Below are positions 1-64,000 of a stretch of DNA of 64,000 nucleotides, piece after piece. The notes beneath the pieces were generated by a model, which saw only the letters and a program-made list of their open reading frames with translations, did not search any database and was not told where the DNA came from. How positions within the stretch are numbered: the first letter of the stretch is position 1; each line of letters begins with the position of its first letter. This DNA comes from a virus, in IMG/VR virus record IMGVR_UViG_3300032287_004273, positions 1-64,000 of that record; one strand, given 5' to 3'. The position numbers and the translations under genes were made by a program.

Positions 1-122
1 GACGTAGTAACGAAGCTGCCAGTGTCAGCGGAAAGTGCGAACACGCCCGTTTGAGACGTAGTAACGAAGCTGCCAGTGTCAGCGGAAAGTGCGAACACGC
101 CCGTTTGAGACGTAGTAACGAA
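1..122. repeat. Perfect 54-bp coding tandem repeat (2 copies plus a partial one)
   Basis: gacgtagtaacgaagctgccagtgtcagcggaaagtgcgaacacgcccgtttga at 1-54 and 55-108; partial at 109-122; degenerate copies to about 220. Confidence 0.95.
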
Positions 123-443
123 ACCACCTGTCTGTGACGTAGTTACGAAATTGCCAGTATCAGCGGAAAGCGCAAACACCCCCGTTTGGGACGTAGTTAC
201 GAAATTGCCCGTTTGACCAGTACTTACAAATTTAGAAGTACTTACATAATTAGTAACTTGCCCAGTTGTTGGGAAAGTTCCAGTGTTAACGAAACTGCTT
301 ACTGCCCCAGTTGTGGAAAAAGTTCCAGTGTTTACATAACTTGTGACAGCACCTGTTGTAGCAAAAGTTCCAGAATCAACATACTGAGTAACTGTTCCAG
401 TTGTAACTACTTGATTTAATGGAATTCTTCTAATTAATGCCAT
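1..443 (-). CDS. Repeat-rich putative tail fibre/virion protein (partial; runs off the left edge)
   Basis: Not in ORF track. ATG at 443; open frame MALIRRIPLNQVVTTGTVTQYVDSGTF... then FVTTSQTG / VFALSADTG repeats to the window edge. Confidence 0.7.
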   Translation of the reverse strand, partial: MALIRRIPLNQVVTTGTVTQYVDSGTFATTGAVTSYVNTGTFSTTGAVSSFVNTGTFPTTGQVTNYVSTSKFVSTGQTGNFVTTSQTGVFALSADTGNFVTTSQTGGFVTTSQTGVFALSADTGSFVTTSQTGVFALSADTGSFVTT

Positions 444-445
444 AA

Positions 446-922
446 TTAAGCCCTATAATAAATATTAGCTAAAACTCCAACGCCAGCTCCATCCCAAGGT
501 ATTGTGCCAGCTGCATCTTCGCTAATTTTTACTATAATGCCTTGGAACCCCTCCATAGAATATGGAAAATTTTGCTCTATTGTTGAATATCCATACATTG
601 GATAAGTTAATATTGGAGTAGGTGAACCTGTGTAAGGATTGCTATAAAATTGAATAAAGAGAGGTTCATCAGTAGTATTATTATCTATGAAAAATCCAGC
701 AAGTTTTGTTGCAGAATCACTAACTGAAACAGCTTCTCCAGATAAAGCGATATTCCTGTAACCAGAAATAGAAGGGGGCGCGAAACTAAATGAAGCTTCT
801 CCTGCAAAATCTGCAGGGATCATTGGACGCCATTCGCCCAAAGTTCCATCATATATATAATTTAAATTGGGGGTAATTTTTCCCCCTTGTATAGCCGAAG
901 ATGGAAATACGGGATTTGGCAT
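446..922 (-). CDS. Hypothetical protein, probably virion-associated
   Basis: 158-aa ORF tightly packed in a minus-strand operon with the repeat-rich gene. Confidence 0.7.
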   Translation of the reverse strand: MPNPVFPSSAIQGGKITPNLNYIYDGTLGEWRPMIPADFAGEASFSFAPPSISGYRNIALSGEAVSVSDSATKLAGFFIDNNTTDEPLFIQFYSNPYTGSPTPILTYPMYGYSTIEQNFPYSMEGFQGIIVKISEDAAGTIPWDGAGVGVLANIYYRA

Positions 923-923
923 A

Positions 924-1172
924 TTAAGAATATAAAATTATACCTGTAGCTGTAGCTGCTGAAGTTTTAATAGTTTTAAAAGGAATTGGATTCGGAAAAG
1001 TTACACTCTGATCTGCGGCAACATGTATTCCATGTTGATTATCTATAGTGATCATTATATTGGCATTTGCTCCATTATAAATGCCATGAATTAAACTCGC
1101 TCCAGTAATACAAATATTATTTGTAGATGTTAAAGTATATAATTTACCTAAATTTAAGTAATTTTGACTCAT
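924..1172 (-). CDS. Hypothetical protein, probably virion-associated
   Basis: 82-aa ORF; GTGTAA motif 9 nt before its ATG. Confidence 0.7.
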   Translation of the reverse strand: MSQNYLNLGKLYTLTSTNNICITGASLIHGIYNGANANIMITIDNQHGIHVAADQSVTFPNPIPFKTIKTSAATATGIILYS

Positions 1173-1223
1173 ACTCTTTTTTTACACTTTCTAGAAACTT
1201 AATCTTAAATAATTATAATCAAT

Positions 1224-1697
1224 ATGAATTTTAGTTTATATAAACCAAACTCAAAAGTTACAGGATGTGCATTTCAATTTAAAGTAGGGAGTGGTAAAAA
1301 TTCTGAAAAAACTTTATACGTCAGCGCTATTCAACAAGCTTCTTGGAACGAAAATACAAAAACTGGATCTTTCTCTGAAAATGCAAAAAATCCAGAGAAA
1401 AATCTTAACATTAAATTAAATGTTAATGAAATAGGAGGTTTTCTATATTCAATTAGGCAATACAAAGACTTTTCCGCTTTCCACACATACGAAGAAAATA
1501 AAACACAAATTTCATTTAAGCCATACCAAAAAAAGGATGGAACTGATGCCTTTTCTTTTTCTATATCTAGGAATGGAAATCAAAAATTTGGAATTGGCAT
1601 TGAATTGGGCGAAGCAGAAGCTTTAGCAGAATTCTTAAAGTTTTCACTATCTGAAATCTTCAACAGTAGAACGAATTCCTCTAAACAAGAAGAATAA
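1224..1697 (+). CDS. Putative Whirly/PC4-like ssDNA-binding protein
   Basis: Segments FSLYK, KLNVNEIG, SAFH, DAFSFSI and IELGEAEAL follow the order of Whirly-domain motifs (by eye). Confidence 0.45.
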   Translation: MNFSLYKPNSKVTGCAFQFKVGSGKNSEKTLYVSAIQQASWNENTKTGSFSENAKNPEKNLNIKLNVNEIGGFLYSIRQYKDFSAFHTYEENKTQISFKPYQKKDGTDAFSFSISRNGNQKFGIGIELGEAEALAEFLKFSLSEIFNSRTNSSKQEE

Positions 1698-3595
1698 TGA
1701 AGAAAAAAATTCTCTTTCATTCTAACTACTCTAGAGCATTTACTGGTTTTGGTAAGAATGCTAAAAATATTCTTCGTTATTTATTTAATACTGGAAAGTA
1801 CGAAATAATTGAAGCTGCAAATGGAATGCCATTTGAGTCCGAAGAGACTGCAAGACAGCCTTGGAAAAGTTATGGCACTTATCCAAACCAGCAAAAACTA
1901 GAGCAATTAAAAGCTCAAGATCCAAACATTGAAAGAAGTTTGGGTTATGGAGCTGGAATGATTGATGATTTAATTAAACTAGTCAAACCAGATATTTATG
2001 TCGGTGTGGAAGATATTTGGGGATTTAATGGTTATTGGGACAAGCCTTGGTGGAGCAAAATTAATTCAGTCGTTTGGACAACTTTAGACAGTTTGCCAAT
2101 TCTACCAGATGCAGTTAATGCCGCCCCTAAGATTAAAAATTATTATGTTTGGGCTTCTTTTGCAGAGAGGGCATTAAAGGGCTTGGGTTACAGTAATGTA
2201 AAAACATTGCGTGGATGTTTGGATACTTCTAAATTTTTTAAGATTGAAGATCAGCAAAGAACAAAGCTGAGAAAAGATTTTGGATTAGATGATTCTTTTT
2301 TGATTGGATTTGTATTTAGGAATCAATTAAGAAAATCAGTTCCAAATTTATTGGAGGGATTTTCCATTTTTAGATCTAATAATCCACGAGCAAATGCTAA
2401 ATTATTGCTCCACACTCATTGGTCTGAAGGTTGGGATATTCCAAGATTATTAAGAGAAAAAAATATTCCCGAAAATTTAGTTTATACAACTTATTTTTGT
2501 CACGCTTGTAATAATTACGAAGTTAAGCCATTTACTCGACAAAATATTGGATGCAAGTTTTGTGGCAATCCAAATAGCCAAGTAACTACAAATGTTACAG
2601 CTGGAGTTTCAGATAAACAATTGAATGAGATTTATAACTTGATGGATGTATATTGCCATCCATTTACTAGTGGTGGTCAAGAAATTCCAATTCAAGAAGC
2701 AAAACTTGCGGAATTAATTACGTTGGTCACCAATTATTCTTGTGGTGAAGATAGCTGCACTAAAGAAAGTGGTGGCATGTCATTGGATTGGACTGAGTAT
2801 AGAGAACCTGGAACTCAATTTATTAAAGCTTCAACTTGTCCACAAAGTATTAATCAAAGACTTACGGAAGTTTTTTTCATGCATCCAGATAAAAAAAATA
2901 CAATTGGACAGCTTGCCAGAAAATGGACAATAGATAATTTTTCTATTGAAGTCATCGGGAAAAAATTGGAAGAAATGTTTGATTCATTTCCGCAGGTTGA
3001 TTATGATTTTTCTTTTGAAGAGCAACAACCAAATATAGAATATGTAATTCCTGAAATTGAAGATAATGAGGAATTTATCATAGATCTTTATGCAAACATA
3101 TTGAAAGAAAACATAGACAGAAATCATGCATTTTGTTTAGAATGGATGAATCAATTAAAATTTGGCGCTTCCAAAAAGCAAATTTATGATCATTTAATTA
3201 ATCAAGCGAAACAAAAATTAAATAAACCAAAACAAATTAATTTTGAAGATCTCTTAGATAAAGATGATGAAGGCAAGCGATTGGCTGTTGTAATTCCTCA
3301 ATCTGGTGGAGATGTATTAATGGTCAATTCACTTCTTGAAAATTTAAAATCTCTATATCCCGAGTATAATATATATATTTTTACTGATCCAAAATTTTTC
3401 GATTTAATTAGAGACAATCCAGTAGTACATAAAGTTTTACCATATAATCCAATTTGTGATAATTTATTATTTTTAGAAGGCCAAGGAGCGCATAAGGGAT
3501 TTTTCGAATTAGCATTTTTACCACACACCACAACTCAAAAATTTTTCGCCTACCAACATAACGGAAAAGATAAAATTCAATTTTCATTAGTATAA
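1697..3595 (+). CDS. Glycosyltransferase (GT-B, GT4-like) with CxxC...CxxC insertion and C-terminal GT9-like segment
   Basis: TGFGK, RNQLRK, IYNLMDVYCHPFTSGGQEIPIQEA; C-terminal SGGDVLM. Confidence 0.8.
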   Translation: MKKKILFHSNYSRAFTGFGKNAKNILRYLFNTGKYEIIEAANGMPFESEETARQPWKSYGTYPNQQKLEQLKAQDPNIERSLGYGAGMIDDLIKLVKPDIYVGVEDIWGFNGYWDKPWWSKINSVVWTTLDSLPILPDAVNAAPKIKNYYVWASFAERALKGLGYSNVKTLRGCLDTSKFFKIEDQQRTKLRKDFGLDDSFLIGFVFRNQLRKSVPNLLEGFSIFRSNNPRANAKLLLHTHWSEGWDIPRLLREKNIPENLVYTTYFCHACNNYEVKPFTRQNIGCKFCGNPNSQVTTNVTAGVSDKQLNEIYNLMDVYCHPFTSGGQEIPIQEAKLAELITLVTNYSCGEDSCTKESGGMSLDWTEYREPGTQFIKASTCPQSINQRLTEVFFMHPDKKNTIGQLARKWTIDNFSIEVIGKKLEEMFDSFPQVDYDFSFEEQQPNIEYVIPEIEDNEEFIIDLYANILKENIDRNHAFCLEWMNQLKFGASKKQIYDHLINQAKQKLNKPKQINFEDLLDKDDEGKRLAVVIPQSGGDVLMVNSLLENLKSLYPEYNIYIFTDPKFFDLIRDNPVVHKVLPYNPICDNLLFLEGQGAHKGFFELAFLPHTTTQKFFAYQHNGKDKIQFSLV

Positions 3596-3596
3596 T

Positions 3597-4832
3597 ATGT
3601 CACATCTCATAGAGGAATACGCAAAATCGCTTGGTGTAAAAATTGGAAAACCTTATTTGTGCGAACATTTTTATCCAGCTATTGACGATAAATATATAAC
3701 AATTCACACTGACAAAAAAATTGATTCAAAAAATTATGAATACTTTCCACAAGTGCTTAACTTAATAAAGCAAATTTTAAATAAAAAAGGATATAAAATA
3801 TATCAAATTGGAGGACCAGAAGATCCAAAACTTGAAAATGTAGATGGACGGTTTTTAAATTTAAATTTTAAACAATCCGCATATTTAATAAAAAAATCTA
3901 AATTACATTTTGGCATTGATAGTCTACCAGTTCATATAGCAAGCATTTACGATATACCAATAGTAGCCCTATATTCACACACTTACGCAGCAAACGCATA
4001 TCCATACTGGTCCTCAAAAGAAAATGTCACTCTAATTGAATCTGATAAAAATGGAATTAAACCATCATTCTCTTATCAAGAGAATCCAAAAACAATTAGA
4101 AACATCAAACCAGAAAATGTCGCTCAAGCAGTTTTGGATTCATTAAAGATAAAAGAAAAAATTAATTTTAATACATTAAGAATAGGTAGTCATTATCATA
4201 TTAAAGTTGTTGAAATTGTCCCCAATTTTAAAGCAAACTTAGAAGATCAGAAAGATAAAACTATCTACATTAGAGCGGATCTACATAATGACGATCAAAC
4301 AATTGCATTTTGGTGCGCAAATTATAAAACAAAAATTATCGCATCTAATGAAATTCCAATTCCATTGATTAAGCAATTTGCATCAAACATTGAACATATT
4401 TATTTTAAAATAAAAAACAAATTAATTAGTAACGACTATTTTGAATCAGTTAAAAACTGTAAAGTAAACTTTACAATATGTATTGATGATGAAGAAAATG
4501 TCGCCGAAATAAGAAATCATTACTTTGATTTTAGAGTAGAATTCGATAACATAAAAGAAAGAATTCAAAAAATTAAAAAACAAAATGGTTATTTTTTAAC
4601 TAATAAAATCTTACTTTCAGAAAGTGTTTTTTATCCTAGTGAGGCTCATTTAAATGCAAACAAAAAACTTGACATGGTTAACGAAGTGATGCATGATGAC
4701 GATGCATTTTGGAAAGATGCAGAACACTTCTATATTTATGACTTCATCATCAGAGAAACAATCGAAAGCGCAAACTCAGAACCCCAAGAATGCTCAAGAG
4801 AACTTGAGGAAAGCGAACGGACTCCTATCTAA
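3597..4832 (+). CDS. Glycosyltransferase family 9-like (heptosyltransferase-like) protein
   Basis: IYQIGG...LIKKSKLHFGIDSLPVHIAS..PIVALYS motif. Confidence 0.75.
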   Translation: MSHLIEEYAKSLGVKIGKPYLCEHFYPAIDDKYITIHTDKKIDSKNYEYFPQVLNLIKQILNKKGYKIYQIGGPEDPKLENVDGRFLNLNFKQSAYLIKKSKLHFGIDSLPVHIASIYDIPIVALYSHTYAANAYPYWSSKENVTLIESDKNGIKPSFSYQENPKTIRNIKPENVAQAVLDSLKIKEKINFNTLRIGSHYHIKVVEIVPNFKANLEDQKDKTIYIRADLHNDDQTIAFWCANYKTKIIASNEIPIPLIKQFASNIEHIYFKIKNKLISNDYFESVKNCKVNFTICIDDEENVAEIRNHYFDFRVEFDNIKERIQKIKKQNGYFLTNKILLSESVFYPSEAHLNANKKLDMVNEVMHDDDAFWKDAEHFYIYDFIIRETIESANSEPQECSRELEESERTPI

Positions 4833-5526
4833 CATAGAATACATCTTTAACGAAGATGGCTCAATCAATTGGCGAGCCATGATTAAAACTGAACATCTTT
4901 ACCCAAATAAAGATTGGTTTGAACTTCGTAAGTTAGAGATGCCTCCAACTATAGAGGGATTGGCTGACAATCAATTATTAATTAAGCTTGGTGGATTAAA
5001 GGATCTTGCTAAAATGCGAGGATTTAATTCAGTCTCTTATGAGGTTATTAAATCCGAAAGAGACTATGTTGTCGTTAAGTGTAAAATAAATTGGATAGGT
5101 AATTTTGAAACAAGTGGCATATGTATTGAGTTTGAGGACATGGCTAACGCTTCATTGGAAAATACCAATGATTTCTGTGCCAAATTTCTTGAAACAATTG
5201 CTACAAATCGAGCATTTGTTCGTTGCGTGCGCAATTTCTTAAATATTCACATCGTTGGTGATGATGAAATTGATAAATCAAAAAGCAAAAGTAAAATCTA
5301 TGAAAATTCCGAACAGGTGCAAATTGACGGAGACATCTCTCCACAAAACTTACTAAGGAATCATGCAGTAAAAAAACTAAGCATTAGTAACTTCGAGGAC
5401 TTTAAGCAAAAGCTTAGGGATATGTGGATCTCTGAATCTTATCAAAATCCAGAAGCAAAAAGCTGGAACTCGTTTAAGGATATTCCAGCTAGAGAATGTC
5501 GCAAATTAATCTCAATCATTAATTAA
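4693..5526 (+). CDS. Putative single-strand annealing protein (Rad52/Sak-like fold); start uncertain
   Basis: GGLKDLA...VVVKCKI...ETIATNRAFVRCVRNFLNI resembles the annealing-protein core helix; TTGACA-N17-CATGAT overlaps the 5' end. Confidence 0.45.
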   Translation: MMTMHFGKMQNTSIFMTSSSEKQSKAQTQNPKNAQENLRKANGLLSNIEYIFNEDGSINWRAMIKTEHLYPNKDWFELRKLEMPPTIEGLADNQLLIKLGGLKDLAKMRGFNSVSYEVIKSERDYVVVKCKINWIGNFETSGICIEFEDMANASLENTNDFCAKFLETIATNRAFVRCVRNFLNIHIVGDDEIDKSKSKSKIYENSEQVQIDGDISPQNLLRNHAVKKLSISNFEDFKQKLRDMWISESYQNPEAKSWNSFKDIPARECRKLISIIN

Positions 5527-5527
5527 T

Positions 5528-6001
5528 ATGAAAGAATCAGTAATAAAAAAAATTATTAAAGTTTCAGATTTGGAAAAATTAAGCGAAGATATTAAAAATC
5601 TTCATGAAAAAAATGGAGAAAAGTTTCATCATAATTTAGGATTAATTCATGATAAAGAATTAATAACCAAATCTCTATCTCATGAATCTTTATTGATTTG
5701 GAATATTCACATATGGGGTCATTTTAATGGTGAAAAATTTGATGGAGTAATTGCAACCATTATTAGAAAAAATGAAAAATTTAATAAAAAAATGATGGAT
5801 GAATACATGTGGTATGCGGAAAATTCAAATTGCGGAATGAAACTTTATAAAACAGCAATTAATTTTGCCAAAGAACAGAATTGTGCTTTTGTTAATTTTA
5901 ATTTAATTGAAAATTCAATACATTCAGAAAAATTAAGAAATTTTTATTTAAAAATGGGTTTTATAAAAGATACTGAATCTTACATTAAATTATTAAATTA
6001 A
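5528..6001 (+). CDS. GNAT-family acetyltransferase-like protein
   Basis: CGMKLYKTAINFAKE...LRNFYLKMGF GNAT C-terminal motif. Confidence 0.65.
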   Translation: MKESVIKKIIKVSDLEKLSEDIKNLHEKNGEKFHHNLGLIHDKELITKSLSHESLLIWNIHIWGHFNGEKFDGVIATIIRKNEKFNKKMMDEYMWYAENSNCGMKLYKTAINFAKEQNCAFVNFNLIENSIHSEKLRNFYLKMGFIKDTESYIKLLN

Positions 6002-9000
6002 TACTCTAATAAATTTATACTCATGCTCGAAGGAGGAGAGAATTTAGCCATTGTATCTCCAGCTGCTAAAGAGTAAGCTTCAATCACAATGGTAAAAGTT
6101 CCAATTTCTTTTGGCTTTACCATTTTAAAACTATACAAATTTAAATCTTTGTTGTATGAAGAGTCAGTAGATAAAACTTCTGCTTGGAAATTACTAGTTT
6201 GCTTCGATGGCGTTTTTAGATATATTTTATATTTTTGCGCAAAAGTAACCCCTTTCCATTGAACTAATAAATATCCATTTGAATCTATTGCAGAAAAATT
6301 TTCTATTATTGGAGACTTTAAAGTTTCGGAAGTTGTTTGATTTTTTGTGGCCTCGTAAGCGTTTAAAAAATTAAACGTGTTATGTATTGACAAGTAAGAT
6401 GCAGAAGAACCTTCAATTTTGCAAAACTTGTTTGAATCATATTCAGTGGCAAATATTGAATACTCATTAACATATTCTTCATTAATAGACATGACTTTAA
6501 AAATTTTATTATTCTGATTTTTAAAAGACATTGAGTAGGAAGAACCTATTAATATATCTTTTAATTTAATAGCTGTATCTACGGAAGTTTTTATTTTTTC
6601 AGTACTATTAGATTCAATTGTTCCATATTTAGATAAACTCAATATTGAATATGGAGTTTGATTATTGCTATAATCAACCCATCCAGTTTCATAACTTAAA
6701 ACCTTAAAACTTTCAACAGAAGGTCTATCAGTTTCAATAATATCTGCAAACTTTATGGAATAATTGCTATAATTTGATACATTAAGTTGATTGTATGGAG
6801 TAGTTACTACTTTATTAGAAGTAAAATTCGTAAAAGAAAATGAATCTCTAGTATAAACATCGCTTCCATAAGTATCGGTAATGGAATACTTCATCATTAA
6901 TCCAGTATCTATATATTCAAAAAAGTACTTTTTATGAGGTAATTCAAATTTTATCAATGGATCGCGCAACGAATCAATTTTAAAGAAAGTTTCTGTTTTT
7001 GCGTAAGAGCCAGTTTTAACTTCCCAATGACCATATTCAGAAACTTGATCATTCATGTTGTAACACTGAATGTAAGAAAAACAAACCTTAGTATCAAAAT
7101 TGATAGTTTGAGTGACTCCATTTTGTATTACTTTATAATTACCCTTAAATAAACCAGTATAAGATTTATTTCCATCTGCATTATTTAATGGCAAAAGTGT
7201 GTTTTCGTGACTCAGCAAACCGTCTTGGTATATTGAATTTTGGGGCTGAATTGATTTAAAATACTTTTCTAAAAAAGTTAAATTTTTTACAATTAAATTG
7301 TCGGGATAATATTCTGTTTTGTATAGTAGATCTTCATATTTAGGTTTTATTTTAGGAATATGTAATGCAATTCTCTTTTCGTCAAAAATTTCCTTATCTA
7401 ATAATTTATCAATAACTACGCAAAATTTATTCGCATCAACATTTTTTACGTCCTTAATAACTCCAAAATTTTTCTTGGAATTTATTAATTCATCATTGAT
7501 GCTTATAAAATCTCCAGGCCTATAAAGCAAGGCTTTTAAATCCGTTGTAAAAGAAACGTTTAGATTTTCTTTGGAAGTTTGGTATAAAAAATGCAATCCC
7601 ATTCTTCTAGCTTGAGATTTGGAAGTTATTCCAAAAGCATTTATTTCTTTTTTTAGAATTCCTCTTTTTCTAATTCCCTCAGAATCTTCAACAAATTCTA
7701 TTTTAGGTTTAAAATTATCTTTTTCGTCATTGTAAAGAACGTCTACCGCTGTATACTCGTCGTCTTTTTTATGATTTGCGTAATTAAATAATCCATCTTT
7801 AACGTCTGAATTGTTAAATTCTCCAATTGGATCTTTTGGTCTATCATCTTCAAATGTTATTAAAGAGTTCATGTAATAAACGTGACCCCTAAAAACTGAA
7901 GCAATTTGATTTAACATATCAAATACATTAAATTTTTCTTTTATTATTGCATTAAAAGCATGTCTAGGTTCTAATCCTCCGTAGGCATCTGGAACTCCTA
8001 GATATTTTCCATTTTCATCTACAGCGTCACACCATCTAGCTATTTTATAAAGTTCCCAAACATCAACTTGCTCAGATTCTATATAATTTCCCAAACCATA
8101 TCTTTTATTTATTAAAATATCCATTAAAATCCAAGCAGGATTATTTGTCCAAGACAATTTAAATGTTCCATCCCAATCTCCAGAGTAAATCACGACATTT
8201 TTGCCACTATTTAAATACCTAAGATCTTCTCCATTTGCATTATTTGGAAAATAATTACTTGGAACTAAAACTTTTTTAAGCTTGCAATCAAAAGTCCTGA
8301 CTGGTATTTGAGAGAAAGCTCTTGAATCTATCTTTGTTCCAACAATGGCGGAAAATGGATAAGAAAAATTTTGAGGTATTATTTCGGTAACTTTTTCTAA
8401 TGAAATTGCTTTATTTATTAATGACGATAAAGTTTCATGAGATAATCTTTTTACTTTAACATATCTTTTTATAGGTGTATTTGTCGCAGTATCTATTTTG
8501 GCTGGAGGAATTTGTATTGTTATTTTATTATTTTCTGTGAAGAGATTTGGATTTCTTTCTTCATTCGTAAAAAATACAGAAGGGGAAAAAACTCTTGCAT
8601 GAGTTTCATCTTTAATAACGTTTGTTTCGAATGGTCCACAAAAAGCTATAGGAGCCCTTTCATTATCTATTAAATTTAAATTTGAAAGGGCAAAAGAATC
8701 AGATGGGATATGCTTTCTTTTAACTAATTCTTCTTTTATTTTATTTAATAATACAGGTTCTTCGTTTTGGATTGAATCAAGAGGCAAAACAATTCTCATA
8801 ACATTATAAGTTATATTTTTTTGTGGAACAATCGGCGAATTTGCAAAATATTGTACGTCATCTATAAATCCCATTGCTTTTAAAGCTTTCCAAGTGCAAG
8901 CAGTTTTACCAGGGCTAGAAACTGGTGAAACATATTCTTCTGCAGTCGTGGTTAATACAAGATCATCGTTAGTAGGGGTAATGCCATCCCATACATTATT

Positions 9001-10284
9001 TTTATTTTTTGACGTTCCAAGTATTACATCAGTAGTTTTTGTAGCAACAGTATAAAAATACTCATAATTCATTAAATTGATCAAATCAGAAAAATAAGGT
9101 TGATGAGGATCTTGTCTCATCAATATTGAAATTGGTCCTGATGTTTTAAAATTTAAACAGCTAATTCCTGCAAATGCAGAAGTCCCTAAATTATATTGAG
9201 TAGCTGTTTGTGTCGCAGTTTTAGTTACATCAAGACCTCTTGGAAGCGCATTTATTTGCATGTTATATGTGCCACCTGTCCTTCGTATTAAGGGAGTTGA
9301 TCCAAGTTTAAATGAGCCATTTGCGGTATTTAGAAAAAAATAATTATTTCTACTATCTTCTCCATATCTAGAATAATAATAATAATTTTTTATAGGAAGA
9401 TTCGTGTTCCATGTACTTGTAAGTGTTCCCGCCGCTCCTTTGTAGTTAGTTATTTCAAATTTAACTCCGCCAGTTACCGTCGTTGCAAACGTCATGTTTA
9501 AATATTTAGAATATATTCTTTTAGTTACCGCTTTATATAAACATACAGTTTCTTCGGTAGTTGGGTTGGGTATGGTAGTGGCACTTGCGGAAATTTCTTT
9601 TCCGAAAAGAAATGCTCTATTTGGATAGTATGTAAAATAAAAATATTGAACAGTTTGAGCAGTATTGGTAAAATTTACAATACCTGGTCGATTTGCAGCT
9701 AGAGATTCAACAAAAGTAGTCGTGGTTCCAGTAAAAGTATCTGGACCCGATTTTAATAATTGATATATATCAATAGAATCTGCATCAGTACTTGAATAAT
9801 AATCGTAATCTAAAAATTTTGTAATTTCATTTGTTGGAGCGGATAAATAATATATAAAATATTCACTAATTCCTCCTCCATTCCTTTTATTAAAAATCCA
9901 AAATTTAATATTATTAGATATTCTATCTACTGACGCAAGACTTGAATCTATTAATGAATTTGGATTGATTACTGGAGTCTTTATTATGCTAGAAGAGTAA
10001 ACACTAAGTCCATTATTAAAAGTAATATCTGACTCTGTAGTAGTTGGGCTATTAATCGAATATTTATAAGATAAATTTTTAGAACTTATAATCGTTTTAA
10101 TTAAAGAAAAATCATAAGTTTGATATCTATCAATTAAACTTTTCTTTTTTAATTCCATCAAAATAGCATCTCTATGCGTTAATAAATTAGCATCTTCATT
10201 AAGATCTAAAACTCTAGTTTTAGTTATTGATATTGCTGCTTTTTTTTGAAAAATAAAAGAGCTACTGGCATTAGTGAGTCCCAT
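5998..10284 (-). CDS. Tail tip/host-specificity protein, lambda gpJ-like central and C-terminal part
   Basis: YPFSAIVG, VLVPSNY, YSGDWDGTFK..WTNNPAWIL.D, RYGLG, WELYKIARWCD, AFGITSKSQARR; C-terminal FN3-like segment. Confidence 0.9.
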   Translation of the reverse strand: MGLTNASSSFIFQKKAAISITKTRVLDLNEDANLLTHRDAILMELKKKSLIDRYQTYDFSLIKTIISSKNLSYKYSINSPTTTESDITFNNGLSVYSSSIIKTPVINPNSLIDSSLASVDRISNNIKFWIFNKRNGGGISEYFIYYLSAPTNEITKFLDYDYYSSTDADSIDIYQLLKSGPDTFTGTTTTFVESLAANRPGIVNFTNTAQTVQYFYFTYYPNRAFLFGKEISASATTIPNPTTEETVCLYKAVTKRIYSKYLNMTFATTVTGGVKFEITNYKGAAGTLTSTWNTNLPIKNYYYYSRYGEDSRNNYFFLNTANGSFKLGSTPLIRRTGGTYNMQINALPRGLDVTKTATQTATQYNLGTSAFAGISCLNFKTSGPISILMRQDPHQPYFSDLINLMNYEYFYTVATKTTDVILGTSKNKNNVWDGITPTNDDLVLTTTAEEYVSPVSSPGKTACTWKALKAMGFIDDVQYFANSPIVPQKNITYNVMRIVLPLDSIQNEEPVLLNKIKEELVKRKHIPSDSFALSNLNLIDNERAPIAFCGPFETNVIKDETHARVFSPSVFFTNEERNPNLFTENNKITIQIPPAKIDTATNTPIKRYVKVKRLSHETLSSLINKAISLEKVTEIIPQNFSYPFSAIVGTKIDSRAFSQIPVRTFDCKLKKVLVPSNYFPNNANGEDLRYLNSGKNVVIYSGDWDGTFKLSWTNNPAWILMDILINKRYGLGNYIESEQVDVWELYKIARWCDAVDENGKYLGVPDAYGGLEPRHAFNAIIKEKFNVFDMLNQIASVFRGHVYYMNSLITFEDDRPKDPIGEFNNSDVKDGLFNYANHKKDDEYTAVDVLYNDEKDNFKPKIEFVEDSEGIRKRGILKKEINAFGITSKSQARRMGLHFLYQTSKENLNVSFTTDLKALLYRPGDFISINDELINSKKNFGVIKDVKNVDANKFCVVIDKLLDKEIFDEKRIALHIPKIKPKYEDLLYKTEYYPDNLIVKNLTFLEKYFKSIQPQNSIYQDGLLSHENTLLPLNNADGNKSYTGLFKGNYKVIQNGVTQTINFDTKVCFSYIQCYNMNDQVSEYGHWEVKTGSYAKTETFFKIDSLRDPLIKFELPHKKYFFEYIDTGLMMKYSITDTYGSDVYTRDSFSFTNFTSNKVVTTPYNQLNVSNYSNYSIKFADIIETDRPSVESFKVLSYETGWVDYSNNQTPYSILSLSKYGTIESNSTEKIKTSVDTAIKLKDILIGSSYSMSFKNQNNKIFKVMSINEEYVNEYSIFATEYDSNKFCKIEGSSASYLSIHNTFNFLNAYEATKNQTTSETLKSPIIENFSAIDSNGYLLVQWKGVTFAQKYKIYLKTPSKQTSNFQAEVLSTDSSYNKDLNLYSFKMVKPKEIGTFTIVIEAYSLAAGDTMAKFSPPSSMSINLLEY

Positions 10285-10293
10285 ATTAATTAA

Positions 10294-13200
10294 TTATATT
10301 AGTTTTCCTAAATTTGCTGCGCTTGAGCATATTTTATTAAATATATCATTTAGATTGGTTTCTGTATAAGCAGTACTACTTATATATATAGTATAAGTTT
10401 CTGGAAATGTTTTTAAATTTTCATCTATAGCATTAGTAATACTGGCGTAATTGTCAAAATTATTAGAGTCAAAAGAAATTTGTTTTGAAAACGAATATAC
10501 TATTGACGTTGAAGGATTTAAATTTTTTAAAAGATCCTTTATGATTGGTGGGCCTTGTTCAACAAATACTGTTGTGTATAAATCTTTCGTAGTAAATTTT
10601 GCATTATTTTCCAATAAATCATAAAATTCATATACTTCATAATCATAAGTATAAATTTTTAATTCTTCGTAATTGTTATCAGCTTGAATAAACTTATACA
10701 CATCACAAGTTCCAGTATTAGTGACTAATGTAGAATGAGGTTTTAAATTATCTGTATATGAGTACGCCTTATTTGGCAGTATTTTATAAGTAGCTTCAGT
10801 TGAAGTTGGTACACTTTCTGCACATTCAGTTAATTTACTTAAACTAAAATTATAAGAGCCGTCAAAATATTTTTGAAATATATCGTTAGTTAAAATAAAT
10901 GTTGATTTTTTAGTAGATGCGTAATTATCAATTCTATCTCTAAAATAATTAATATCTTCAGTCGTTAAATAACAACTTCTTAAGCCAATTAAGCTATTGC
11001 TGGCATCATAAATTTTCTTTACTTTAGCCCCACCTCCATACGGATTAGTCCAAGCCGTACTTGAAATTGGATTTTTTGTTTCATAAGGCAAGTAACTATT
11101 GAAAAATGAAGTTTGAAAAACGCATGTAGGATTACTGACTCTTGTGAAAGAGCCTGCAAAAATTTGATTTATATCTTGAGTTAAATAATTTGTTTCGAGT
11201 GTAGTTGTATTTGGTTTATAAGAGCTTCGCCTTATAAGGTAAATTTTTTGAGAATTATAATTCATTCTCTTAAAATAAGATGATAAAAAATTACGACTAT
11301 TTACATTTTTTGAACTTGAAACAACATTTGAATAAGCGTTTCTACCCAAATCTAATAATGCTTTTTGATTTACGGTGCCATAAATATCAAATTGGTAAGA
11401 TTTAAAAACTGTATCAGATTCAGTTTCTCCATATTTTTCATATCCAGTTTCGACCTCTAAAGAAACTACTGCAGGTAATTTAGCTCCAGCACCAATTTGC
11501 ATTTGGCTTTTTAAAATTGCTTTTTTATCGGCCTCTGAAAGAGATTTTGCAGTTTCGTTTCCACTAGTTAAATCTTTATCAATAAACTGCATGTCCAAAG
11601 TATTACCTACATTAGTTGCGCTATCAATTGTTATGTTTTCATAAAATGAATAAAGAAAAATAATATCGACATCATTTCTTAAAATATAATCTGAATTAGT
11701 ATTTGCTAAATAAATTGAATTTACATTATAATAATTTTTGCTTGCATCTCCAAAAACATTAAAATAAGTTGGATTTAAATTAATTTCATCTTGAGAGTAA
11801 TAAGGCATTAAATTACTTTTTATTGCATTTACTTCATAAAGATAAACGCCATTCAATAAATTTGAATTTATTTGTTGGGTTGAATTTAAAAAAGATTCCA
11901 AAATTAAAGAATCTTTTGTTCCATATACAAGGCCATTTGTAGTATTAGTTAATACCGTCTTAAAGGCTGGAAAATATGCGTCATTATTATTTTTAAATGC
12001 ATAATTTTGCAAGAAAAATTCTAATCCATCCAAAGTTAATTTTCCATTAACAAAATACTGAGTAAAACTAGATAAATATGAGTAATTGATTGATAAAAGA
12101 AAAATTGGCTCAAGTGATTCAGTAGTTAAGTAAATTAGAGTGCCAGAAGTAAAAGTTTGGTTTGTCGCAATAGGAATTGTTATATATTTATGTACGTTTG
12201 GATATTTTTCCGCAGAATAATTCGGTGCGTATTGATTTTTTTTATTTTCTGGAACATATTGATGATAACTATTTACAACCGTATCAGCATTTAAAAAAAT
12301 TACTTTTAAATTTAAATATGGAATAATATTAATTCCCACAATTGCTCTATGTCTTAATTCATTGGATTGAGGTTGAAATATAGAATATTGAAAAGTTAAT
12401 AATGAAAAAGAATAACCTGGAATTGATGGAGAAGGAGTAATTCCAGCCGCTTCAATCGAGAAATATGAAGTAGATAATATCTTAGCATTAGCTGGCAATC
12501 CATAACAATAATAAAGAAATCCATTTTCATCTAATGTTTTTAATTTTTGCTCAAGAGATGCGGGGCTATTTGAATAAGCGCTAGTATTAAAAGAATACAA
12601 CAATGCCGAAGAGTCTGAATTCGGAATTGAGTAATACATTAAGTTGCTATTTGAGGTTAAATCATATTTATTTACTCCTATATAAGTACTTGGATCTGTA
12701 AATATTGTTGAAAAAAGTCTTATTGCATTTCTATATGGAACATTATTTTGATCAGCTTTTGTTATACATTTATAATTTATTACTGCTGATTCTTTAGTAT
12801 CAGCACCATCTAAAATATATGCATTTTCTTTATTTTGTCCATATATTAATAAATATTTAGTAAGAGTCGTATTGCTTGTTGCATTATCTATTTTGGATAA
12901 AGTTCCAGCAAGTTGAGAATACGTTTTTCCTCCCAATGGAACGCTTGGAGTTCTAGCGTATTTTACTATTTTATATTTTGAATCTGTTACGATTGAAGTG
13001 CCTGGCTCTGATTCAAATTTACTAGCTAAATCTATATGATTTGTATCGCTAAGTGAATTTACCGCAATAGAAACATATACTTTTTCTACGTTATCGTTTG
13101 CTATATAATGAGTTACTGGAATAGCTTCTTGACAAGATCTTTGCGATGTAGCTTTGTCAAAGCTTGCATAATTAACTTGAATATTTCTTATAATATAAGG

Positions 13201-14493
13201 CTGTCCTCTACAGCTCATTTCAATAGGCCAATCAGAAATTTTTCTTACGTCATCGCTAGTTTCTTGATCTAAATTAATTGTTGCAATTGAATCGTAATTA
13301 GTTCCCAATCTTAAATCTTTAACTCTAGCAATTCCGCCATCTATAAGCGCTCCAGCAAACCAATTATTTTCCGCTAATCTAAATGGTCCAACTAATTCTT
13401 TTCCATACTCGGTATCTATATTAACTTCGTTAAATCCATCCAATGGACTTTGAATAGGATTACCATTTTTAAATTTTGAATTTACTAAATTATAATTAAA
13501 TAACGATGGATTATTTTGATATACAAAAATTGATGTTAAATATTTATTAAATACATCGTCTGAAATTTTTTTAATTCCGACTTCTTTACTATAAATAGAC
13601 CATATAAATAATTTTATATTAAATGTTTGTAATTTAATTTTAGATTCAGAAATTCCAGTGAGAAAACTTTTGAAAAAAGTTCTTTCCCCATTTGGCGTTA
13701 ATATTGGATTTAAAGCAAAAGTTTTAGGCATTTCAAAATAATTAAAAGAATTTAAATTTGTTGGACCTATTGTAAAATATACATAATCACTAAAATTAGG
13801 AATTGATATTTTTAATGGATAATTTTGATTTTGACCACCTTCAGTTGGATCAAAAAAAACTTTATCTAAATAAAATATAATTTCTGATAGATTGACAATT
13901 GTTAAAAATGGCTTTTCTCCCTCAGTTGGAGTATTGTCAAAATATCTTTTTAATTTTGATAAATTCGAAAGGTTAGAGTTTGTGTTTAATAAAAATTGAG
14001 AAATTGAAGTTTCTGGAGAATAAACGGTTATTGTCGAATTACTTTTTTGTGGAAAATCTATATCTCCATTATTTGCTGGAATAGAAGCTGCAGGAATCGT
14101 ATACTTATATGATGTACCTTTTGAAAATTCAGTTTGAGATAAGGCCCAAGCAGCTTTAACTTCGTTTGCTAAAAATGATATTTCAAATCTTTGTTTTGAA
14201 ATATCTGAAGTTTCTTTTATCGGAGTGTTATTTAAATATATCCCTTCGAAAACATTATCTTCGCTTACTTTTATTCCTTTTCTATTAACTAAACCTTCAA
14301 TTGGGCCATCTGAAATTAAATCAATCATTTCTGCATATGAAAATGAATTAATGGAACTAATATCTCCATTATTTGGTGGAACCAATGCATTGGGATATTG
14401 AGAGACAATGGGTGGGACTGGGGGTGTGAGAGAAGGCTTGCCAGCACCAGCGCCAAAAATTTCTAAAGATTTTTTATATAAAAAATGTTTCAT
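10294..14493 (-). CDS. Tail tip protein, lambda gpJ-like N-terminal part with large insertions
   Basis: IDLISDGPIEGLV...IYLNNTPI and GNPIQSPLDGF match the gpJ N-terminus; lies directly upstream of the J C-terminal ORF. Confidence 0.75.
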   Translation of the reverse strand: MKHFLYKKSLEIFGAGAGKPSLTPPVPPIVSQYPNALVPPNNGDISSINSFSYAEMIDLISDGPIEGLVNRKGIKVSEDNVFEGIYLNNTPIKETSDISKQRFEISFLANEVKAAWALSQTEFSKGTSYKYTIPAASIPANNGDIDFPQKSNSTITVYSPETSISQFLLNTNSNLSNLSKLKRYFDNTPTEGEKPFLTIVNLSEIIFYLDKVFFDPTEGGQNQNYPLKISIPNFSDYVYFTIGPTNLNSFNYFEMPKTFALNPILTPNGERTFFKSFLTGISESKIKLQTFNIKLFIWSIYSKEVGIKKISDDVFNKYLTSIFVYQNNPSLFNYNLVNSKFKNGNPIQSPLDGFNEVNIDTEYGKELVGPFRLAENNWFAGALIDGGIARVKDLRLGTNYDSIATINLDQETSDDVRKISDWPIEMSCRGQPYIIRNIQVNYASFDKATSQRSCQEAIPVTHYIANDNVEKVYVSIAVNSLSDTNHIDLASKFESEPGTSIVTDSKYKIVKYARTPSVPLGGKTYSQLAGTLSKIDNATSNTTLTKYLLIYGQNKENAYILDGADTKESAVINYKCITKADQNNVPYRNAIRLFSTIFTDPSTYIGVNKYDLTSNSNLMYYSIPNSDSSALLYSFNTSAYSNSPASLEQKLKTLDENGFLYYCYGLPANAKILSTSYFSIEAAGITPSPSIPGYSFSLLTFQYSIFQPQSNELRHRAIVGINIIPYLNLKVIFLNADTVVNSYHQYVPENKKNQYAPNYSAEKYPNVHKYITIPIATNQTFTSGTLIYLTTESLEPIFLLSINYSYLSSFTQYFVNGKLTLDGLEFFLQNYAFKNNNDAYFPAFKTVLTNTTNGLVYGTKDSLILESFLNSTQQINSNLLNGVYLYEVNAIKSNLMPYYSQDEINLNPTYFNVFGDASKNYYNVNSIYLANTNSDYILRNDVDIIFLYSFYENITIDSATNVGNTLDMQFIDKDLTSGNETAKSLSEADKKAILKSQMQIGAGAKLPAVVSLEVETGYEKYGETESDTVFKSYQFDIYGTVNQKALLDLGRNAYSNVVSSSKNVNSRNFLSSYFKRMNYNSQKIYLIRRSSYKPNTTTLETNYLTQDINQIFAGSFTRVSNPTCVFQTSFFNSYLPYETKNPISSTAWTNPYGGGAKVKKIYDASNSLIGLRSCYLTTEDINYFRDRIDNYASTKKSTFILTNDIFQKYFDGSYNFSLSKLTECAESVPTSTEATYKILPNKAYSYTDNLKPHSTLVTNTGTCDVYKFIQADNNYEELKIYTYDYEVYEFYDLLENNAKFTTKDLYTTVFVEQGPPIIKDLLKNLNPSTSIVYSFSKQISFDSNNFDNYASITNAIDENLKTFPETYTIYISSTAYTETNLNDIFNKICSSAANLGKLI

Positions 14494-15143
14494 TAATAAA
14501 GTAATTGATTATCTTTTATTGCAACCTCGTCTGAAAAATTAAAATTTGTATCATAATTTTTTATGGAACTAAAAATTAAAGACGAAGCAACTCTCATTTT
14601 TCCAAAACCAATTGGGATAACTGATCCTTGTGTAGCGTTATTGTTTGGATTAGAAAATATATAACTTCTTCCCGCAGAACTAACTGCAGATGTCATTCCG
14701 CCAACAGAAACTCTTTGTGCTGGTTGTGGAGGTTCGCTTTGTTTATTTATGCTATTCATTATCATGGAAATGCCTACGCTTAAAGCTGTTGAAAGCAAAG
14801 TATTAACCAATGTAGCAACAATAAAATTTCCAATTGTTCCAGCAGCTAAACCTATTCCTGCGGCAACCATACCTCCTATCGGTCCAGTCCCATTTATGCA
14901 TGGAACTATATTGATTTGTGTTATTTTTCTTTTTTCCAAAAAACTATTTTTATTTTCGACTAATTCTCCATCAATAATTATTAAATAATCATAATTATTT
15001 TTAGATAAAGAATAAAGTTTCTTTATGAAACCAGGCCTGTTGCACTCTATGGCATTAATTGCTGAATTTCCATTAGCAATACAAAGTTTAAAATGTTTTC
15101 CAAAAATTTTTCCAAGCATTCCATGTAAATACACGTCAGTCAT
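14493..15143 (-). CDS. Tail assembly protein I-like (copy 2)
   Basis: YLHGMLGKIFG; SYIFSNPNNNATQGSVIPIGFG. Confidence 0.85.
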   Translation of the reverse strand: MTDVYLHGMLGKIFGKHFKLCIANGNSAINAIECNRPGFIKKLYSLSKNNYDYLIIIDGELVENKNSFLEKRKITQINIVPCINGTGPIGGMVAAGIGLAAGTIGNFIVATLVNTLLSTALSVGISMIMNSINKQSEPPQPAQRVSVGGMTSAVSSAGRSYIFSNPNNNATQGSVIPIGFGKMRVASSLIFSSIKNYDTNFNFSDEVAIKDNQLLY

Positions 15144-15144
15144 T

Positions 15145-15879
15145 TTAATTATAATTTATTTCAGGAGATGTTTTAATTTGTTCTTCAAATGACGAATTTG
15201 TATCAAAACTTTTTAGAGAAACAAAAATCACATTTGAACTACACTTATACCTACCATAACCAATTGGAATTCTATTCCCTTGTGTTCCAGAATTTTCATT
15301 ATTTGAAAATAAAAAAGATCTATTTTGGGCTTCTGTTGATGATGCATTTCCTCCAGTGTGAGAAGTTTGCTGTGCGACTGCTTGAGGCGAATCTCTCGAT
15401 GTTATCGCCATTATGCCTTGCACTAGCAAGCTTAAACCAGTAGACACTAAAGCTGAAGCGATTACTCCGAGCGTTGAGAAAGTAGTAACACCTATTGTAA
15501 AAGTGCCAAGAAACGCTGCGCTTGCAGCAGCTGTAGTAGCAGCTGACATTGAGCCAACTACCGCTCCTCCAGTAGCTAAAAATGACAGACTTAAGCCAGC
15601 CATCATTAATGCTCCAACTCCAACAACTACAAGTACGACCGCTATTATAATAAGAAACTTTTTTCCACTTCCAGATAATATTGGCACAAAATATAAATTA
15701 GAATCTTTTCTAATTATTGAATAATGACAACCCTTATTAGATAATTCAATTAATTTTTTTCTAAATCCATTTTTAACGCAATCAATAGAATCAATGACTT
15801 TATTCAAATTCCCTAAATGGATTTGAATTTTTTTTCCAAAAATTTTACCCAAATAACCTTCGAAAATTATAGTAGTCAT
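15145..15879 (-). CDS. Tail assembly protein I-like (copy 1)
   Basis: GYLGKIFG; SFLFSNNENSGTQGNRIPIGYG. Confidence 0.85.
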   Translation of the reverse strand: MTTIIFEGYLGKIFGKKIQIHLGNLNKVIDSIDCVKNGFRKKLIELSNKGCHYSIIRKDSNLYFVPILSGSGKKFLIIIAVVLVVVGVGALMMAGLSLSFLATGGAVVGSMSAATTAAASAAFLGTFTIGVTTFSTLGVIASALVSTGLSLLVQGIMAITSRDSPQAVAQQTSHTGGNASSTEAQNRSFLFSNNENSGTQGNRIPIGYGRYKCSSNVIFVSLKSFDTNSSFEEQIKTSPEINYN

Positions 15880-16289
15880 GCTAATTCCTTTAACCTTTGC
15901 ATTATATTTACATCATAATCTTTGTTTTTGGGCTCATAAATAGAAAATTTTTCAGTAGTCACAGAATATATGAGAAATGGAAAACAGCAATTTTCAGAAG
16001 TTTTTTCGTCAAAATCAGATGGAGATGAATCGCCATATAAATGCGTATGATATATAACTAATATCCTATAATTTTTCATAAAACTTAAATAATCGAATGG
16101 ATCTATTAAAAAATAAGCTTCTGGACTTTTTGATCTATTTTGCATTTTTTTATAAACAATATTATCATTTTCATCCAAGCCCACTAAACCACATAATTCT
16201 GCAAATAAACTATAATCCCCTTCTTTTTTTAAAAAACTAATTAATTCTTTAGAATTTTTAAAATAAAATAAGTTTTCAGAATCATTCAT
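15876..16289 (-). CDS. Tail assembly protein K-like JAB/MPN metalloprotease domain
   Basis: ELCG...YHTH...PSDFD JAMM motif; lies between L and I; start taken at ATG 16289. Confidence 0.85.
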   Translation of the reverse strand: MNDSENLFYFKNSKELISFLKKEGDYSLFAELCGLVGLDENDNIVYKKMQNRSKSPEAYFLIDPFDYLSFMKNYRILVIYHTHLYGDSSPSDFDEKTSENCCFPFLIYSVTTEKFSIYEPKNKDYDVNIMQRLKELA

Positions 16290-17331
16290 ATTTAAATTTG
16301 TCAGTTCCAGGAAATCCTCCAAAAGGTAAAACAGAATTAACTTCTAGAGTGTCATTATAGGCAATATAACCTTTTGAATTTATAAAACTATTTTTTAAAA
16401 ATCTTTTTTGACATGCAGATACGCTTTTGGAACAGCCATCTTTTTCCCAACTTAATAAATCCTTATTTGGAGAATTGTATTTATTTGCTGAATTATTTTT
16501 TATGCAAACAAACCAAGTTCTAGCGGGATCTTTTAATCCATTAATATCTAAATTTTCAACATATGCAATATCGCCAGCAATATAGGACTTACCAATAGTC
16601 CATACAAATTTTTTAATTGTTTCTTCAAAAGTTCCATTTATATAATTTCCCGCTGCATCTTTAATATGCATTGTTGAAGATGGAGGAATTGTAAAATCTG
16701 TATCATCCTCCTTGCAGATTAAATCTCCTTGATAATTGCAACCTAGCCCCCTATATTGCCAATAACAATACCTACCATATATTCCCCTACTAGCAGTTTC
16801 TAAACTTTCTAAATCAAATGGAGTAATTAATTCAAATTGAATTATTTGTTTATTCTCAATAATTTTTTGAGATATTAAATATCTTTCTTTTGAAATATAA
16901 GCTAATTCATTGGGAGATCCAAATGGGTTTTCTCCACCATCAAAATTTACAGCATCCAAATGTTTTAAAAATAATTTTATTCTAACAAATTTTCCATTTC
17001 TAAAGTCAGAATAATCTCTAAGTATATTTGATATAATATAGTCAACATTTGCTACGGTAACTTTTGGCCTTGGTAATCTACCCATTATGTTCGCTTCAAA
17101 ACCTTCAACTTGAATCGCTGTAGCGTAATAAGAATTTTTATTCCATATAATATCTTTTGTTAAATTATTTGTTCCCGAATGGAATCTAAAAGGTTCTTCA
17201 TCAACATCAAAATAAAGTTCGTAAAGCTCAATAACTGCTGTTGGTTCATTCTCAATCAAAGATTTGCCTACTAACGATCTGGCACTCTCCCCCAGTAAAA
17301 TTCTTTGATCTATTTCTACTCCATTAGACAT
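16282..17331 (-). CDS. Minor tail protein L
   Basis: IELYEL, LPRPKVTVAN, CYWQYRGLGCNY, DGCSK...C..RF, LPFGGFPG. Confidence 0.92.
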   Translation of the reverse strand: MSNGVEIDQRILLGESARSLVGKSLIENEPTAVIELYELYFDVDEEPFRFHSGTNNLTKDIIWNKNSYYATAIQVEGFEANIMGRLPRPKVTVANVDYIISNILRDYSDFRNGKFVRIKLFLKHLDAVNFDGGENPFGSPNELAYISKERYLISQKIIENKQIIQFELITPFDLESLETASRGIYGRYCYWQYRGLGCNYQGDLICKEDDTDFTIPPSSTMHIKDAAGNYINGTFEETIKKFVWTIGKSYIAGDIAYVENLDINGLKDPARTWFVCIKNNSANKYNSPNKDLLSWEKDGCSKSVSACQKRFLKNSFINSKGYIAYNDTLEVNSVLPFGGFPGTDKFKYE

Positions 17332-17396
17332 ATATTATAATAAAATTTAAAATAAAAAAGTTGACTTTATCTTAGAATAGTTTACACTCTTATTGT

Positions 17397-17924
17397 ATGA
17401 TTTTCAGAAGCAAATACGATCACACTGGAGAAAGTCAGAAAATGGGACAGTCTGCAGAAAGTCTTTTTGAAGATTTAGCAAGGCAAAAAAACTTAAATCC
17501 TATTAAAGCGACGAAAAAGCAACAAATTTCTCATATAGATTTTATTTTAACTGCAAAAAATAATTTAAAATATTTTGTAGACGTTAAAGCAAGAAAAAAA
17601 AGCTGCAGAAGCGATTCAAAAGTTGATGACGAATTAGTTTGGGTAGAATTTAAAAATGTTTCTGGAAATAAAGGATGGATTTATGGCGCAGCAGATTACA
17701 TTGCTTTTGAAAGAGAAGATGATTTTATTATAGTGTCAAGATTAAACTTAATTACTTTATGTGACCGTTTAATCAATAAAAATTTAAAAACAAATACCTC
17801 CAAAGAGGCGCTATATAAAGTGTATTCACGAATAGGTAGAAATGATGAAATTTCTATGATTAAAATGCAAGATATTTTAAAGAATATTAAAACTACAATA
17901 TGGAAAAAATCTCAGCAGATTTAA
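17397..17924 (+). CDS. PD-(D/E)xK nuclease-like protein
   Basis: GQSAE...HIDF...VDVKARK...WVEFKNVSG. Confidence 0.65.
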   Translation: MIFRSKYDHTGESQKMGQSAESLFEDLARQKNLNPIKATKKQQISHIDFILTAKNNLKYFVDVKARKKSCRSDSKVDDELVWVEFKNVSGNKGWIYGAADYIAFEREDDFIIVSRLNLITLCDRLINKNLKTNTSKEALYKVYSRIGRNDEISMIKMQDILKNIKTTIWKKSQQI

Positions 17925-18172
17925 AAGTAGTAGGAACAAATAATCTTCTAAAAAATTATTTGGATAAAGAATTTAAAGCTTTATCAATTTCAGCAAATGA
18001 CAGTAAATGCATTCTATGCAAACTTTGGGATAATAAACTTTTGGAGGAAATTTACTTTAATCAAAGCCCTAAAATTGAAATTACTTCTTACGGAATAACA
18101 ATTGAGGGTATGGCTCAAGTTGGATATTTAATAGGAAATATAAAAGTGCTTTTAACAAACATTAACAAATGA
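17900..18172 (+). CDS. Hypothetical protein
   Basis: 90-aa ORF coupled to its neighbours. Confidence 0.6.
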   Translation: MEKISADLKVVGTNNLLKNYLDKEFKALSISANDSKCILCKLWDNKLLEEIYFNQSPKIEITSYGITIEGMAQVGYLIGNIKVLLTNINK

Positions 18173-19134
18173 AAGAAATGTTTTCTTATAAAGATGTAGT
18201 TTTACTTCCAAATTATTCCGAAGTAAAATCAAGAGATAATTTATCAGCACAGGTAGATTTTCTTGGTACTAAATTTAAATTGCCAGTTTTGCCAGCCAAT
18301 ATGGCTTGCACGATTAATTTTAAATGGGCAGAAACTCTTGCAAATGAAGGTTATTTTTATATTTTGCACAGATTTTATGAACACAAGGAAATTTTACAAT
18401 GGCTAACTGAAAAAAATTATTCTAACTTTCCTTTGAGTATTAGCGTTGGAGTCAAAGATGCTGATTACGATCTACTCGAAAATTTAGCAGAAAATAATTA
18501 CAAAGTTGATTTCGTTACAATTGATGTAGCGCATGGACATAACATTCTTGTCAAAAATATCTGCAAGTTTTTTCACCATTTGCCTTGGACTAAAAAGCCA
18601 AAATTAATTGTTGGAAATGTTGGTTCTATTTCGGGAGCAAAAGATTTAATTGAGTGGGGTGCTGACGCAATTAAGGTTGGACTTTCTATGGGTGCAGCAT
18701 GCACTACATACAATAATACTGGAGTTGGTACGCCAATGTATTCTATTATTTCCGAAATCAAAGAAGCAATGGAAAACAAAATTATGCTAAAAGTTCCAAT
18801 TATTGCTGATGGACAAGTTAGAGAAGTGGGAGATGCGTGCAAAGCTCTTCATGCTGGAGCAGAAATGGTCATGGTGGGAGGTATGTTTGCGACTTGTTAC
18901 GATAGCGCAGCGCCATTTAACGGCGACAAAAAAGTTTTCTATGGCTCTGCTTCTGCAAGGAACAAAGGAGAAGAGAAATATATAGAAGGAAAAGAAAGTT
19001 TAATGCAACCATCAAAAGACTCTACCCTTGTTCTTTTAAAAAAATTTGAGCAAGGAATTAAGTCATCAATGTCATACGCTGGAGCATCATCGCCTTACGA
19101 ATTGTGTAAAATGGAAGTAAGGAAAAGAGTATGA
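18169..19134 (+). CDS. guaC: GMP reductase
   Basis: PANM, YILHRF, TIDVAHGH, GADAIKVG...ACTT, PIIADG, FYGSAS, SSMSYAG; no CBS domains. Confidence 0.9.
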   Translation: MKEMFSYKDVVLLPNYSEVKSRDNLSAQVDFLGTKFKLPVLPANMACTINFKWAETLANEGYFYILHRFYEHKEILQWLTEKNYSNFPLSISVGVKDADYDLLENLAENNYKVDFVTIDVAHGHNILVKNICKFFHHLPWTKKPKLIVGNVGSISGAKDLIEWGADAIKVGLSMGAACTTYNNTGVGTPMYSIISEIKEAMENKIMLKVPIIADGQVREVGDACKALHAGAEMVMVGGMFATCYDSAAPFNGDKKVFYGSASARNKGEEKYIEGKESLMQPSKDSTLVLLKKFEQGIKSSMSYAGASSPYELCKMEVRKRV

Positions 19135-19799
19135 CTCCCGAAATCAAAAACAAAATACAAAGAATTTTAAACTATATAGAATCTGGCTCGCAAAATGGAA
19201 ATTATGCAGCCATATCCCTGTATAAGGATGGGCCAAATCAAATCAAGCAAATCACATTCGGCAAAAGCCAAACAACAGAATGGGGTAATTTAAATAAATT
19301 AATATCCTTATATGTTGAAAAAGATGGAAAATTTGCAGACGAGTTAAAACCATACCTACAAAAGATTGGAAAAGTTTCATTGGTTAATGATGCAAATTTA
19401 CTTTCAATTTTAAAAGCTTCTGGTTTAGATCCAATCATGCAAGAATCTCAAGATGAATTTTTTGATGAACATTATTGGAAGCCTGCAGTGAAATGGTTCG
19501 AATCAAACAAGTTTACTTTGCCGCTTTCTATGTTGGTGATTTATGATTCTTTTATTCATTCTGGTAGTATTTTAAGCTTTTTAAGGAATAAATTTTCTGC
19601 TTCAATTCCTTCTAAGGGTGGAGATGAAAAAGAATGGATCACTTCTTACTTGAACGTGAGGCACGAATGGCTCAAGAATCACTCCAATCCCATTCTTAGA
19701 AAAACCATCTACAGAACAAGAGACATGCTCTTAGCAGTAGAAAAGGAAAACTGGGATCTTGAGCAAGTTTATCACTGCAACGGCGAAAATATCAGTTGA
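19131..19799 (+). CDS. Chitosanase-like (GH46, lysozyme superfamily) hydrolase; candidate endolysin
   Basis: ESG...QITFGKSQTTEWGNL, QDEFFDEHYWKPA, VIYDSFIHSG. Confidence 0.7.
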   Translation: MTPEIKNKIQRILNYIESGSQNGNYAAISLYKDGPNQIKQITFGKSQTTEWGNLNKLISLYVEKDGKFADELKPYLQKIGKVSLVNDANLLSILKASGLDPIMQESQDEFFDEHYWKPAVKWFESNKFTLPLSMLVIYDSFIHSGSILSFLRNKFSASIPSKGGDEKEWITSYLNVRHEWLKNHSNPILRKTIYRTRDMLLAVEKENWDLEQVYHCNGENIS

Positions 19800-19844
19800 C
19801 TTTTGAAAACTTCTGATGTATTATCTGGGAGATATACGAAATTT

Positions 19845-20111
19845 ATGAATGAAGAAATCCCTACAATCAGCGAGGCAATTAGCAAAGCGAACTCAGCTCA
19901 AGTAGATTGCCTTTGGGCCATCTTGAAATACAAGGAAATTGGTATCTTGCGCAAAATCAAGTGTATGGCCGAAGTTCTTAATTTTGATCTAGATTTAGCT
20001 TGCAAGGAATTGCCAATTAATGAAAATGGCTTTATCGTAGATTATAAAAGCCGTCATATGATTCATGATATCCTTCTTGATAAGTCAAAACAACTTGCAG
20101 GAAGAAATTAA
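19845..20111 (+). CDS. Hypothetical protein
   Basis: ATG downstream of TTGACT-N17-TATTAT. Confidence 0.65.
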   Translation: MNEEIPTISEAISKANSAQVDCLWAILKYKEIGILRKIKCMAEVLNFDLDLACKELPINENGFIVDYKSRHMIHDILLDKSKQLAGRN

Positions 20112-20115
20112 AAAA

Positions 20116-20340
20116 ATGGAAGAAAAGTCAGTTCCTCAATTTGACGAGTTGCTTTCTGTCGTAAGTTACGAGATCCTTGATGGTAAGGACGAATACGTAA
20201 CTTCTTACAGTGCCGATCTCAAAAAAAATACGAATGGTCGTCTTGATGGTCTAAAAATGGCTAAAGATACTCTGAGGTATCGTCCAGATTATAGACTTTA
20301 TGAAGTATATTCTAATGGGTATAGGAAACTGATTGATTAA
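20116..20340 (+). CDS. Hypothetical protein
   Basis: ORF directly before the tRNA cluster. Confidence 0.6.
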   Translation: MEEKSVPQFDELLSVVSYEILDGKDEYVTSYSADLKKNTNGRLDGLKMAKDTLRYRPDYRLYEVYSNGYRKLID

Positions 20341-20346
20341 TTTAAT

Positions 20347-20422
20347 CGCAGGTTGGACAAGAGGTTAAGTCGTTTGGCTCATAACCAAAAGATCGGGGGT
20401 TCAAATCCCTCACCTGCAACCA
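20347..20422 (+). tRNA. tRNA-Met(CAT), initiator-like
   Basis: Cloverleaf; anticodon arm TTTGG-CTCATAA-CCAAA; T-loop TTCAAAT; C1:A72 mismatch; encoded CCA. Confidence 0.9.
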
Positions 20423-20584
20423 CTTTCGAGTAACCACAAACCCACTGGTAGTAGGAGGGGCTGTAATTGGAATGTAGCAGCCTGTAATTCCTGCTCGAAA
20501 GCGACACATGCCTCTCTGTGAATACGGGGTGCTTGGTCTGGGTTTCCAGACGCTGAGTTGTGCGACTAATCGGAGAGACGATTA
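20423..20584 (+). ncRNA. Unassigned structured RNA, copy A
   Basis: Stem CTTTCGAG/CTCGAAAG, internal hairpins, terminal TAATCG-GAGAGA-CGATTA hairpin; motif order shared with copy B. Confidence 0.65.
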
Positions 20585-20593
20585 TAATCAGTT

Positions 20594-20707
20594 CCCCCAA
20601 TTGGGGTGCGACACCTGCTGGTGGCTCCATGCCGCCAGACTTGATTTGGCATAGCACCTGATGCTTACGCTGGGTTGGGTCAATGGTGTGACACTGGGAG
20701 AGACTAG
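20594..20707 (+). ncRNA. Unassigned structured RNA, copy B
   Basis: CCCC-AATT-GGGG hairpin, GCGACACCTGC, ACGCTGGGTTG, terminal CTGG-GAGAGA-CTAG hairpin. Confidence 0.6.
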
Positions 20708-20717
20708 AAATTTTAAT

Positions 20718-20804
20718 AGGAGTGCGGCGAAGTTGGAGAGTCGCAGCAGACTGTAAATCTGTTACCTTTTGGTTGAGTCCGTTCGAATCGGTCCACTCCT
20801 ACCA
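20718..20804 (+). tRNA. tRNA-Tyr(GTA)
   Basis: AGGAGTG/CACTCCT acceptor; GCAGA-CTGTAAA-TCTGT; long variable arm; CCA. Confidence 0.92.
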
Positions 20805-20807
20805 TAT

Positions 20808-20879
20808 TCCTGTGTAGCTCAATGGTAGAGCGCCTCGCTGTTAACGAGGATGTTGTAGGTTCGAGTCCTACCGCAGGAG
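20808..20879 (+). tRNA. tRNA-Asn(GTT)
   Basis: TCCTGTG/CGCAGGA acceptor; CCTCG-CTGTTAA-CGAGG; no encoded CCA. Confidence 0.93.
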
Positions 20880-20900
20880 CTTTTTTGTGTAAAAAATTAG

Positions 20901-22031
20901 ATGCAAACTTTCACTGAAAAATGGACTGATCTACATAAAGAAGTAGATTTAAATTTACTAAGCAATAATTCTAATGAAGATGGTTTTGTTAGAATGGACT
21001 TGGTAATGCCCAAATTATATACTCCGAAACATTATTTAGCAACAAATGGATATTTAAAAGATCGAAAATTTTCAATAGATATAAACGGTTCTAAAAAAAC
21101 GTCAAACGGAGAAGTTTATTTGAAATATGGATATTTTGTAATGAACAATGTTCATTTTTCAGATCAATATTTTTTTATAAAAGAAAATAAATATCAAGAT
21201 TACAACTTTGGAATCGTTGACAATAATCCAGAAAAATCACTTGGACGTTTTTTGCCAGAGGCAGAAATTAAAAAAGATTTAAATCAATCAATAATAATTG
21301 AGGAACCTTGCTTTTTATGCTTACCCTCTAGGGGTCACTACCCAAATTATGGGGCATTTTTAACCCAAGTTACAACTCAAATTCATGAGTTTAGAAAAAT
21401 TAATAAAACAATAAAAATTGCAGTAAATAAAACTTTAAAATGGCAAAATGCTGCATTAAAATATTTTTTTCCAGATTTAGATTTTATTGAAATTGATATT
21501 TGGCCAATGAAAAATAGTATCTTTTTTAAAAAAATTGTAATACCTTTTGCAAAAAACGCTACTATTTTATCTAAAAACGATATAGATTTTTTTAAAAAAA
21601 ATAGCTTTCATAAAGATTCGAATCGAAGAATTTTCTTATCAAGATTAAAACAGAATGGAAGAAAATTAGTGAACGAAGATAAGGTTGTTGATTTCTTAAA
21701 AAGCAAAAATTTTGAAATTATCTTCCCAGAAGAAAAAGATACTCGACAAATTTCAGAAATTTTAGGCGAAGCGGAATATGTTTTTGGAACTGGTGGAGCT
21801 GGAATGTTCAATTCCATATTTTGCAAACCAAATACTAAATTTCTATCGATAGAAGGCGGAAGATGGGCAACCGTACATTCAAAAATGTTTAGTGCAATTG
21901 GATTAGACTATTCAATAATACAACCGCACCCAACCTTACCCTTAGATCAAATTAAAAATTTGGGACAATGTGAATCTTATGTTAATATTGATGAGTTTAT
22001 TAATTTCGTAGAAACAAATTACAATTTGTAA
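20901..22031 (+). CDS. Glycosyltransferase family 61-like protein
   Basis: NYGAFL, RIFLSR...RKLVNE, FEIIFPE, GAGMFNSIFC. Confidence 0.8.
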   Translation: MQTFTEKWTDLHKEVDLNLLSNNSNEDGFVRMDLVMPKLYTPKHYLATNGYLKDRKFSIDINGSKKTSNGEVYLKYGYFVMNNVHFSDQYFFIKENKYQDYNFGIVDNNPEKSLGRFLPEAEIKKDLNQSIIIEEPCFLCLPSRGHYPNYGAFLTQVTTQIHEFRKINKTIKIAVNKTLKWQNAALKYFFPDLDFIEIDIWPMKNSIFFKKIVIPFAKNATILSKNDIDFFKKNSFHKDSNRRIFLSRLKQNGRKLVNEDKVVDFLKSKNFEIIFPEEKDTRQISEILGEAEYVFGTGGAGMFNSIFCKPNTKFLSIEGGRWATVHSKMFSAIGLDYSIIQPHPTLPLDQIKNLGQCESYVNIDEFINFVETNYNL

Positions 22032-22032
22032 C

Positions 22033-22236
22033 ATGGGTCTAGAAAAAGCAATTCTTCATAAGAAAGAAAAAAGAAAACCCTATAGATACTCTCAAAGGTT
22101 TGACTATTCCTGTCGGAATCATGGCTCATGCCCTTGGTGTTTACATAATCGCACTTATTCTCATCGTAAAAATAAATTAATTTGTTTAGAAAAGATAAAA
22201 GAATTTAATAATGAGTGGAAGAATAGACAAGATTGA
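22033..22236 (+). CDS. Small Cys/His-containing hypothetical protein
   Basis: SCRNHGSCPWC motif. Confidence 0.65.
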   Translation: MGLEKAILHKKEKRKPYRYSQRFDYSCRNHGSCPWCLHNRTYSHRKNKLICLEKIKEFNNEWKNRQD

Positions 22237-22621
22237 TTGGTGGCTTGAATTAGCAGATGTCGCTTCAAAACGCAGCGAAGATCCCTATCACAAAGTTGGT
22301 GCGGTAGCAATTAGAGAAGACGGCTCAATTGCTGGCGTCAGTTATAATGGCGCACCACCTAAAATAGAAATTGATTGGTCAGATCGAGAAAAAAGAAGAC
22401 AATTTGTTATCCATGCGGAAACAAATTTACTAAGATATATTAAACCCCAAGAATGTCCAAATGTTGCGGTAACTTTAGCTCCTTGTTATGACTGCCTAAA
22501 GAATTTGGCTTCTTATGGAGTTAAAAAAATTTATTTTAAATCCTATTATGACAAATGTGATAGATCAATTCTTGCAAAAATGGCTTACATTTATAAAATA
22601 GAATTGTATCATTGTTCGTAA
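22211..22621 (+). CDS. dCMP deaminase
   Basis: RSED...KVGA, YNG, HAETN, PCYDC zinc motif. Confidence 0.9.
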   Translation: MSGRIDKIDWWLELADVASKRSEDPYHKVGAVAIREDGSIAGVSYNGAPPKIEIDWSDREKRRQFVIHAETNLLRYIKPQECPNVAVTLAPCYDCLKNLASYGVKKIYFKSYYDKCDRSILAKMAYIYKIELYHCS

Positions 22622-22676
22622 CTTTTTTATAAATAAAAAAAAACTTTATGTATTTCTTGTTGTAATATTTAATACA

Positions 22677-23804
22677 ATGAAAGACTACATACTGTGGACT
22701 AAAAAACCACAAATAAATTTAAAATCTGATAATTTTAATATTGCGCAATTAGCCCAAATTATAGGTTACGCTGGAAATAATTCTGGGAATTTAATGTATG
22801 TGGAAGGTTTAAAAAAAATTTTAAATAAAAATATAGGCTTTAGTGAGTGGCATTGTTTTCCAAATGATGCAAAAAATTTAATTCTTCCAGCTGCTAATCA
22901 ATTAGGAACGCATACTGATTTAGGAGCTTTGAAAAAATACTGGGAAAGTACTAATAAAAATATAATTATAGTATCGCTAGGTATTCAATCAAAATCTAAT
23001 ACCGAACCTATTTTAACAAAAGGAACCAAGGAATGGCTTGATTTTATAGTAAAAAACGTTGAAAATAAAAAATCTTTTATATCAACTAGGGGTGAACATA
23101 CCAAATCATTTATAAACGATTTATACAATAAAGAAATCGCCAAAGTTTCTGGTTGCCCATCTCAATTTTTGTCTAATCCAGAAGAAATGTTGAGTAGTTT
23201 AAAAAAACGTTTAAATAAAAAACTTTTAACATTAACTGTTAATTCGAGCCATTATGCTTGGTCATTTTTTTTTAAATGTGAAGAATTTTTTATAAATGAA
23301 ATAAAAAAAAATGATGGAAGGTATATAGTTCAAGCTCCTGTTGAAAATATTTTATCTGTACTTTTGAAAAATGAAAGCGGAGAAAATATTGCAGAAGACG
23401 ATTTAAGTTTTTTAGATATAAAAAATATATGTTCTTCTAATTTCTTTCACAATAAATGTGAATTTTTTATAGATATAGACGAATGGATGAACTGCGTTAA
23501 AAATTATGATTATAACATAGGCTGCAGAATACATGGTTGCATGGCATCTATGGCCGCTGGCGTGCCATCTTTTTTATTTGTGACCGATACCAGAACTAAA
23601 GAATTTGCAAAAACAATGCATTTACCACATACAGAAGATTTATCATTAGACGACCCTATTAATTTTGCTAAAGAAAAATTAAAAACTCATGATTTTGAAA
23701 AAATGTTCCAAATTTGGAAACAAAATGCAAAAGTATTTAAAGAATTATTTGAAATTAACGAAATATCATTAAGTTCTGAATTTTTAAACAACTGGATAAA
23801 CTAA
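22677..23804 (+). CDS. Polysaccharide pyruvyltransferase-family protein
   Basis: NSGN, STRG..T, GCPS, GCRIHG..AS.AAGVP. Confidence 0.8.
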   Translation: MKDYILWTKKPQINLKSDNFNIAQLAQIIGYAGNNSGNLMYVEGLKKILNKNIGFSEWHCFPNDAKNLILPAANQLGTHTDLGALKKYWESTNKNIIIVSLGIQSKSNTEPILTKGTKEWLDFIVKNVENKKSFISTRGEHTKSFINDLYNKEIAKVSGCPSQFLSNPEEMLSSLKKRLNKKLLTLTVNSSHYAWSFFFKCEEFFINEIKKNDGRYIVQAPVENILSVLLKNESGENIAEDDLSFLDIKNICSSNFFHNKCEFFIDIDEWMNCVKNYDYNIGCRIHGCMASMAAGVPSFLFVTDTRTKEFAKTMHLPHTEDLSLDDPINFAKEKLKTHDFEKMFQIWKQNAKVFKELFEINEISLSSEFLNNWIN

Positions 23805-23805
23805 T

Positions 23806-25338
23806 ATGTCAAAAAAATATAAAAAATTACCAGATGATTTTGATGCGGGTTTGTATAAGCACATTCACAAAGATTTAAAAAAATATAATGATTTGGAAGC
23901 TAAAATTCATTATATGACAATAGGATTTGATGAACAAAGAAACTATCAATTAGAAAATCAAATACCAAAAGATTTTGATGCAGAAATGTACAAATATTAT
24001 AATCCAGATTTAAATTCAATGAATGATTTGCAGTTGAAAATTCATTATTTAAAATATGGCATATCAGAAGGAAGAGTTTACAAAATTGAATTACCTAATG
24101 ATTTTGATGTAAAAACTTATGCGTTATTAAATAAAGATATAACTAATATGCCAAATGGGTGGCTTGAAATGCATTATTCTCAATACGGAAAAAAAGAAGA
24201 TAGGAAATACAAAGATGATCTTTTTGATAAAGATTTTTTCATAAAAGAAAATAATATAATAAATTATTCTGGATATCAAGATTATTTAAAAGACATTCGT
24301 CAAATTAAATCTAAAAAAATTAAAAATTTAGTAGATAAAATTAAAGAAATTAAAGATTGTATCTTGTTAATAAGCCATGAAAATTCAATATATGGCGCAA
24401 CTAATTATTTATATACAATATACAAAATGCTTAAAAAAAATAACAAAAATGTTATTTTGATTGATGATTTTGAAAATACAAAAATATTAAATAAATTTTC
24501 TTTAAAAAAAGAAGAAGTTTTGACTTATCTTGGAGATCCGACTTTGTTGTACTGGATATGCAATAAAATTAATCCAAAATTAATATATTTTAATTCAATG
24601 AATTCTCAAATTGCTGATGTGGTTAAATTTATAGACAAAAGCAAATATATTATTCATAGCCATGAAATTAGACAGCATTTTACTTGCGATATATTTCCAA
24701 CTTTTGTTGTGTCAAAAAGAATAAGCGAGCAATACAATTCAATCCCTAAAATTCAGCAACCTATTTTCACTGAAGATATGATTGAAATAATGAATAAAAA
24801 CTTAAAAGAAAACTTTGAAGTTAGAAATTTAAATGGTCTAATAAATAAAAATAAAATAACTATTGGTATGTGTGGTAGTTTAACAGAAAGAAAGAACTAT
24901 AGATTATTTATTGAGACGGCAAAAGAATTAAAGGATTTTAATTTTCTTTGGATTGGTGGTAGCGAAACTATCGAAAGTAAAGAAATACCAAATCTGTACC
25001 ATATAAAAGATACAAAGCGTCCACATTCATACTATAAACATATGGATTATTTTGTTCTTTTTTCTAAACAAGATCCATGCCCATATGTTGTTTTGGAAAA
25101 TTTATTCATGGGAAATAAAGTATTGACTTTTAAAGAGAATATCTATACAGATCATAAGTGCGATCTTTTAAAAGACATTTACTTTGAATTTGACGGAGAA
25201 ATTAATTTAGATAATGCTATTGAATTTATTCAAAAGATTTGCGTTAATAAAGCAGATAGATCAAATCAAAACGGCAAAATATATATAGAACAAAATTTCA
25301 CGAAATTAACTGACGACATGTTAAATTTATTGAAATAA
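23806..25338 (+). CDS. Glycosyltransferase (GT-B) with three N-terminal FD..Y...DL...HY...G..E.R repeats
   Basis: Repeats visible in the N-terminus; CGSLTERK, FLWIGG, FSKQDPCPYVVLE. Confidence 0.8.
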   Translation: MSKKYKKLPDDFDAGLYKHIHKDLKKYNDLEAKIHYMTIGFDEQRNYQLENQIPKDFDAEMYKYYNPDLNSMNDLQLKIHYLKYGISEGRVYKIELPNDFDVKTYALLNKDITNMPNGWLEMHYSQYGKKEDRKYKDDLFDKDFFIKENNIINYSGYQDYLKDIRQIKSKKIKNLVDKIKEIKDCILLISHENSIYGATNYLYTIYKMLKKNNKNVILIDDFENTKILNKFSLKKEEVLTYLGDPTLLYWICNKINPKLIYFNSMNSQIADVVKFIDKSKYIIHSHEIRQHFTCDIFPTFVVSKRISEQYNSIPKIQQPIFTEDMIEIMNKNLKENFEVRNLNGLINKNKITIGMCGSLTERKNYRLFIETAKELKDFNFLWIGGSETIESKEIPNLYHIKDTKRPHSYYKHMDYFVLFSKQDPCPYVVLENLFMGNKVLTFKENIYTDHKCDLLKDIYFEFDGEINLDNAIEFIQKICVNKADRSNQNGKIYIEQNFTKLTDDMLNLLK

Positions 25339-25496
25339 TGAAAAATATTCTTTATCTTTGGTTTAAAGCCCTTGGAGAAAAAGCTCATGAAGATCCCAAG
25401 ATAGCTGATAGAGTTGCCATCATTAGGACGATAATTTTATTGATTTATTTAATCACAAACTTCGTGATTATTGCTGGCGTAATTCGCCATTGGTAA
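25338..25496 (+). CDS. Small membrane protein (52 aa)
   Basis: Not in ORF track; MKNILYLWFKALGEKAHEDPKIADRVAIIRTIILLIYLITNFVIIAGVIRHW. Confidence 0.65.
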   Translation: MKNILYLWFKALGEKAHEDPKIADRVAIIRTIILLIYLITNFVIIAGVIRHW

Positions 25497-25538
25497 TTTT
25501 GCGCTTGACTTTTCATTAATTTTGCATATATTCGACGC

Positions 25539-26495
25539 ATGAAGACATTAGTAATCGATTCCCACAAAGGTGGGCCAAAACTTTCCAACAATCTACACTT
25601 ACTCAATGCAAAAACAATCTCAGATCACTTGGGCGCAGACCTCATCTGGTCGTATGAAGGAGTCAATGATAGCATTAAATCTGGCTATGACGCTATTATC
25701 TTTAATCACGCATCTCATTATTCTTTCGTGGATTATAAGTGGTTAGAAGAAAGTCCAAATGCCAAACTTTTTTATATTACAAATGAATACAATCTGGGCG
25801 AACCTCGCGCACTTTGGATGGCTGTTAAGCGTGGACGTAAGTATGATGTTATTGCAAATCATTCTCACGAGCCAAGCAAAGTGGTAATGAAGTATGTAGA
25901 CAAATGGAACATTCTTAATCTAAATTCATTAATTCATTCACCAGTAAAAACAGACATACACAGTAAAAATGACATCATTTATCATGGCTCATTTCGGGCC
26001 GACAGAGCAAAATATTTTAGCAAGTATCTTAGCTCTGATGTTATCGTTAGTACTCATCAAAAGAATCGTGAAAAATTCTTAAACGCTGGAGTAAAAACAG
26101 AAAAATTCATTGATAGAATTAAATGGGACAAGGATGGACTAGCTCCATATCTTTGTTCACTTTATATCGAAGATGAAAAAACTCATACCTATTACAATCA
26201 TCTAGCCAATAGATTTTACGAATCTCTAAATTATAATGTTATACCACTCTTCTCTGAAGAGTGCGTCAATACTATTGAGCTTTCGAAGTATCCAATTACA
26301 ACTGATTTAATATTTTCAAATCCTGATCAATTAAAGCAAAAGTATGATTTCGTAAAAAATAATCGAGATTATATGATTCAATTGTTGGTGAATTGGGATA
26401 TTAAAGCTGGACAAGAAAAGCGCAAGGTATTGGATGATATTAAATATTTAGTTTATGGACCAGAAAATTATACAGCTTCAATTAACGCAAGATGA
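25539..26495 (+). CDS. T4 DNA beta-glucosyltransferase-like GT-B protein (putative)
   Basis: DIIYHGSFR and NRFYESL resemble T4 BGT IYGGSFR and RVWETM; own sigma70-type promoter. Confidence 0.5.
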   Translation: MKTLVIDSHKGGPKLSNNLHLLNAKTISDHLGADLIWSYEGVNDSIKSGYDAIIFNHASHYSFVDYKWLEESPNAKLFYITNEYNLGEPRALWMAVKRGRKYDVIANHSHEPSKVVMKYVDKWNILNLNSLIHSPVKTDIHSKNDIIYHGSFRADRAKYFSKYLSSDVIVSTHQKNREKFLNAGVKTEKFIDRIKWDKDGLAPYLCSLYIEDEKTHTYYNHLANRFYESLNYNVIPLFSEECVNTIELSKYPITTDLIFSNPDQLKQKYDFVKNNRDYMIQLLVNWDIKAGQEKRKVLDDIKYLVYGPENYTASINAR

Positions 26496-26652
26496 ATTAC
26501 AGATCATGAAGGAAGCTCTATGGAATTATCAGCTAGAGACTGACAGAAGTTCGAGAAAGCTTGCCTTTAGATATCTAAAAGGTATTGTTGAAGAGTTGAC
26601 TTCAAAATCACAAAGATCAAAAGATCTATCCGAAAGAATAAAAGATTTATAA
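26455..26652 (+). CDS. Hypothetical protein
   Basis: Packed ORF. Confidence 0.55.
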   Translation: MDQKIIQLQLTQDELQIMKEALWNYQLETDRSSRKLAFRYLKGIVEELTSKSQRSKDLSERIKDL

Positions 26653-26653
26653 T

Positions 26654-27256
26654 ATGGGCATGTTCGACACAGTTCTCGTCAAAGACAAACTAATTGAACC
26701 ATTAGTTGATAAAGATATTTTCGAGGCTATTCAAAAAGATGTAGAAGATGGTTTTCTTTCTTTCCAAACAAAAGATTTAGAAAACTGTTTATTTTGCTAC
26801 AAGATTGATGAAGATAAAAAATTAATGCAACAAAGATATGGTTTCATTGAAGACGAAACTGAGCCTCTTGGAGGCAGAACTGAACCTCAAGAAGCCACTC
26901 ACGATACTCGCACAACATATATTGAATTTTATGATGGTTTAGGAGAGGTTGGAGAAGACAATATTTTTATTACTTTTAAAGCTCATATTGTTAAAGGTGA
27001 GGTTCAAGATATATCAGTTTTCCAAATAGAGAGAACTAATATAAAAGAAATGGAAGAGAATGGTAAAAAAATCCAAGAAAGATGGGCAAAAATTCGCTCA
27101 ACTCCAGAATGGAGATTGTGGCATTTAATCAACAACATTGAATGGAAAATTAATAGATTCTTTTATCCAGTTAGTCGCAAATACTCTTCCTTCAAAATAT
27201 ATTTAAGACAAAAAGCTGAATCAAAATTTCCAGATGAAAACTCTAGTAGTTGGTGA
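26654..27256 (+). CDS. Hypothetical phage protein (MGMFD...FQTKD type)
   Basis: 200-aa packed ORF. Confidence 0.7.
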   Translation: MGMFDTVLVKDKLIEPLVDKDIFEAIQKDVEDGFLSFQTKDLENCLFCYKIDEDKKLMQQRYGFIEDETEPLGGRTEPQEATHDTRTTYIEFYDGLGEVGEDNIFITFKAHIVKGEVQDISVFQIERTNIKEMEENGKKIQERWAKIRSTPEWRLWHLINNIEWKINRFFYPVSRKYSSFKIYLRQKAESKFPDENSSSW

Positions 27257-27962
27257 CGTTCATCAAAAAATAGATCAAGTCGAAAAAATAATTTCTGGTT
27301 GGAGTGATCAGATTATTTTTATTGGTGATTATTTTGATGACTTTAACGATACTCCAGAAGATGCAAGAAGAACGGCAAAATGGCTTAAAGAATCTTTGCA
27401 AAAGCCTAATAGAATTCATCTTATGGGTAATCACGATTACAATTATCGTATTCGCCCACCAGGCGCTTACTACTGCTCTGGATTCACTTTGGAAAAATAT
27501 GAAGTAATTAATTTAGAATTAACTCTTTCTGATTGGAAAATGATAAAATATTTCCATCATGAAAAAGATTCTTCAACAACCTACTGGTTTTCTCACGCTG
27601 GCGTTAGCACTCATTGGTTTAAGCATCCTGTATTGGGACTCACGACGGAAGTGATCGAGAAAAAAGTTAAAGAAGCTGACGAAGCTATTGAAAATAGACT
27701 CTTCGACAGTCCTCAAACTGCATGCCTAACTGCTGTTGATATGTACAGAGGAGGAAGATGTCAAAAGGGAGGACTGCTTTGGAATCACTGGACAAACTGC
27801 GAAGTATTTGATGGTATTACTCAAATCGTCGGTCACACCACAAGAGATAAAATTAAAATCAAAAGAGGCAAAAGCTTTAATTCTAAAACAGTGAATATTG
27901 ATACTCACTTAAAACAATTTTTAATTATTGATGATGGAAATTTAATTATTAAAAACGCATGA
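27234..27962 (+). CDS. Calcineurin-like metallophosphoesterase
   Basis: GDVH, GDYFD, GNHD, SHAG, VGHT. Confidence 0.9.
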   Translation: MKTLVVGDVHQKIDQVEKIISGWSDQIIFIGDYFDDFNDTPEDARRTAKWLKESLQKPNRIHLMGNHDYNYRIRPPGAYYCSGFTLEKYEVINLELTLSDWKMIKYFHHEKDSSTTYWFSHAGVSTHWFKHPVLGLTTEVIEKKVKEADEAIENRLFDSPQTACLTAVDMYRGGRCQKGGLLWNHWTNCEVFDGITQIVGHTTRDKIKIKRGKSFNSKTVNIDTHLKQFLIIDDGNLIIKNA

Positions 27963-28219
27963 TTTTACCACTAATAAGTAATTTATTAAAATTAGCAGTA
28001 GCATATTTTGAACTTAAAAATAAATCTTTTTATTATGATATACTCGAAAAATCCAGAACCAAATGTAACCAACTTGCAGAAGAGATTGAAAAGCTTCGCG
28101 CCGAAGGCACTCAGTCTTCTACTGATCGCGCTGACGTTCTCTTCATGCGCCTCAAGTCAGAGCAAAAATACGCCGAACATCTTTCAGCCCAATATTCTAA
28201 GATTGAAGCAGGGAACTGA
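27959..28219 (+). CDS. Candidate inner-membrane spanin (Rz-like)
   Basis: Hydrophobic N-terminus then a helical, charged region; overlaps a lipoprotein ORF in another frame. Confidence 0.45.
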   Translation: MILPLISNLLKLAVAYFELKNKSFYYDILEKSRTKCNQLAEEIEKLRAEGTQSSTDRADVLFMRLKSEQKYAEHLSAQYSKIEAGN

Positions 28220-28319
28220 GTTAATTACTATAGACGGTCGATACATTGCTCAATGCGATGAAGTTTGGCATAGTGATGCGCGTTATAGAAAATTAGAAAG
28301 AGAATCTTTGTACAAATGA
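28086..28319 (+). CDS. Lipoprotein, candidate outer-membrane spanin (Rz1-like); start uncertain
   Basis: TTG start, KSFAPKALSLLLIALTFSS-C lipobox, +1 frame relative to 27959..28219. Confidence 0.45.
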   Translation: MKSFAPKALSLLLIALTFSSCASSQSKNTPNIFQPNILRLKQGTELITIDGRYIAQCDEVWHSDARYRKLERESLYK

Positions 28320-28663
28320 ATTTATCTAAAAAAAATCTTGCAGTTATTTATGCTCACCAAATAGGATTTAAAATTAAAGATAACAAAATTTTTAATCCTT
28401 CAAATAACGAAGTGCAATTTTTCGTGAGAAACGGATGCCCTTCAATAAATGTTAAAGTGCCCATTGATCATATTAATCATGCAAAATCTGACAAAGAACT
28501 GAGAACAATTTCCGTTCATAAACTTGCTGCTTATGAAAAATTTGGAAGCGTAGTTTTTGAAAAAGATATTTGCGTTAAACATATTAATAATGACAAATTA
28601 GATTTTTCATTTTCAAATCTTGAAATATACAAAAAACTACCAGAAAACATAGAAGAAACTTAA
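28316..28663 (+). CDS. HNH endonuclease-like protein (degenerate)
   Basis: SVHKLAA...VKHINNDKLD...NL. Confidence 0.55.
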   Translation: MNLSKKNLAVIYAHQIGFKIKDNKIFNPSNNEVQFFVRNGCPSINVKVPIDHINHAKSDKELRTISVHKLAAYEKFGSVVFEKDICVKHINNDKLDFSFSNLEIYKKLPENIEET

Positions 28664-28664
28664 A

Positions 28665-29372
28665 ATGAAAGTAGATTTAATTGATTACATGGGTAGCGAC
28701 TTGACAGTTGCTAATGCCGCTAGAGTTAGCTTTGACAAACAATCAGATTGGAACATTGTTAGTCACCAAAAAGAATGTTGGGATGATTCCCGAATAGTAG
28801 TGACATCTCCAGTTAGAGAATTAAAAGAAGCTGATAAAAAACTAATTAATTTCTTGGCTCGCGAAAATCACTGGACTCCATTTGGACATTGTTTTCTTCA
28901 ATTCAGGATCAAAGCTCCAATTTTTGTCGCTCGCCAATTAGGTAAGCATCAAGTAGGACTTACTTGGAATGAAATTTCTCGTCGCTATGTGGACAATGAA
29001 CCAGAATTTTATTTTCCAGAAAAGTGGAGAAAAAAGAATCCAGACAAAAAACAAGGCAGCTATGACGACGAATTTGTCGAATTAACATTTGCTGAAGAGT
29101 GTCAACCAAAAGCAGTCGTAAATATGTGCAGGGAATTGTACAATGCAATGATTGATATGCAAGTTTGTGCAGAGCAAGCAAGAATGATCTTGCCGCAAAA
29201 CATGTATACAGAATGGTATTGGAGTGGATCTCTATACGCTTTTGCTCGCATTTGCAGTTTAAGACTCAAGAAAGATACTCAAAAAGAAACAAGGGATATT
29301 GCAGACATGATTTATAAATTGGCTGAAAAAAATTTTCCAGTTTCATGGAAGGCTCTTATGTGTAAAGAGTAG
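28665..29372 (+). CDS. thyX: Flavin-dependent thymidylate synthase
   Basis: NAARVSF, HWTPF, APIFVARQ, NEISRRY, EQARMILPQ, TQKE. Confidence 0.95.
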   Translation: MKVDLIDYMGSDLTVANAARVSFDKQSDWNIVSHQKECWDDSRIVVTSPVRELKEADKKLINFLARENHWTPFGHCFLQFRIKAPIFVARQLGKHQVGLTWNEISRRYVDNEPEFYFPEKWRKKNPDKKQGSYDDEFVELTFAEECQPKAVVNMCRELYNAMIDMQVCAEQARMILPQNMYTEWYWSGSLYAFARICSLRLKKDTQKETRDIADMIYKLAEKNFPVSWKALMCKE

Positions 29373-29373
29373 T

Positions 29374-29580
29374 ATGAAAGTAATAGTATGGCTATCTCAG
29401 CATAGTGAGCAAATTATAGAAGCTCTTACAGCAATCGTAACTGGTGCATCCGCATTAGCTGCACTGACTCCTACTCCAAAAGATGATACATTTTTAGGAA
29501 AAGCTTATAAACTTGTAGATTGGTTAGCTTTGAACGTAGGCAAAGCTAAAGAAACTGGAAAACAAGAAGTTAAAAAGTAA
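29374..29580 (+). CDS. Small membrane protein, holin-like
   Basis: ASALAALTPTPKDD...LALNVG; preceded by GTGTAA. Confidence 0.55.
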   Translation: MKVIVWLSQHSEQIIEALTAIVTGASALAALTPTPKDDTFLGKAYKLVDWLALNVGKAKETGKQEVKK

Positions 29581-29595
29581 TTAAAATATCTTTTT

Positions 29596-29628
29596 AAACC
29601 CCCAGCTCAAAAAGCTGGGGGTTTTTTT
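29596..29628 (+). terminator. Rho-independent terminator
   Basis: CCCCCAGCT-CAAAA-AGCTGGGGG followed by T7. Confidence 0.85.
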
Positions 29629-29663
29629 GTTGACTTTTTTTAAAAAAAAATCATTATACAAAC

Positions 29664-30125
29664 ATGATTTTCAAAAAAGGAATTGCCACAATATCTGTGG
29701 AAAAGGAAGGCAATTTTGTTAAAAAAGTTTTCCAAACTTCTAGTAAATATAAAAAAGAAAGAGATTTTTATCTTTTTACTGCCCCTTTACTTGACTTTGT
29801 GCCCAAGTTGCATAAATTCAATGATGAGTTAAAAACAATTTGGACGGAGTATTGTGGCCAATCTTTAAATTTAAAATATATTCCAAAAGATAGATACAAA
29901 TTTAAAACCAAAATAAGGAAAATGGTTGAGTTTTTAGCCACATTAAACTTATATCATAACGACATTAGATGGAAAAATATTGTAGAAAGTGATGATGGTA
30001 AGCTTTTTTTGATTGACTTTGAGGTCATTTCGAATGAGAATAAGGAAAGAGATCCAGAAAATATTATTACAGAAAAATATGAAAAAAGTACCAACAGTCC
30101 ACGAACTAAGAAAAAAGGGTTATAA
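29664..30125 (+). CDS. Minimal protein-kinase-like/phosphotransferase protein
   Basis: VKK...E, HNDIRWKN, LIDFE. Confidence 0.75.
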   Translation: MIFKKGIATISVEKEGNFVKKVFQTSSKYKKERDFYLFTAPLLDFVPKLHKFNDELKTIWTEYCGQSLNLKYIPKDRYKFKTKIRKMVEFLATLNLYHNDIRWKNIVESDDGKLFLIDFEVISNENKERDPENIITEKYEKSTNSPRTKKKGL

Positions 30126-30519
30126 AGTTAGAGTTACCCATGTAAGACAATTTTTTAGATTCAATCCGCAAACTGGAGAAAAGAAAAGGTTTTTCGCGGC
30201 ATTTCAATCTAGTAAATTTTATAAAAAATTTAATTTAAAACCTGCGTCTGAACAGGAAATGAAAGATGAATTCTTTTTGGATAGCAGGGGTGGAGAAACA
30301 ATTATTGAAATTGCTTTTCCACAAGGGAGTGAACTTGGAAAGGGCGTCTCAATTTGCTCTGAACAAGATTCTTATGTTAAGAAAATTGGAATTAGAAAAG
30401 CTACAGCTTTGGCTTTAAAAAATATTGAAGAAAATAAAAAATTAAATGCTGACAGTTTTACAAAATTACTGGAACAAAATAAAGATCTCTATTCAGATTT
30501 GAGATCTCAAATGGCATGA
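30079..30519 (+). CDS. Hypothetical protein
   Basis: Packed ORF; ATG at 30079. Confidence 0.65.
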   Translation: MKKVPTVHELRKKGYKVRVTHVRQFFRFNPQTGEKKRFFAAFQSSKFYKKFNLKPASEQEMKDEFFLDSRGGETIIEIAFPQGSELGKGVSICSEQDSYVKKIGIRKATALALKNIEENKKLNADSFTKLLEQNKDLYSDLRSQMA

Positions 30520-30691
30520 TTCATAAATTTATTTGTTTATGTTTTTATTATTTAGGCGACATATGCTGTCGCCTAAATTTTTTATATCTATATAATTTTT
30601 TTATGAGTCTGTCTGTCGATCTTTCGGATAAACATGAACTAGGAATATGGAAATGTGTTGACAAATCAGAAAATGATGCCTAATATCTTTC

Positions 30692-31210
30692 ATGAACTTG
30701 TTTTGTCTAGATTCTGATCCAAATATTGCAGCACAATACAACTGCGACCAACACTGTAATAAAATAGTGCTTGAGTGCGCTCAAATGATGGCTAATTGTT
30801 TCGATGTCACCGTACTTAAATCTGCTCCACCTAATATGCTTGGCCAACCTCGCAAGCATTCTTACTTCAATCATCCTGTATCTAAGTGGATGCGGGAAAC
30901 AATCGGCAACCTTCTTTGGTCTATCGACCACGCTTTCGCTCTTGAGCGCGAGCGTATTTATCGTGGATACAATCCACACTTTTCAATACGGTTTATCAAC
31001 TGGGTTGCTGACAACTTTGACAAGTCAGTAGTTCCATATGGCGACCAAACAGAATTTGCAGTCGCTATTGCGCCCACAATGCAATGTCGCCAACATATAG
31101 CATTTAATAACGCAGATTCAGTTGGCAAATATCGTTTGTATTATCAATTTGATAAACCTTTTGCGACTTGGACTAAACGCAACAAACCAAATTGGTTTAA
31201 CTCAATTTAA
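30692..31210 (+). CDS. Pyrimidine-dimer DNA glycosylase/endonuclease V-like family protein
   Basis: MNLF.LD.DP..AAQ..CDQH..K.VLE.AQM, NHP..KW, YRLYY...K..ATW..R..P.W. Confidence 0.7.
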   Translation: MNLFCLDSDPNIAAQYNCDQHCNKIVLECAQMMANCFDVTVLKSAPPNMLGQPRKHSYFNHPVSKWMRETIGNLLWSIDHAFALERERIYRGYNPHFSIRFINWVADNFDKSVVPYGDQTEFAVAIAPTMQCRQHIAFNNADSVGKYRLYYQFDKPFATWTKRNKPNWFNSI

Positions 31211-31211
31211 A

Positions 31212-31475
31212 ATGCGCGAAAATATTATAGAAATTTCAAAAGATAAATTTGATGATTTCTTTAGAGAAATCTATCCAAAACATCATAATATTGAAACTCA
31301 AAATGTTAGTGAAATTCATAGATTGTCAGCGTTTGAAAAAAATTATGTTAATCAAATTTTTGAATTGAATTATGGTTTTAGTTATGCAGGCATTTCAATA
31401 GATAAATTAAATTATCATTTACTTTTAGTAGACAAAAAATTATTTTCAGTAGCAAGAATAAAATACGGCATATGA
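31212..31475 (+). CDS. Hypothetical protein, KYGI C-terminal family
   Basis: Ends VDKKLFSVARIKYGI. Confidence 0.65.
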   Translation: MRENIIEISKDKFDDFFREIYPKHHNIETQNVSEIHRLSAFEKNYVNQIFELNYGFSYAGISIDKLNYHLLLVDKKLFSVARIKYGI

Positions 31476-31891
31476 TAAAATACATTATATTAACTTCGCT
31501 ACTATTATCGCCGCCCAAAGCTGAAGGTGGTGCTCGTGTTCAAAGTTTAGAAATTAATCAGCAAAAAATTATTAGTAGCAATCTTGGAATTTTGCAACCA
31601 AATTTAATTATTTCGTTAAATGTCGGCGACTTGATTAAGTTTTATTTTCCAGATGGAAGTTGTGAAACTGGGATAGTAAAATCAAGAAAAGAAGAAAAAG
31701 ATTGCATTAGAGTATTCGGAGACATTTCCAACAGAAGAGATTCGGGTTTTGGTTTTGGATTAACTCCAAACGCTTTTGGAGGCGCACTTGTTTACAGAGA
31801 TACTGAAAAAAATAAAATCTACGAAGCTAAATTCGATGACTTGCTTGGTGGATTTATTTTTCGTTTAAAAATACCAAGCATTGAGCTTTAA
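31472..31891 (+). CDS. Hypothetical protein with signal-peptide-like N-terminus
   Basis: MIKYIILTSLLLS. Confidence 0.6.
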   Translation: MIKYIILTSLLLSPPKAEGGARVQSLEINQQKIISSNLGILQPNLIISLNVGDLIKFYFPDGSCETGIVKSRKEEKDCIRVFGDISNRRDSGFGFGLTPNAFGGALVYRDTEKNKIYEAKFDDLLGGFIFRLKIPSIEL

Positions 31892-31893
31892 TA

Positions 31894-32184
31894 ATGGAAG
31901 TTAAAATTGATTCTCTTGTTTATCAAGATTTTGTCCACGATTGGATAAAAAAAATTAAAAAAAAGAATCCAGAAAGATTGCCAGAAGATAAATTAGATTT
32001 ACTTTACCAAGACTTTGATAGAGTAAATGGCTTAAAGCATTACGAGAGAATTTATACAAATAAATACTCTCCAGAAGATATTTTTAAAGTTGTCAATAAA
32101 GCTAAATATCTGTTTTTCAAATTGAAAAACAACCTTGACAGTTCCGAATATGATGGTAGTATCGAGGAAATCTATGAAAACTAA
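31894..32184 (+). CDS. Hypothetical protein (KYGI-family-like)
   Basis: FKVVNKAKYLFFKLK. Confidence 0.6.
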   Translation: MEVKIDSLVYQDFVHDWIKKIKKKNPERLPEDKLDLLYQDFDRVNGLKHYERIYTNKYSPEDIFKVVNKAKYLFFKLKNNLDSSEYDGSIEEIYEN

Positions 32185-32725
32185 ACCCTTAAACGAACAA
32201 GAAATTGCAGTTTTATTCACAGAATATTTTTCTGAACTTAAAAAATATATTTTAAATTTTACTAGCTCAATTGATTTTGCTGAAGATTCGGCACAATTAA
32301 GTTTCATGAAACTTTGCAGAAATAAACCATCCTTTGAAACTCCTGAATCCGCAAAATGCTGGCTAAAAACAGTCGCTAAAAATTCACTTTTTACATTTCA
32401 TAAAAAAAATAAAAAGTACATCTTTATTGATACTCAAGAGTCCGCTTCGGAAATTGAAAATCTGCAGCCTCAAATTGATGTCGCGAGTGGATTTGAAAAT
32501 TTAGCTGATTTAGAAGAGGAAGTTCTTAATAGAACCACTTTAATTAGTTTAATGAACAAATTAACTAAAAAACAAAAAGAAGTTTTGCAACTCAGATACT
32601 TTGAAAATCTCACTTACGAACAAATAGCGCAAAAAACAAAAAATAAAGTTACAAATGTTGGTTTCTTGATTAACGAAGGAAAAAGGAATTTGAAAAAATT
32701 TTGGAACAATTACGCAAAAGCTTAA
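32174..32725 (+). CDS. ECF-type RNA polymerase sigma factor
   Basis: Region 2 AEDSAQLSF...WLKTVAKN; region 4 LTKKQKEVLQLRYFENLTYEQIA. Confidence 0.85.
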   Translation: MKTKPLNEQEIAVLFTEYFSELKKYILNFTSSIDFAEDSAQLSFMKLCRNKPSFETPESAKCWLKTVAKNSLFTFHKKNKKYIFIDTQESASEIENLQPQIDVASGFENLADLEEEVLNRTTLISLMNKLTKKQKEVLQLRYFENLTYEQIAQKTKNKVTNVGFLINEGKRNLKKFWNNYAKA

Positions 32726-32735
32726 TAAATATATT

Positions 32736-33083
32736 ATGATGATTAGCTCTCAAAAAATCAAAGACATTTTAATGACCTCGTTTGCAGTTTTATCTGTTGC
32801 AGCGGTTTCTGTTTGCTACGATTCTTATTTAACAGATAAAGAATGGAAAGAAATGCTTCTCAAAGAAGGTTATGCGGAATACGATTCAAAAACTGGCGAT
32901 TGGAAGTTAAGCAAACCAGAAATTGTAATGTTTAATCTTAACGACTTAGAAAGCAAAGGTCAAAAAATGCAAATTAAAATTGATGATTATTTAAAAGCTC
33001 TTGAGGCGGAAGTAGATAAATTCCAAAAGCAATCGGAAGCCATCATTGAAGGTGTAAAAACCTCTAATGGAAAAAAGAATTAA
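32736..33083 (+). CDS. Hypothetical membrane-anchored protein
   Basis: N-terminal hydrophobic segment. Confidence 0.6.
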   Translation: MMISSQKIKDILMTSFAVLSVAAVSVCYDSYLTDKEWKEMLLKEGYAEYDSKTGDWKLSKPEIVMFNLNDLESKGQKMQIKIDDYLKALEAEVDKFQKQSEAIIEGVKTSNGKKN

Positions 33084-33252
33084 AATTAGTTTTAATAATT
33101 CGACTCAACTTTGGACTGCTGAAACTGAAAGTGGAATTTTTATTGGAAAATCAAAAGATAAAGAAAGTTTATACGAGCAAATTTTCTTGTATTTTAGAAT
33201 AAATATTCACTTTTAATCTTGACTAAATATATAAATCTGTTAAATTTGAAAC

Positions 33253-34347
33253 ATGAGTACTGACAAAAAAATTGACGTAACAAAAACTGCGCAAAGCAAT
33301 GCCCTTGGACCATCTGCAATTAAATCTGCCATCAAAACCCTCTTGAAGGCTAGAGAGGTTCCTATGATTTGGGGACCGCCAGGGGTTGGCAAGTCAGATC
33401 TCTGTTTTGAGATTGGTAGAGAAACAAATAGAAAAGTTCTCGATATTCGTCTTGCACTTTGGGAACCAACTGATGTTCGCGGCATTCCCTTTTACGATCC
33501 AGAATCTAAAACAATGAAGTGGGCTCCACCTTCTGAGTTGCCACAAGGTAAAAAAGATAATCCTATTATTTTATTTGATGAACTTCCTTCTGCGGCACCC
33601 ACTGTTCAAGTTGGCGCATATCAAATTACTCTAAATCGCAGAATTGGTGAGTACGTGCTTCCCGAGGGTGCAGATATGATTTGCGCAGGTAATCGCGAAA
33701 ATGATCGCGGCGTTACTTACAAAATGCCAATGCCCTTGGCTAATCGCTTGATTCATCTCCAGATGAAAGCGGATTTTAATGATTGGTTTCAATGGGCAAT
33801 TAATAACGATGTGCATAATGACGTAGTTTCATTTTTGACTTGGTCTAAGAAAGATCTTTTTGACTTTGATCCAAAGTCTTCGTCAATGGCTTTTGCAACT
33901 CCTCGTTCTTGGGAAAAGGCATCTAACATTTTAAAGCATGTAACTAACGAATCTGAAAATTTAGTTACTTCATTAATGGGGGGAGCAATTGGTGATGGTT
34001 TGGCAATCAGTTTCATGACTTATAGGAAACTTGCAAGCAAGCTTCCCAAAACAGATGAGATTCTAGATGGTTCGCTCAAGAAACTCAAGAACTCAAAAGA
34101 CATTTCAATTCTTTACGCTATCTGCATTAACTGCTGCTCAGAACTGAGAGAAAGAATTGGTCAGAAAAATTGGTTGGAGCAAGTAGATAATTATTTTCAG
34201 TTTGCTCTTGACAATTTCATGCAAGAGATGATAGTTGTGGCAGTCAAGTTCGCATTGAGAAATTACGAACTGCCAATCGATCCATGTAAGCTTAAAACAT
34301 ACAACGCTTTCATGGAAAAAGTAGAAAAACATCTTTTCTCTAATTAA
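33253..34347 (+). CDS. MoxR/dynein-related AAA+ ATPase
   Basis: GPPGVGKS, ILFDE, AGN, PLANR, TPRSW. Confidence 0.9.
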   Translation: MSTDKKIDVTKTAQSNALGPSAIKSAIKTLLKAREVPMIWGPPGVGKSDLCFEIGRETNRKVLDIRLALWEPTDVRGIPFYDPESKTMKWAPPSELPQGKKDNPIILFDELPSAAPTVQVGAYQITLNRRIGEYVLPEGADMICAGNRENDRGVTYKMPMPLANRLIHLQMKADFNDWFQWAINNDVHNDVVSFLTWSKKDLFDFDPKSSSMAFATPRSWEKASNILKHVTNESENLVTSLMGGAIGDGLAISFMTYRKLASKLPKTDEILDGSLKKLKNSKDISILYAICINCCSELRERIGQKNWLEQVDNYFQFALDNFMQEMIVVAVKFALRNYELPIDPCKLKTYNAFMEKVEKHLFSN

Positions 34348-34348
34348 C

Positions 34349-35524
34349 ATGCTCAAGAAAACGGAACAGTTGTCAGCTACCGATAAAATCATATCGGCAA
34401 GAATTAAATTGCTCTTAAGTCAACCGTTTTTCGGAAATATTGTATCTCGTCTCGAATTAGTCGAGACGAGACAATTTCCAACTGGAGCAACTGATGGATA
34501 TAGATTATATTTTAATCCAGACTTTATTGATAAATTAACTTCAGCAGAAGTTTTATTTTTTGTTGCTCATGAGGCTTGCCATATCATTTTTCTTTATTGG
34601 GAAAGGCAGAATGATAGAATCAGTCAAATGTGGAATGCTGCTTCTGACTATGCCGCTAATGATATTTTAAAAGTAAATAAAATTGGCAAATTAGTTAATG
34701 ATTGTCTTTGGAGTGATAAGTATAAAAATTCTTATTCTGAAGAGATTTACGACGATCTGCAAAAAAATGCGCCCAAAAATGCTGCTGCATACGATAAATT
34801 CTTAAAAGATTTAGCTTCAAAGATTCTTGATACTCATCTGCCAATGGATAAAGATGGCGATGGCAATCAAAGAACTCAGGAAGAAATTGATACTTTAGTT
34901 AATCAAATCAAACAAGATATCATTTCTGGAATCCAATCTTGTGATTCTGGAAATAGACCTCAAGGAATTGATAGAATTGTTGGATCTATCACGAATCCTC
35001 AATTATCTTGGCAAGAAGTCATTCGCCAAAAGTGCAAATCAAAAATAAAAAATGATTTTACTTTTATGCGACCAAGTAAAAGATCTTTTCATACTGGAGT
35101 GTATCTGCCAAGCATGCACGTAGAAGATCATATTGATATCTGCATTGCATTTGATGTTTCTGGCTCAATTGGAGATGATCTAATTTCACTATTCAAATCT
35201 GAGATCTTGGGAATTATTTCTGATTTTAAGTCTTGGAATATCAAAATGTGGAGTTTTGATACCAAAGTATACAATGTCAAAGAATACTCGTCGGATGGCG
35301 ATTCTGGCGTACTTGAATACGAACCTCAAGGTGGAGGAGGAACTGACTTCGAATGCAATTGGGAATATATGAAAAAGCATGAAATAGATCCTAAGCTTTT
35401 CATTATGTTTACCGATCTATATCCATACGGAGGTTGGGGAGATCCAAATTATTGTGATACAATTTTCGTAGGCTACCACAACAAAACAACTATAGCTCCA
35501 TTTGGAGAAACAATTCATTTATGA
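34349..35524 (+). CDS. HExxH metallopeptidase-like plus VWA-like domain protein (DUF2201-type)
   Basis: TGATDG, HEACH, WNAASD, DVSGS, GGGTDF, FTD. Confidence 0.85.
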   Translation: MLKKTEQLSATDKIISARIKLLLSQPFFGNIVSRLELVETRQFPTGATDGYRLYFNPDFIDKLTSAEVLFFVAHEACHIIFLYWERQNDRISQMWNAASDYAANDILKVNKIGKLVNDCLWSDKYKNSYSEEIYDDLQKNAPKNAAAYDKFLKDLASKILDTHLPMDKDGDGNQRTQEEIDTLVNQIKQDIISGIQSCDSGNRPQGIDRIVGSITNPQLSWQEVIRQKCKSKIKNDFTFMRPSKRSFHTGVYLPSMHVEDHIDICIAFDVSGSIGDDLISLFKSEILGIISDFKSWNIKMWSFDTKVYNVKEYSSDGDSGVLEYEPQGGGGTDFECNWEYMKKHEIDPKLFIMFTDLYPYGGWGDPNYCDTIFVGYHNKTTIAPFGETIHL

Positions 35525-35895
35525 CGCTTTATAAAAAGGTTGGAAGAAAATATGTTGCAGTAAGCGACACTGAGGCTTATTCTGGACTAGACAATGGTCA
35601 CTGGCTGATTTCTATCGAAAAGGGTTCGACAAGCTGCAGAAGGGCAATTAATCCAGCTTTTGCTGAATTAGAACTCGCTTGCCTCTTGACAAGTCATAGG
35701 GTTGTGAGCTATCTTAGTGAAGTTAGTGCTGGTAGACCAAAGAGTCGACCTTTGACAGAAAAAGAACAAAAGGCATTGAAGGCTTTTTACAAGATAGCTG
35801 GAAAAGATTGCTTGTTATATTGGGAATATCCCTCTCTGCAAGAAATGGCAGAAAAAATAATTAAATTAATTGCTTCAAACGGAAAATGTACTTAA
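35521..35895 (+). CDS. Hypothetical protein
   Basis: ATGA overlap with the upstream gene. Confidence 0.65.
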   Translation: MTLYKKVGRKYVAVSDTEAYSGLDNGHWLISIEKGSTSCRRAINPAFAELELACLLTSHRVVSYLSEVSAGRPKSRPLTEKEQKALKAFYKIAGKDCLLYWEYPSLQEMAEKIIKLIASNGKCT

Positions 35896-35950
35896 ACTTA
35901 TTGATGTTATATTTGATAATATTCCACACACCAAAATTTTTTAAAAACTT

Positions 35951-36202
35951 ATGACTGACATTAATTATGAATTTATAGTAATTGAAACTATTAAAACTTA
36001 TTTAAGCAATTCGAAGAAAGAAATTGAAATTAATTTAAATTCTTCAATCATCGATATTGGAATTGACTCACTAGATATGATAGAGATAGGTCTTTTGATC
36101 GAAGAAAAATACAAAATAAATGTCCCCGTAGATGATCTTTTGGGAAAGTCAGTTAACTCAATACAAGATTTAATTTTCTTTCTTCAAGAAAGCAACTCAT
36201 AA
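35951..36202 (+). CDS. Acyl carrier protein-like protein
   Basis: DIGIDSLDMIEI...IEEKY phosphopantetheine-site motif; 83 aa; acidic. Confidence 0.8.
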   Translation: MTDINYEFIVIETIKTYLSNSKKEIEINLNSSIIDIGIDSLDMIEIGLLIEEKYKINVPVDDLLGKSVNSIQDLIFFLQESNS

Positions 36203-36352
36203 TGATTGCATTATTTAATTCTTTTTTAAATCTTTTTGAAAAAATCTTAAAAAGATGTGTTTTAGTATGTTTTGCAACAATTGCATTTCCATTTGTAATG
36301 ATAGCTTTTATGTTTGGAATAATAAATTTACAAAAAATAAATACAGAAGAAG

Positions 36353-36559
36353 ATGAAGACTGAATCGCTAGAAATAAATTTAAATGAATTTACTAAAGAA
36401 GAATTAATCCTTCTTATTGAAATGGCTCACTCTAAGGACATGACTTTTAATGAGTGTATTGTTTTTATAATTAAAAAAGCATTAAATGAATTCGAAACAA
36501 TTGTCGAAACAATTGAAAGACTCAGAGCTGAACGAGCAACTTCAGATTCTGAAGAATGA
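36353..36559 (+). CDS. Hypothetical protein
   Basis: Packed ORF. Confidence 0.6.
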   Translation: MKTESLEINLNEFTKEELILLIEMAHSKDMTFNECIVFIIKKALNEFETIVETIERLRAERATSDSEE

Positions 36560-37103
36560 GTATTTGGCTCGAAAAACTTTTCATCTAATAAAGACTGGAA
36601 AGGAACCTAAAAGAAAAAACTTATTTAAAAATTTATTTTACCTTGCTGGATTTGGAGATAAGTATTTGTTAATGATGTCTACTGGACACAAAAGTATTAA
36701 TTCTGAACTTTATCAATTTTGCAAAATAAAAACAAAAGAAATAATAGATGAAGACATGGCAGATTTCATGATTTCAAGCGTTTCTGAAATTTGCAGCAAA
36801 TATTTAAATTTAGTTTCTTTTAATTTAAATAAATCTTATGTTTGGACTTTAGAAATAGCTTATTCCGACGTTCAATGGGAAAATATAGATTTAGAACTTT
36901 TATGTAATCATTCTGACAACATAGATATTGTTAATTATTTTCCCAGTATTATTAATTTTAAAAAAATTCCGCAAAATATTAAAAATATTTTAGAAGAAAA
37001 AAAGATAGCTTTTGAAACCAAAAAAGAACTCGAAAGACAGCAGATTATGGTTGACTATCTTCTTTCTAAAGGTTATAATGTTCAAAAACCAAAATATGAA
37101 TAG
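36486..37103 (+). CDS. Hypothetical protein
   Basis: 205-aa ORF. Confidence 0.65.
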   Translation: MNSKQLSKQLKDSELNEQLQILKNEYLARKTFHLIKTGKEPKRKNLFKNLFYLAGFGDKYLLMMSTGHKSINSELYQFCKIKTKEIIDEDMADFMISSVSEICSKYLNLVSFNLNKSYVWTLEIAYSDVQWENIDLELLCNHSDNIDIVNYFPSIINFKKIPQNIKNILEEKKIAFETKKELERQQIMVDYLLSKGYNVQKPKYE

Positions 37104-37599
37104 ACATACTAAATTAAGTGTAAAACAACCTTACTTATCATTAAACAAACTCGTCTTTGACGAGGTCTTTGAATTTGACTTTTTTGATTTGAGTTCTTTG
37201 CAATTCTCGCTTTCAGAAGTTCAAAAGCAAGAAGGAAATGAAAAGTTTAATTTTGAAATCAAAATTAATAGTAGCAAATGCACTATAAAATACTCAAGAT
37301 TTCAAAAAGAAAATGAAGATATTTCGCTCGAAACTTTTGAAAAAATTCTGGAAGGCAAAGGTTATCTGATTGTCAAGCCAGTTAAGCCAGCAGTTAAACT
37401 AGCTGAGTCAATTAAACCACTAGATCCAAAACAATTTAAAATTGAACCTCTTTCAACAGCACAAATTGCAGATATAAAGAACTCTTTTGTAAAGAACTCT
37501 TTTGATACAAGGTTTATACCCACCATTACGACAGATTATTTAAGTAATTTATATCCGAATGGATTAACTTCCGCTAATACCTCAAATACAAATAAATAA
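37096..37599 (+). CDS. Hypothetical protein
   Basis: ATG after TTGACT-N17-TATAAT. Confidence 0.65.
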   Translation: MNRHTKLSVKQPYLSLNKLVFDEVFEFDFFDLSSLQFSLSEVQKQEGNEKFNFEIKINSSKCTIKYSRFQKENEDISLETFEKILEGKGYLIVKPVKPAVKLAESIKPLDPKQFKIEPLSTAQIADIKNSFVKNSFDTRFIPTITTDYLSNLYPNGLTSANTSNTNK

Positions 37600-37600
37600 C

Positions 37601-37879
37601 ATGAAAATCAAAAACATAATCATTGGAGCAATTTTAATGAGCGCATCTATCGTTTCAGCTATTAAAGCTGTCGATAATAAACAGCCTAAATATTGTCCTG
37701 TTGTTGAGCCAATTTTAATTAATCCAGCGGATCTTTACGCTCAAAGTAGTGAGGAACAGCAATTTATTACTGAAGAGCATTGCTCAAAATGTCAATCTGG
37801 AGTTTTTAGATCTAGGATTGATGATCCAAAAAATGAAAAAGGATTAAGTTGCACGTTTTGCGGTTTCACTAAGTCTTAA
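37601..37879 (+). CDS. Hypothetical protein with signal peptide and Zn-ribbon-like CxxC pairs
   Basis: CSKC...CTFC. Confidence 0.6.
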   Translation: MKIKNIIIGAILMSASIVSAIKAVDNKQPKYCPVVEPILINPADLYAQSSEEQQFITEEHCSKCQSGVFRSRIDDPKNEKGLSCTFCGFTKS

Positions 37880-37885
37880 TAGCCT

Positions 37886-38134
37886 ATGATTCCAGAAATA
37901 GGTAAAAAATATAATATAAATTATCTTCCTTGGCCAAGCTTCATAAAAGAACAATCCCTAGATAAGTATAAGGGTATTGGAACTTATGGAGGAGATTCAA
38001 GGATTGAAACCTATGGAATGGAATATGGAGCAGAAGCAAGTGAAATAATTTATTGGTTTACTGATCTAGAAGGTGGAAAGTGTGGTTGGTTCTCGTCCGA
38101 GGATATCATTTCAGAATATAAAGAAGAAGTGTAA
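37886..38134 (+). CDS. Hypothetical protein
   Basis: Packed ORF. Confidence 0.6.
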   Translation: MIPEIGKKYNINYLPWPSFIKEQSLDKYKGIGTYGGDSRIETYGMEYGAEASEIIYWFTDLEGGKCGWFSSEDIISEYKEEV

Positions 38135-38143
38135 TATTATTAC

Positions 38144-38482
38144 ATGGATTCTAATCATTTAAAAGAGTACGGCATAGACATAGGTCTTTTGGTGAGTGGT
38201 TTGTTCGGAGCCATACTTCTTACAAGCAAAGGTTCGGCTATGAACCTTCCTAGAACCATATCAAGTTTAGTTGGTGGTGCCGCTTCAGCCAATTATATTA
38301 CCCCTATCGTAGTTAATATTGCAAAATTAGACAATACACATTATCATTATGGTATAGCCTTCTTATTAGGATTCTTGGGCCTCAAAGGAATTGAATATTT
38401 TAGTAAAAAATTAATTCCCGAAGTTGTCGAAGAGCAACTCCCAGTAAAAAAGGCTAGAAAAACAACCAAAAAGAAAATTTAA
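38144..38482 (+). CDS. Holin-like membrane protein
   Basis: Three hydrophobic segments, basic C-terminus; GTGTAA upstream. Confidence 0.6.
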   Translation: MDSNHLKEYGIDIGLLVSGLFGAILLTSKGSAMNLPRTISSLVGGAASANYITPIVVNIAKLDNTHYHYGIAFLLGFLGLKGIEYFSKKLIPEVVEEQLPVKKARKTTKKKI

Positions 38483-38483
38483 T

Positions 38484-38861
38484 ATGACTGGAATAGTATT
38501 AATCAATGCGATCTCAAATATAACAACATCAATTTCTTCATTAGCTTTGCTTTTACATGTTTTTGGAGATCCAGATAATGAAATTTGGGATAATAAAATT
38601 AAAGCTTGGCTTGCAAAAATCGGTTTAAGCGTAATGATTTGTGGTGCCACATCTAACGCATTGACGCTATCAAATCCTCCTCCAACAGAAGTAGTTTTAA
38701 ACGTAGGCATTGCTTTGACGCTATTCTGGCTATCTTGGTGGCAATGGGAACTCTTCCAAAGAATGCACAAAAAAGCTTCAGTTAAACAAGAGCAAAAGCC
38801 AGCAACAAAACCAACATTAAAAAGAACTTCTAGACCTAAAACGGTCAAGAAAAATGCTTAA
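38484..38861 (+). CDS. Membrane protein (three TM segments, basic tail)
   Basis: Hydropathy by eye; adjacent to the holin-like gene. Confidence 0.6.
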   Translation: MTGIVLINAISNITTSISSLALLLHVFGDPDNEIWDNKIKAWLAKIGLSVMICGATSNALTLSNPPPTEVVLNVGIALTLFWLSWWQWELFQRMHKKASVKQEQKPATKPTLKRTSRPKTVKKNA

Positions 38862-39546
38862 AAGGCTTTTTAATTTTAAATTTTCTAGTCTCAGTCTTTT
38901 TTCCAAGGCTGAGACTCTTGGCGTATACGTACAATATCCAATAGCAGACTTAGAGTGCGCTCAAGCATTAGGAGTAATTTGTAAAAAAAAATATAAAATT
39001 AAATATTTAAACCATAAAACTTTGACAAAAAAATCTTTAGAAAAGATTGATTGTTTAGCTTTCCCAGGTGGTTTGGGAGATTCTGATAATTTTGATCATT
39101 TACTAAAGGATAAAAAGAAAATCGTCCAAGATTACGTCGCTAACGGTGGCAAATATTTAGGTATTTGCATGGGTGGATATCTTGCGGGTAAATATTATTT
39201 TAATATATTAAAAAATGTAGACGCTGTTCAGTATATTAAAAGAAAAAGAGCTGAATTACGATACGAACAAGAAACCGTAACTCCAATTAGATGGAGAGGT
39301 AAAACATACAAAATGTTTTTTTATGATGGCTGCGCTTTAGTTGGAGATCAATCTAGCTTTAAGACAATCGCAAGATATAAAAATGGCGATCCTATGGCCA
39401 TTATTCAAGGTAATGTCGGCATTATTGGATGCCATCCAGAAAGCCCTAAATACTGGTATGAAAACATGCCGTTCGAAAAATATTGGCATGGAGGACGAGA
39501 TCACGAATTACTGCTTGACTTTATTGAGGAATTGATGCAGAATTAA
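38854..39546 (+). CDS. Class I glutamine amidotransferase-like (BPL_N-type) protein
   Basis: FPGG, GGKYLGICMGGY, HPE triad. Confidence 0.8.
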   Translation: MLKRLFNFKFSSLSLFSKAETLGVYVQYPIADLECAQALGVICKKKYKIKYLNHKTLTKKSLEKIDCLAFPGGLGDSDNFDHLLKDKKKIVQDYVANGGKYLGICMGGYLAGKYYFNILKNVDAVQYIKRKRAELRYEQETVTPIRWRGKTYKMFFYDGCALVGDQSSFKTIARYKNGDPMAIIQGNVGIIGCHPESPKYWYENMPFEKYWHGGRDHELLLDFIEELMQN

Positions 39547-39552
39547 TGCAGA

Positions 39553-39780
39553 ATGAAGAATAAAAACGAAACAATCTTTATCGTAAGCAATCAAATTGTC
39601 TTCCCCAATTCAAAAATCAATTGGCCCGATTTAAATTATCCAGATTCTGGCGAAACAATTCTTCGATATTTGCACCTAATTGATTATTCAAACAAAAAAA
39701 TTCAATTAGATTCTGCAAACGGCCCTTGGTTTGAAAATTCTCAGCTTCCATCTGGCGTAGGTTTTTATAAAAAGATTTAA
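39553..39780 (+). CDS. Hypothetical protein
   Basis: Packed ORF with TTGACT upstream. Confidence 0.55.
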   Translation: MKNKNETIFIVSNQIVFPNSKINWPDLNYPDSGETILRYLHLIDYSNKKIQLDSANGPWFENSQLPSGVGFYKKI

Positions 39781-39782
39781 TT

Positions 39783-39944
39783 ATGCAGAACGGAAAAGGT
39801 TCAAAACCAAGACCAATTAAAAATTTTAGTAAGTTTGCGGATAATTGGGACGAAATTAATTGGAACAATAAAAAGCCTAAAAAAAATGAAAAAAGTAAAA
39901 ATCAAAACGCTGTGCTCGACTTGTCTGGACCCATTAGAAGTTGA
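39783..39944 (+). CDS. Small hypothetical protein (53 aa)
   Basis: Not in ORF track; MQNGKGSKPRP...FADNWDEI. Confidence 0.55.
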   Translation: MQNGKGSKPRPIKNFSKFADNWDEINWNNKKPKKNEKSKNQNAVLDLSGPIRS

Positions 39945-40107
39945 ATGGTCTGAGGAAATGAATTGGGCTGGTGAAACAGTTACCGCTCACGAATACATGG
40001 CAAAAGCGTTAAATTCAGACTTTGCAAAGATCTGCTGTGATAAATGCTTGGATGAAATGCCAGATTTTGATTTTAGCGATCCAAATTATAATGTGGAGTA
40101 CGTATGA
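39886..40107 (+). CDS. Small Cys-rich hypothetical protein
   Basis: CSTC...CCDKC. Confidence 0.55.
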   Translation: MKKVKIKTLCSTCLDPLEVEWSEEMNWAGETVTAHEYMAKALNSDFAKICCDKCLDEMPDFDFSDPNYNVEYV

Positions 40108-40269
40108 ATTTATACAAAAAAGAACCAGAAACTTCAGAACTTGAATCCGTGACAACTCTTGTTCCAGAGGTTGGAAGTGTTGCTGATTTAATAGATTATT
40201 TAATTGATCAGCAAAACAAATATAAAAACCACGAACTCTTTTATAGTTTCGTAAGATCAAAGAAGGTGT

Positions 40270-40575
40270 ATGGAGAATGACGATTCACTAATGGTCCAAA
40301 TAGAAGAACAGGATTATCATAAACTTGTAGACACTATTATAGAAGAGTCTTATCTTTTAGAAGATGAAGATTTAAAATTATACAATAAACTTCTCACTAA
40401 GAAAAGACAAGAATTTGATAAGTCTTGTGGGCTCAAATTTGTTTCAGTAACTAGAAAAAACACATTAGACGGAGAAGACGAATTTGAAGATTACGTAAGA
40501 TATACTTATTATCATAATTTTAAAGTAATAGATAAGAAAAAATACACTTGGGCAAAAATAAAATATGGAATCTAA
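40270..40575 (+). CDS. Hypothetical protein, KYGI C-terminal family
   Basis: Ends FKVIDKKKYTWAKIKYGI. Confidence 0.65.
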   Translation: MENDDSLMVQIEEQDYHKLVDTIIEESYLLEDEDLKLYNKLLTKKRQEFDKSCGLKFVSVTRKNTLDGEDEFEDYVRYTYYHNFKVIDKKKYTWAKIKYGI

Positions 40576-40786
40576 CAAAACTATGAGCGAATCAAATGAA
40601 TATTTAGTTTCATTCTTTGAGAATGATAATTGGTGGACCAGATATGAAAGCGCCGATAAAAATAGCGCAATCAAATTCTTTAATGAAGCTAAAGCAAATG
40701 AATCTTACAAAGATTGGCGACTAATTAAAAAGACAGTCTCTTTTGAAGTGCTTTATAATGATGCGGCTCAGTTGGATCTGTTTTAA
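40565..40786 (+). CDS. Hypothetical protein
   Basis: Packed ORF. Confidence 0.55.
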   Translation: MESNKTMSESNEYLVSFFENDNWWTRYESADKNSAIKFFNEAKANESYKDWRLIKKTVSFEVLYNDAAQLDLF

Positions 40787-40879
40787 TATGAATAAAATTT
40801 TATTAGTGATTGGATCAATCATAGTTTTAGTTTTTGGAGGCTTGACAACTGGTCTTTTATTTGCTTATCTAATGAAGCA

Positions 40880-41101
40880 ATGATATACCTACTCAAGATC
40901 TACAAGAGAGATAAAAGAAAAAAAACTGGCTATCGTTTCTGTGGTGAGTACGAATACGATAGAAAAGACCCGCATTCGATGCATAGAGAGATAAAAGAGC
41001 TATATCCTTTATATTCTCGCGAGGAAGGGTATATGTTCCAAGTCTTTGAAAAAGAAAATCCACCATTTGCTTCAACCAAAGATCCTGTATATCAAGCATG
41101 A
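40880..41101 (+). CDS. Hypothetical protein
   Basis: Packed ORF. Confidence 0.6.
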   Translation: MIYLLKIYKRDKRKKTGYRFCGEYEYDRKDPHSMHREIKELYPLYSREEGYMFQVFEKENPPFASTKDPVYQA

Positions 41102-41559
41102 AAATCTTCTTAGATGGCCACAAACCATTCGAAAAACATTTCAAAATTAAATTTGATGAGCCCAAAATTAAAATCCATAGTAATGGATTTATTTCTGTTA
41201 CTATAGATTGGCATTCAAAGAAGGGTTGTGAGCATTTCTGGAGATTTAAATATCCAGATTTGACCCACAAAATGTTTGGCGGCGAAACAATCTTTAAAAG
41301 AAAAAAATATTTAACTAAAGCTGCTGCATTTAATTTTCCAGATCTAAATGTAGATAATGAGGATTGCAAGAAGGTGGATTTTAAAGAATTAAAAATGGCT
41401 TCTTGGTTTGATATATGCATTGGATCAGAAACGGAAGAAGAATTTTATAAAGATAGATATGATTACATTTTCTTCGAGAATACAAAATATGGTTTAGTTT
41501 GTTGGTTTGCGCCAGAAGGTTGGGAAGATTGGAATAACGCAAAAGATTTCGCACAATGA
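41098..41559 (+). CDS. Hypothetical protein
   Basis: ATGA-coupled ORF. Confidence 0.65.
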   Translation: MKIFLDGHKPFEKHFKIKFDEPKIKIHSNGFISVTIDWHSKKGCEHFWRFKYPDLTHKMFGGETIFKRKKYLTKAAAFNFPDLNVDNEDCKKVDFKELKMASWFDICIGSETEEEFYKDRYDYIFFENTKYGLVCWFAPEGWEDWNNAKDFAQ

Positions 41560-41771
41560 AACAACTACCAAATATCGGTTCCAAAATAATCTACAAGGGC
41601 ACTCCACAATATTTTTGGTTTAAAAATATTATTGAAGATGCCAACAATCTTCTAGAGATTGGAAAAGAGTATACAATTTCTAGGATGAGATTGAACTCTA
41701 GTTGGGTTAGCGTAGTGTTGGAAGAGTTCCCAGATAATAAATTTTCTTTAAGTTTTTTTAATTATGAATGA
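41556..41771 (+). CDS. Hypothetical protein
   Basis: ATGA-coupled ORF. Confidence 0.6.
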   Translation: MKQLPNIGSKIIYKGTPQYFWFKNIIEDANNLLEIGKEYTISRMRLNSSWVSVVLEEFPDNKFSLSFFNYE

Positions 41772-42003
41772 CCTAATATCCATCAAAAAAGTAACTATTA
41801 ATAATCATGATCATGCAGCAGTTAAGTTTAATCCAGACGAAGACATTAGTATGTCTTTCATACAAAATGCCGTATTTTCTTTGATTGTCACTGCTATACG
41901 TCCTCTCGAAGAAGAACAAAAACATATGTTTGTTCAATCTATTAAAGATAATATGTCCAAACTTGATTTGATCCAATTATCGAAAATGACAGAGATGAAA
42001 TGA
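41764..42003 (+). CDS. Hypothetical protein
   Basis: Packed ORF. Confidence 0.6.
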   Translation: MNDLISIKKVTINNHDHAAVKFNPDEDISMSFIQNAVFSLIVTAIRPLEEEQKHMFVQSIKDNMSKLDLIQLSKMTEMK

Positions 42004-42009
42004 AATGCG

Positions 42010-42255
42010 ATGAGTAGTTTAAGTGGACAGAACAGCAATGGACGCATTAGTGGTACACGTTCGAGTCGTGTCTCATCGACCTTATTTTATCAATTACGAG
42101 AGTTGGATAGAAAGATTTCAAAAATTGACGACAACATAATATTCTGGCTTAGAATCTTTGATCACAAAGAAGCAAATAAATTAATAAAGAAAAGAGAAGT
42201 TCTCGATAAAAAGAGGCAGCAAGTCAGAAATAAAAGAAAAAAGTATGAAGCATAA
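42010..42255 (+). CDS. Basic hypothetical protein
   Basis: Packed ORF. Confidence 0.55.
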   Translation: MSSLSGQNSNGRISGTRSSRVSSTLFYQLRELDRKISKIDDNIIFWLRIFDHKEANKLIKKREVLDKKRQQVRNKRKKYEA

Positions 42256-42454
42256 AATTGCTTATAAATTTTACTCCTATGAATGTGGCGACGGATGTTG
42301 CACTGAAACTGGGTACGATTGGTACGTAGACGGAGAATTTATTCTTCGTAGTCCAAGCGAGGACGCTGGATGGATGGCAGTAATACGAAAACTAGGAATT
42401 GATGCCACATTGGTTGGGTTGGATGAGAATGATGAAGAAATTTGGGAATTATAA
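42245..42454 (+). CDS. Hypothetical protein
   Basis: ECGDGCC motif. Confidence 0.6.
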   Translation: MKHKIAYKFYSYECGDGCCTETGYDWYVDGEFILRSPSEDAGWMAVIRKLGIDATLVGLDENDEEIWEL

Positions 42455-42455
42455 T

Positions 42456-42653
42456 ATGCAACACTACGTTTTTGAATCTAAGAGAGATCTTCTGTATCAT
42501 AATAATTATCTTGCTTTGAACGAGGCATTAGAGCAAGCAGGTGTAATGGTCCTTTTGTTATCAGCAAGTGTGAGCGAACTTCTAGACACCTTGGCTAGAA
42601 ATAATATTGAGCTGAGTGCAAAATATCTTGACGTTCCAGAGAAATCCGTCTAA
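42456..42653 (+). CDS. Hypothetical protein
   Basis: ATG at 42456 directly after the previous stop. Confidence 0.55.
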   Translation: MQHYVFESKRDLLYHNNYLALNEALEQAGVMVLLLSASVSELLDTLARNNIELSAKYLDVPEKSV

Positions 42654-42656
42654 TAT
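42628..42656 (+). promoter_or_regulatory. Sigma70-type promoter, leaderless start
   Basis: TTGACG-N17-TAATAT-N6-ATG. Confidence 0.7.
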
Positions 42657-42662
42657 TGTAGA

Positions 42663-42902
42663 ATGAAAGACAAAACTCCTACACCTTCACTTGAAGAAAA
42701 GGTGAAGCAATACGAAGATTTTTTGCATAACATTAACATGATGCTTGTTTCTGGAAGTATTAAAGGTGTTCAAAAACTTATTGATCATGCAGACTCTTGG
42801 TCATATAGTCATCGGGTAGGAAACGGAGAACTTACAGAAGAGCAACAGCAGGAATTAATCAACAGAGCTTTCTGGAACCTCAATAATATTGATCTAAATT
42901 GA
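42663..42902 (+). CDS. Hypothetical protein
   Basis: ORF following promoter. Confidence 0.65.
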   Translation: MKDKTPTPSLEEKVKQYEDFLHNINMMLVSGSIKGVQKLIDHADSWSYSHRVGNGELTEEQQQELINRAFWNLNNIDLN

Positions 42903-42927
42903 CAGTCCACAGGAAACCCTCTAATAT
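42899..42927 (+). promoter_or_regulatory. Sigma70-type promoter with CCACAGGAAAC spacer motif
   Basis: TTGACA-gtccacaggaaaccctc-TAATAT-N6-ATG. Confidence 0.8.
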
Positions 42928-42933
42928 TGTAGT

Positions 42934-43227
42934 ATGAAAATCAAAGATCAGACAGATGCTGATAAATTTGCTGTTGTTGCTGGCTTTAATTTGGGGTGGA
43001 GCAGCAAGTTGTGTACTCTTTCACTTTGCTTTGAAGGAAAAGAAGTGAAATTAAATCAAGAAGAATGTGATGAACTTCAAAGAGTGTTGAGTGGAAAATG
43101 TCATAAAATTCTTGCATTTAGAAACAAAGATGAGTATTCTGCTCACTCAGCAATCTTTACATCCTCGACAGACAACAACTCAGGAGAATTGACAATTTAT
43201 ACAGAAGATTCAATTGCAAAGTTTTAA
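42934..43227 (+). CDS. Hypothetical protein
   Basis: ORF following promoter. Confidence 0.65.
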   Translation: MKIKDQTDADKFAVVAGFNLGWSSKLCTLSLCFEGKEVKLNQEECDELQRVLSGKCHKILAFRNKDEYSAHSAIFTSSTDNNSGELTIYTEDSIAKF

Positions 43228-43228
43228 A

Positions 43229-43453
43229 ATGAAATACTATTCCTACAACAAATATTCATACAATGTTCATGGAGATGTTGAATCGTGTGTTGTAACATAT
43301 ACAGAATCAGAAATCATTAATATGCATTGGAACTTTTGGAAAAAAATTCTCATAGAGAAATTTGGCGAAGAGCATTTTACATTAAATTATTCAGAAAAAG
43401 ATTGTATTGATCAATGGGTTGTATTAAACAAAGCTTGGGTAGAAGAAGTATGA
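43229..43453 (+). CDS. Hypothetical protein
   Basis: Packed ORF. Confidence 0.6.
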   Translation: MKYYSYNKYSYNVHGDVESCVVTYTESEIINMHWNFWKKILIEKFGEEHFTLNYSEKDCIDQWVVLNKAWVEEV

Positions 43454-43570
43454 TAGATAAACAAAAAATACTTTCAGAATTAACTAATCCAAAAAATATT
43501 AAAGAAGATGAATACTTGAGCATGAGCCAAGAAGCTTGGGCAGCTCATTTGAGCAGACAACTCAATAAGC

Positions 43571-43599
43571 TTGACACTCCACAGGAAACCTGCTAATAT
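43571..43599 (+). promoter_or_regulatory. Sigma70-type promoter with CCACAGGAAAC spacer motif
   Basis: TTGACA-ctccacaggaaacctgc-TAATAT-N6-ATG. Confidence 0.8.
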
Positions 43600-43605
43600 T
43601 ATAGT

Positions 43606-43845
43606 ATGAAAACACAAGAAGAACTATTTTACGATATTATATTGCTTGGGCAAAAAGTGGACAACCTGAAAGGTTGGGTGCAGAATGATTTTGATCGAAT
43701 GATCGCAGATGGTGGAATAACAAAAGAAGATCTTCAGAATCGTCTTCCTCAAATTTTAGATGATTTTGATGACACAATTGACAAACTAAATGTATTGAAA
43801 CTTGCTGTGTATAATTCTGTAAAAGAATGCATCTATCAAATATGA
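43606..43845 (+). CDS. Hypothetical protein
   Basis: ORF following promoter. Confidence 0.65.
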   Translation: MKTQEELFYDIILLGQKVDNLKGWVQNDFDRMIADGGITKEDLQNRLPQILDDFDDTIDKLNVLKLAVYNSVKECIYQI

Positions 43846-43956
43846 GAACAATTAAATTTAGAATGTGGAGTAAAGAAGCAAAATTATGCTACAGACTTGT
43901 ATTGCGCTAAAAAACGCAACATGCGTCCACAGGAAACCATCTAATATTGTAGCATC

Positions 43957-44160
43957 ATGAGCATCCAAGTATACGCTGAACAAAAAAATGGTTCTCATTT
44001 CACAAAAATTAAGATATCCTATGTGATAGAAGGTGTTTTAAACACATTAGAATTGAAAGATGATGATGCTCAACATTTGTTTGAGGTGTTAAATGGCAGA
44101 CACGGTGTTATGTTTATTAATAAGAATGATGACACTCCCGCTATGCATATACAGAAGTAG
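43957..44160 (+). CDS. Hypothetical protein
   Basis: Preceded by CCACAGGAAACC-ATC-TAATAT. Confidence 0.6.
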   Translation: MSIQVYAEQKNGSHFTKIKISYVIEGVLNTLELKDDDAQHLFEVLNGRHGVMFINKNDDTPAMHIQK

Positions 44161-44220
44161 TATATGCATCAAAGATCTTGGAAAAAGAAGGATTGGAGTA
44201 TATAATTGAACCAGAATAAT

Positions 44221-44460
44221 ATGGCAATCAAACAAAGAACTATAACAGAATACTATTGTGATGCATGTAATGCTATGTGTTACGATATGAAACCATTCTC
44301 AATGCCTACACATGTAACAAACGTAGGATCAAGTAAATTACACTTTCATATAGTATTCCGATTTAGTAACACTATGCGAGACGGCAAACAGGATTGTTTG
44401 ATTTGTAATGAATGTCAAAAAGAATATCTTAAAGTCTACTTAAAAGAATTGGAGAAATAA
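44221..44460 (+). CDS. Hypothetical protein with CxxC pairs
   Basis: CDAC...CNEC. Confidence 0.6.
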   Translation: MAIKQRTITEYYCDACNAMCYDMKPFSMPTHVTNVGSSKLHFHIVFRFSNTMRDGKQDCLICNECQKEYLKVYLKELEK

Positions 44461-44461
44461 T

Positions 44462-44948
44462 ATGAGAAAACTAAAATTTAGATGTTGGAATAAAGAGGAA
44501 AATAATTGGCTTAATACTAATTATTTAGAATGTATCAATACTGAAAAAGATAATTTAAAAGCATTGTATAGTAATACAGCTACTTTAATGTCTATTATTC
44601 ACCACACTGAAGAGACAAAGGATCGTGTAGTTATTCAACAATTCACTGGCTTGACGGAAAAATAATGTTGAAATTTACGAAGGGGATATAGTTTCTTTAA
44701 ATTTAGATTTAGATATTGTCTGCGATTTTTATAAAAAAAGCCAACACACATTGTTGCCTATTATTTTAAAGGAAATTAAAAACAATGTTTATACGGGGGA
44801 AGTAAAGTATGATGAAACTCCATTGGGTGAAGGAATATTAGGTCAATTTACATACTATGTAGGTTTGATTCGTTTTGCTGATCTTAAATGTTTAGTTACC
44901 AAAAACAGCATTGAAGTAATCGGTAATATTTTTGAAAATGAAACGTAA
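44462..44948 (+). pseudogene. YopX-family gene interrupted by a frameshift
   Basis: MRKLKFRCW...QFTGLTEK-stop (44665); +1 frame continues NNVEIYEGDIV...EVIGNIFEN. Confidence 0.75.
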
Positions 44949-45162
44949 GCTTATGGATGAAATAAAAGAAGTTGTTGAATTTGTAGTACAATGGCAAAGT
45001 GAAAACAATAAATATGTTCGCTGTACAGCTTCATTCTCAACAGAAGAATATCTTCGGGAATACATTAAACATCGAAATATTACTCCTATAAAAATTTGGA
45101 GAGAAAGATCCACATTAGTAGATAATAAAGTAGTCAGCGTAGTTAAAGAAAATTATGAATAA
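44938..45162 (+). CDS. Hypothetical protein
   Basis: Packed ORF. Confidence 0.55.
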   Translation: MKRKLMDEIKEVVEFVVQWQSENNKYVRCTASFSTEEYLREYIKHRNITPIKIWRERSTLVDNKVVSVVKENYE

Positions 45163-45430
45163 AGATATTGATCACGATTATACAGATGAAATTGTGTGTC
45201 CTTATTGTGGATGTGAATTTAGTGAATCTTATGAATTTGATGGAGATAGCGGAGAATGTGAATGTTATGAATGTGGGAAAGAATTTGAGTATTATCGGCA
45301 CATAGAAGTAACGTACTGCACTTACGAAATCACAGAAGAAATGAAAGAGCAGAAACGGATTAGAAACGAACAACACAGGCAGCGTATTGAAGAACTTCTC
45401 AAACAAGATGAAACGCAATCTAATGGATGA
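45155..45430 (+). CDS. Zn-ribbon protein
   Basis: CPYC...CYECGKEF. Confidence 0.7.
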   Translation: MNKDIDHDYTDEIVCPYCGCEFSESYEFDGDSGECECYECGKEFEYYRHIEVTYCTYEITEEMKEQKRIRNEQHRQRIEELLKQDETQSNG

Positions 45431-45722
45431 ACTAACAGAAGGTATTTGTGCTTTTAGTACAATTGCAAAATACAAAAAAGAGATGGAAGAGATTGAACAA
45501 ATCTTAGGTAAAGCATTAGGTTATCCTTGGTTTAAAGACGATCAATGTAACTTTCCTAATGCTACAGAAGCTGATGGAGTTGCTATTGGAGATCATACAG
45601 CTTGGTCTTTGGCACATCAAGCAGCAGATAGGATTAAGGAATTAGCTGAAGAAGTAGATCGGCATAATGCAAGAGTTCATAAGTTGTCGTTGGAAGAATG
45701 GAGAACATTTGATCAAAGCTAA
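45408..45722 (+). CDS. Hypothetical protein
   Basis: Packed ORF. Confidence 0.65.
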   Translation: MKRNLMDELTEGICAFSTIAKYKKEMEEIEQILGKALGYPWFKDDQCNFPNATEADGVAIGDHTAWSLAHQAADRIKELAEEVDRHNARVHKLSLEEWRTFDQS

Positions 45723-45729
45723 ACAAAGC

Positions 45730-45758
45730 TTGACATCTCTCAGGAAACTCTGTATAAT
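45730..45758 (+). promoter_or_regulatory. Consensus sigma70 promoter with CAGGAAAC spacer motif
   Basis: TTGACA-tctctcaggaaactctg-TATAAT-N5-ATG. Confidence 0.85.
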
Positions 45759-45763
45759 AAGAT

Positions 45764-46132
45764 ATGGAAACACACTTCGATGCATACATAAAGTTCCCAG
45801 CGACCTCAGAATATAATCTGGGGACGTTTGATCGTTTACGTAAATTGCTTGGTTCAGTAGAAGAAGTTGAATGTAGTTTTGCAATTGAGTTCTCCTGTGG
45901 AGATGGCAAGTATCTATCAGATCTAAACACAAAAGAGGAAATCGAAAAGTATGATGGTAATGTTTGTCTACTTACTCCTCCTCGTTTTAATATAATTAAA
46001 ATGTCTCAGATGCCAGAGCAAATGAAACCCAATAAAGATTACCTCTTTACTGTCAAATACAATCCCAAAACAGAAGAACAAATCTGCTACATTAACAGAA
46101 AAGAAAGAAGCAGAAAAGAAATAAGAAGATAA
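45764..46132 (+). CDS. Hypothetical protein
   Basis: ORF following consensus promoter. Confidence 0.7.
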   Translation: METHFDAYIKFPATSEYNLGTFDRLRKLLGSVEEVECSFAIEFSCGDGKYLSDLNTKEEIEKYDGNVCLLTPPRFNIIKMSQMPEQMKPNKDYLFTVKYNPKTEEQICYINRKERSRKEIRR

Positions 46133-46142
46133 TTTCGGGCTA

Positions 46143-46385
46143 ATGAAATTAAATTATCTAATAATCTTTGTTAGTCTTGTGTTAATAGATATTGCCTACA
46201 TCTTTTATCTTAAGTATGTAGCTCAAAACAAAATAAATAAAGCGTCTGGTTGGGCATCGGTTGTTACTCTCTTGAATGGAATTATAATCATTAATTATTC
46301 CTCCGACATCTATAGCGTTCTTTCTGCGATGATTGGCGCATATGTTGGTACTTTTATCTCAATGAAATTCTTTAATAAAGATTAA
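46143..46385 (+). CDS. Small membrane protein
   Basis: Three hydrophobic segments; GAYVGTF. Confidence 0.65.
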   Translation: MKLNYLIIFVSLVLIDIAYIFYLKYVAQNKINKASGWASVVTLLNGIIIINYSSDIYSVLSAMIGAYVGTFISMKFFNKD

Positions 46386-46387
46386 AA

Positions 46388-46945
46388 ATGAAAAATTACG
46401 ACGATCTAGTAAAAAAATATCCAGAACTCTTCGTTGTTGAAGAGGATTCTCAAGAGCCTTTTGCGCATTTTGGCTTTGAATGTGGCATTGGATGGTATGA
46501 CATCATCGATAAAGCGTGCCAGATAATATATTCTGAATATAAACATCACCTTTATATGCAAAAAATGTACAAACGAGATTTAGACGACATAGAAAAAACC
46601 ATTCAAAAAAGGCAATCTTGGGATAAAGACAAGACTAGAGAATGGATTATTGCGCATACTGAAGCATCTTATAGCAGTTACAGCAAGATGGCAGAAGAAG
46701 AAAAAGAAAGATTGCCCAAAACAGCCCAAATCAAAGAAAAATTTGGTACTTTACGCTGGTATGTAAACAATGCCGACAAAACTTCTCAAAAAATCATTGA
46801 CTTTGCGGAGCTAATGAGCGAGAATACCTGCGAAGTTTGCGGTGAATATGGTAAAACCTACACAACAGGCTGGCATAAAACTTTTTGCTTAAAACATGCT
46901 ATTGAAAAATATGGAAAAGAAAAAGTTGATCAGTACAACAGTTGA
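46388..46945 (+). CDS. Hypothetical phage protein
   Basis: FECGIGW...QIKEKFGTLRWY...CEVCG motif. Confidence 0.7.
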   Translation: MKNYDDLVKKYPELFVVEEDSQEPFAHFGFECGIGWYDIIDKACQIIYSEYKHHLYMQKMYKRDLDDIEKTIQKRQSWDKDKTREWIIAHTEASYSSYSKMAEEEKERLPKTAQIKEKFGTLRWYVNNADKTSQKIIDFAELMSENTCEVCGEYGKTYTTGWHKTFCLKHAIEKYGKEKVDQYNS

Positions 46946-47011
46946 GAATGTAGAGATAACTGTAGCTCCGCATACATATCTAGTCAACATCCAGAATAAA
47001 AAACAATAAAT

Positions 47012-47482
47012 ATGATAACTGAAAAAAAAATGTCACTTAGCGAACTGTTTGAAAGTTTTCCTTCTATTAATTTGTCTCTAAAAGAAATTAGAGAAATTAT
47101 TCCTGCAGAGGAAGTCATGAGTAGAAAATTCGTCTTCATAGACTCAGATTTATTATTTTATATTGAAGAGGAATTTGGGAAGAGTCTTGAAAAAGAAAGC
47201 CGCAAAAACGAAAGAAGAGAATTACCTCCACCTCCAGAAGTTCATTATGTTTCTTCTTTAGGTATTCATAAAATAATGGAGGAAATGAACGATCTATGCG
47301 GCATGGATGAAATAGGTAGGTCAGATTTGGAAGTATTAGGATTTGACTATGGCGAAGGTGGAGAAAATTGTCATATTTATGAAATCCTTGATGAAGAAAA
47401 GTTTTTAAAAGGTAATGAACGATTTAATTTTAATTATAAGAATGTAGTTTTAACAAAGACAGATAAATACGATTCAATATGA
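47012..47482 (+). CDS. Hypothetical protein
   Basis: 156-aa ORF. Confidence 0.65.
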   Translation: MITEKKMSLSELFESFPSINLSLKEIREIIPAEEVMSRKFVFIDSDLLFYIEEEFGKSLEKESRKNERRELPPPPEVHYVSSLGIHKIMEEMNDLCGMDEIGRSDLEVLGFDYGEGGENCHIYEILDEEKFLKGNERFNFNYKNVVLTKTDKYDSI

Positions 47483-47829
47483 AATACCAAATCCGCAAAG
47501 TAGAAAAAGTAACCATCTGGGAAGCTACAGATGCAATTGAACTAAATCCTAAGTTCTTTAAGAAACTAAAAGATAACCCATACAAGGGCTCGACTGAAGA
47601 AGATTTCTTGAAGTATATCGATTCCCTTCGATTCGATCTACCACAAGAACTAGAGGATATTGATTTCGAAACCTATGACAAACTAAGAGATTTATTCGAA
47701 GGCGAAATGCAGAAAAACATTTACCATACAACAGCTGAACACTCCGAAGACTCTTGGCTCGAAATCGGTGACGTAGATCCTAGCTATTCTAAAAAAGGTG
47801 GGTTTAATTCTCGATTTGATACTCTTTAA
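47479..47829 (+). CDS. Hypothetical protein
   Basis: ATGA-coupled ORF. Confidence 0.65.
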   Translation: MKYQIRKVEKVTIWEATDAIELNPKFFKKLKDNPYKGSTEEDFLKYIDSLRFDLPQELEDIDFETYDKLRDLFEGEMQKNIYHTTAEHSEDSWLEIGDVDPSYSKKGGFNSRFDTL

Positions 47830-47832
47830 TGT

Positions 47833-48228
47833 ATGGGACGTAATTATTGGGGAGATATAGAAGGTAAGTTTTGGTTTAGCATTCAGCCGTCAGATGACGC
47901 TTCCTTTTTTAAGGAACCTTCCTTAATAAATGAAGATGACGATGGTGATGAAGTTTCTCTCACGTATTCCTTCGATGAATCAGATATAGAACTATTAGAG
48001 GATGCACTTGAGGAAATTGATAACGAACTTGGCCCTTGGAAAGAGAAAATTGATAAGTTCTGCAACCTCAAAGAATCATTTAGCGAAGATATCTTATGCA
48101 AGAAAACAGGTATACTTGCTGAAAATAGTCAATCAATTCTAGCTTTATATGCTCGCATGAAACTAGGCAATCAAATATTAGATTGCGTTAAGGAGAATGG
48201 CGAATGCGTATTTGAATGTGAATTATAA
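47833..48228 (+). CDS. Hypothetical phage protein
   Basis: MGR.Y.GDIEGKFWF..Q.S motif. Confidence 0.7.
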   Translation: MGRNYWGDIEGKFWFSIQPSDDASFFKEPSLINEDDDGDEVSLTYSFDESDIELLEDALEEIDNELGPWKEKIDKFCNLKESFSEDILCKKTGILAENSQSILALYARMKLGNQILDCVKENGECVFECEL

Positions 48229-48231
48229 TTA

Positions 48232-48588
48232 ATGAGTGAAGTAATAAAGTCTTTACTTCCATATGATATGGCAAGGGGAGGTCAGGTAATAGAAAAGCTT
48301 GACCTTACCTTTGCTAATCATAACAGAAAAAATAAGCTTCATTCATACGCTACATCCAAAATGGATGATTTGCGTAAACAGTATGAAGATACTATTGCCT
48401 TATGGGAATGGAACGAATACGTCGATACATTCGATATAGGCTTCGAACCCGTCGTAGGTAAGACGTACTACCTATACGAAGGCGTAACTAAGTTCGTATC
48501 CATACTCAGCCCAAAAGAGTTCAGAAAAAAATCATTAGGCACAATCAAATTGTCTAGTGATGGCTATTGGATCAAGTTAGATGAATAA
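48232..48588 (+). CDS. Hypothetical protein (DUF2452-like)
   Basis: FEPVVGKTYYLY...SILSPKE. Confidence 0.55.
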   Translation: MSEVIKSLLPYDMARGGQVIEKLDLTFANHNRKNKLHSYATSKMDDLRKQYEDTIALWEWNEYVDTFDIGFEPVVGKTYYLYEGVTKFVSILSPKEFRKKSLGTIKLSSDGYWIKLDE

Positions 48589-48841
48589 TATTATTTATTT
48601 ATCTAATAGAGATGTCTGGAAAATATTTTCCATAACTTCCGCAAATAATAAAAAAGGAATCAAGCCTTTTAAATTTGAGGATGTTGGTTTGAAATTTGTA
48701 GATGAATTATTGGAAGATGAAATAGACATCGAGAAACCTTACGATTCAGATTTGATTGTAGAAAAAAAACGACGCTTTGAAGTAATAGACAAAAAAGAGT
48801 TTATATTTTTTGCCATTAAGTATGGCATAAATTATAATTAA
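48581..48841 (+). CDS. Hypothetical protein, KYGI C-terminal family
   Basis: FEVIDKKEFIFFAIKYGINYN. Confidence 0.65.
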   Translation: MNNIIYLSNRDVWKIFSITSANNKKGIKPFKFEDVGLKFVDELLEDEIDIEKPYDSDLIVEKKRRFEVIDKKEFIFFAIKYGINYN

Positions 48842-49212
48842 TTATATGCGAAAGTTATTTCGTTTTTATTGTCTTGATTGTGACAACGCATGGCTAGAAA
48901 TCCTCAATGCAGATGAGATGCATTCAAGGTGCGAATACTGTAATAGTTTACAAACAGCAGAAGTGATAGATTAGGGGTAAAAAATCAAATTACAATCGCG
49001 GCTTAATGTAATTTATAATGAATTTTTATTCCAATTCCTCATTTGCTCTCTGTAGTTTGTAATGGAATATAGTAGTTATGGTCATTTATTGTAATTAGCC
49101 TAGTATATTACTGACTAGGCTCCAACAGAAGCGGAATGAAATTCAATAATCGAATCATTGTCGTATTGTGACAGTCGATTACTAACTAGGTAAAAATTGC
49201 CTAGTCGTTATA

Positions 49213-49716
49213 TTAGAAACGATAGGTTAATAGGAATAGGGCAATCCATAACCAAATAACATCGTCAGACCAAACGCTATAGAATATCGCGTGCGCCATG
49301 CGTTCAGCTTTGCTTGGTTCATACGATATCTCCACAGATGCGGGGAACTCCCAGACAGCATCTGGAGAAGGAAATACAGTAGAAGAATAGGTTATTTGTG
49401 CTGACTCACTATCACGTACAGCATCAAGAAGAGTAGAATTATCATCATATTTTTGGTTGCTATTGTCACCAATAACATTGGTGTCACCATCACTATCAAC
49501 ATCAGAAGAAGTATCAGATCCATCGATACTCATGATAAAAGCAGAAGGGGAAATAACGTAAGAATCATTAACATTAGCAATAGATGAACAAGAAGAAAGA
49601 GAAGATGAGTTAGATAATATAGAAGAAGAGTTAGAAGATAGATTACAAATACGCTTGTTTAACTCTCCCATCAATTTTGTTAGTTTATCTTTATCATTGG
49701 GAGTTAATCTACTCAT
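49213..49716 (-). CDS. Ser/Asp-rich protein with hydrophobic C-terminus
   Basis: 167-aa ORF; GTGTAA 8 nt upstream of ATG; no competing plus-strand ORF. Confidence 0.55.
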   Translation of the reverse strand: MSRLTPNDKDKLTKLMGELNKRICNLSSNSSSILSNSSSLSSCSSIANVNDSYVISPSAFIMSIDGSDTSSDVDSDGDTNVIGDNSNQKYDDNSTLLDAVRDSESAQITYSSTVFPSPDAVWEFPASVEISYEPSKAERMAHAIFYSVWSDDVIWLWIALFLLTYRF

Positions 49717-49818
49717 AAAAAAATTTACACCAACGTAGCGGCGACGAACTAAAATAGTTGTAAGTTATTGCAGCAACAAAACTTCCAAAAATTTTATGCG
49801 ATGAGCCAAATAATAACC

Positions 49819-50050
49819 ACTAGGCAAAATTTGCCTAGTAACTCAAAAAAAACTCAAAAAATTTCATGACCTCGGCCAAATAAAGAGGTAGGCAATTTTT
49901 GCCTAGTACGTAAAAAAGCAAAAAATTTCATACAGCTCGCCAAATAAGCGCCCCTCCCAACTAGGCAAAATTTGCCTAGTAGATAAAAAGCAAAAAATTA
50001 CCAGCAACCAAGCAAATAAATACCAGGGCAGCTAGGCAATTTTTGCCTAC
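49819..50050. repeat. Four TAGGCA-N5-TGCCTA palindromes at about 71-bp period
   Basis: Copies near 49821, 49889, 49962, 50033, each preceded by CAAATAA and A-tracts; related copy at 49187. Confidence 0.9.
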
Positions 50051-50274
50051 CATTTAGTTATCGCCACCAATATGGTTAGTCACACAATTTCTTTTGTTTC
50101 TATGCTATTATATAGTAACACAAATCTAAACGTGTTTCGGGCAATCAAAGCAAATCAAATCTTATATCAGACAATCAAACAAAAACAAAAACAATTTGGT
50201 GATTTAATTTTTTTTGATTTAAATGCGGCCAGGGGCTTGACAACTCCATTTCTTTCTGATTTAATCTCTCCCAT

Positions 50275-50574
50275 ATGAATACCCAATCCTATGCTCAAAC
50301 CGTAAACGAAACTGCAGCAACCAAGCGTGGACGTGGTCGCCCCGCAGGTTCGAACAGTTTTGCAAACGTACAAATCAAACAGTTGCTTACGCTTCTGTCT
50401 GAAGATGCAGTTGTTCCTGTCTCACGTATCTGGTTGCGTGATACATTTGGTGCGATTGCAGAACCCGCACCTGTCATCATCAACACAGCTAACAATACTG
50501 TAGTAGAAAATCAAACAGAAGAAAAAATTCAGTTCCACATCGAAAAATTTGAGGACGCGAATTGTCCTTTTTAA
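50275..50574 (+). CDS. AT-hook-containing putative DNA-binding protein
   Basis: KRGRGRP motif; TTGACA-N17-TTTAAT promoter. Confidence 0.65.
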   Translation: MNTQSYAQTVNETAATKRGRGRPAGSNSFANVQIKQLLTLLSEDAVVPVSRIWLRDTFGAIAEPAPVIINTANNTVVENQTEEKIQFHIEKFEDANCPF

Positions 50575-50610
50575 TTGACATTTAAATTCCACCCCTATAT
50601 ATTTGCTCAC

Positions 50611-51534
50611 ATGTTTGACAACCTCATTGGACAATCCGAAATCAAAGATCAACTAGGCTTCTACTCGAAAGCCTTCCAAAAGACTGGCACTGTACCATTT
50701 ATACTTCTGAATGGTGCTAAAGGTCTGGGCAAGACTGAGTTCCTCAAGGCGTTCAGCAAGACCATCACCAATAGTGATGGCAAGCCGCGCCCTATGCTGG
50801 AACTCAACTCCAGCACCATCAAGAACAATCAAATGTTCTTTGAGCAGATCTTTATGCCCATCGTGCAGGGAAACGAAGTAACTCTTTTCTTCGATGAGTG
50901 TCATGCACTCCCTAACGATCTGGTGATGGCATTCCTGTCCATCCTCAATACAGAACGTACACCTTACAAGGAGTTCAACTGGAGAGAGTATACCTTTACT
51001 TTTGATTTCACTAAGATCTCCATGATCTTTGCAACTACCGAGTTAGATAAACTATTTCCTCCTCTTAAGGATCGGCTGACTGTTCTTGATTTCAAACCAT
51101 ATAATCAAAATGAGTTAGCCGCAATCATCAAGGGTCGCTTGCCAGATGTAGAGTTTGAAGATGGATTGGTTGAGGAGATTGCCACCACCACCAGAGGTAA
51201 TGCACGTGATGCTGTAAAGCGTGCAAAGCAAATCGAATTGTACTGCGAGACCAACAATTCTAATTTGTTTCTTAAGGATGAGTGGAATGATCTTCGTAAA
51301 GTGCTTGGCATCAAACCTTTGGGGTTATCTAATACAGAGGTGCAAGTGCTTGAGATTCTTAACGCTAGAGGGCCATCCACCTTACAAACTATCGCAGCAG
51401 TGACTGGCATGAGTCGTACTGCAATCCAGAAGGATGCTGAACTGTATCTCCTACAGCGTGGACTCATGAAGATCAATGGTGTTCGCGAGCTTACCAGATT
51501 AGGTGCAGACCTAATCAAACAAATGTCAGAGTAG
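50611..51534 (+). CDS. ruvB: RuvB-like Holliday-junction branch-migration AAA+ ATPase
   Basis: LIGQ, GAKGLGKT, LFFDECHAL, FATT..PLKDR, RGNAR, LGL, E.YL...GL...R; ATG 7 nt after TTGACA-N17-TATATT. Confidence 0.75.
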   Translation: MFDNLIGQSEIKDQLGFYSKAFQKTGTVPFILLNGAKGLGKTEFLKAFSKTITNSDGKPRPMLELNSSTIKNNQMFFEQIFMPIVQGNEVTLFFDECHALPNDLVMAFLSILNTERTPYKEFNWREYTFTFDFTKISMIFATTELDKLFPPLKDRLTVLDFKPYNQNELAAIIKGRLPDVEFEDGLVEEIATTTRGNARDAVKRAKQIELYCETNNSNLFLKDEWNDLRKVLGIKPLGLSNTEVQVLEILNARGPSTLQTIAAVTGMSRTAIQKDAELYLLQRGLMKINGVRELTRLGADLIKQMSE

Positions 51535-51549
51535 AGAGTAGTCAAACAG

Positions 51550-51581
51550 CCCCCCTTCGAGTGAAGGGGGGTAACTCTTTT
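51550..51581 (+). terminator. Probable terminator hairpin
   Basis: CCCCCCTTC-GAGT-GAAGGGGGG after ruvB-like stop; weak T tail. Confidence 0.6.
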
Positions 51582-51845
51582 ATGGCCAAACCTCAATATA
51601 TCTTTAGACACTTCAGCATAAGGAAGTCAAGAACTATTTTGTTTCATTGCTTGTATAATCCGAAGACATTAAGAATCACAGCTATGAGTGCATTCAACTT
51701 TGACAGTGGAGTGGGGGAAGAATGCGACTACAGCAAGTTCACCGACGAAGAGTTGAACTACACGCTCGCGTGGTTAGAACTCATGCTCGAAACAAAGCTA
51801 TGGGAAGAGCAAGATGAGTTAGAGAAGGGTAAGGAAGAAGAATAG
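51582..51845 (+). CDS. Hypothetical protein
   Basis: Last plus-strand ORF before the strand switch. Confidence 0.5.
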   Translation: MAKPQYIFRHFSIRKSRTILFHCLYNPKTLRITAMSAFNFDSGVGEECDYSKFTDEELNYTLAWLELMLETKLWEEQDELEKGKEEE

Positions 51846-52028
51846 TCAAGAGTAAAAATTAACAAAAATTATTTCAAATAAGACGAAATAAGTAGGCAAA
51901 AACTGCCAGGGGGAGCCCTGGTCACAAAAGACTACACCCCACCCTTTCGGGTGAGGTGTTTTTTATTGGGGGGAAATTTATTTACTTTTTATTTTTGGTT
52001 GCGAGTGCGAAGACAACTAGTAGAACAA

Positions 52029-52616
52029 TTAAGATTTGCATTTGCTGGGGGCATATGGTTCTCCTGTTTCTAGGTTGATGAGGACAACGTCGTCGATGTG
52101 ACCTCCGTCTTTTACGTTCTTAGCATAGACATCGATCATAAGACTTGGTGTTATATGTCTTGCGTATACATAGATCTTGCCACTCGCAACGTTTCTGATT
52201 GCCCACTTGGCACCTTTTGGTACGCAGAGCCACTTGCTACTGCTATAGCATCTCTCTACTGGTATTCCCAGCTTCCTCATCCAAGACTTCCAAGTAGGCC
52301 CATGTCCCCAACCCTTGTTGACTTCCCAATCTAAAGCGTGTGCCCATTCGTGTAGAATAGTTTCTTTTGCTTTTTGTAAGAAGTTCGGGCTGTTCTTGTT
52401 TATGTGTATTATGTGGGTGGAAAGCTCGATTCGTTTTGTCTTTCCATTATTAGATCTCCAAGCCCTGCCCATTACAGTCCTCAGTCTTTTGTTCCATTTG
52501 ATTTCCCACCCTTCTAGGATGGGATACTGGAGCTTGATCTGAGCAGAGATTTCTTTGAACAATGTATTTACTTCGGCAATCATATTAGTCATCGTCTCTA
52601 AATTATTCTTCGTCAA
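52029..52616 (-). CDS. SprT-like zinc metalloprotease
   Basis: WNKRLR..MG, ETILHEWAHA, GHGPTWK. Confidence 0.85.
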   Translation of the reverse strand: MTKNNLETMTNMIAEVNTLFKEISAQIKLQYPILEGWEIKWNKRLRTVMGRAWRSNNGKTKRIELSTHIIHINKNSPNFLQKAKETILHEWAHALDWEVNKGWGHGPTWKSWMRKLGIPVERCYSSSKWLCVPKGAKWAIRNVASGKIYVYARHITPSLMIDVYAKNVKDGGHIDDVVLINLETGEPYAPSKCKS

Positions 52617-52809
52617 ATTCTTTTTCTCCTAGTGGTTCAGAGTCAATCGAAAAGAAAACTTCGTCTTTGTAAAGATAGTCTCCCTCACCACTAGCAATGT
52701 GAATGCCAGTTACATTGTGAAAGTTATCATATACTTCCACGATTACATGGGAGTCAAGTTGATCGGCAGTCATGCGACCTAAGTCTTTTATTAGTTGTCT
52801 GTATGTCAT
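52603..52809 (-). CDS. Hypothetical protein
   Basis: MTYRQLI..L..MT..QLD. Confidence 0.6.
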   Translation of the reverse strand: MTYRQLIKDLGRMTADQLDSHVIVEVYDNFHNVTGIHIASGEGDYLYKDEVFFSIDSEPLGEKEFDEE

Positions 52810-52828
52810 ATTTTTTAGCAATTTAAAG

Positions 52829-52905
52829 TGGCGTACCCAGCAGGGTTCGAACCTGCGACCAACGGATTAGAAATCCGTTGCTCTATCCAACTGAGCTATG
52901 GGTAC
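52829..52905 (-). tRNA. tRNA-Arg(TCT)
   Basis: GTACCCA/TGGGTAC acceptor; ACGGA-TTTCTAA-TCCGT; CCA. Confidence 0.93.
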
Positions 52906-53253
52906 TTAAAGACAAGGGTGGAAAGCAAGATCTACATCCTTGCGGTGATATTCTTCAGATAGAATGCGCTTTGTCAAGACAATTTCCACCTTGCCAAATG
53001 GATAAACATATATCTCACCATAAGTGCCAGCGCCCATATCGAAATCTGGATAATGCTCCTGTAACAAATGTTCAATTTCATCTTGATAGATTGGAGCAAC
53101 TTCTTTACTGGAAACGAGTTTGTCCCCAAGCGCAAAGTACACGCAGGAATCAAACCAATGAGTACAGGAATCCTCAGAAGTCCAGTGATAGATTGCGTAC
53201 TTTAGATCACGACTCTTTAGAACCTCAACAAGATCAAGCAATGTCTTTTCCAT
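52906..53253 (-). CDS. Hypothetical protein
   Basis: ATG after TTGCCT-N16-TATGAT. Confidence 0.65.
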   Translation of the reverse strand: MEKTLLDLVEVLKSRDLKYAIYHWTSEDSCTHWFDSCVYFALGDKLVSSKEVAPIYQDEIEHLLQEHYPDFDMGAGTYGEIYVYPFGKVEIVLTKRILSEEYHRKDVDLAFHPCL

Positions 53254-53382
53254 ATGCGTCACATCATAAACAATCTTAGCGAGAAGGCAACATTTATTTC
53301 AAAAATATTTACGCACTTGTGCGTAATAACACTTGACAGGGAGCCAGGGCTACCCCTGGGGCGTAACCACCTCATTCTGAGG

Positions 53383-53468
53383 TGGTAGCTAGGGCGGGAC
53401 TCGAACCCGCACGCCCTACTGGGCAACAGATTTTAAGTCTGTTGTGTCTGCCATTTCACCACCTAGCC
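53383..53468 (-). tRNA. tRNA-Leu(TAA)
   Basis: ACAGA-CTTAAAA-TCTGT; long variable arm; GGTTCGAGTCC; CCA. Confidence 0.93.
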
Positions 53469-53483
53469 GAAAGAAAAAGAAAG

Positions 53484-53556
53484 TGGGGACGGAGGGATTT
53501 GAACCCCCAACCAAGCGATTATGAGTCGCCTGCTCTGACCATTGAGCTACATCCCC
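53484..53556 (-). tRNA. tRNA(CAT), probably Ile2 (lysidine-type)
   Basis: GGGGATG/CGTCCCC acceptor; arm GGCGA-CTCATAA-TCGCT is like bacterial tRNA-Ile2. Confidence 0.85.
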
Positions 53557-53562
53557 GAAAGC

Positions 53563-53949
53563 TTACAATTCAAAAGCGAGAATGTTATCTGATGGAAGAA
53601 AGTTCAACTCTGCCTCACCTTCATATAAGGAATATCCTAGCACAGTCAAAGCAAAGACGCAAGCATTATCGTAAGAAAAATCTCGAAAGGAATGGATCTC
53701 TACACCATCATCTTTGTCCACAATGTAGTAGTCTTTAATCTCATCAGATAAAGATTTAGGTTCTACACGAAAGCCCAAATGTGTAAGGGCTTGTTCTTCA
53801 GGTGTTTGCGGTGATTCTTTATCAATCATTACTTGTTCCTGAAAGGAAGTGTCATCTTCGATTAGTGTATACGGTTGGTGCATATTTATTTCTTTAACAT
53901 TAAGCATATTACGACGAGGGTTACGATTAGAGCATCCATAATTAGACAT
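53563..53949 (-). CDS. Hypothetical protein
   Basis: ORF coupled to the upstream gp88-like gene; start uncertain. Confidence 0.6.
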   Translation of the reverse strand: MSNYGCSNRNPRRNMLNVKEINMHQPYTLIEDDTSFQEQVMIDKESPQTPEEQALTHLGFRVEPKSLSDEIKDYYIVDKDDGVEIHSFRDFSYDNACVFALTVLGYSLYEGEAELNFLPSDNILAFEL

Positions 53950-54637
53950 GAATTACAAAGCCCGAATTATCTTTTTTTGCTGGCCCCTTGGCACGCAGTC
54001 CCACGATTGTATTCTTTGGATCAAGGAAGCGAAGATCGTTTTCATCTCCGTCAATGACTTTGAAACCTTCGTGTTCTGTTGGCAAGGGTTGATCTTTTTT
54101 AGTGGAGAAAACAAAGGCTGAATTGTTTCCTTTTGCTAAAGCTGCGAAAGCTTTAACTTGAGACACTTTAGTCTCTGCGCGTGAGAAAGTCAAGTGGTAA
54201 TTTGAAATTGTCAAGTCCAAACGATCAAACAATTTTGTGTAATCATAGAACTGCACACCAGAAAAATGCTGGAAAATGTTTTTGCCCTTGTGGATAATGT
54301 CTTCCCATCTGACATCGGAAGTTAAGTTGAGACGAAACACAGCTTGCAAACTTTTCTTTGCGGCTGATTTGATTCCTGTCTCAATTTCTTTGATTAAATT
54401 ATCCATGAACAAAGCTTGTTCCTCAAAGAAGCTTTTTGTTTTTTCGATTCGCTGTGGCTGAACCATGACACCCATGCCAGCCAAGTTAAGGCATGAATCT
54501 GTGCAACCTTTAGATCTGCCTTGGCAAACTTCATAACCGCTAATGTTAGCGGGTGCAAAGTGAATGCCAAAGGTTTCGTATCCGAAGGATCTGCCCTTGA
54601 GCGTTTTGTAATTAGCAACGGTGAGTAATTTTTGCAT
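53942..54637 (-). CDS. Phage Gp88-like protein
   Basis: C...C..SCL..AG, FRLN.TSD..WE, FYDYTK, NYHLTFS, DGD..DLRF.D, GL.AKG. Confidence 0.75.
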   Translation of the reverse strand: MQKLLTVANYKTLKGRSFGYETFGIHFAPANISGYEVCQGRSKGCTDSCLNLAGMGVMVQPQRIEKTKSFFEEQALFMDNLIKEIETGIKSAAKKSLQAVFRLNLTSDVRWEDIIHKGKNIFQHFSGVQFYDYTKLFDRLDLTISNYHLTFSRAETKVSQVKAFAALAKGNNSAFVFSTKKDQPLPTEHEGFKVIDGDENDLRFLDPKNTIVGLRAKGPAKKDNSGFVIHV

Positions 54638-54919
54638 GGGTGAAGAATATCATGAGCAAGGGGTGGTGCAACAATTATTTCGCAAAATATTTACGCCTTT
54701 AGGCGTAATAGTTCTTGACATCCCAGCCAGGGCTACCCCTGGCCCCCACCCGATGGGTGGGGGTCAGCTTCCCGATAGCGTTGGTTGTCAGTTAAACAAA
54801 CCAAAAAAAGCAAACCAACAATCTATTTGGAAGAGAAAGTAACTGGCCCCCACCCCACTGGGTGGGGGTCAGCTTCCCGATAGTTTAGCTCGCTGAGATC
54901 CCCTCAGAAAACGCGAGCA

Positions 54920-55207
54920 TCATCTATTTGGAAGAATGGAATTGTCCAAGATTCTGTCAAGGTAGAACATTCCGAAGTGTGGTTGCTCCACCTTACCGTT
55001 CTTTGCTACTATGTAGAGAGTGACAGCTTCAGGTGGGCAATGGTTAGTTCCACCTTTTGATCCTTTCTTTACGCCAGTACGAACAGTGTAGGTGTTTGTT
55101 TCACCTTTCTTGTTATGGTACTTGATCGAAAAGAACTTTCCGTTTGTTGTTGCGATAATGCGTTTGCCGATCATATGTGGTGCTGGTTCGAGTGTGTTAT
55201 TATTCAT
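54920..55207 (-). CDS. Hypothetical phage protein
   Basis: GKFFSI...K.G.....RTGVKK..KGG. Confidence 0.65.
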   Translation of the reverse strand: MNNNTLEPAPHMIGKRIIATTNGKFFSIKYHNKKGETNTYTVRTGVKKGSKGGTNHCPPEAVTLYIVAKNGKVEQPHFGMFYLDRILDNSILPNR

Positions 55208-55211
55208 ATAA

Positions 55212-55490
55212 TTATCGTGAAAGATCAACTTGATTGCCATCCTCATCTTCGTCGTCGAAGTCTTCGTCCTCGTCGTCCCAAACAACATCTGGTTCTGTGG
55301 TGTTCATTGCAATGGTAGCGAGCAGATGATCGTAGTCTCCGCTTTGCGCTTCTTTTAGAACCGCACGAACTTCTTCTTGTGACCAACCTTGGCGAAGCGC
55401 GTTGCTTCTCCATGTACCCATAATTGCAAATGCGTTGCCGTCGAGGCCGACCAGTTCCATCTTAACTTTCTTGGTTTTTGTGTTTTGCAT
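55212..55490 (-). CDS. Hypothetical phage protein with acidic tail
   Basis: LVGLDGNAFAIMG...SGDYDHLL; DDEDEDFDDEDED. Confidence 0.7.
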   Translation of the reverse strand: MQNTKTKKVKMELVGLDGNAFAIMGTWRSNALRQGWSQEEVRAVLKEAQSGDYDHLLATIAMNTTEPDVVWDDEDEDFDDEDEDGNQVDLSR

Positions 55491-55580
55491 ATCGCTTGTA
55501 TTGTTTTTTGCTTGGTTGTACGACTCGCAACATTCTGTTGCCCCATCGTAAAGTTTTTTGATAGGTTACCCCATCGACAA

Positions 55581-55823
55581 TCAGTTTTTGCTTTTTGGAG
55601 TCCATACTCTCAACATATCCTCATCCTTCATGATGTCAATCCCAAATCCCAATGTTTGGAAAGTTTTCTGCAAAGTGTATGCTTGCAACTCAAGAATCTT
55701 TTTCATCTCGTTTGATGTCATAGCTTCACCGACAGCTTCCTGCGTAGCCCTGTGGAATGCGTAAAGCATTTCACAAAACTGATTTACCAATGGGGTCAAC
55801 TCTTTGATGGCGTCTTTGTTCAT
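55581..55823 (-). CDS. Hypothetical protein
   Basis: Leaderless: TTGCGC-N16-TATGAT-N6-ATG. Confidence 0.7.
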   Translation of the reverse strand: MNKDAIKELTPLVNQFCEMLYAFHRATQEAVGEAMTSNEMKKILELQAYTLQKTFQTLGFGIDIMKDEDMLRVWTPKSKN

Positions 55824-55964
55824 GTGGGTATCATATACAGAGCAACCGAATGCGCAACATTTATTTCAAAAATATTTACGTCCTTGGACGTAATAGTTAT
55901 TGACAGCCCAGCCAGGGGTGGCCCTGGACCCCCGCCTTTCGGCGGGAGACCATTCGTATGGAAA

Positions 55965-56270
55965 TTAATGTGCGACTACTTCTGCTTCGTCGATTTCTAT
56001 GCAGAACTCTCCGCCGCCAAGGGAGAATTCAAACTTATTGCCTGTAAGGGAAACTTCTTGAGGAAGCCTGCGATCTGTTTTATGGTTAAGCAGAACGCTG
56101 TGATCCATCCCATCTTTCCACCTTTCGAGGTGAACATTGGTGGGAACGAAGTGAGTGATGTTATGCCAGAGGATCAATCTTTCTTTCTTTTTGATTGCTC
56201 TCTTGACTCGCTCAACGTGAGCGTGTTTGACTTTGATCGTGATGTTGGTGTTTCCAATGTTTGTTTGCAT
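55965..56270 (-). CDS. Hypothetical protein
   Basis: Leaderless: TTGCAC-N16-TATGCT-N6-ATG. Confidence 0.7.
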   Translation of the reverse strand: MQTNIGNTNITIKVKHAHVERVKRAIKKKERLILWHNITHFVPTNVHLERWKDGMDHSVLLNHKTDRRLPQEVSLTGNKFEFSLGGGEFCIEIDEAEVVAH

Positions 56271-56432
56271 GTGAGAAGCATAGCAAAAGCTCTCATGCGT
56301 GCAACAATTTTAATTAAAAAAAATTACGCACCTGTGCGCAATAGTTGTTGACAGAAAAGCCAGGGGTAGCCCTGGCCCCCCGCATAGCGGGGGGTGGGTT
56401 GGGAGCGGTGTTACCCGCTCCCCCCGAAGGGC

Positions 56433-57203
56433 TTACGCTTCAGCGCCTGCAAGCTCTTCAACGTCAATCAGTTGGGGCTCAATGATTGATGCGTGACCCG
56501 CAATCGAATCGAAGATTGATTGCATGACCATCGTGCGAGCGGGGAGCTTGGTCAGGTCGGAGCCTTTCAGGTTCTCCGTCACAGAGTTGTACAGGTTCCA
56601 CAAGGTGGGCGTGTTGAACTCAGGGTGACGGGGAGCCTTGAACTCTTGCGTGACGGCGAACACATCGCGAGCGGGAAGCGCCTTAGCTTCAGCGAGTTGA
56701 ACTGAAAGCTCGCACGCACGATCAAAACCGATTTCGGTGTTCTGATACCGATTGATTCGGGTTTCCATATCCGTCCAATGCGAGAGAAGGCGACCGATGC
56801 CCTCAGACAAAACGCGAGGAATGTCGCGAATGATGTTGACGGTGTGACGGCGAGCCAGCTTCACATCGCTGGAAAAGCACAGGTTCTCGCATACGATCAT
56901 GCGGTTGCCAATGCACATACTAGCAGCGAATGACTTGTCGTGCGCGTTACGCAATCCCAAGACGAGCTTGCGCGAATCGCTATTGATATCGGGGCCAGTG
57001 ATCTGGAACCCGCCGAAGTACCGTTGACCGAAACGGCCCAGAGCGTGCTTTTCTTCGGTGACGCTGTAGCCTGCGCGATCCAAAGCGGAAAGCGTTTCTT
57101 CCACAAGGAAGGAATGGCTGATTGGGGTGAAGCTGTCCGTGCCATCTGGGGTACGGACGGTTGCGAGTTCTTCACGGGAGACGAGGTTCTTTGCAATGAT
57201 CAT
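56433..57203 (-). CDS. DUF932-family protein
   Basis: P.SH, RYFG, GLRNAHDKS, VCENL.F, RRHT, TLWNLYN.VTE..K. Confidence 0.75.
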   Translation of the reverse strand: MIIAKNLVSREELATVRTPDGTDSFTPISHSFLVEETLSALDRAGYSVTEEKHALGRFGQRYFGGFQITGPDINSDSRKLVLGLRNAHDKSFAASMCIGNRMIVCENLCFSSDVKLARRHTVNIIRDIPRVLSEGIGRLLSHWTDMETRINRYQNTEIGFDRACELSVQLAEAKALPARDVFAVTQEFKAPRHPEFNTPTLWNLYNSVTENLKGSDLTKLPARTMVMQSIFDSIAGHASIIEPQLIDVEELAGAEA

Positions 57204-57424
57204 ATGTTTGATTAGGTTTAATGGTTAACTGACAGAAGAGAGTCTCTCACAGCTTGGGTTTTAGTGCAACGGATTTTTTTGATTTTGAGCATTTATTTTC
57301 ACCTCAGAAACCATGCCAAGCGCAAATATTTTTGCGCTTGAGCGTAATAGTCTTGACAGCCCCAGGCCAGGGGTAGCCCTGGACCCCGCCTTTCGGCGGG
57401 GTCAAGTGCCTGTGCGTGCCGCAC

Positions 57425-57643
57425 TTACGCCAGATGCGCGATCTTAGCCTCCACAAGGCGAAGGCGCTCGCGTGCTTCGCGCACATGCGCGAGAGCGAAG
57501 TCGGCCACGCCGTTAAGGAGTTCTATGTCGGCCTCTGTGGTGAGACGAGCGACGTTGATGTCGCGGACGCACTCGCGTAACACGCGAAGGCTCGCGGTCA
57601 TGAGTGCTGCGGAGGAGGCGGGTTGTGGTGTGTTTAGTGTCAT
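57425..57643 (-). CDS. Hypothetical protein, paralogue family A
   Basis: RECVRDIN..LT...LL..A.FA...EAR shared with 62042..62296. Confidence 0.65.
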   Translation of the reverse strand: MTLNTPQPASSAALMTASLRVLRECVRDINVARLTTEADIELLNGVADFALAHVREARERLRLVEAKIAHLA

Positions 57644-57644
57644 A

Positions 57645-57848
57645 TTAGGTGTAGCAGACAGGGTGGATATCATCCCTTAGTCCATTCCATTTTCTGTTCA
57701 TCATAATGGAATGGGTGTGCATAACTCTTTTGAGCCTTTGCTTGGATTCTGTCTTGACTTTCTTCAACTTGGAAAGTTCCATTTGCAGATAGGTAATCTC
57801 ATCAATGCTGAGACTTTTTGCGGCTTCAATGATTTGTTTTTTATTCAT
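57645..57848 (-). CDS. Hypothetical protein
   Basis: Packed minus-strand ORF. Confidence 0.55.
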   Translation of the reverse strand: MNKKQIIEAAKSLSIDEITYLQMELSKLKKVKTESKQRLKRVMHTHSIMMNRKWNGLRDDIHPVCYT

Positions 57849-57954
57849 ATTAATTTAATGCTTTGATAATGCTTGCGCTGGAGCCCCCTCTGCGAGAAGG
57901 AGAAACGCAGAGGGAGCTTGCGCATAGCGCAACAGGGGAAACAACAACCCTGTC

Positions 57955-58290
57955 CTACCGAAAGACTCTTGTCAAATGATTATTGACACCGTTCTTGAAA
58001 AACTCATAGTCAACGCAGTCAACCGCATCCAACTTGTACCCACCGATATTCCATTCAAACAAAACGTCTGGGCTGGATGGTACGCGCTTCCATGCGTAGA
58101 TGGTGGCGACTGTATCATTGGGGAATCTTAAGCGCCATTCGATGTTAACTTTTTCGCTTTCATCGATTGGATTATTATGCTTGTCAGGCGCACCGAATAC
58201 AGCAACCAATTGGTCGTATGTGCATGAGATGTAACCTTTGAGCGAGGTTCCGTTGATGAGTGGCGTTCTTCTAACTGCTGTAGTTGTCAT
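57955..58290 (-). CDS. Hypothetical phage protein
   Basis: GTSLKGYI..YD.LV..FG.P, KV..EW, WNIGG; leaderless promoter. Confidence 0.7.
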   Translation of the reverse strand: MTTTAVRRTPLINGTSLKGYISCTYDQLVAVFGAPDKHNNPIDESEKVNIEWRLRFPNDTVATIYAWKRVPSSPDVLFEWNIGGYKLDAVDCVDYEFFKNGVNNHLTRVFR

Positions 58291-58398
58291 GGATAGAAAG
58301 ATAGCACAGGAAAGAGTGCGTGCAACTTATTTTTCAAAAATAATTACGCCCTTGGGCGTAATAGTGCTTGACAGATCCCCAGGGCTACCCCTGGGCGT

Positions 58399-58473
58399 TG
58401 GTGGACAGGATGAGACTCGAACTCATAACCAACGCCTTAAAAGGGCGCTGCTCTACCATTGAGCTACCTGTCC
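58399..58473 (-). tRNA. tRNA-Lys(TTT)
   Basis: GGACAGG/CCTGTCC acceptor; GCGCC-CTTTTAA-GGCGT; CCA. Confidence 0.93.
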
Positions 58474-58541
58474 CTTTGTGCCAGAGCCTCCCCCGCACTC
58501 GCGGGGGAGGATGGATGACACAACACACCTAACCACAGAAA

Positions 58542-58847
58542 TTATCTTGCTGCTTCAAAGCAGTGAGCCGCATGGAGTTCCAGATGTTTGCGGATGTCTT
58601 TAATTTTTTGCTTGACCTCATCTCTTTGAGAGACTGCCATGTTCCAACTCTCATCGCCCTTTGGGTAGTAGTCTCGCTTGTGAAACTCAACCGCAAAAAA
58701 CTTTTCAGAGAATTGTTCTAGCGCACGAAGCGCATCGAAGTACTGTCCACCTAGTGATTTGCCATCGTTGCCATTCATGTGGATGAATGGAAAACAAACA
58801 GAAGGATTATCAAGCTGGACTTGTGATTGTGCTGTTTCGGAGATCAT
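58542..58847 (-). CDS. Hypothetical protein
   Basis: IHMNG...FH.RDYY motif. Confidence 0.65.
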   Translation of the reverse strand: MISETAQSQVQLDNPSVCFPFIHMNGNDGKSLGGQYFDALRALEQFSEKFFAVEFHKRDYYPKGDESWNMAVSQRDEVKQKIKDIRKHLELHAAHCFEAAR

Positions 58848-58999
58848 TGTTGCAAGTATGTTTGGATTTTTTCTTTTAGTTCAATGAGGAAGTTTTCTTC
58901 CACGTTCAATTCGTATGAGAGCTTATCTCTTAAGTCTGCATCCGTCAAGCAATGTTTGCAGATTTCGAGGGCTTTGGTGATGTCTTCTGGTGTGAGCAT
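58844..58999 (-). CDS. Small hypothetical protein (51 aa)
   Basis: Not in ORF track; fills the gap with an ATGA overlap. Confidence 0.5.
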   Translation of the reverse strand: MLTPEDITKALEICKHCLTDADLRDKLSYELNVEENFLIELKEKIQTYLQQ

Positions 59000-59003
59000 G
59001 ATA

Positions 59004-59330
59004 TTAGTCCCAACGTTGTTCAATAAAATCTTTGACCCTCATTTCCTGTAAGACAAGAAATTTAAATTTTTGTTTTAGTTTTGAAGTGAGTTCAATTAGA
59101 CCATCAGCATATATCTTCGCATCACACTTGTCAAGTTTAAAACGAAGATCATGACCGTCTTGACGAGAAAACAAAGAAAACGTATCTCGTATTGTTTCAA
59201 CATTATCATCGTAATGATAGACTTCTGATCCAAATTCGCTTTGAAGTACGAATGCCCAAGATTCACAAAGGATGTCTAACAGGTCTGATGGACTGATTGG
59301 TTTTGATTCTGCTTTCAATGGGTTGTTCAT
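59004..59330 (-). CDS. Hypothetical protein
   Basis: Leaderless: TTGCGC-N16-TAGAGT-N7-ATG. Confidence 0.7.
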   Translation of the reverse strand: MNNPLKAESKPISPSDLLDILCESWAFVLQSEFGSEVYHYDDNVETIRDTFSLFSRQDGHDLRFKLDKCDAKIYADGLIELTSKLKQKFKFLVLQEMRVKDFIEQRWD

Positions 59331-59466
59331 GTTTAGAACTCTATCATGGGTTTTGATTCGCGCAACATTTATTTATCAAAAAATTACGCACTTAGTGCGT
59401 AATAGTTCTTGACAGTCGAGCCAGGGGTAGCCCTGGCCCCAACCCTTTCAGGTTGAGGCGGTTATA

Positions 59467-59700
59467 CTACTCGACCTCCTCTTCTTCCTCTTCTTCCTCT
59501 TCGTCGAGCCCACCGAAGAGCGAGTCCCACTCTTCGGCGGTAATGCCCGACTTAATGAACTCCCGCTCGTCGGGAGTTAAGTTAGGGAACGCATCTTGCA
59601 GCAGAGCGCCTGCTGCATAGAGGTCGAGCTGCGTTTGCGTGATGGGAAGATCAAGCGTGTTGACTTCCCCCGATACCCACGATGTGCGTGTGATGTTCAT
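59467..59700 (-). CDS. Hypothetical phage protein with poly-Glu tail
   Basis: LLQDAFPNL..DEREFIKSGIT.EEW. Confidence 0.7.
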   Translation of the reverse strand: MNITRTSWVSGEVNTLDLPITQTQLDLYAAGALLQDAFPNLTPDEREFIKSGITAEEWDSLFGGLDEEEEEEEEEVE

Positions 59701-59707
59701 GTTTTTA

Positions 59708-59890
59708 TTATTTGTTGCTGATTTGACGGACAGAAGAAACTGGTGGCCATTCGGGCGATTCGCCGTTAAGAAGGGCGATTTGATATTCGCGCTCTTCGAT
59801 CATGCACTCGATTGCGGTTTGCAACTGGCGCAAAGAGTCGAGGTCGCTGAAGTTTTGCTTAATCAATTCGATCAATGGGTTCGTTCTCAT
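59708..59890 (-). CDS. Hypothetical protein, paralogue family B
   Basis: DSL...AIECMIEE shared with 61101..61343. Confidence 0.65.
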   Translation of the reverse strand: MRTNPLIELIKQNFSDLDSLRQLQTAIECMIEEREYQIALLNGESPEWPPVSSVRQISNK

Positions 59891-60031
59891 GGAAGAATCA
59901 TCTCACAATTCTGCTTTTGCACAACAAAAAAAGAGCAAAAAAATTTACGCTGCAAGCGTAATAGTTGTTGACAGCCAGCCCAGGGGTAGCCCTGGCCCCC
60001 AACCCATTCGGGTTGAGGGCTTTAGCTCTGT

Positions 60032-60292
60032 CTACTTGGCCAAGTCAAAGAATGGGCCACTGAACTGGATTTGCCGTTCGTGCGCAAGTGCTTGCGCCCG
60101 TTCACGTTCCTCCTGATCAGCCACCTGCTGATTGAGGATATGCGCCTCTTGCAACATTGCGCTGCACTCATGCGCAAGCATGAAAAGCAATGTGTGTTGC
60201 TCGCAAGTGAGCGCGAGTGGGTCGAGCCCCGCAATCATTTTGCGGGACTCGATGAGGACTGCGTTTTGCATAAGTTGAAGTGCGTCTTGCAT
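60032..60292 (-). CDS. Hypothetical protein, paralogue family A
   Basis: ATG at 60292; AVLI..R and RERAQALAHERQ shared with 62042..62296. Confidence 0.65.
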   Translation of the reverse strand: MQDALQLMQNAVLIESRKMIAGLDPLALTCEQHTLLFMLAHECSAMLQEAHILNQQVADQEERERAQALAHERQIQFSGPFFDLAK

Positions 60293-60300
60293 AGGATGTA

Positions 60301-60513
60301 TTATTCGCGTTCTTGGAGTTGTTTGATTCTGCCTGCAATATGTTCTTTGGCCTCTGGCACAAAAGTTGCCATACCTATCAAAAAACCTTCGAGGTGGCCA
60401 ACGATGCACGCATCGACAAGTTTCTCGCCATGCCTTTTCGCGATGTCCGCCTTGGTAGCGGCCATGAAGGTTTGCATAATCTGAACTGCGTCTGTGTAGT
60501 TGTTTCTTTCCAT
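60301..60513 (-). CDS. Hypothetical protein
   Basis: Leaderless: TGC-TATTGT-N6-ATG at 60513. Confidence 0.65.
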   Translation of the reverse strand: MERNNYTDAVQIMQTFMAATKADIAKRHGEKLVDACIVGHLEGFLIGMATFVPEAKEHIAGRIKQLQERE

Positions 60514-60676
60514 GCCCAAACAATAGCATAAAAAGAAAGGGCTACAATACTCTTTTTTCATGCCAAGCGTGAAAAAAAGTTCATAAAAATTTTCACTTAA
60601 TAGCGTAATAGTTCTTGACACCCAGCCCAGGGGTAGCCCTGGCTCCCAACCCTTTCGGGTTGAGGGGTTTACGGGT

Positions 60677-60934
60677 TTAGTTGTATGCCTTGAGCGGCCC
60701 TTGGCCCTCGCACTCAATGCGATGGCGCTCAGTCAAGCGCTCAACCGTTTCAATCGTGTGCCGCAAAGAGGCTTGGAACTTTGGGTCGCCTTCAAAATCA
60801 AACTGCAAGTCGCGCAATGCGTGCTCAAGCATCATGGCCTGAATCGTGGTGCGCGTCGAGAGCTTGTTGCGTGGGTTCACGCTAGAGTATGCGTGAATTT
60901 TGCTGATCAGATCAGAGACTTTGATGTTTTCCAT
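60677..60934 (-). CDS. Hypothetical protein
   Basis: Leaderless: TTGCGC-N16-TATTGT-N6-ATG. Confidence 0.65.
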   Translation of the reverse strand: MENIKVSDLISKIHAYSSVNPRNKLSTRTTIQAMMLEHALRDLQFDFEGDPKFQASLRHTIETVERLTERHRIECEGQGPLKAYN

Positions 60935-61100
60935 GCTCAGACAATAGCAGAAAACAAAATGTGCGCAACACTCTTTTTTCATGCCAAACTTCAAAAAAAG
61001 TTTACAAAAATTTTCACCCTATTTCATAATAGTTCTTGACGCCCAGTCCAGGGGTAGCCCTGGACCCCAACCCTTTCGGGTTGAGGTGTTTGCGCTTATG

Positions 61101-61343
61101 CTATTCTTCCATCATGCACTCGATGGCCGCTTTAATCTTTGCTAGTGAATCTGGGTCATTATATCCTTGACGGATTTGCTGAATGATTCCTTCGCATGAT
61201 TGCGTATTCTCGACGAACGTGCATAACTCCTTGAAGTCTGGGTCGCTTGGAAGCGACAGCGCCCAATTCAGACTCTGCTGAATTGCGCGAAGCGCGTTTA
61301 GATCCCTGTCTTCGTAAGTGTCGGTGGTAGGATAGTCGTACAT
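61101..61343 (-). CDS. Hypothetical protein, paralogue family B
   Basis: Ends DSLAKIKAAIECMMEE. Confidence 0.65.
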   Translation of the reverse strand: MYDYPTTDTYEDRDLNALRAIQQSLNWALSLPSDPDFKELCTFVENTQSCEGIIQQIRQGYNDPDSLAKIKAAIECMMEE

Positions 61344-61476
61344 AACTGAGAGAATCATATACAAGAAAGTGTGCGGTTCAACATAAAAATTTTGCTTTTG
61401 ATGCTTAATAGTTCTTGACAGCGAGTCCAGGGGTAGCCCTGGCGGCTTGTCAAGTATTTTCTTTTGTTTTTCTCAC

Positions 61477-61504
61477 AAAAAAAGCCGCCCGAAGGCGGCT
61501 TTTT
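61477..61504. terminator. Bidirectional terminator
   Basis: A-tract, GCCGCC-CGAA-GGCGGC, T-tract; identical hairpin at 62006-62021. Confidence 0.8.
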
Positions 61505-61519
61505 GTGCTTGACGCGATT

Positions 61520-61837
61520 TTAGAAATCGCCCCCTTCGCACTCGTTCATCGACTCCCAATGGGAGTCGAGGAAACTGTCCTCCCCACCGCCGTAGTCCTC
61601 ATCCGTCCCCCACCCAGCGGACGCGAGCGCATCCGCATCCGCCTCGCCATCCGTCATGCCGTCCCCTTCGTCTTCGCCCAGATCCTGCGTGCAATCGTCC
61701 CCCTCCGCCTCGATCTGCTCCGAAGGATCGTAGTACTCCCCAATCGAGGGGCAGCACCCGCAGCAAGGCGCGTCCTCGCAGGGGAACTGCGCGTGCGTGT
61801 TTTCGTCGTCTGAACCTGAATTAGATGATGTAACCAT
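61520..61837 (-). CDS. Extremely acidic Cys-cluster protein
   Basis: 105 aa, about 31 D/E, no K/R; CEDAPCCGCC and ALASAGWGTDEDYG motifs. Confidence 0.7.
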   Translation of the reverse strand: MVTSSNSGSDDENTHAQFPCEDAPCCGCCPSIGEYYDPSEQIEAEGDDCTQDLGEDEGDGMTDGEADADALASAGWGTDEDYGGGEDSFLDSHWESMNECEGGDF

Positions 61838-61996
61838 GCGCCAAACATAACACATAAAAGCAAAAGGTCAAAAACTATTTGCGTGCCAAGCCTGAATTTA
61901 AATTCATAAAAATTTCTCACAAATAGCATAATAGTTGTTGACGCCCGACCCAGGGGTAGCCCTGGATCTTGTCAAGAGTTTTTTTTATTTTAGTGC

Positions 61997-62025
61997 AAAA
62001 AAAAAGCCGCCCGAAGGCGGCTTTT
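61997..62025. terminator. Bidirectional terminator (second copy)
   Basis: A-tract, GCCGCC-CGAA-GGCGGC, T-tract. Confidence 0.8.
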
Positions 62026-62041
62026 ATGGCGGCTTTTATGC

Positions 62042-62296
62042 TTAGAGCGCCATTTGCCTTTCGTGCGCGAACGCTTGCGCCCATTCGCGAGCGTCCTCCT
62101 CCGCTTCCCCGAATTCGACGGAGGCGACATCCGCCTCCTGCGCGAAACGCGCCTCCTGCGCGTTCGCGCAGGCAAAGGACGCGATTTGATGGAGGAGCGC
62201 GATGTGCTCCTCCGTCAGGGATGCGCAATTGAGGTCGCGCACGCAGGCGCGAACGTGAATGAGAACCGCTGTGAGATTGGACGATGTATTAACCAT
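62042..62296 (-). CDS. Hypothetical protein, paralogue family A
   Basis: ATG at 62296, 6 nt after TACTGT. Confidence 0.65.
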   Translation of the reverse strand: MVNTSSNLTAVLIHVRACVRDLNCASLTEEHIALLHQIASFACANAQEARFAQEADVASVEFGEAEEDAREWAQAFAHERQMAL

Positions 62297-62427
62297 GCGG
62301 ATACAGTACAAAAAGAATGCTGCGATTGGAAGGATTATTTGCAAAAAATTTCTCACTCTATGCACAATAGTTGTTGACAGGGTGGCCAGGGGTAGCCCTG
62401 GGGGCTGTCAAGCTTTTTTTGCTTTTT

Positions 62428-62637
62428 TTATGCTTGCACAACTTGCATGTTCTGTGGGCGCATTGAGTACTCCTTAGAGTACTCCTCATTCGTGAGTATC
62501 AGCGCGAAGCTGATATCGAAGCGACCACTTGCAAACAACTCAGCGCGAACGCTTTTTGCTTCGTCGCGAGTCTCGCAACGGATAGTTTCATGCCCGAAGT
62601 TTCCCGCCTTGTTTAAGCTAACGTATAATGTGAACAT
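62428..62637 (-). CDS. Hypothetical protein
   Basis: Leaderless: TTGCAA-N17-TATAAT-N6-ATG. Confidence 0.7.
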   Translation of the reverse strand: MFTLYVSLNKAGNFGHETIRCETRDEAKSVRAELFASGRFDISFALILTNEEYSKEYSMRPQNMQVVQA

Positions 62638-62904
62638 GCGATGATTATAGGGTAACAAATGTGCGATTGCAAAAACTATTTTCGTGCCAAGTGTATTTTT
62701 AATTCTTAAAAAATTTCCTACAAATAGCTCAATAGTGCTTGACAGGGTGGCCAGGGGTCCCCCTGGAGTTTTTTGCCTAGTGAGTTTTTGCCGCCTCCTA
62801 GAGGTAGGCACTTCTTGCCTAGCGCCAGGGATCATGCACTTTCTGCATCATGCACTGGTCGCATGGCCATGCATGGGCCGCATCCCATGCATGGCGTGCA
62901 TGGC

Positions 62905-63012
62905 CTACTTCTTGCTCGTGAAGTATTCTGCGCATTCTGCAACCAGCGCAACGATGGTTATGAATGTCATGGGGAATAGGACTAATGCAGATGCTGCAAT
63001 GATGTCTTTCAT
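62905..63012 (-). CDS. Small membrane peptide (35 aa)
   Basis: MKDIIAASALVLFPMTFITIVALVAECAEYFTSKK; not in ORF track. Confidence 0.4.
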   Translation of the reverse strand: MKDIIAASALVLFPMTFITIVALVAECAEYFTSKK

Positions 63013-63015
63013 GGG

Positions 63016-63041
63016 GTGTGTGTGTGTGTGTGTGTGTGTGT
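63016..63041. repeat. (GT)13 microsatellite
   Basis: Directly visible. Confidence 0.95.
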
Positions 63042-63077
63042 AGGTTGGGGGGCTCGCGCCCCCCTTGTGATTCTTGC

Positions 63078-63329
63078 TTAGGCGTTTGCGTATTCTCTAA
63101 CTAACTTAAGACCATTCACTTCCAACGTGCGGATTTTGGCCGCACTAGTGAAGCTGCGCGTGCCCTTGGCCGTTGAGAGGATGTATTGCGTACCAGCACC
63201 GCACGCCTTGGACTCAACTAAGGTGCCTTCGAGCGTCTTGAATTGTCCGTTATCGTTTACGCGATCGTTTGACGATGCGTGGTAGGTGACTTTGATGTTC
63301 GATCCGTTTGCGATTGTCAGGTTTGCCAT
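63078..63329 (-). CDS. Hypothetical protein
   Basis: ATG at 63329 after a repeated promoter block. Confidence 0.65.
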   Translation of the reverse strand: MANLTIANGSNIKVTYHASSNDRVNDNGQFKTLEGTLVESKACGAGTQYILSTAKGTRSFTSAAKIRTLEVNGLKLVREYANA

Positions 63330-63382
63330 ATGTGAGAAGTATAGGGAATTGAGGTTGAGAAACAAGATTTATTTGTGTTTTT

Positions 63383-63595
63383 TTAGTCTTTTTTCAAGGA
63401 GTTGATCGTGTTTTCGACGTATCGCTTGACATCATTATCCCAATTGATCATCAACCCTAGCACTGAAGTTAAAAAGGCTTCGGTTGAGACTTGGATCAAT
63501 GCTTCGTCGCCATTCACGCGCTTGCACACGCTTTGTTTGTATGTTGCGACAAGGGTTTCGGCGATTTGCTGTGAGGCTTCGTAAGTTGTAATCAT
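63383..63595 (-). CDS. Hypothetical protein
   Basis: Leaderless: TATACT-N6-ATG. Confidence 0.65.
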   Translation of the reverse strand: MITTYEASQQIAETLVATYKQSVCKRVNGDEALIQVSTEAFLTSVLGLMINWDNDVKRYVENTINSLKKD

Positions 63596-63765
63596 GTGAG
63601 AAGTATAGGGAGTTGAGAGAGGGAAACAAGGTTTATTTGTGTTTTTATTTCACTTTTTTCTGCAAGCGCAAAGCACTAGGAGAGAGAGAGTTAGGATGCT
63701 CATCTGCAAGTAGGTGAATGAGAGAAGGTTAAAGAGGAGGGATCGAACCTCCTCAGGTTGAGCGC

Positions 63766-63981
63766 TTAGTGAATGTAATCATGAGCGGCTTCGCCGCATT
63801 CGTCTGAGGGAATACTTTCAAGCTCCTCAGGTGTGAGCGCAACGTATTCATCACCAACCTTTTTCAAGGCTTTAATGATGAAAGCATCACAAAAGTCTGG
63901 GTAGTCACACATATCAATTCCATCCATCTCAATGTCGAAGCATTCGACTGCTTCGCCGTTAACCGTTAATTTCATATCCAT
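63766..63981 (-). CDS. Acidic hypothetical phage protein
   Basis: IEMDGID..DYPDFCDAFI motif. Confidence 0.7.
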   Translation of the reverse strand: MDMKLTVNGEAVECFDIEMDGIDMCDYPDFCDAFIIKALKKVGDEYVALTPEELESIPSDECGEAAHDYIH

Positions 63982-64000
63982 GTGAGAAGACTAAGCGAAG

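Follow-up and report, generated by a model that had tools for sequence, protein, structure and literature searches.

The window, that is, the whole 64-kb stretch of viral DNA that was analysed, carries a tRNA cluster in which tRNA-Met and tRNA-Tyr are separated by a spacer (20423-20717) whose GC content, 50-55%, exceeds the ~30-37% of its flanks and of the phage, as a preliminary description had observed. The tRNA directly upstream, tRNA-Met, abuts with its 3' end a 79-nt domain (20423-20501), which is followed by two homologous units (~20501-20584 and 20608-20708; Table 1). The spacer is a noncoding RNA built from portable parts, the 79-nt domain and two copies of a small module. A protein-coding reading, for which a 48-aa ORF at 20508-20654 would be the candidate, was rejected because relatives carry indels in this ORF and their substitutions follow the stems. 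The window has a second tRNA cluster; between its tRNA-Arg and tRNA-Leu lies an ordinary 118-aa ORF, and a covariance-model search placed no module there.

Table 1. Features of the spacer and of the adjoining tRNA genes
Feature	Positions	Strand	Evidence
tRNA-Met (CAU), encoded CCA	20347-20422	+	ARAGORN; Rfam tRNA, 62.2 bits
5' domain, separate family	20423-20501	+	Fold z-score -2.7; alignment of 15 loci
Unit 1, 5' motif G1-C11, GCGACACAUGC	20501-20511	+	Motif match; covariance model
Unit 1, variable insert (pseudoknot loop 3)	20512-20555	+	Fold; compensatory changes in relatives
Unit 1, 3' motif, AGUUGUGCGAC	20556-20566	+	S2 pairing; covariation with the 5' motif
Unit 1, hairpin 2, UAAUCG / GAGAGA / CGAUUA	20567-20584	+	Fold; model; family-wide stem covariation
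Small hairpin, CCCC-AAUU-GGGG	20595-20606	+	Fold; presence in other loci
Unit 2, 5' motif, GCGACACCUGC (S1 and 5' strand of S2)	20608-20618	+	Motif match; covariance model
Unit 2, variable insert	20619-20682	+	Fold; recurrence in other units
Unit 2, 3' motif, AAUGGUGUGACA	20683-20694	+	Fold; covariance model
Unit 2, hairpin 2, CUGG / GAGAGA / CUAG	20695-20708	+	Fold; covariance model
tRNA-Tyr (GUA), starting 10 nt past unit 2	20718-20804	+	ARAGORN; Rfam tRNA, 39.8 bits
tRNA-Asn (GUU), last gene of the cluster	20808-20880	+	ARAGORN; Rfam

The preliminary description had read the spacer as two tandem units of shared architecture, each beginning with a 5' hairpin. Its motifs lie where it placed them (GCGACACATGC at 20501, GCGACACCTGC at 20608, ACGCTGAGTTG at 20550 and ACGCTGGGTTG at 20667), TGCGAC/TGTGAC and the two GAGAGA-capped hairpins are present (TAATCG-GAGAGA-CGATTA and CTGG-GAGAGA-CTAG), and a repeat search returns the same motif pairs. 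The homology of the two units stands, but the supposed 5' hairpin of unit 1 (20423-20501) is the separate 79-nt domain; likewise, CTTG and ACGCTG(A/G)GTTG are indeed shared by the units but lie in the variable insert, outside the core of the family.

Each unit comprises an H-type pseudoknot (GCGACACNUGC ... AGUNGUGYGAC) and then a hairpin whose loop, GAGAGA, is invariant. The pseudoknot that makes up the core was missing from the earlier picture. Both units conform to the module consensus, in which a 5' motif, G-Y-G-A-C-A-C-N-U-R-C, and a 3' motif, A-G-U-N-G-U-G-Y-G-A-C, are joined by stem S2. Stem S1 consists of G1-C11 and Y2-R10 (G-C and C-G in both units), stem S2 pairs A4-C8 with GGUGU, and the two stems are connected by the single-nucleotide loops G3 and U9; loop 3 terminates in AGU and can hold optional hairpins amounting to 0 to ~65 nt. 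Past the pseudoknot come GAC-A and a 4-6 bp hairpin, closed by a G-C pair, with the GAGAGA loop, an arrangement that both units display. In unit 1, UGUG (20559-20562) pairs with C5-A8 (CACA), with A4 also part of the 5' strand, and the invariant GAC comes next; in unit 2, GGUGU (20686-20690) pairs with ACACC (20611-20615) and GAC and A follow. The eighth position of the 5' motif and the third of the 3' motif covary, as A-U in unit 1 and as C-G both in unit 2 and in one other locus (L005).

Around the ~45-nt core, units range from 45 to 110 nt and carry different inserts; ~15 unpaired nucleotides are invariant, and the stem of hairpin 2 is free to vary. The unit 1 insert contains hairpins P2 (20514-20529, with a GAAU loop) and P3 (20536-20551), and its GACYGGG...CYCGGUC hairpin type is found in many other units. 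That of unit 2 contains a hairpin (20618-20638) topped by the conserved GGCUCCAUGCC, which also recurs in many units, and a long G-U-rich hairpin whose stem is kept in a relative (L008) through G-U to A-U changes. The hairpin at 20595-20606, separated from unit 2 by a single nucleotide (U20607), is present in four other loci (L008, L009, L022 and L120) and is the counterpart of a 5' hairpin that precedes most family members; bacterial copies have a bulged hairpin at the corresponding place. Hairpin 2 of unit 2 includes a G-U pair and can form on plus-strand RNA only; because of such G-U pairs and of a strict co-orientation with tRNA genes, we assign the RNA to the plus strand. Two further elements were considered and set aside: pairing of the GAGAGA loop with a pyrimidine-rich 5' flank is possible in some units (UUCC, CUCC) but, by eye, missing from both units of the window and so is not a core feature, and a tRNA-like ACCA tail occurs in ~10% of copies.

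That the two units belong to one RNA family is seen with a covariance model (R1), for which 15 minimal units were taken from unrelated viral contigs, the present phage contributing none; the agreement greatly exceeds what chance would give. In the 64-kb window, this model matches 20493-20586 (36.1 bits, E 2.4e-8) and 20600-20711 (37.8 bits, E 8.6e-9), and over the whole 79-kb record it finds nothing beyond these two units; elsewhere it yields 99 matches in 65 of 100 viral loci. Across the 99 matches, 90% of the cells at paired positions are paired, compared with 74% after shuffling, and the covariation score is 0.38 as against 0.11 in the shuffles, none of 500 of which reached it. The stem of hairpin 2 shows 26-52 double changes per pair, and S2 undergoes AU to GC and CG to AU changes across the family. 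Both pairs of S1 are supported by the counts: pair 1-11 is GC in 70 matches and AU, CG and UA in one each, and pair 2-10 is CG in 62, UA in seven, UG in three, GU in two and unpaired in two. A neighbouring protein led to five relatives; they retain the spacer, and its stems carry compensatory changes. Invariance of GTGYGAC and GGAGAGAC in a further alignment (A4) is partly built in, because its loci were retrieved with that pattern. With a model made of foreign units matching both copies and relatives showing compensatory changes, the proposal that the gap holds two homologous structured RNAs with genuine covariation is borne out.

The module is also uncatalogued, in keeping with the earlier statement that it could not be assigned to a known family. 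In Rfam 15, only tRNAs pass the gathering threshold in the window, and no family overlaps 20423-20717 at E values up to 10; a plasmid copy and a capsid-linked copy of the module likewise match no family at E up to and including 10, and literature searches by motif strings and by topic returned nothing relevant. The spacer RNA is, very probably, a real member of a real and hitherto undescribed RNA family.

The 79-nt 5' domain is an RNA family of its own, conserved independently of the units. Its closing stem (20424-20432 with 20492-20500) covaries, and it further contains a small ACCA/UGGU hairpin and a distal stem with the invariant loop UGUAAUUGGAAUGUAGCA; in the 15-locus alignment, both sides change in 8 of 21 pairs, four of them in the closing stem and three in the distal stem. 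The domain is present in ~22 viral loci, in at least nine of which, all related, tRNA-Met immediately precedes it. As a rule a module comes next, 38-41 nt from the start of the domain's 16-mer; in three or four loci no module comes directly after it, and in four loci a tmRNA gene is next. A resemblance to the anticodon arm of tRNA-Tyr was dropped, being absent from relatives.

The module family is not specific to tRNA clusters. Its commonest single context is just after the major capsid gene: in 21 contigs of uncultured phages, the array starts a median of 13 nt past the stop codon of a major capsid gene of the SU10 type (PF17236), and LUZ24, which has the same portal-scaffold-capsid order, has an annotated rho-independent terminator in the corresponding slot. 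A tRNA is present in only 15 of the 65 module-bearing viral loci; where one lies within 500 nt, it is on the same strand for all 19 module matches, as are the upstream tRNAs of bacterial genome loci (8 of 8). A tRNA downstream of a module usually starts 4-10 nt later (at least eight loci), and in Phaeobacter phage MD18 (MT270409.1) the 80 nt that separate two tRNA-Leu genes are filled by a single module, at ~12766-12837 on the minus strand. Phage carriers range in GC content from ~30% to nearly 70%, arrays reach five copies (L050), and some arrays (L015, L104 and L105) stand at operon ends with a convergent gene opposite. Outside phages, a Sedimenticola plasmid has a copy 50 nt past trbI, and bacterial carriers include Marinobacter among genome records labelled with at least five phyla; in E. 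coli, 5,426 genomes held no copy detectable by BLAST. In bacterial genomes, the next ORF is convergent in 38 of the 83 loci for which a downstream ORF was called; many copies lie 15-45 nt ahead of a Shine-Dalgarno sequence and start codon, a position that suits a leader as well as a trailer, and in several loci the module sits 130-320 nt inside from tRNA genes and faces inward. A canonical terminator comes within 10-25 nt after the module in Salicola and Marinobacter pelagius; loci with a terminator so placed include L183, where the upstream gene is rpoD, and L197. In Marinobacter, the idea that the module is a passenger of IS1595 was rejected, since the IS copies lie at varying distances and are missing in other strains.

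Metatranscriptome contigs bear on expression of the spacer. In two studies, short contigs span 20441-20650, and depth on the flanking CDS is zero (gaps in the coverage carry no meaning); contigs from RNA libraries run unbroken through unit 1 and the border between the units (records 16, 17 and 22). As contigs, these data give neither RNA ends nor levels, and DNA carry-over is possible, so that they offer a weak hint of expression. We consider it probable that the spacer RNA is expressed and excised, and processing of the units out of the tRNA precursor is plausible.

The preliminary description had likened the units to the stable RNAs of the T4 tRNA cluster, and the comparison is apt as regards setting: rnaC and rnaD (species 1 and 2) are likewise two adjacent small noncoding RNAs on the tRNA strand of a phage tRNA cluster and, per annotation, presumably cut from the tRNA precursor. 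The kinship did not hold up, however. By eye, rnaC and rnaD share no motif or fold with the module, rnaC ending in a tRNA-like T arm and an acceptor-like stem; with E values of up to 10 allowed, the covariance model matches nothing in the tRNA region of T4; and the T4 RNAs belong to a tRNA cluster, whereas the module family occurs mostly outside such clusters. ROOL and GOLLD, structured noncoding RNAs of phages and prophages that are often found by tRNA genes and are both in Rfam, are several hundred nucleotides long and single-copy, unlike the module, which has no Rfam match.

The core of the module is kept nearly letter for letter in phages, plasmids and genomes labelled with at least five phyla, which implies that a particular fold or interaction is under strong selection. 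We tentatively posit that the module defines or protects transcript ends and is a portable element released as a stable small RNA, a reading that we hold to be possible rather than probable. Phages and mobile elements would place a self-contained fold in noncoding parts of strongly expressed transcripts, and in the window the module would be cotranscribed with the tRNAs. RNase P, by cutting at the 5' end of tRNA-Tyr, would fix where the spacer RNA ends on its 3' side, a host endonuclease may cut the short U-rich linkers, and what is released would last as a stable small RNA, or as several, with the ~15 invariant unpaired nucleotides building a tertiary core that makes the fold resistant. Such a "punctuation" or stability module could do what a terminator hairpin does past the capsid gene of related phages. 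Its placement at transcript boundaries (after the capsid gene, between tRNAs, after trbI and before convergent ORFs) speaks for a function at RNA ends. There is a formal parallel in flavivirus 3' UTRs, where the xrRNAs, tandem conserved pseudoknots, stop a 5'-to-3' exonuclease, protect the downstream RNA and yield a stable noncoding RNA; in both cases, duplicated pseudoknots may be found directly past the stop of the principal structural ORF, but the folds differ, and many hosts of the module (Marinobacter, Pseudomonadales) are not known to have a 5'-to-3' exonuclease of the kind that xrRNAs block. A plain exonuclease barrier, moreover, would not need ~30 near-invariant nucleotides across several phyla, and the terminators that follow the module so closely in Salicola and Marinobacter pelagius make it dispensable there for protection of the 3' end. 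The bacterial copies ahead of Shine-Dalgarno sequences suit a leader equally, and the arrays of up to five copies would suit a dosage-dependent decoy.

The last point leads to a reading that we regard as somewhat doubtful, in which the released modules act in trans as decoys or sponges, aptamers that titrate a conserved partner, protein or small molecule; the partner could be a protein of host or phage (RNA polymerase, a ribonuclease, a ribosomal factor or a defence nuclease) or a small molecule such as a nucleotide signal, and the use of the strongest late transcripts and of tandem repeats would serve to raise the dose. Some 15 invariant unpaired nucleotides and a near-invariant pseudoknot beside a variable hairpin 2 stem form a pattern typical of binding pockets, and the module takes any highly expressed noncoding slot (capsid 3' UTRs, tRNA arrays, the position just before tmRNA), in arrays as long as that of L050. 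Where a canonical terminator follows, as in L183 and L197, the whole resembles an ordinary small-RNA gene, and the metatranscriptome contigs suggest that the spacer RNA outlasts the flanking mRNA. Single copies by ordinary genes in bacterial chromosomes and plasmids, however, match the dose argument poorly, the spread over records labelled with at least five phyla would demand a nearly universal partner, and the E. coli genomes searched appear to do without the module. A comparable case is ToxI of type III toxin-antitoxin systems, tandem short pseudoknot RNA repeats that phages can copy as decoys; ToxI consists of near-identical 34-45 nt direct repeats by a toxin gene, whereas the module varies in length, carries inserts, has no linked toxin gene and keeps a single core sequence over several phyla.

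Unlikely, in our estimation, is that the module represents a new class of small self-cleaving ribozyme that cuts transcripts of phages and mobile elements at fixed points and would thereby free tRNAs, end the capsid mRNA and uncouple read-through RNA. The compact pseudoknot core, the invariant junction nucleotides, a site for optional stems, the tandem arrays between phage genes and the tRNA neighbours are habits familiar from the hammerhead, twister, pistol, hatchet and theta ribozymes, and a self-contained activity, which needs no host partner, suits a spread across phyla. The closest likeness is to the pistol ribozyme (RF02679), common in phage-like DNA, in which the loop of a hairpin base-pairs to a strand farther along, another hairpin comes next and a few unpaired nucleotides are invariant; the module, whose pseudoknot is confirmed here, has this topology but lacks the enclosing P2 helix, differs in its conserved nucleotides and does not match the Rfam family. 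Hammerhead, twister, pistol, hatchet and HDV-like ribozymes are all absent from the Rfam matches at E up to 10, and a conserved cleavage dinucleotide was not identified. The contigs that pass unbroken through unit 1 and the unit border, if derived from RNA, argue weakly against fast and complete cleavage, and in 16 loci no hammerhead or other ribozyme adjoins the arrays, a single Hammerhead_II lying 7 kb away in L086. More broadly, it is rather unlikely that the module belongs to a new functional RNA class that has no host-specific partner, be it a self-cleaving punctuation ribozyme or an aptamer array that soaks up a conserved small molecule, for instance a nucleotide immune signal; such a class, if real, would account at once for a core that hardly varies in records labelled with several phyla, for optional stems and tandem copies, and for the confinement to mobile DNA.

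A cis-acting signal to RNA polymerase, be it a terminator or insulator of an unusual kind that acts where mobile elements border other DNA, or a processive antiterminator akin to put, seems to us very unlikely. It would fit the occupation of the slot that the terminator has in LUZ24, the bacterial modules that face inward from tRNA genes, and the U run that follows the last module of some arrays (L104), and RNA polymerase is conserved enough to account for the invariance. A terminator, however, would silence the downstream tRNAs in MD18 and in the window, where two same-strand tRNA genes follow the spacer; U4 occurs within 14 nt after only 35 of 162 hairpins (22%), and the tail is not conserved; and genuine terminators come after the module in L183 and L197. 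Neither hairpin 2 of the window was flagged as an intrinsic terminator, the sole plus-strand match (20618-20638) being the P2 hairpin of the unit 2 insert. As for antitermination, the arrays of L015, L104 and L105 face a convergent gene and have nothing to antiterminate into. The putL and putR RNAs of HK022 act without a protein cofactor and are, like the module, short phage RNAs with two helical elements, but in put RNA two stem-loops form a V, with a triplex in stem I and no pseudoknot, and it lies just downstream of the early promoters (PMC9378689), whereas the module combines a pseudoknot with a hairpin and is often at operon ends. Recoding, by frameshift or read-through past the capsid stop codon, was rejected, since most loci have another in-frame stop behind the first (at once in 9 of 15 capsid-linked ones); all frames close quickly in most capsid-linked loci, and the units of the window have no ORF ahead of them.

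Whichever of these activities it has, whether end formation, stabilisation, cleavage or titration of a host factor, the module may be a general device for shaping the RNA of mobile elements. It occupies the two most heavily transcribed noncoding sites of phages, the region past the capsid gene and the tRNA arrays, and bears on a long-open question, the purpose of the stable RNAs in phage tRNA clusters. When the present stretch was compared with 50,697 cultured phage records, the tRNAs alone were matched; the minimal unit gave partial matches in ~16 of these records. Cultured carriers include Phaeobacter phage MD18, Cronobacter phage CS01 and strains of Marinobacter, which makes direct testing feasible.

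Between tRNA-Met and tRNA-Tyr lies a 295-nt spacer that differs from its surroundings in base composition (GC 50-55% versus ~30-37% in the surrounding region) and carries two copies of a module that, judged by comparative sequence analysis, belongs to a real and new RNA family. The preliminary description had recognized two structured, homologous units here; the motifs it listed are all present where it placed them, and its observation is confirmed by matches to a covariance model, R1, trained on 15 minimal units from unrelated viral contigs and none from the window phage, and by compensatory stem changes in relatives. R1 finds no further match in the 64-kb window or in the rest of the 79-kb IMG/VR viral record from which it derives (estimated completeness, 55%), and a chance origin of the two unit matches is excluded. 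Most sequencing runs containing the stretch are metagenomes of lake or freshwater origin. The units had been left without a family assignment, and the proposed comparison with Rfam upholds this: at the gathering score, Rfam 15 reports only tRNAs in the window, at E values up to 10 it reports no match overlapping the spacer, and it reports none for one plasmid copy and one capsid-linked copy. Literature searches by topic and for any motif string returned nothing relevant, both 5'-motif strings being absent altogether. The suggested likeness to the stable RNAs of the T4 tRNA cluster, in contrast, is not borne out: T4 rnaC and rnaD, annotated beside tRNA-Arg, have no motif in common with the module, rnaC has a tRNA-like T arm at its end, and an R1 search of the rnaC/rnaD region yields no match. 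The window's second tRNA cluster has an ORF instead of structured RNA in its tRNA-Arg/tRNA-Leu gap, where no module was found.

Features of the tRNA-Met/tRNA-Tyr spacer, its neighbors, and the second tRNA cluster
Feature	Position	Strand	Source or description
tRNA-Met	20347-20422	+	ARAGORN
5' domain	20423-20501	+	separate from unit 1
Closing stem of 5' domain			covarying
Hairpin of 5' domain			ACCA/UGGU, invariant
Distal stem of 5' domain			covarying, capped by invariant UGUAAUUGGAAUGUAGCA
Unit 1	20493-20586	+	R1 match, 36.1 bits, E 2.4e-8
Unit 2	20600-20711	+	R1 match, 37.8 bits, E 8.6e-9
tRNA-Tyr	20718-20804	+	ARAGORN
tRNA-Asn	20808-20880	+	ARAGORN
118-aa ORF	52906-53262	-	in the 477-nt tRNA-Arg/tRNA-Leu gap

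Each unit has a 5' motif, G1 Y2 G3 A4 C5 A6 C7 N8 U9 R10 C11, and a 3' motif, AGUNGUGYGAC. Stem S2 pairs A4-N8 with N-G-U-G-Y of the 3' motif, and stem S1 joins G1 to C11 and Y2 to R10 across the 5' strand of S2; the predicted core is a classical H-type pseudoknot in which G3 and U9 are single-nucleotide loops. Loop 3 ranges from 3 to ~65 nt, with two optional hairpins in each window unit, and S2 is followed by GAC, usually an A, and hairpin 2, a G-C-closed stem of 4-6 bp with a GAGAGA loop. In unit 1, position 8 of the 5' motif forms an A-U pair with its S2 partner; in unit 2 this pair is C-G, and other copies have ACGCC/GGCGU. Among 99 model matches, which represent 93 distinct sequences, pairing is seen in 90% of cells, compared with 74% for shuffles; the covariation score of 0.38 (versus 0.11) is reached by none of 500 shuffles, and shifting the partner by 1-3 columns reduces pairing to 24-46%. 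In S1, pair 1-11 is GC in 70 cases and AU, CG, UA, or unpaired in one each, pair 2-10 is CG in 62, UA in 7, UG in 3, GU in 2, and unpaired in 2, and double changes number 26-52 at each of the four variable pairs of hairpin 2. The stems include G-U pairs (e.g., CUGG/CUAG in unit 2) that are possible on the + strand only, and the module is thus an RNA and not a DNA signal.

Module loci were collected by a search for the pattern GTGYGAC-N(3-9)-GGAGAGAC, and the invariance of the pattern letters in the resulting alignment is partly built in. Conservation is independently supported by five relatives, located through a neighboring 222-aa protein (65-97% identity), that have the same spacer, likewise between tRNA-Met and tRNA-Tyr, with invariant unit motifs and compensatory stem changes (and, in two of the five, a third, minimal unit); by the 5' motif, which is absent from the pattern but nonetheless found in about half of 120 loci; and by weaker matches with GGAAAGAC or GGAGAGUC loops.

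The preliminary description also assigned a 5' hairpin to each unit. This is correct in the sense that a preceding helix seems to abut S1. The 5' domain, however, is separate from unit 1 and is an RNA family of its own, with changes on both sides in 8 of 21 pairs of a 15-locus alignment. It occurs at ~22 viral loci, usually directly after tRNA-Met and directly before a unit-1-type unit; three or four loci lack a module directly after it, and at four it lies ahead of a tmRNA gene. In these viral loci (L253, L257, L263, and L264), the domain and one or two modules are directly upstream of the phage tmRNA gene, at a site ~134 nt after the domain's conserved 16-mer. With the 5' domain before unit 1, a small hairpin, CCCCAAUUGGGG, one nucleotide upstream of unit 2, and a bulged hairpin before bacterial copies, a helix abutting S1 seems to be the general rule.

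The family is not specific to tRNA clusters: any tRNA is present at only 15 of the 65 viral loci with matches. Viral modules with a tRNA within 500 nt always share its strand (19/19). The commonest context, found in 21 contigs, is portal, scaffold, major capsid protein (PF17236, SU10 type), module array, and two conserved ORFs, with a median of 13 nt from the capsid stop codon to the array. In 9 of 15 loci checked, a second in-frame stop directly follows the first, and the pseudoknot was thus rejected as a recoding signal. In LUZ24, a distant cultured relative with identical gene order, the slot of the array is occupied by an annotated rho-independent terminator. At three capsid-linked loci from small uncultured phages whose capsid genes are of the SU10 type (L017 7778-8085, L040 6870-7030, and L085 13810-14132), one or two modules are followed 4-10 nt on by a lone tRNA-Met. 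A cut by RNase P at this tRNA-Met could generate the 3' terminus of the capsid mRNA, much as the enzyme cleaves at the tRNA-like mascRNA of MALAT1. Capsid-linked arrays contain additional conserved pieces: two (L015 8492-8602 and L076 4746-4856) have a long conserved insert (AUGUGACCGUUCCCGCAG...) between the first pseudoknot and hairpin 2, and linker blocks such as UCGUCGGCAACGCGAC and UUUUGUGCAAGC recur after other units. Another viral contig (L086) has a type II hammerhead ribozyme (11570-11632, minus strand; 43 bits, above the gathering score) 7.4 kb from its two-module array and on the same strand.

A stricter pattern applied to one-genome-per-species records found 94 bacterial loci, many in Marinobacter, Microbulbifer, and other Pseudomonadales and others labeled Cyanobacteria, Acidobacteriota, Bdellovibrionota, Chloroflexota, and Alpha- and Betaproteobacteria; some of these loci may come from phage contigs that binning placed in metagenome-assembled genomes. 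BLAST of 5,426 complete E. coli genomes found no copy. Bacterial loci have a single, minimal unit, on the same strand as any upstream tRNA (8/8), either ahead of genes for a primase, replication initiator, nuclease, or antitoxin or where convergent genes end; a Sedimenticola plasmid carries it 50 nt after trbI and before a small ORF. The Salicola order is rpoD, tRNA-Met, module, canonical intrinsic terminator; the module (L183, ~2896-2931) starts ~250 nt after the tRNA, in surroundings that look like core chromosome and a layout that looks like an ordinary small-RNA gene. In two Marinobacter genomes, IS1595-family transposase genes (L158 5399-6373 and L139 6410-7384) follow the module at distances of 113 and 266 nt; other strains have none at that place, and we rejected a linked element in favor of separate insertions, which may favor sites just beyond the module.

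Expression evidence consists solely of assembled contigs, from runs picked because part of the stretch was present. Two metatranscriptome-registered runs from two studies gave short contigs over 20441-20583, 20554-20650, and 20466-20651, the third of these being from a relative that carries an insertion, and no coverage (depth zero) of the coding regions on either side, 20000-20340 and 20900-21200, a weak hint that the spacer RNA outlives neighboring mRNA, given that RNA ends and strand are not readable from such contigs and DNA carry-over is possible. We posit that the spacer is co-transcribed with the tRNAs, that RNase P cleavage at tRNA-Tyr, 10 nt past unit 2, would set the 3' end, and that an endonuclease cut after tRNA-Met or in U-rich linkers would set the 5' end, releasing at least one stable small RNA.

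The module is a compact fold under strong, strand-specific selection at the RNA level, portable among phages, plasmids, and chromosomal islands and found, often as tandem copies, only where transcription units are non-coding. We tentatively view it as "punctuation" that defines or protects RNA ends, which best fits its location directly behind stop codons, ahead of tRNA 5' ends, where convergent operons end, and in the slot of the LUZ24 terminator but leaves unexplained both the sequence invariance and the copies with a normal terminator downstream. A partner-binding decoy or aptamer, a somewhat doubtful reading, would instead match the invariance, the tandem arrangement, and the placement in the strongest transcripts. 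Architecture and genomic habits would also agree with a new self-cleaving ribozyme, but unbroken RNA-library contigs run through unit 1, and we consider this unlikely. That RNA polymerase reads the module as a signal is highly improbable, given the lack of U tracts, the tRNAs downstream, and the arrays at operon ends.

Cultured carriers, although few, make the function of the module testable. In Phaeobacter phage MD18, one unit (51 bits) fills the gap between two tRNA-Leu genes; weaker variants are present in Cronobacter phage CS01, Acinetobacter phage Alexa (after the integrase gene), and Pseudomonas phage Medea1. The Medea1 variant, with a GGAAAGAC loop, lies close to the cI gene, in a 770-nt gap that carries no annotation (MW862109.1 39443-40113, L132 2190-2860); ~300 nt beyond it is a tRNA-like 3' end (GGTTCGAATCC ... 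CCACCA), and the gap may encode a larger non-coding RNA or hold an attachment-site tRNA fragment.

Follow-up and report, generated by a model that had tools for sequence, protein, structure and literature searches.

Fifteen exact copies of the palindrome CCAGGG-N4-CCCTGG punctuate an 11-kb block of 14 minus-strand units and about 25 small genes in the window, the whole 64,000-nt stretch of viral DNA analysed here. Comparison with related sequences leads us to favour, with a probability of roughly 0.55, a reading in which each unit boundary is a module similar to the PeSL elements of T4-type phages, the palindromic core would be a regulator or insulator site in double-stranded DNA, and the units would be shuffled by ordinary recombination. 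The array is carried by a large uncultured freshwater siphovirus-like phage, from which the nearest cultured phage is distant (terminase identity 28% at best). The source record is 79,358 bp long and about 55% complete. Judged from its sequence, the block is an early-gene region holding host-takeover or accessory genes, and a literature search found no description of a palindrome-tagged early-gene array with this architecture.

A motif search located all 15 exact matches within 51906-62766 (Table 1), against none in 100 dinucleotide-preserving shuffles, with neighbouring copies separated by 365-1438 bp, and thus reproduced the number, positions and spacing of the elements reported in a preliminary description. 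Neither further copies elsewhere in the whole 79,358-bp record nor near-copies (at most one arm mismatch, spacers of 0-8) were found. Each interval holds between one and three genes on the minus strand, in some cases accompanied by tRNAs, and the two ends of the array form imperfect 29-bp inverted repeats matching at 25 of 29 positions.

Table 1. Features of the palindrome-tagged array, with positions counted from the first base of the window.
Feature	Position	Strand	Remarks
Palindrome copy 1	51906-51921		Left array end; no promoter after it; followed by a T run on the minus strand; palindrome fused to TAGGCA half-site 51893-51905; scored terminator-like on the minus strand
Palindrome copy 2	53344-53359		Loop flipped; after tRNA-Met/tRNA-Leu and a small hairpin
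Palindrome copy 3	54727-54742		Loop flipped
Palindrome copy 4	55912-55927
Palindrome copy 5	56360-56375
Palindrome copy 6	57367-57382		Left-hand unit (DUF932 gene) with atypical promoter and leader
Palindrome copy 7	58379-58394		Loop flipped; 4 nt past tRNA-Lys
Palindrome copy 8	59421-59436
Palindrome copy 9	59980-59995
Palindrome copy 10	60627-60642		In relative G004, recombined with copy 11 within the 16 bp
Palindrome copy 11	61048-61063		Unit to the right, 61064-61426, deleted in one lake strain
Palindrome copy 12	61427-61442		Inverted TTGACA/TGTCAA on both sides; after canonical terminator
Palindrome copy 13	61950-61965		Inverted TTGACA/TGTCAA on both sides; after canonical terminator
Palindrome copy 14	62386-62401		Inverted TTGACA/TGTCAA on both sides
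Palindrome copy 15	62751-62766		Right array end, inverted copy of left end; followed by a T run on the + strand; palindrome fused to TGCCTA half-site 62767-62779
Promoter-like, unit 1	53253-53290	-	-35 53285-53290, -10 53263-53268, ATG 53253
Promoter-like, unit 2 (GP88-family gene)	54637-54671	-	16-nt spacer; -10, 6 nt, ATG 54637
Promoter-like -35/-10 and ATG, unit 3	55823-55857	-
Promoter-like -35/-10 and ATG, unit 4	56270-56304	-
Promoter-like -35/-10 and ATG, unit 6	58290-58325	-
Promoter-like -35/-10 and ATG, unit 7	59330-59365	-
Promoter-like -35/-10 and ATG, unit 8	59890-59924	-
Promoter-like -35/-10 and ATG, unit 9	60513-60547	-	Long-spacing class; -35 79 nt from element
Promoter-like -35/-10 and ATG, unit 10	60934-60968	-	Long-spacing class
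Promoter-like -35/-10 and ATG, unit 11	61343-61381	-
Promoter-like -35/-10 and ATG, unit 12	61837-61871	-	Long-spacing class
Promoter-like -35/-10 and ATG, unit 13	62296-62331	-
Promoter-like -35/-10 and ATG, unit 14	62637-62672	-	17-nt spacer, consensus -10
Hairpin 3, example	53309-53326	-	Covarying stem-loop then T run, between palindrome and promoter
Hairpin 3, equivalents	54691-54708, 55876-55893, 56324-56341, 58344-58361, 59384-59402, 59945-59961
GC hairpin with GNRA-type loop, example	59437-59458	-	Closes preceding unit, abuts palindrome
Further GC hairpins	54743-54775, 55929-55961, 56376-56394, 57383-57415, 59996-60019, 60645-60664, 61064-61087
GC hairpin near copy 1	51938-51955		16 nt away
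Canonical intrinsic terminator	61477-61499	-	GC stem, UUCG loop, T run; upstream of copy 12
Second canonical intrinsic terminator	62002-62025		Upstream of copy 13
tRNA-Arg(TCT)	52829-52905	-	Within unit 1
tRNA-Leu(TAA) and tRNA-Met(CAT)	53383-53556	-	End of unit 2
tRNA-Lys(TTT)	58399-58473	-	Between unit 7 terminator hairpin and palindrome

Read in the direction of the genes, the boundary module opens with whatever closes the preceding unit, be it a canonical terminator, a tRNA or a GC hairpin whose loop is of GNRA type, and continues with the palindrome, a gap of 6-8 nt and TGTCAAG, followed in about half of the copies by a covarying stem-loop with a T run (hairpin 3), and then by an A/T-rich stretch and a host-type -35, 16-nt spacer and -10, with the ATG 6-7 nt further on. 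The GC hairpin (-12 to -22 kcal/mol) abuts the element or lies within 3 nt of it in eight copies, and a similar one stands 16 nt from a ninth (51906); the others are preceded by canonical terminators (three copies) or by tRNA or other RNA genes (three copies). TTGAC(A/G) adjoins 14 of the 15 copies, with a gap of 6 nt between TTGACA and the element in 11, and no -10 box follows it on the + strand. Promoter-like signals (-35, 16-17 nt, -10) were recognised in 13 of the 14 units, and since the predicted -10 is placed just 6-10 nt ahead of the first ATG, the mRNAs of the array are probably leaderless. The earlier account of self-contained minus-strand units, usually with a GC hairpin against the element and with TTGAC(A/G) mostly 6 nt from it, is upheld.

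The same arrays are present in six related lake-phage contigs, bringing the totals over seven records to 79 exact palindromes, three one-base variants and one loop-less copy. Information content reaches 2.0 bits at all 12 arm positions and stays below 1 bit in the flanks. By comparison, hairpin 3 occurs in 39 copies with 22 different inner sequences and its pairing kept, while the upstream GC hairpins have many different stems. The invariance of the arms beside covarying hairpins points to a constraint on the sequence of the palindrome and not on structure only. Two further observations argue for action at the DNA level. The loop of the palindrome is variable and occurs either way round with respect to the promoter, whereas the GNRA loops of the GC hairpins are kept in transcript orientation only. 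Copies 12 and 13 and their equivalents in relatives are perfect although a strong canonical terminator precedes them and the next promoter comes after them, so that their DNA should rarely be transcribed. Position 4 of the loop is C in 88% of copies, so that the site is not fully symmetric. At the equivalent boundaries of more distant relatives, whose RuvB-like neighbour gene shows 57% and 41% identity, the palindrome is a different one, being either TCGTTGA-N3-TCAACGA or a G-run/C-run palindrome with TTGAC...GTCAA around it, and some palindromes of related lineages match the IHF consensus. A search of the genomes of 185,579 species for the composite site returned 45 single, chance-like matches; on this count it is not a bacterial chromosomal motif.

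It is possible, though in our view unlikely, that the palindrome acts instead as RNA, as a 3' untranslated hairpin of each unit stacked on the GC hairpin. There it would contribute to a terminator of several hairpins, block 3' exonucleases or be processed with the help of a sequence-specific RNA-binding protein. Eight of the 15 copies directly adjoin a GNRA hairpin in transcript orientation; hairpin 3 with its T run could be the true terminator, in which case the palindrome may be transcribed; both end copies have T runs of their own and score as terminators. A conserved 83-aa neighbour gene gives a weak match to a bL19/SH3-like, RNA-binding-type fold. Against this, not one compensatory change is seen in 79 copies, yet both neighbouring hairpins covary, the loop belongs to no stable tetraloop type and flips its orientation, copies behind strong canonical terminators are just as perfect, and the T run is missing from internal copies.

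The preliminary description had proposed a dedicated gene-shuffling system, and the cassette behaviour on which this proposal was built is borne out by the relatives: whole units are gained, lost and reordered between them and within lake populations, and gene order differs in relatives G003, G002 and G006. Several joints fall exactly at the edge of the element. Copies 10 and 11 have crossed over within the 16 bp in G004 despite a longer (21 nt) identical stretch alongside, and a loop-less copy sits at a junction at which one unit is missing from G004. Among lake-population contigs, the deletion of unit 61064-61426 has a 19-nt joint ambiguity that spans the element, and one lake strain lacks precisely the tRNA-Lys, with the deletion right at the element. 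Such joints, the inverted end copies that bracket the array and the HNH endonuclease and ERCC4-like nuclease genes of the record would suit a phage analogue of integrons in which cassettes are mobilised at the palindrome by an enzyme outside the tyrosine and serine recombinase families, such as a nickase, an enzyme that cuts hairpins or a novel type of recombinase. We nevertheless consider this quite improbable. Joints at repeat edges are also expected from homologous recombination between repeats, and of the 98 synteny break ends no more than 20 are found 25 nt or less from an element (8.5 expected), while about 80% of the breaks are away from elements, mostly at gene boundaries inside units. 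The search extended beyond the window to five related records, of which the most complete reaches 87%, yielded no integrase, resolvase or other tyrosine or serine recombinase, no Y1 transposase and no ParB, the last result counting against the parS-like array also put forward earlier. Every unit also brings a promoter and a terminator of its own, and the differing, sometimes IHF-consensus-like palindromes of related lineages suit protein docking better than catalysis.

An equally doubtful, if anything slightly less credible, view is that the palindrome is functionless and conserved through module duplication and homogenisation by gene conversion. The modules do form a few spacing classes resembling descent groups, and PeSL stem-loops likewise have lineage-specific consensus sequences (PMC4122927). 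Gene conversion would homogenise the flanks too, but the bases touching the palindrome differ where the 12 arm bases do not, and the arms are identical although orthologous genes across the compared genomes share only 40-85% protein identity.

Each copy contains two CCWGG sites, and the array could for that reason serve to cluster the targets of a methylase or to divert a host CCWGG enzyme as a decoy. CCWGG is the fourth most under-represented 5-mer outside the elements (22 seen, 44 expected; 4 against 13 within the array) and CCGG is wholly absent from the 79 kb (35 expected), which places the phage under restriction-avoidance selection. The earlier decoy proposal finds little support, and the tie to restriction-modification is the least plausible reading of all: the conserved unit of 12 bases exceeds CCWGG and is fixed in position relative to terminators and promoters, palindromes lacking CCWGG occupy this position in relatives, the scanned proteins included no recognised methyltransferase family, and 30 kept target sites would be a liability.

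Among known systems, the PeSL (promoter-early stem-loop) cassettes of T4-type myoviruses combine a terminator stem-loop with an early promoter, recur across a variable genome region populated by small genes, and bound insertions, deletions and swaps between close relatives that have been attributed to homologous recombination (Arbiol et al. 2010, PMC2839356; Comeau et al. 2014, PMC4122927). The array likewise repeats a composite of stem-loop and host-type early promoter many times among small non-essential genes, with a lineage-specific stem-loop sequence and repeat-bounded differences between relatives, and by analogy it is a PeSL-type terminator-promoter cassette in architecture. The dismissal of PeSL in the preliminary description thus fails for architecture and stands for the sequence, for the phage group (siphovirus-like here), and for the invariant, non-covarying 16-bp palindrome added separately from the terminator hairpins; predicted leaderless starts are a further difference. 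Stoperators, known from L5 and other cluster A mycobacteriophages, are asymmetric 13-bp, orientation-dependent sites bound by a monomeric immunity repressor; at least 20 copies are spread over the short intergenic spaces of a gene block, the site changes from one phage lineage to another along with its binding protein, and it acts on transcription between genes (PMC9283540, PMC6550527). The array, with its putative protein-binding sites, would resemble them in this arrangement. It differs in being palindromic, in that no repressor homologue was found, and in showing no sign of lysogeny (no integrase).

In the IncP plasmid RK2, KorB, a ParB-family protein, exerts global co-regulation through its OB operators, about a dozen copies of one palindrome at variable and often long distances upstream of promoters. 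A multi-copy palindromic site upstream of many promoters is common to both, but RK2 is a plasmid and no ParB-family protein was found in the five phage records. The host-takeover module of Bacillus phage SPO1 comprises early genes of very small size, about 10 kb in all, with a strong host-type promoter and a terminator per operon and with strong ribosome-binding sites; we know of no shared palindrome at its unit boundaries. The array shares the size of this early block and the promoter and terminator of each operon, and differs in its predicted leaderless starts. With integron attC arrays it shares one-directional small-gene units, a repeated palindromic site and gain and loss at that site. 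An integron-like array is not supported, given that no recombinase was found in the five records, and given the promoter and terminator of each unit, the location of most breaks and a perfect 6+4+6 palindrome unlike the imperfect attC of 57-141 bp.

Some features do not fit easily with the reading we favour, a PeSL-like boundary module with a protein-binding core. A classical repressor would be expected to sit closer to the start than the palindrome centre does, at about 97 nt upstream, the two end copies resemble plain intrinsic terminators, and the symmetry of the site is incomplete. Distances to the -35 box span 41-84 nt, fall into two main classes of 53-56 and 77-79 nt and show no helical periodicity, which makes a regulator touching RNA polymerase in a fixed geometry unlikely. 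HTH_3, HU/IHF and ParB families, searched as candidate binders, were not found in the five records (49-87% complete). As double-stranded DNA, the palindrome would be recognised by a sequence-specific protein that is probably a dimer and is probably encoded by the phage. Exchange of units may proceed by ordinary homologous or illegitimate recombination with no dedicated recombinase, the conserved palindrome within the repeated module being one preferred crossover point. The bound protein would act on all early units of the phage together, through joint shut-off or joint activation, or may alternatively serve as a roadblock or insulator between them.

A pattern search of the window recovered exactly the 15 start positions listed in the preliminary description for the palindrome CCAGGG-N4-CCCTGG, which never occurred in 100 dinucleotide-preserving shuffles. 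Likewise, the spacing of 365-1438 bp between copies and the transcription of the units from the minus strand were found as described, as was the word TTGAC(A/G), which adjoins 14 copies (in 11 of them the hexamer TTGACA stands 6 nt off) and has no -10 box on the plus strand. The whole source record (79,358 bp, CheckV completeness about 55%) contains neither another copy nor, with one arm mismatch allowed, a degenerate one. Scanning IMG/VR with three loop variants revealed the same arrays on six further contigs; together with the window's record, these carry 79 exact palindromes, plus three with one arm mismatch and one without the 4-nt loop. In an alignment of 77 copies centred on the palindrome, every one of the 12 arm positions reached 2.0 bits and the flanks stayed below about 1 bit. 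The loop follows the pattern S-N-N-S, belongs to no stable tetraloop class and may face either way with respect to the promoter (27 versus 5 for the commonest pair). Lake and freshwater metagenomes from 14 studies contain parts of the stretch, and our literature search on the palindrome returned no relevant paper.

The record is that of a long-tailed phage; among its products are minor tail proteins and a lambda-J-like central tail fibre. No close cultured relative was found: blastn DNA similarity is limited to tRNAs, and the best isolate match of the terminase is 28% identical. To the left of the array lies a plus-strand block ending in genes for an AT-hook protein and a RuvB-like AAA+ protein with a winged helix; to the right, a plus-strand block opens with PhoH, a sigma-like protein, an ERCC4-like nuclease and the large terminase. 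The array, placed between a replication-type and a packaging module, is thus the sole leftward block. It packs 14 units into 11 kb, in which the only recognisable genes are SprT-like, GP88-family and DUF932 genes, the remainder being orphans. The G+C content of this early array is 44.5%, against 31.5% for positions 1-50000 and 33.9% from 64001 to the end of the record. The array tRNAs serve AGA, UUA and AAA codons; conceivably the early genes are adapted to the codon pool of the host, with the later genes leaning on phage tRNAs. Two sigma-70-family-like proteins are encoded, one with a weak region 2 match and the other with regions 2 and 4, which suggests that later genes are probably read by phage sigma factors.

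Read along the minus strand, each boundary module leads from the end of the preceding unit to the palindrome, then through 6-8 nt to the word TGTCAAG, a covarying stem-loop followed by a T run where present (hairpin 3), an A/T-rich stretch, the -35 and -10 boxes and the ATG. At 8 of the 15 copies the preceding unit ends in a GC hairpin (-12 to -22 kcal/mol, loop mostly of the GAAA type) directly at the palindrome or no more than 3 nt from it; a similar GC hairpin stands 16 nt from copy 1. Two copies are preceded by a canonical terminator (UUCG loop and T run) and one further copy by a T-rich tract, in each case about 10-35 nt upstream, and at three copies a tRNA or other structured RNA forms the end of the preceding unit. 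Hairpin 3 with its T run belongs to the seven left-hand units; this combination scores as terminator-like in 8 copies and lies 20-30 nt before the -35 box.

Promoter-like sites numbered 29, against 14.8 in shuffles. In the boundary module, a -35 box of the TTGCnC type is followed after 16 nt by a -10 box of the form TAnnnT. Only 6-7 nt (9-10 nt in two units) separate the -10 box from the ATG of the first gene, and because of this proximity the unit mRNAs are predicted to be leaderless; elsewhere in the record a Shine-Dalgarno-like word precedes only 13 of 79 genes. Two spacings between palindrome and -35 box prevail, 53-56 nt and 77-79 nt; across all relatives the distance ranges from 41 to 84 nt, and no helical periodicity was detected. 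Such variable distances fit a boundary, a roadblock or long-range silencing better than an activator of fixed geometry. Metatranscriptome contigs (run X17) cover intragenic pieces only, leave some bins uncovered and are uninformative on transcript ends; promoters, terminators and all functional statements made here are predictions from sequence and comparison.

Several other readings of the promoter region were rejected. A plus-strand promoter built on the conserved TTGACA would need a -10 box at 16-18 nt, and none is present. The word TTGGCAYG sits upstream of the long-spacing promoters, and its reading as a sigma-54 element fails in this lineage on a wrong GG-to-GC spacing. An ECF-type promoter (AAC and CGTAA across hairpin 3) was discarded because only half of the copies have the motif and its spacing is not fixed (14-16 nt). 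Between copy 3 and the gene at 54920 lie two tandem structured non-coding units of about 100 nt (a GC hairpin and a shared tail), only one of which is found in G004, the closest relative.

Gain, loss and reordering of units, for which the preliminary description had suggested looking, are seen on comparison with related lake-phage contigs (G002, G003, G004, G006) and contigs from other lakes, several of the joints lying at the element. G004, about 90% identical, lacks the unit between copies 10 and 11; its sequence agrees with that of copy 10 as far as the last base preceding the element and with that of copy 11 starting at the first base beyond it, which places the crossover within the 16 bp, even though a 21-nt identical stretch adjoins the site. 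G004 also lacks the unit to the right of copy 12, with a break 1 nt from the element, and the DUF932 unit, at whose junction a loop-less palindrome is found. In G004, and in G001, another related contig, the gene of the last unit lies outside the array, on its right. The order of units differs in G003, where the tRNA-Lys unit stands beside the SprT unit, and in G002 and G006, where the DUF932 unit precedes the GP88 unit. In the other-lake contigs, the unit to the right of copy 11 is deleted with a 19-nt joint ambiguity that spans the element, a tRNA-Lys deletion ends exactly at the element edge, and one gene is deleted between a neighbouring gene and a terminator hairpin. A weak backward joint from 61965 to 61065 (copies 13 to 11), found in one run at low depth, may reflect a reorder, a duplication or a circle, excised mini-circles being a trait of PeSL cassettes. 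Among 98 alignment ends inside the arrays of nine genome pairs, which are not independent of one another, 20 fall within 25 nt of an element against 8.5 expected (2.4-fold), and most synteny breaks lie at gene boundaries within units. Logan contigs ending inside elements were set aside as evidence, such ends being expected at any repeat. Unit genes also include paralogues with 36-52% identity, which indicates that units multiply inside the array as well.

This organisation is best described as PeSL-like, in a new phage group and with an additional invariant palindromic core. As in the PeSLs of T4-type phages, a predicted stem-loop terminator lies directly upstream of a predicted sigma-70-like early promoter, the copies are clustered in a variable region whose small genes are mostly unknown, and indels or replacements between close relatives are bounded by the repeats; unlike the T4-type myoviruses that carry PeSLs, the present phage has a lambda-J-like tail fibre and a terminase no more than 28% identical to that of any isolate. 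We found no description of this architecture in the literature beyond those PeSLs. Swaps of PeSLs in T4-type phages have been attributed to homologous recombination between terminator-promoter repeats (PMC4122927), and by analogy the units would be exchanged here by homologous recombination between boundary repeats.

The palindrome itself points to a putative double-stranded DNA site recognised by a protein. The flanking hairpins vary in sequence while their pairing is kept: hairpin 3 shows 22 different inner sequences in 39 copies, counted per copy because stem lengths differ and RNAalifold on a MAFFT alignment under-counts the covariation, and the upstream GC hairpins use many different stems, with GNRA-type loops kept in the transcript orientation only. 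Set against these RNA-like hairpins, the constant palindrome appears to be read as sequence: its arms show no covariation and its variable loop can be flipped. Copies 12 and 13, like their equivalents in G003, G002 and G006, are perfect although a strong terminator comes before them and the next promoter only after them. Sister lineages moreover carry replacement palindromes. Where the RuvB-like gene shares 57% identity, the contigs have TCGTTGA-N3-TCAACGA at the same boundaries, in 6-8 copies that frequently form pairs about a GC core. L048, a 41% relative, shows a G-run/C-run palindrome eight times, with TTGAC...GTCAA on its flanks. The TCGTTGA palindrome of the 57% relatives matches the E. 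coli IHF consensus WATCAA-N4-TTR; at TGTCAAG in the present lineage an IHF site was rejected, as GTCAA is followed by TTR after 6 nt instead of 4. In L048, TTGGCAC stands beside each G-run palindrome with a GG-to-GC spacing that fits sigma-54 promoters.

The main alternative, which we consider unlikely, is that the palindrome works as RNA, in which case it would sit at transcript 3' ends as a hairpin stacked on the GC one. T runs are present at the two end copies, which score as terminators, but these alone pass the intrinsic-terminator test of hairpin and U run (51906 on the minus strand, 62751 on the plus strand), the T run being absent at all 13 internal copies. Each end palindrome is fused to a TAGGCA half-site and an A/T run within imperfect 29-bp inverted repeats that bracket the array; the same fusion is seen in G004 and G001 and is missing in G003 and G002.

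A link between the element and CCWGG gains a little from the composition of the record. Outside the elements only three 5-mers are more depleted than CCWGG (22 seen, 44 expected), and CCGG is absent from all 79,358 bp where a Markov model expects about 35, a pattern that looks like restriction-site avoidance. This idea nevertheless leaves unexplained both the constancy of 12 bases and the other palindromes of the relatives.

A dedicated integron-type shuffling system, as the preliminary description had suggested, is unlikely. Joints at repeat edges arise from recombination between repeats anyway. Integrons have an IntI tyrosine recombinase beside the array, an attC site that is an imperfect palindrome of 57-141 bp with extrahelical bases, and promoterless cassettes served by one common promoter, whereas the element here is 16 bp long with perfect 6-bp arms and every unit is equipped with a promoter-like site and a terminator. 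Neither tyrosine (PF00589) nor serine recombinases were detected in five related records, one of them 87% complete, while control genomes were positive; the Y1 transposase (PF01797) on which REP/RAYT elements depend was also absent from the five records.

It is improbable that the invariant, lineage-specific palindromes are docking sites of a new class of phage factor that both insulates or co-regulates early genes and directs cassette exchange at its own site in many uncultured phage lineages; if true, this would amount to a palindrome-targeted system of gene swapping and control without a known recombinase. The stoperators of cluster A mycobacteriophages are asymmetric 13-bp sites oriented with transcription, while the present arms are palindromic and the loop takes both orientations. 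Stoperators are served by a phage-encoded immunity repressor; of possible binder families, HTH_3 was absent from five records. ParB-parS and KorB-OB systems rely on a ParB-family protein, and PF02195 was absent from five records that are 49-87% complete. Finally, a host chromosomal motif was rejected, as a scan of bacterial genome contigs gave 45 single matches, which lie in unrelated and mostly GC-rich DNA, are without the module flanks and are read as chance.

Since the composite site is not a bacterial chromosomal motif, the protein reading the palindrome would probably be phage-encoded. No candidate binder of the HTH_3, HU/IHF or ParB families was found in five related records. The best-conserved neighbouring gene, the first of three small minus-strand genes to the right of the array, was rejected as a lineage-restricted orphan whose product is not a convincing DNA binder (model pLDDT 76; weak bL19/SH3-like match, E 3e-3). 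These three genes use a different repeated promoter module without the palindrome and could belong to a temporal class of their own. The divergent region right of the array contains a (GT)12 microsatellite and, after it, a G6/C6 hairpin. The RuvB-like and AT-hook proteins were set aside as well, being a better fit to a second palindrome, TAGGCA-N5-TGCCTA, whose sites are confined to the closest sub-lineage (the window, G004 and G001; absent from G002, G006 and more distant relatives). The non-coding DNA that precedes the AT-hook and RuvB-like genes contains four of its copies at intervals of about 70 bp, which may be an origin or an array of operators; one more copy is found at 49187 and another just right of the main array.

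Coordinates of features in the window and in related sequences
Feature	Location	Remark
CCAGGG-N4-CCCTGG, copies 1-15	51906-62766	
Imperfect inverted repeats	51893-51921, 62751-62779	25/29 identical
G+C step	50001-64000	44.5% in the array
Tandem structured non-coding units	54743-54935	
Paralogous unit genes, first set	57425-57643, 60032-60283, 62042-62296	
Paralogous unit genes, second set	59708-59890, 61101-61343	
TAGGCA-N5-TGCCTA	49187-50049, 62805-62821	
(GT)12 microsatellite	63019-63042	
Small minus-strand genes	63078-63329, 63383-63595, 63766-63981	
Promoter module without palindrome	63330-63380, 63596-63650, 63982-64000	
Sigma-70-family-like ORFs	L022:5965-6666; one ORF within 17397-48838	L022, with the window, makes up the whole record
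TTGGCAC beside G-run palindromes	L048:5617-15011	

Early phage genes are the seat of host-takeover and anti-defence functions and turn over quickly. Our comparison shows how this turnover is organised in a widespread lake phage, as self-sufficient units joined by a repeated module. The predicted terminator, insulator and promoter of this module make it a compact natural part for leaderless expression, and the 16-mer could be used as bait for the predicted binding factor. From the invariance of the palindrome and its exchange for others in sister lineages, a co-evolving DNA-binding factor is predicted, which would control the whole early regulon.

Follow-up and report, generated by a model that had tools for sequence, protein, structure and literature searches.

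Inverted repeats at the two ends of a row of small gene cassettes raise the question of what they delimit: a segment that can move or invert, or a region whose limits are set in some other way. The stretch analysed here (the window, 64,000 nucleotides of a 79,358-bp record) comes from an uncultured freshwater tailed phage of ~32% G+C, which carries a lambda-J-like tail protein but no T4-like matches, and whose capsid has no match in a cultured phage. A first-pass annotation had described the array as closed by specialised 29-bp terminal inverted repeats, the defined ends of a ~10.9-kb unit that could invert, excise or be looped by a protein. We favour, with a probability of about 0.6, a different reading, in which the 52.0-62.8 kb region would be a plastic block of tRNAs and small genes of early type, fronted by leaderless variants of T4-type PeSL units, and in which its ends would be fixed, operator-overlapped boundary modules, putatively bound by a phage protein, and not points at which a mobile or invertible segment recombines.

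The repeats themselves are as first annotated: the left one matches the reverse complement of the right one at 25 of 29 positions without gaps, and a repeat search extends the pair to 40-nt arms (51886-51925 and 62747-62786) that are 80% complementary. The outermost copies of a 16-bp stem-loop palindrome (CCAGGG-N4-CCCTGG, hereafter the core) account for what had been called 29-bp terminal inverted repeats, and an operator-like palindrome of 17 bp, of the type GGCA-N5-TGCC, overlaps each of these two copies from outside (Table 1). The record contains 15 cores, against 0.01 expected from shuffled sequences. The statement that no full elements lie past the ends holds for the entire 79,358 bp, as all 15 cores fall within 51906-62766 and none was found in positions 64001-79358, beyond the window. 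Among these cores the two terminal copies do stand apart as annotated: the centres GGAG (first core) and GTCC (last core; GGAC on the opposite strand) occur in no other copy, and the TAGGCAAAA flank is limited to the same two, the 13 internal cores having GTAG or CTAC at the centre, and GTGG once. When 13-nt flanks were compared in inverted register over 225 core pairs, the terminal pair matched at 10/13; one further pair reached the same value through the TTGACA...TGTCAA extension of internal units.

Table 1. Coordinates of the array, its two ends and the neighbouring features (window numbering)
Feature	Position	Strand	Description
Near-copy of palindrome	49187-49203		TAGGTA-AAAAT-TGCCTA, 3' end of gene 49213-49716
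Four-palindrome cluster	49821-50049		Perfect TAGGCA-N5-TGCCTA at 49821, 49889, 49962 and 50033; spacing 68-73 bp
Operon	50072-51845	+	Runs up to the left composite end
Left composite end	51893-51921		17-mer TAGGCA-AAAAC-TGCCAG (51893-51909) overlapping core CCAGGG-GGAG-CCCTGG (51906-51921)
GC hairpin	51934-51965		Strong, T-runs on both strands; predicted bidirectional terminator between operon and array
Cassette array	52029-62637	-	~20 small genes and 4 tRNAs
Internal cores, first half of 13	53344-58379		53344, 54727, 55912, 56360, 57367, 58379
Internal cores, second half of 13	59421-62401		59421, 59980, 60627, 61048, 61427, 61950, 62386
Right composite end	62751-62779		Core CCAGGG-GTCC-CCCTGG (62751-62766), then AGTTTTTTGCCTA
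Sites just outside right end	62784-62821		Half-site GTTTTTGCCG (62784-62793) and full palindrome TAGGCA-CTTCT-TGCCTA (62805-62821)
Non-coding stretch outside right end	62822-63046		CCATGCATGG-like repeats; length differs among lake contigs
Three small genes	63078-63981	-	Same -10-to-ATG geometry, no cores

At the left end, which is directly preceded by CAAATAAG-N3-AAATAAG, the bases CCAG are common to the 17-mer and the core. At the right end of this record (G000) the outer half-site TGCCTA is intact and the inner half is degenerate, but the inner half is intact in relatives: G001, G002 and four metagenome contigs have TAGGCA-N5-TGCC(C)AG running into the core. Operator and core overlap in a register that is shifted by 1 nt at right ends relative to left ones. 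On its inner side the right end is built like any other unit (N6-TGTCAA, promoter, ATG at 62637). The repeats close the array only in part: they bound the cores, but promoter-fronted minus-strand genes (to ~63,981) and raised G+C (~50.2-64.2 kb) run past them. As the three outer genes keep the same promoter spacing, the cassette region extends beyond the right repeat.

The TAGGCA half-site, correctly placed at both ends by the first-pass annotation, is not peculiar to them but belongs to a second palindrome family, of which four complete copies lie 2 kb further left. GGCA-N5-TGCC occurs six times in this record (0.25 expected), as a phased cluster of four copies at 49.8-50.05 kb and one copy at each array boundary, and seven times in G001, in the same places. 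Placed upstream of the operon, in a gap between divergent genes, the cluster has CAAATAA before each palindrome and A-tracts after it, an arrangement also seen in G001, and it looks like an origin or an operator cluster. Besides small ORFs, the operon encodes a 99-aa protein with an AT-hook-like RGRGRP motif (50275-50574) and a RuvB homologue that has a winged helix at its C-terminus (50611-51534), the only one of its products with a recognisable DNA-binding family. Both proteins are candidates for the one that would recognise GGCA-N5-TGCC.

Between the two ends, each cassette consists of one gene or tRNA together with hairpins, a putative terminator and a sigma70-like promoter. A Pfam scan of ~27 array ORFs (from lists of 40-45 aa and longer) matched only the SprT-like, GP88 and DUF932 families, the remainder being without a family. 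The units follow a constant order: a GC hairpin or tRNA, the core, N6-TGTCAA, a TTACGC..GCGTAA hairpin with a T-run, an A/T-rich stretch, a -35 box (TTGCNC), 16-17 nt, a -10 box (TATnnT), 6-7 nt and the ATG. The promoter pattern, sigma70-like by consensus alone, is found with its A/T-rich upstream sequence in 12 of the 14 units, and fold z-scores range from -2.0 to -7.1 for the core (CCAGGGG..CCCCTGG), the GC hairpin and the TTACGC..GCGTAA hairpin with its T-run (putative terminators). None of the 22 array genes has a Shine-Dalgarno-like motif and the -10 box lies just 6-7 nt from the ATG; the mRNAs are therefore apparently leaderless.

T4-type phages carry mobile regulatory cassettes known as PeSLs, for promoter-early stem-loops (Arbiol et al. 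2010, PMC2839356; Comeau et al. 2014, PMC4122927). By the definition of PMC2839356, and judging from sequence, the array appears to be a leaderless variant of such cassettes. Both have repeated intergenic units with a sigma70-like promoter, A/T-rich upstream sequence and a G-run/C-run stem-loop or terminator, placed before small function-unassigned genes in a plastic region, and in both the insertions, deletions, replacements and reordering seen between relatives break within the units. In contrast to PeSLs, in which the motif closes on its 3' side with a Shine-Dalgarno sequence and a start codon, the units studied here lack a Shine-Dalgarno sequence, belong to a phage that is not T4-like, are longer (~100 nt) and contain an invariant 16-bp palindrome. 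Operator-overlapped end copies delimit the array, a trait that is not described for PeSLs.

Plasticity is evident from the comparison of relatives, which are colinear overall and in which cassettes have been gained, lost or reordered without a single change of strand. Breakpoints of indels, replacements and reordering relative to G001-G004 and lake contigs lie at the units. For example, cassette 60674-60921 has been lost between two 174-nt units in the comparison of G000 and G001, in which 56394-57622 and 61443-62113 are also absent, lake contigs show the junctions 57359>60622 and 61044>61424, and G004 carries cassettes in another order (in assembled contigs, joints that go back look alike for reordering and for mini-circles of the PeSL kind, which arise by recombination between neighbouring motifs). 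Gene 62428-62637 also occurs behind a different promoter, the joint being at its ATG.

The ends behave differently. We compared ten left and seven right ends, from IMG/VR and lake metagenomes of several independent studies, and found the composite invariant save 1-3 positions, while adjoining spacers differ in the same contigs. The GGAG/GGAC centre is retained at both ends in all 17 cases. Every left end (10/10) comes after AAATAAG repeats downstream of the operon and every right end (7/7) after a TAGGCA..GGCAAAAA block. The ends are thus defined, as had been proposed, in that the composite, wherever a relative carries it, lies at both borders of the array of cores. G003, G004 and G009 share these arrays and their boundary cores but lack a GGCA-type site at the ends; the composite is therefore lineage-specific, and the array can do without it. 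In relatives further removed, the arrays contain different families of stem-loop.

Our best reading of the boundary modules is that they would act as insulators, co-regulators or loop anchors. The phage would encode a DNA-binding protein, probably in the neighbouring operon, that occupies the cluster and both boundaries, and its presence at the boundaries would cap or insulate the array. Such a cap may stop read-through into or out of the array, or may compete with a reader of the cores. The inverted orientation of the ends would simply reflect the position of the operator outside the first and last core. Looping between the ends by a protein, already suggested by the first-pass annotation, seems reasonable because both ends share GGCA-N5-TGCC with the cluster and the motif is found nowhere else in the record; cluster and boundaries may all be bridged in this way. 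One regulator bridging distant sites by looping is familiar from lambda OL/OR with CI and from iteron handcuffing or looping in plasmids such as R6K and P1. The resemblance is one of arrangement, a 17-bp site of two-fold symmetry that occurs clustered and as single copies kilobases away, although the cluster sites of this phage are ~70 bp apart and not adjacent, and its distant sites overlap another palindrome.

Alternatively, the ends could be outward-facing intrinsic terminators, the core hairpin and TTTTT(T)GCC ending transcription that leaves the array either way, with the likeness to TAGGCA being secondary. A simple scan does flag both ends as terminator-like on the exiting strand (minus, 51921-51906 followed by CAGTTTTTGC; plus, 62751-62766 followed by AGTTTTTTGC), and A/T runs at the terminal sites (5-6) are longer than in the cluster palindromes. 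However, the stem has just 6 bp, the right-end fold of this record is at shuffle level (z = +0.23), and the T-run lies 3-6 nt past the stem in relatives, which is poor for intrinsic termination. As a strong terminator already precedes the left end by 13 nt on the same strand, and as the conserved GCCTA after the T-run is left unexplained, we consider termination an unlikely role.

The composite might also have no function of its own: operators would merely flank the array, recombination among units would have trimmed the DNA between them and the outermost cores, and conservation would reflect recent common ancestry. The lineage-specific distribution and the 1-nt shift in register are in keeping with this, and phages with the composite share 75-97% DNA identity, so that part of the conservation could be due to shared ancestry. 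Yet ancestry accounts poorly for a composite that stays constant beside variable spacers, for the special centre retained throughout, and for an operator that is near-complete at both ends with core bases serving as its inner half-site, which makes this explanation quite improbable.

A third possibility is an RNA-level motif, as both ends read UAGGCAAAAA-N3-CCAGGGGGAGCCCUGG on array-ward transcripts (the operon mRNA on the left; the 63.9-63.0 kb genes on the right) and could act as a signal common to these 3' UTRs, recognised by a nuclease or an RNA-binding protein. The core precedes the terminator hairpin in every unit and would therefore be transcribed into the 3' UTR, core-then-terminator order is also seen on the plus strand at the left end, and tRNAs may replace the GC hairpin right before a core. 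Against this, the perfect 17-bp palindromes of the cluster sit in a divergent intergenic gap, as DNA sites would, and the motif has no Rfam match. Core arms show no covariation (63/64 exact), which makes a role in RNA structure alone improbable; overall, we give the RNA-level reading little credence.

Mobility, by inversion or excision, had been among the suggestions for these ends. Although terminal inverted repeats are present, as in transposons and IS-like elements, the evidence speaks against such an element: no direct repeat flanks the pair (left outside ...GACGAAATAAG; right outside GTGAGTTTTTG...), which bears out the earlier impression that target-site duplication is lacking, and among the 17 ends there was no empty site, no composite in another genomic context and no recombinant combination of outer and inner flanks. 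No Resolvase (PF00239) or Phage_integrase (PF00589) domain was found in G000 or in five of its relatives' records, all incomplete (CheckV 25-87%, one thus 87% complete). The evidence speaks against an integron as well, which would have an IntI integrase, an attI site and promoterless cassettes ending in attC. The array resembles one in its row of one-gene cassettes with imperfect palindromes between them and a content that differs among relatives, but no integrase of the IntI type was found in these records, every cassette comes with a promoter-like unit and a putative terminator of its own, the palindrome is a fixed 16-mer and not an attC with R/L boxes, and breakpoints are not confined to it (as at the ATG of 62428-62637).

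The remaining version is an invertible or excisable segment, with GGAG-centred cores as inverted crossover sites of a site-specific recombinase and a non-palindromic central GA/TC barring recombination with TA-centred internal cores. The core, a 6-4-6 or 7-2-7 palindrome whose centre is asymmetric, resembles serine-recombinase sites, the centre flips between GTAG and CTAC among internal cores, and the inverted geometry and special centre recur at both ends in all 17 cases. The layout also recalls Hin/Gin/Cin and shufflon systems (a multi-kb segment between short inverted repeats with an asymmetric centre), from which it differs in having no recombinase gene in the six incomplete records, no second orientation among the 17 ends and no identified enhancer; as array genes have their own promoters, inversion would switch nothing obvious. 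With cassettes on the same strand in all the colinear relatives, no relative with the segment inverted or absent, and with G003 carrying, within its array and with no TAGGCA, a core centred on CTCC (which reads GGAG on the opposite strand), inversion or excision of the 10.9-kb segment is not supported, and this is a very remote prospect.

A cassette array can thus end in inverted repeats without having to be a transposon or a switch that inverts. Phages store and swap genes for host takeover and anti-defence in plastic blocks of small, promoter-fronted genes, and the question touched by this locus is what keeps these blocks within bounds, so that essential modules are spared recombination and strong early transcription. 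Conserved borders drawn from a second palindrome family, shared with the nearby origin-like cluster, provide a concrete candidate for a boundary or looping element, and relatives with and without the composite, or with different stem-loop families, offer natural variants for comparison. To our knowledge, a dedicated boundary element for a hyperplastic region has not been described in phage cassette arrays. More tentatively, and with considerable doubt on our part, the array may form a discrete chromosomal domain, one phage protein on both borders and on the origin-like cluster setting the limits of the block by looping or capping. If so, the extent of a highly recombining early-gene block of higher G+C would be fixed, and its transcription or recombination would be insulated from the conserved genome.

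The two 29-bp inverted repeats that the first-pass annotation had taken as the ends of a ~10.9-kb unit lie where it placed them, and are identical at 25 of 29 positions. Because the 17-mers at the array ends overlap the terminal cores, each "29-bp repeat" is the fusion of two palindrome families. The inner one is the core, a 16-bp palindrome (CCAGGG-N4-CCCTGG) present in 15 copies (0.01 expected), all within 51906-62766; in agreement with the annotation, no full element occurs past the ends, and the 15 kb that follow the window have no core. Centres of the GGA(G/C) type are indeed limited to the first and last core (GGAG and GTCC, the latter GGAC on the other strand), and among the 15 copies only these two carry the flank TAGGCAAAAA. 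When all 225 core pairs were aligned in inverted register, 10/13 flank positions matched in the terminal pair, a value reached by one further pair, due to the TTGACA/TGTCAA extension of ordinary units. Avoidance of self-complementary core centres was not significant, there being just nine distinct centre types.

The outer family, the operator-like palindrome GGCA-N5-TGCC, has exactly six copies in the record versus 0.25 in shuffled sequences, and is confined to three places: a four-palindrome cluster in the divergent gap that precedes an operon for an AT-hook-like protein and a RuvB homologue, the left array end, and a position just outside the right end. The AT-hook-like protein matched only unnamed viral clusters in the ESM Atlas. 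The left 17-mer, TAGGCA-AAAAC-TGCCAG, takes CCAG from the core, and TAGGCA-N5-TGCC(C)AG likewise borrows core bases at the right ends of two related phages (G001 and G002) and of four metagenome contigs; in our record (G000), the inner operator half has decayed at the right end. G001 carries seven GGCA-N5-TGCC sites in the same places, one of which overlaps the right terminal core. The repeats are inverted because the first and the last core each have an operator-like site on their outer side. Insertion of the array into a single TAGGCA-N5-TGCCTA palindrome can be rejected, as each end has its own near-complete 17-mer rather than half of a split target.

Metagenome contigs scanned for the composite gave 12 true matches, plus about 25 chance ones lacking a full core. 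Together with G000, G001 and G002, the 12 matches provide 10 left and 7 right ends, among which the composite is constant save one to three positions and the adjoining spacers vary. All left ends lie behind AAATAAG repeats past the operon and ahead of the same bidirectional terminator; all right ends lie behind a TAGGCA..GGCAAAAA block and ahead of N6-TGTCAA and a promoter. In three other related phages (G003, G004 and G009), the boundary cores stand beside AAATAA repeats with no GGCA site there, so the composite belongs to a single sub-lineage. Within its array, G003 has a core centred on CTCC (GGAG on the other strand). Co-variation of operators and array ends was considered in G004, where the cluster sites resemble CGGGCA-N5-TGCCGA, but finds no support, since the array boundary has no such site. 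The gap outside the right end contains a series of short CCATGCATGG-like palindromes that is kept in G001 and G002; its length differs between lake contigs, 21 nt being inserted at 62860-62874 in two lake metagenome runs (X2 and X6). CAAATAA repeats mark the cluster and the 3' boundary of the operon in all lineages.

Coordinates of the main features (record positions unless a relative's handle is given)
Feature	Position	Remarks
Tandem 54-bp repeat	1-110	record start
Sigma-factor-like protein	32135-32725	196 aa; match to phage RNA polymerase sigma factors (phrog_1740, 5e-16)
Four perfect 17-mers TAGGCA-N5-TGCCTA	49.8-50.05 kb	68-73 bp spacing; CAAATAA before each, A-tracts after
RuvB homologue	operon near left array end	PDB 3pfi, 1e-16
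Left composite end	51893-51921
GGCA-N5-TGCC copy, left array end	51895
TTACGCnn..nnGCGTAA hairpins	53309-53326, 54691-54708, 55876-55893, 58343-58362, 59383-59403	before promoters, T-runs after
Right composite end	62751-62779
GGCA-N5-TGCC copy, just outside right end	62807
CCATGCATGG-like palindrome run	62830-62915	non-coding gap
Repeated motif	79260-79358	record end
Stem-loop family GTAACTCGTTGA..TCAACGAGTTAC	L070:4570-8815 and L072	distant relatives
Stem-loop family GGGGGGGCAGCCCCCCC	L071:5600-10700	distant relative

Judging from the sequence, a phage protein would bind the cluster and both borders. Plausible consequences would be a roadblock or insulator against read-through, the exclusion of whatever recognises the cores, or a bridge between the sites. 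Across five records, 63 of 64 core copies have exact arms, whereas the adjoining hairpins covary, an argument for sequence-specific reading of the core. A simpler explanation for part of the pattern would be that a core followed by a T-run acts as a weak outward terminator, but the right-end fold is no better than those of shuffled sequences, and the T-run is displaced from the stem in relatives. The four-nucleotide core centre is flipped at 53344, 54727 and 58379 relative to the other internal cores (GTAG versus CTAC, minus strand), flank orientation being kept; one flipped core abuts tRNA-Lys, one lies behind a hairpin just past tRNA-Leu and one behind a GC hairpin. G004 shows the same flip (GTGC versus GCAC).

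The first-pass annotation also proposed that the repeats delimit a unit that could invert, excise or be looped by a protein. This holds in part: the ends are defined and conserved, and looping is a candidate, but neither inversion nor excision is supported: among the 10 left and 7 right ends, a left outer flank is never combined with a right inner flank, and the two outer flanks are never joined at any locus, as in an empty site. The flanks show no target-site duplication. Searches of our record and of five related ones (all incomplete, one of 112 kb and 87% complete) detected neither Resolvase nor Phage_integrase domains, and Pfam scans of about 27 ORFs within the array gave no transposase-like protein. 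Among the joints listed for contigs from four lake metagenomes, none connects 51.9 kb with 62.8 kb and none involves a change of strand, but contigs cannot show absence and this is given no weight here. Nor do the repeats bound the cassette style, as three more promoter-fronted small genes follow at 63078-63981, or the region of raised G+C. G+C content is ~32% through the phage but 42-60% over about 50.2-64.2 kb, and every relative examined has the same step (among them G001, G003, G004 and G009). The raised stretch (50200-64200) takes in the operon, the array and the three genes past it. Possible causes are a gene pool common with higher-GC phages and GC-biased conversion within a recombination hot region.

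The array shuffles at its units. In G001 (75-97% DNA identity), two 174-nt units have recombined with loss of cassette 60674-60921, neither the DUF932 cassette nor 61443-62113 is present, and further cassettes are replaced; in G004, shared cassettes are reordered with strand unchanged. Contigs from other lakes show joints from 57359 to 60622 and from 61044 to 61424, each a few bases off cores. Similarly, tRNA-Lys (58395-58476) is precisely missing in a relative from lake run X5, where 58394, the core edge, is joined to 58477 with five other letters between; the tRNAs, too, act as cassettes. Gene 62428-62637 lies behind another promoter in a lake contig, the joint being at its ATG, and likewise in G001 and G002. 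One gene that belongs to the array in G000 lies beyond it in G001 and G002. More distant relatives were identified through their RuvB homologue (41-57% identical); their arrays also follow this operon but use other stem-loop families (see table). In L071, the promoters share the operon's strand and have a non-leaderless start.

Every gene in 52.0-62.8 kb, together with four tRNAs, is on the minus strand. Read on that strand, a unit comprises the upstream gene's stop codon or a tRNA end, a GC hairpin whose sequence varies, the core, N6-TGTCAA, a terminator-like TTACGCnn..nnGCGTAA hairpin with a T-run, an A/T-rich stretch and a promoter (-35 TTGCNC, 16-17 nt, -10 TATnnT), then 6-7 nt and the ATG. 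Inner pairs of the TTACGC hairpins covary, pairing being kept through two-sided changes (AC/GT, CT/AG, CC/GG), and with their T-runs they are likely to be the real unit terminators. They have the 6-N5-6 geometry of the TAGGCA palindromes, with one position differing. Array genes on the minus strand from 52029 to 63981 have a -10-like hexamer 6-7 nt upstream of ATG, and none of 22 array genes has a Shine-Dalgarno-like motif, so leaderless (early) mRNAs are predicted. Such motifs precede only 11 of 102 other genes in the record, a scarcity pointing to a host that does not rely on them. T7-like (CACTAT) and N4-like hairpin promoters were discarded, as no single-subunit or N4-type RNA polymerase was found among the ORFs scanned (part of the record) and the terminator hairpin has the conserved ACTATTACGC as its base; a sigma54-like promoter in long-class units (TGGCAC..TTGCA) is out, the GG-GC spacing being 18, not 12. 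Array products include a SprT-like, a GP88-family and a DUF932 protein, the rest having no family match. In an Rfam search (E<=0.1), meaningful scores were limited to the four tRNAs, and the units matched no family.

The window covers the first 64 kb of one virus record of 79,358 bp, with a CheckV completeness estimate of 55%; the assembly probably stops at the record ends because of the repeats found there. The record encodes a lambda-J-like tail protein, minor tail proteins, thymidylate synthase, seven tRNAs and the sigma-factor-like protein, which may redirect host RNA polymerase to later phage genes. The major capsid candidate has no match in cultured phages (tblastn), and megablast of 50-64 kb gave only tRNA-sized matches to cultured phages and none to plasmids, no named relative being found. 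Lake and freshwater metagenomes of 13 studies contain near-identical pieces of the phage.

The shuffling units match the defining features of PeSLs (PMC2839356), from which the array differs in lacking Shine-Dalgarno motifs and in its non-T4 host phage. The array is a new variant of PeSL-type cassettes, leaderless and non-T4, and its new detail is the operator-capped borders.
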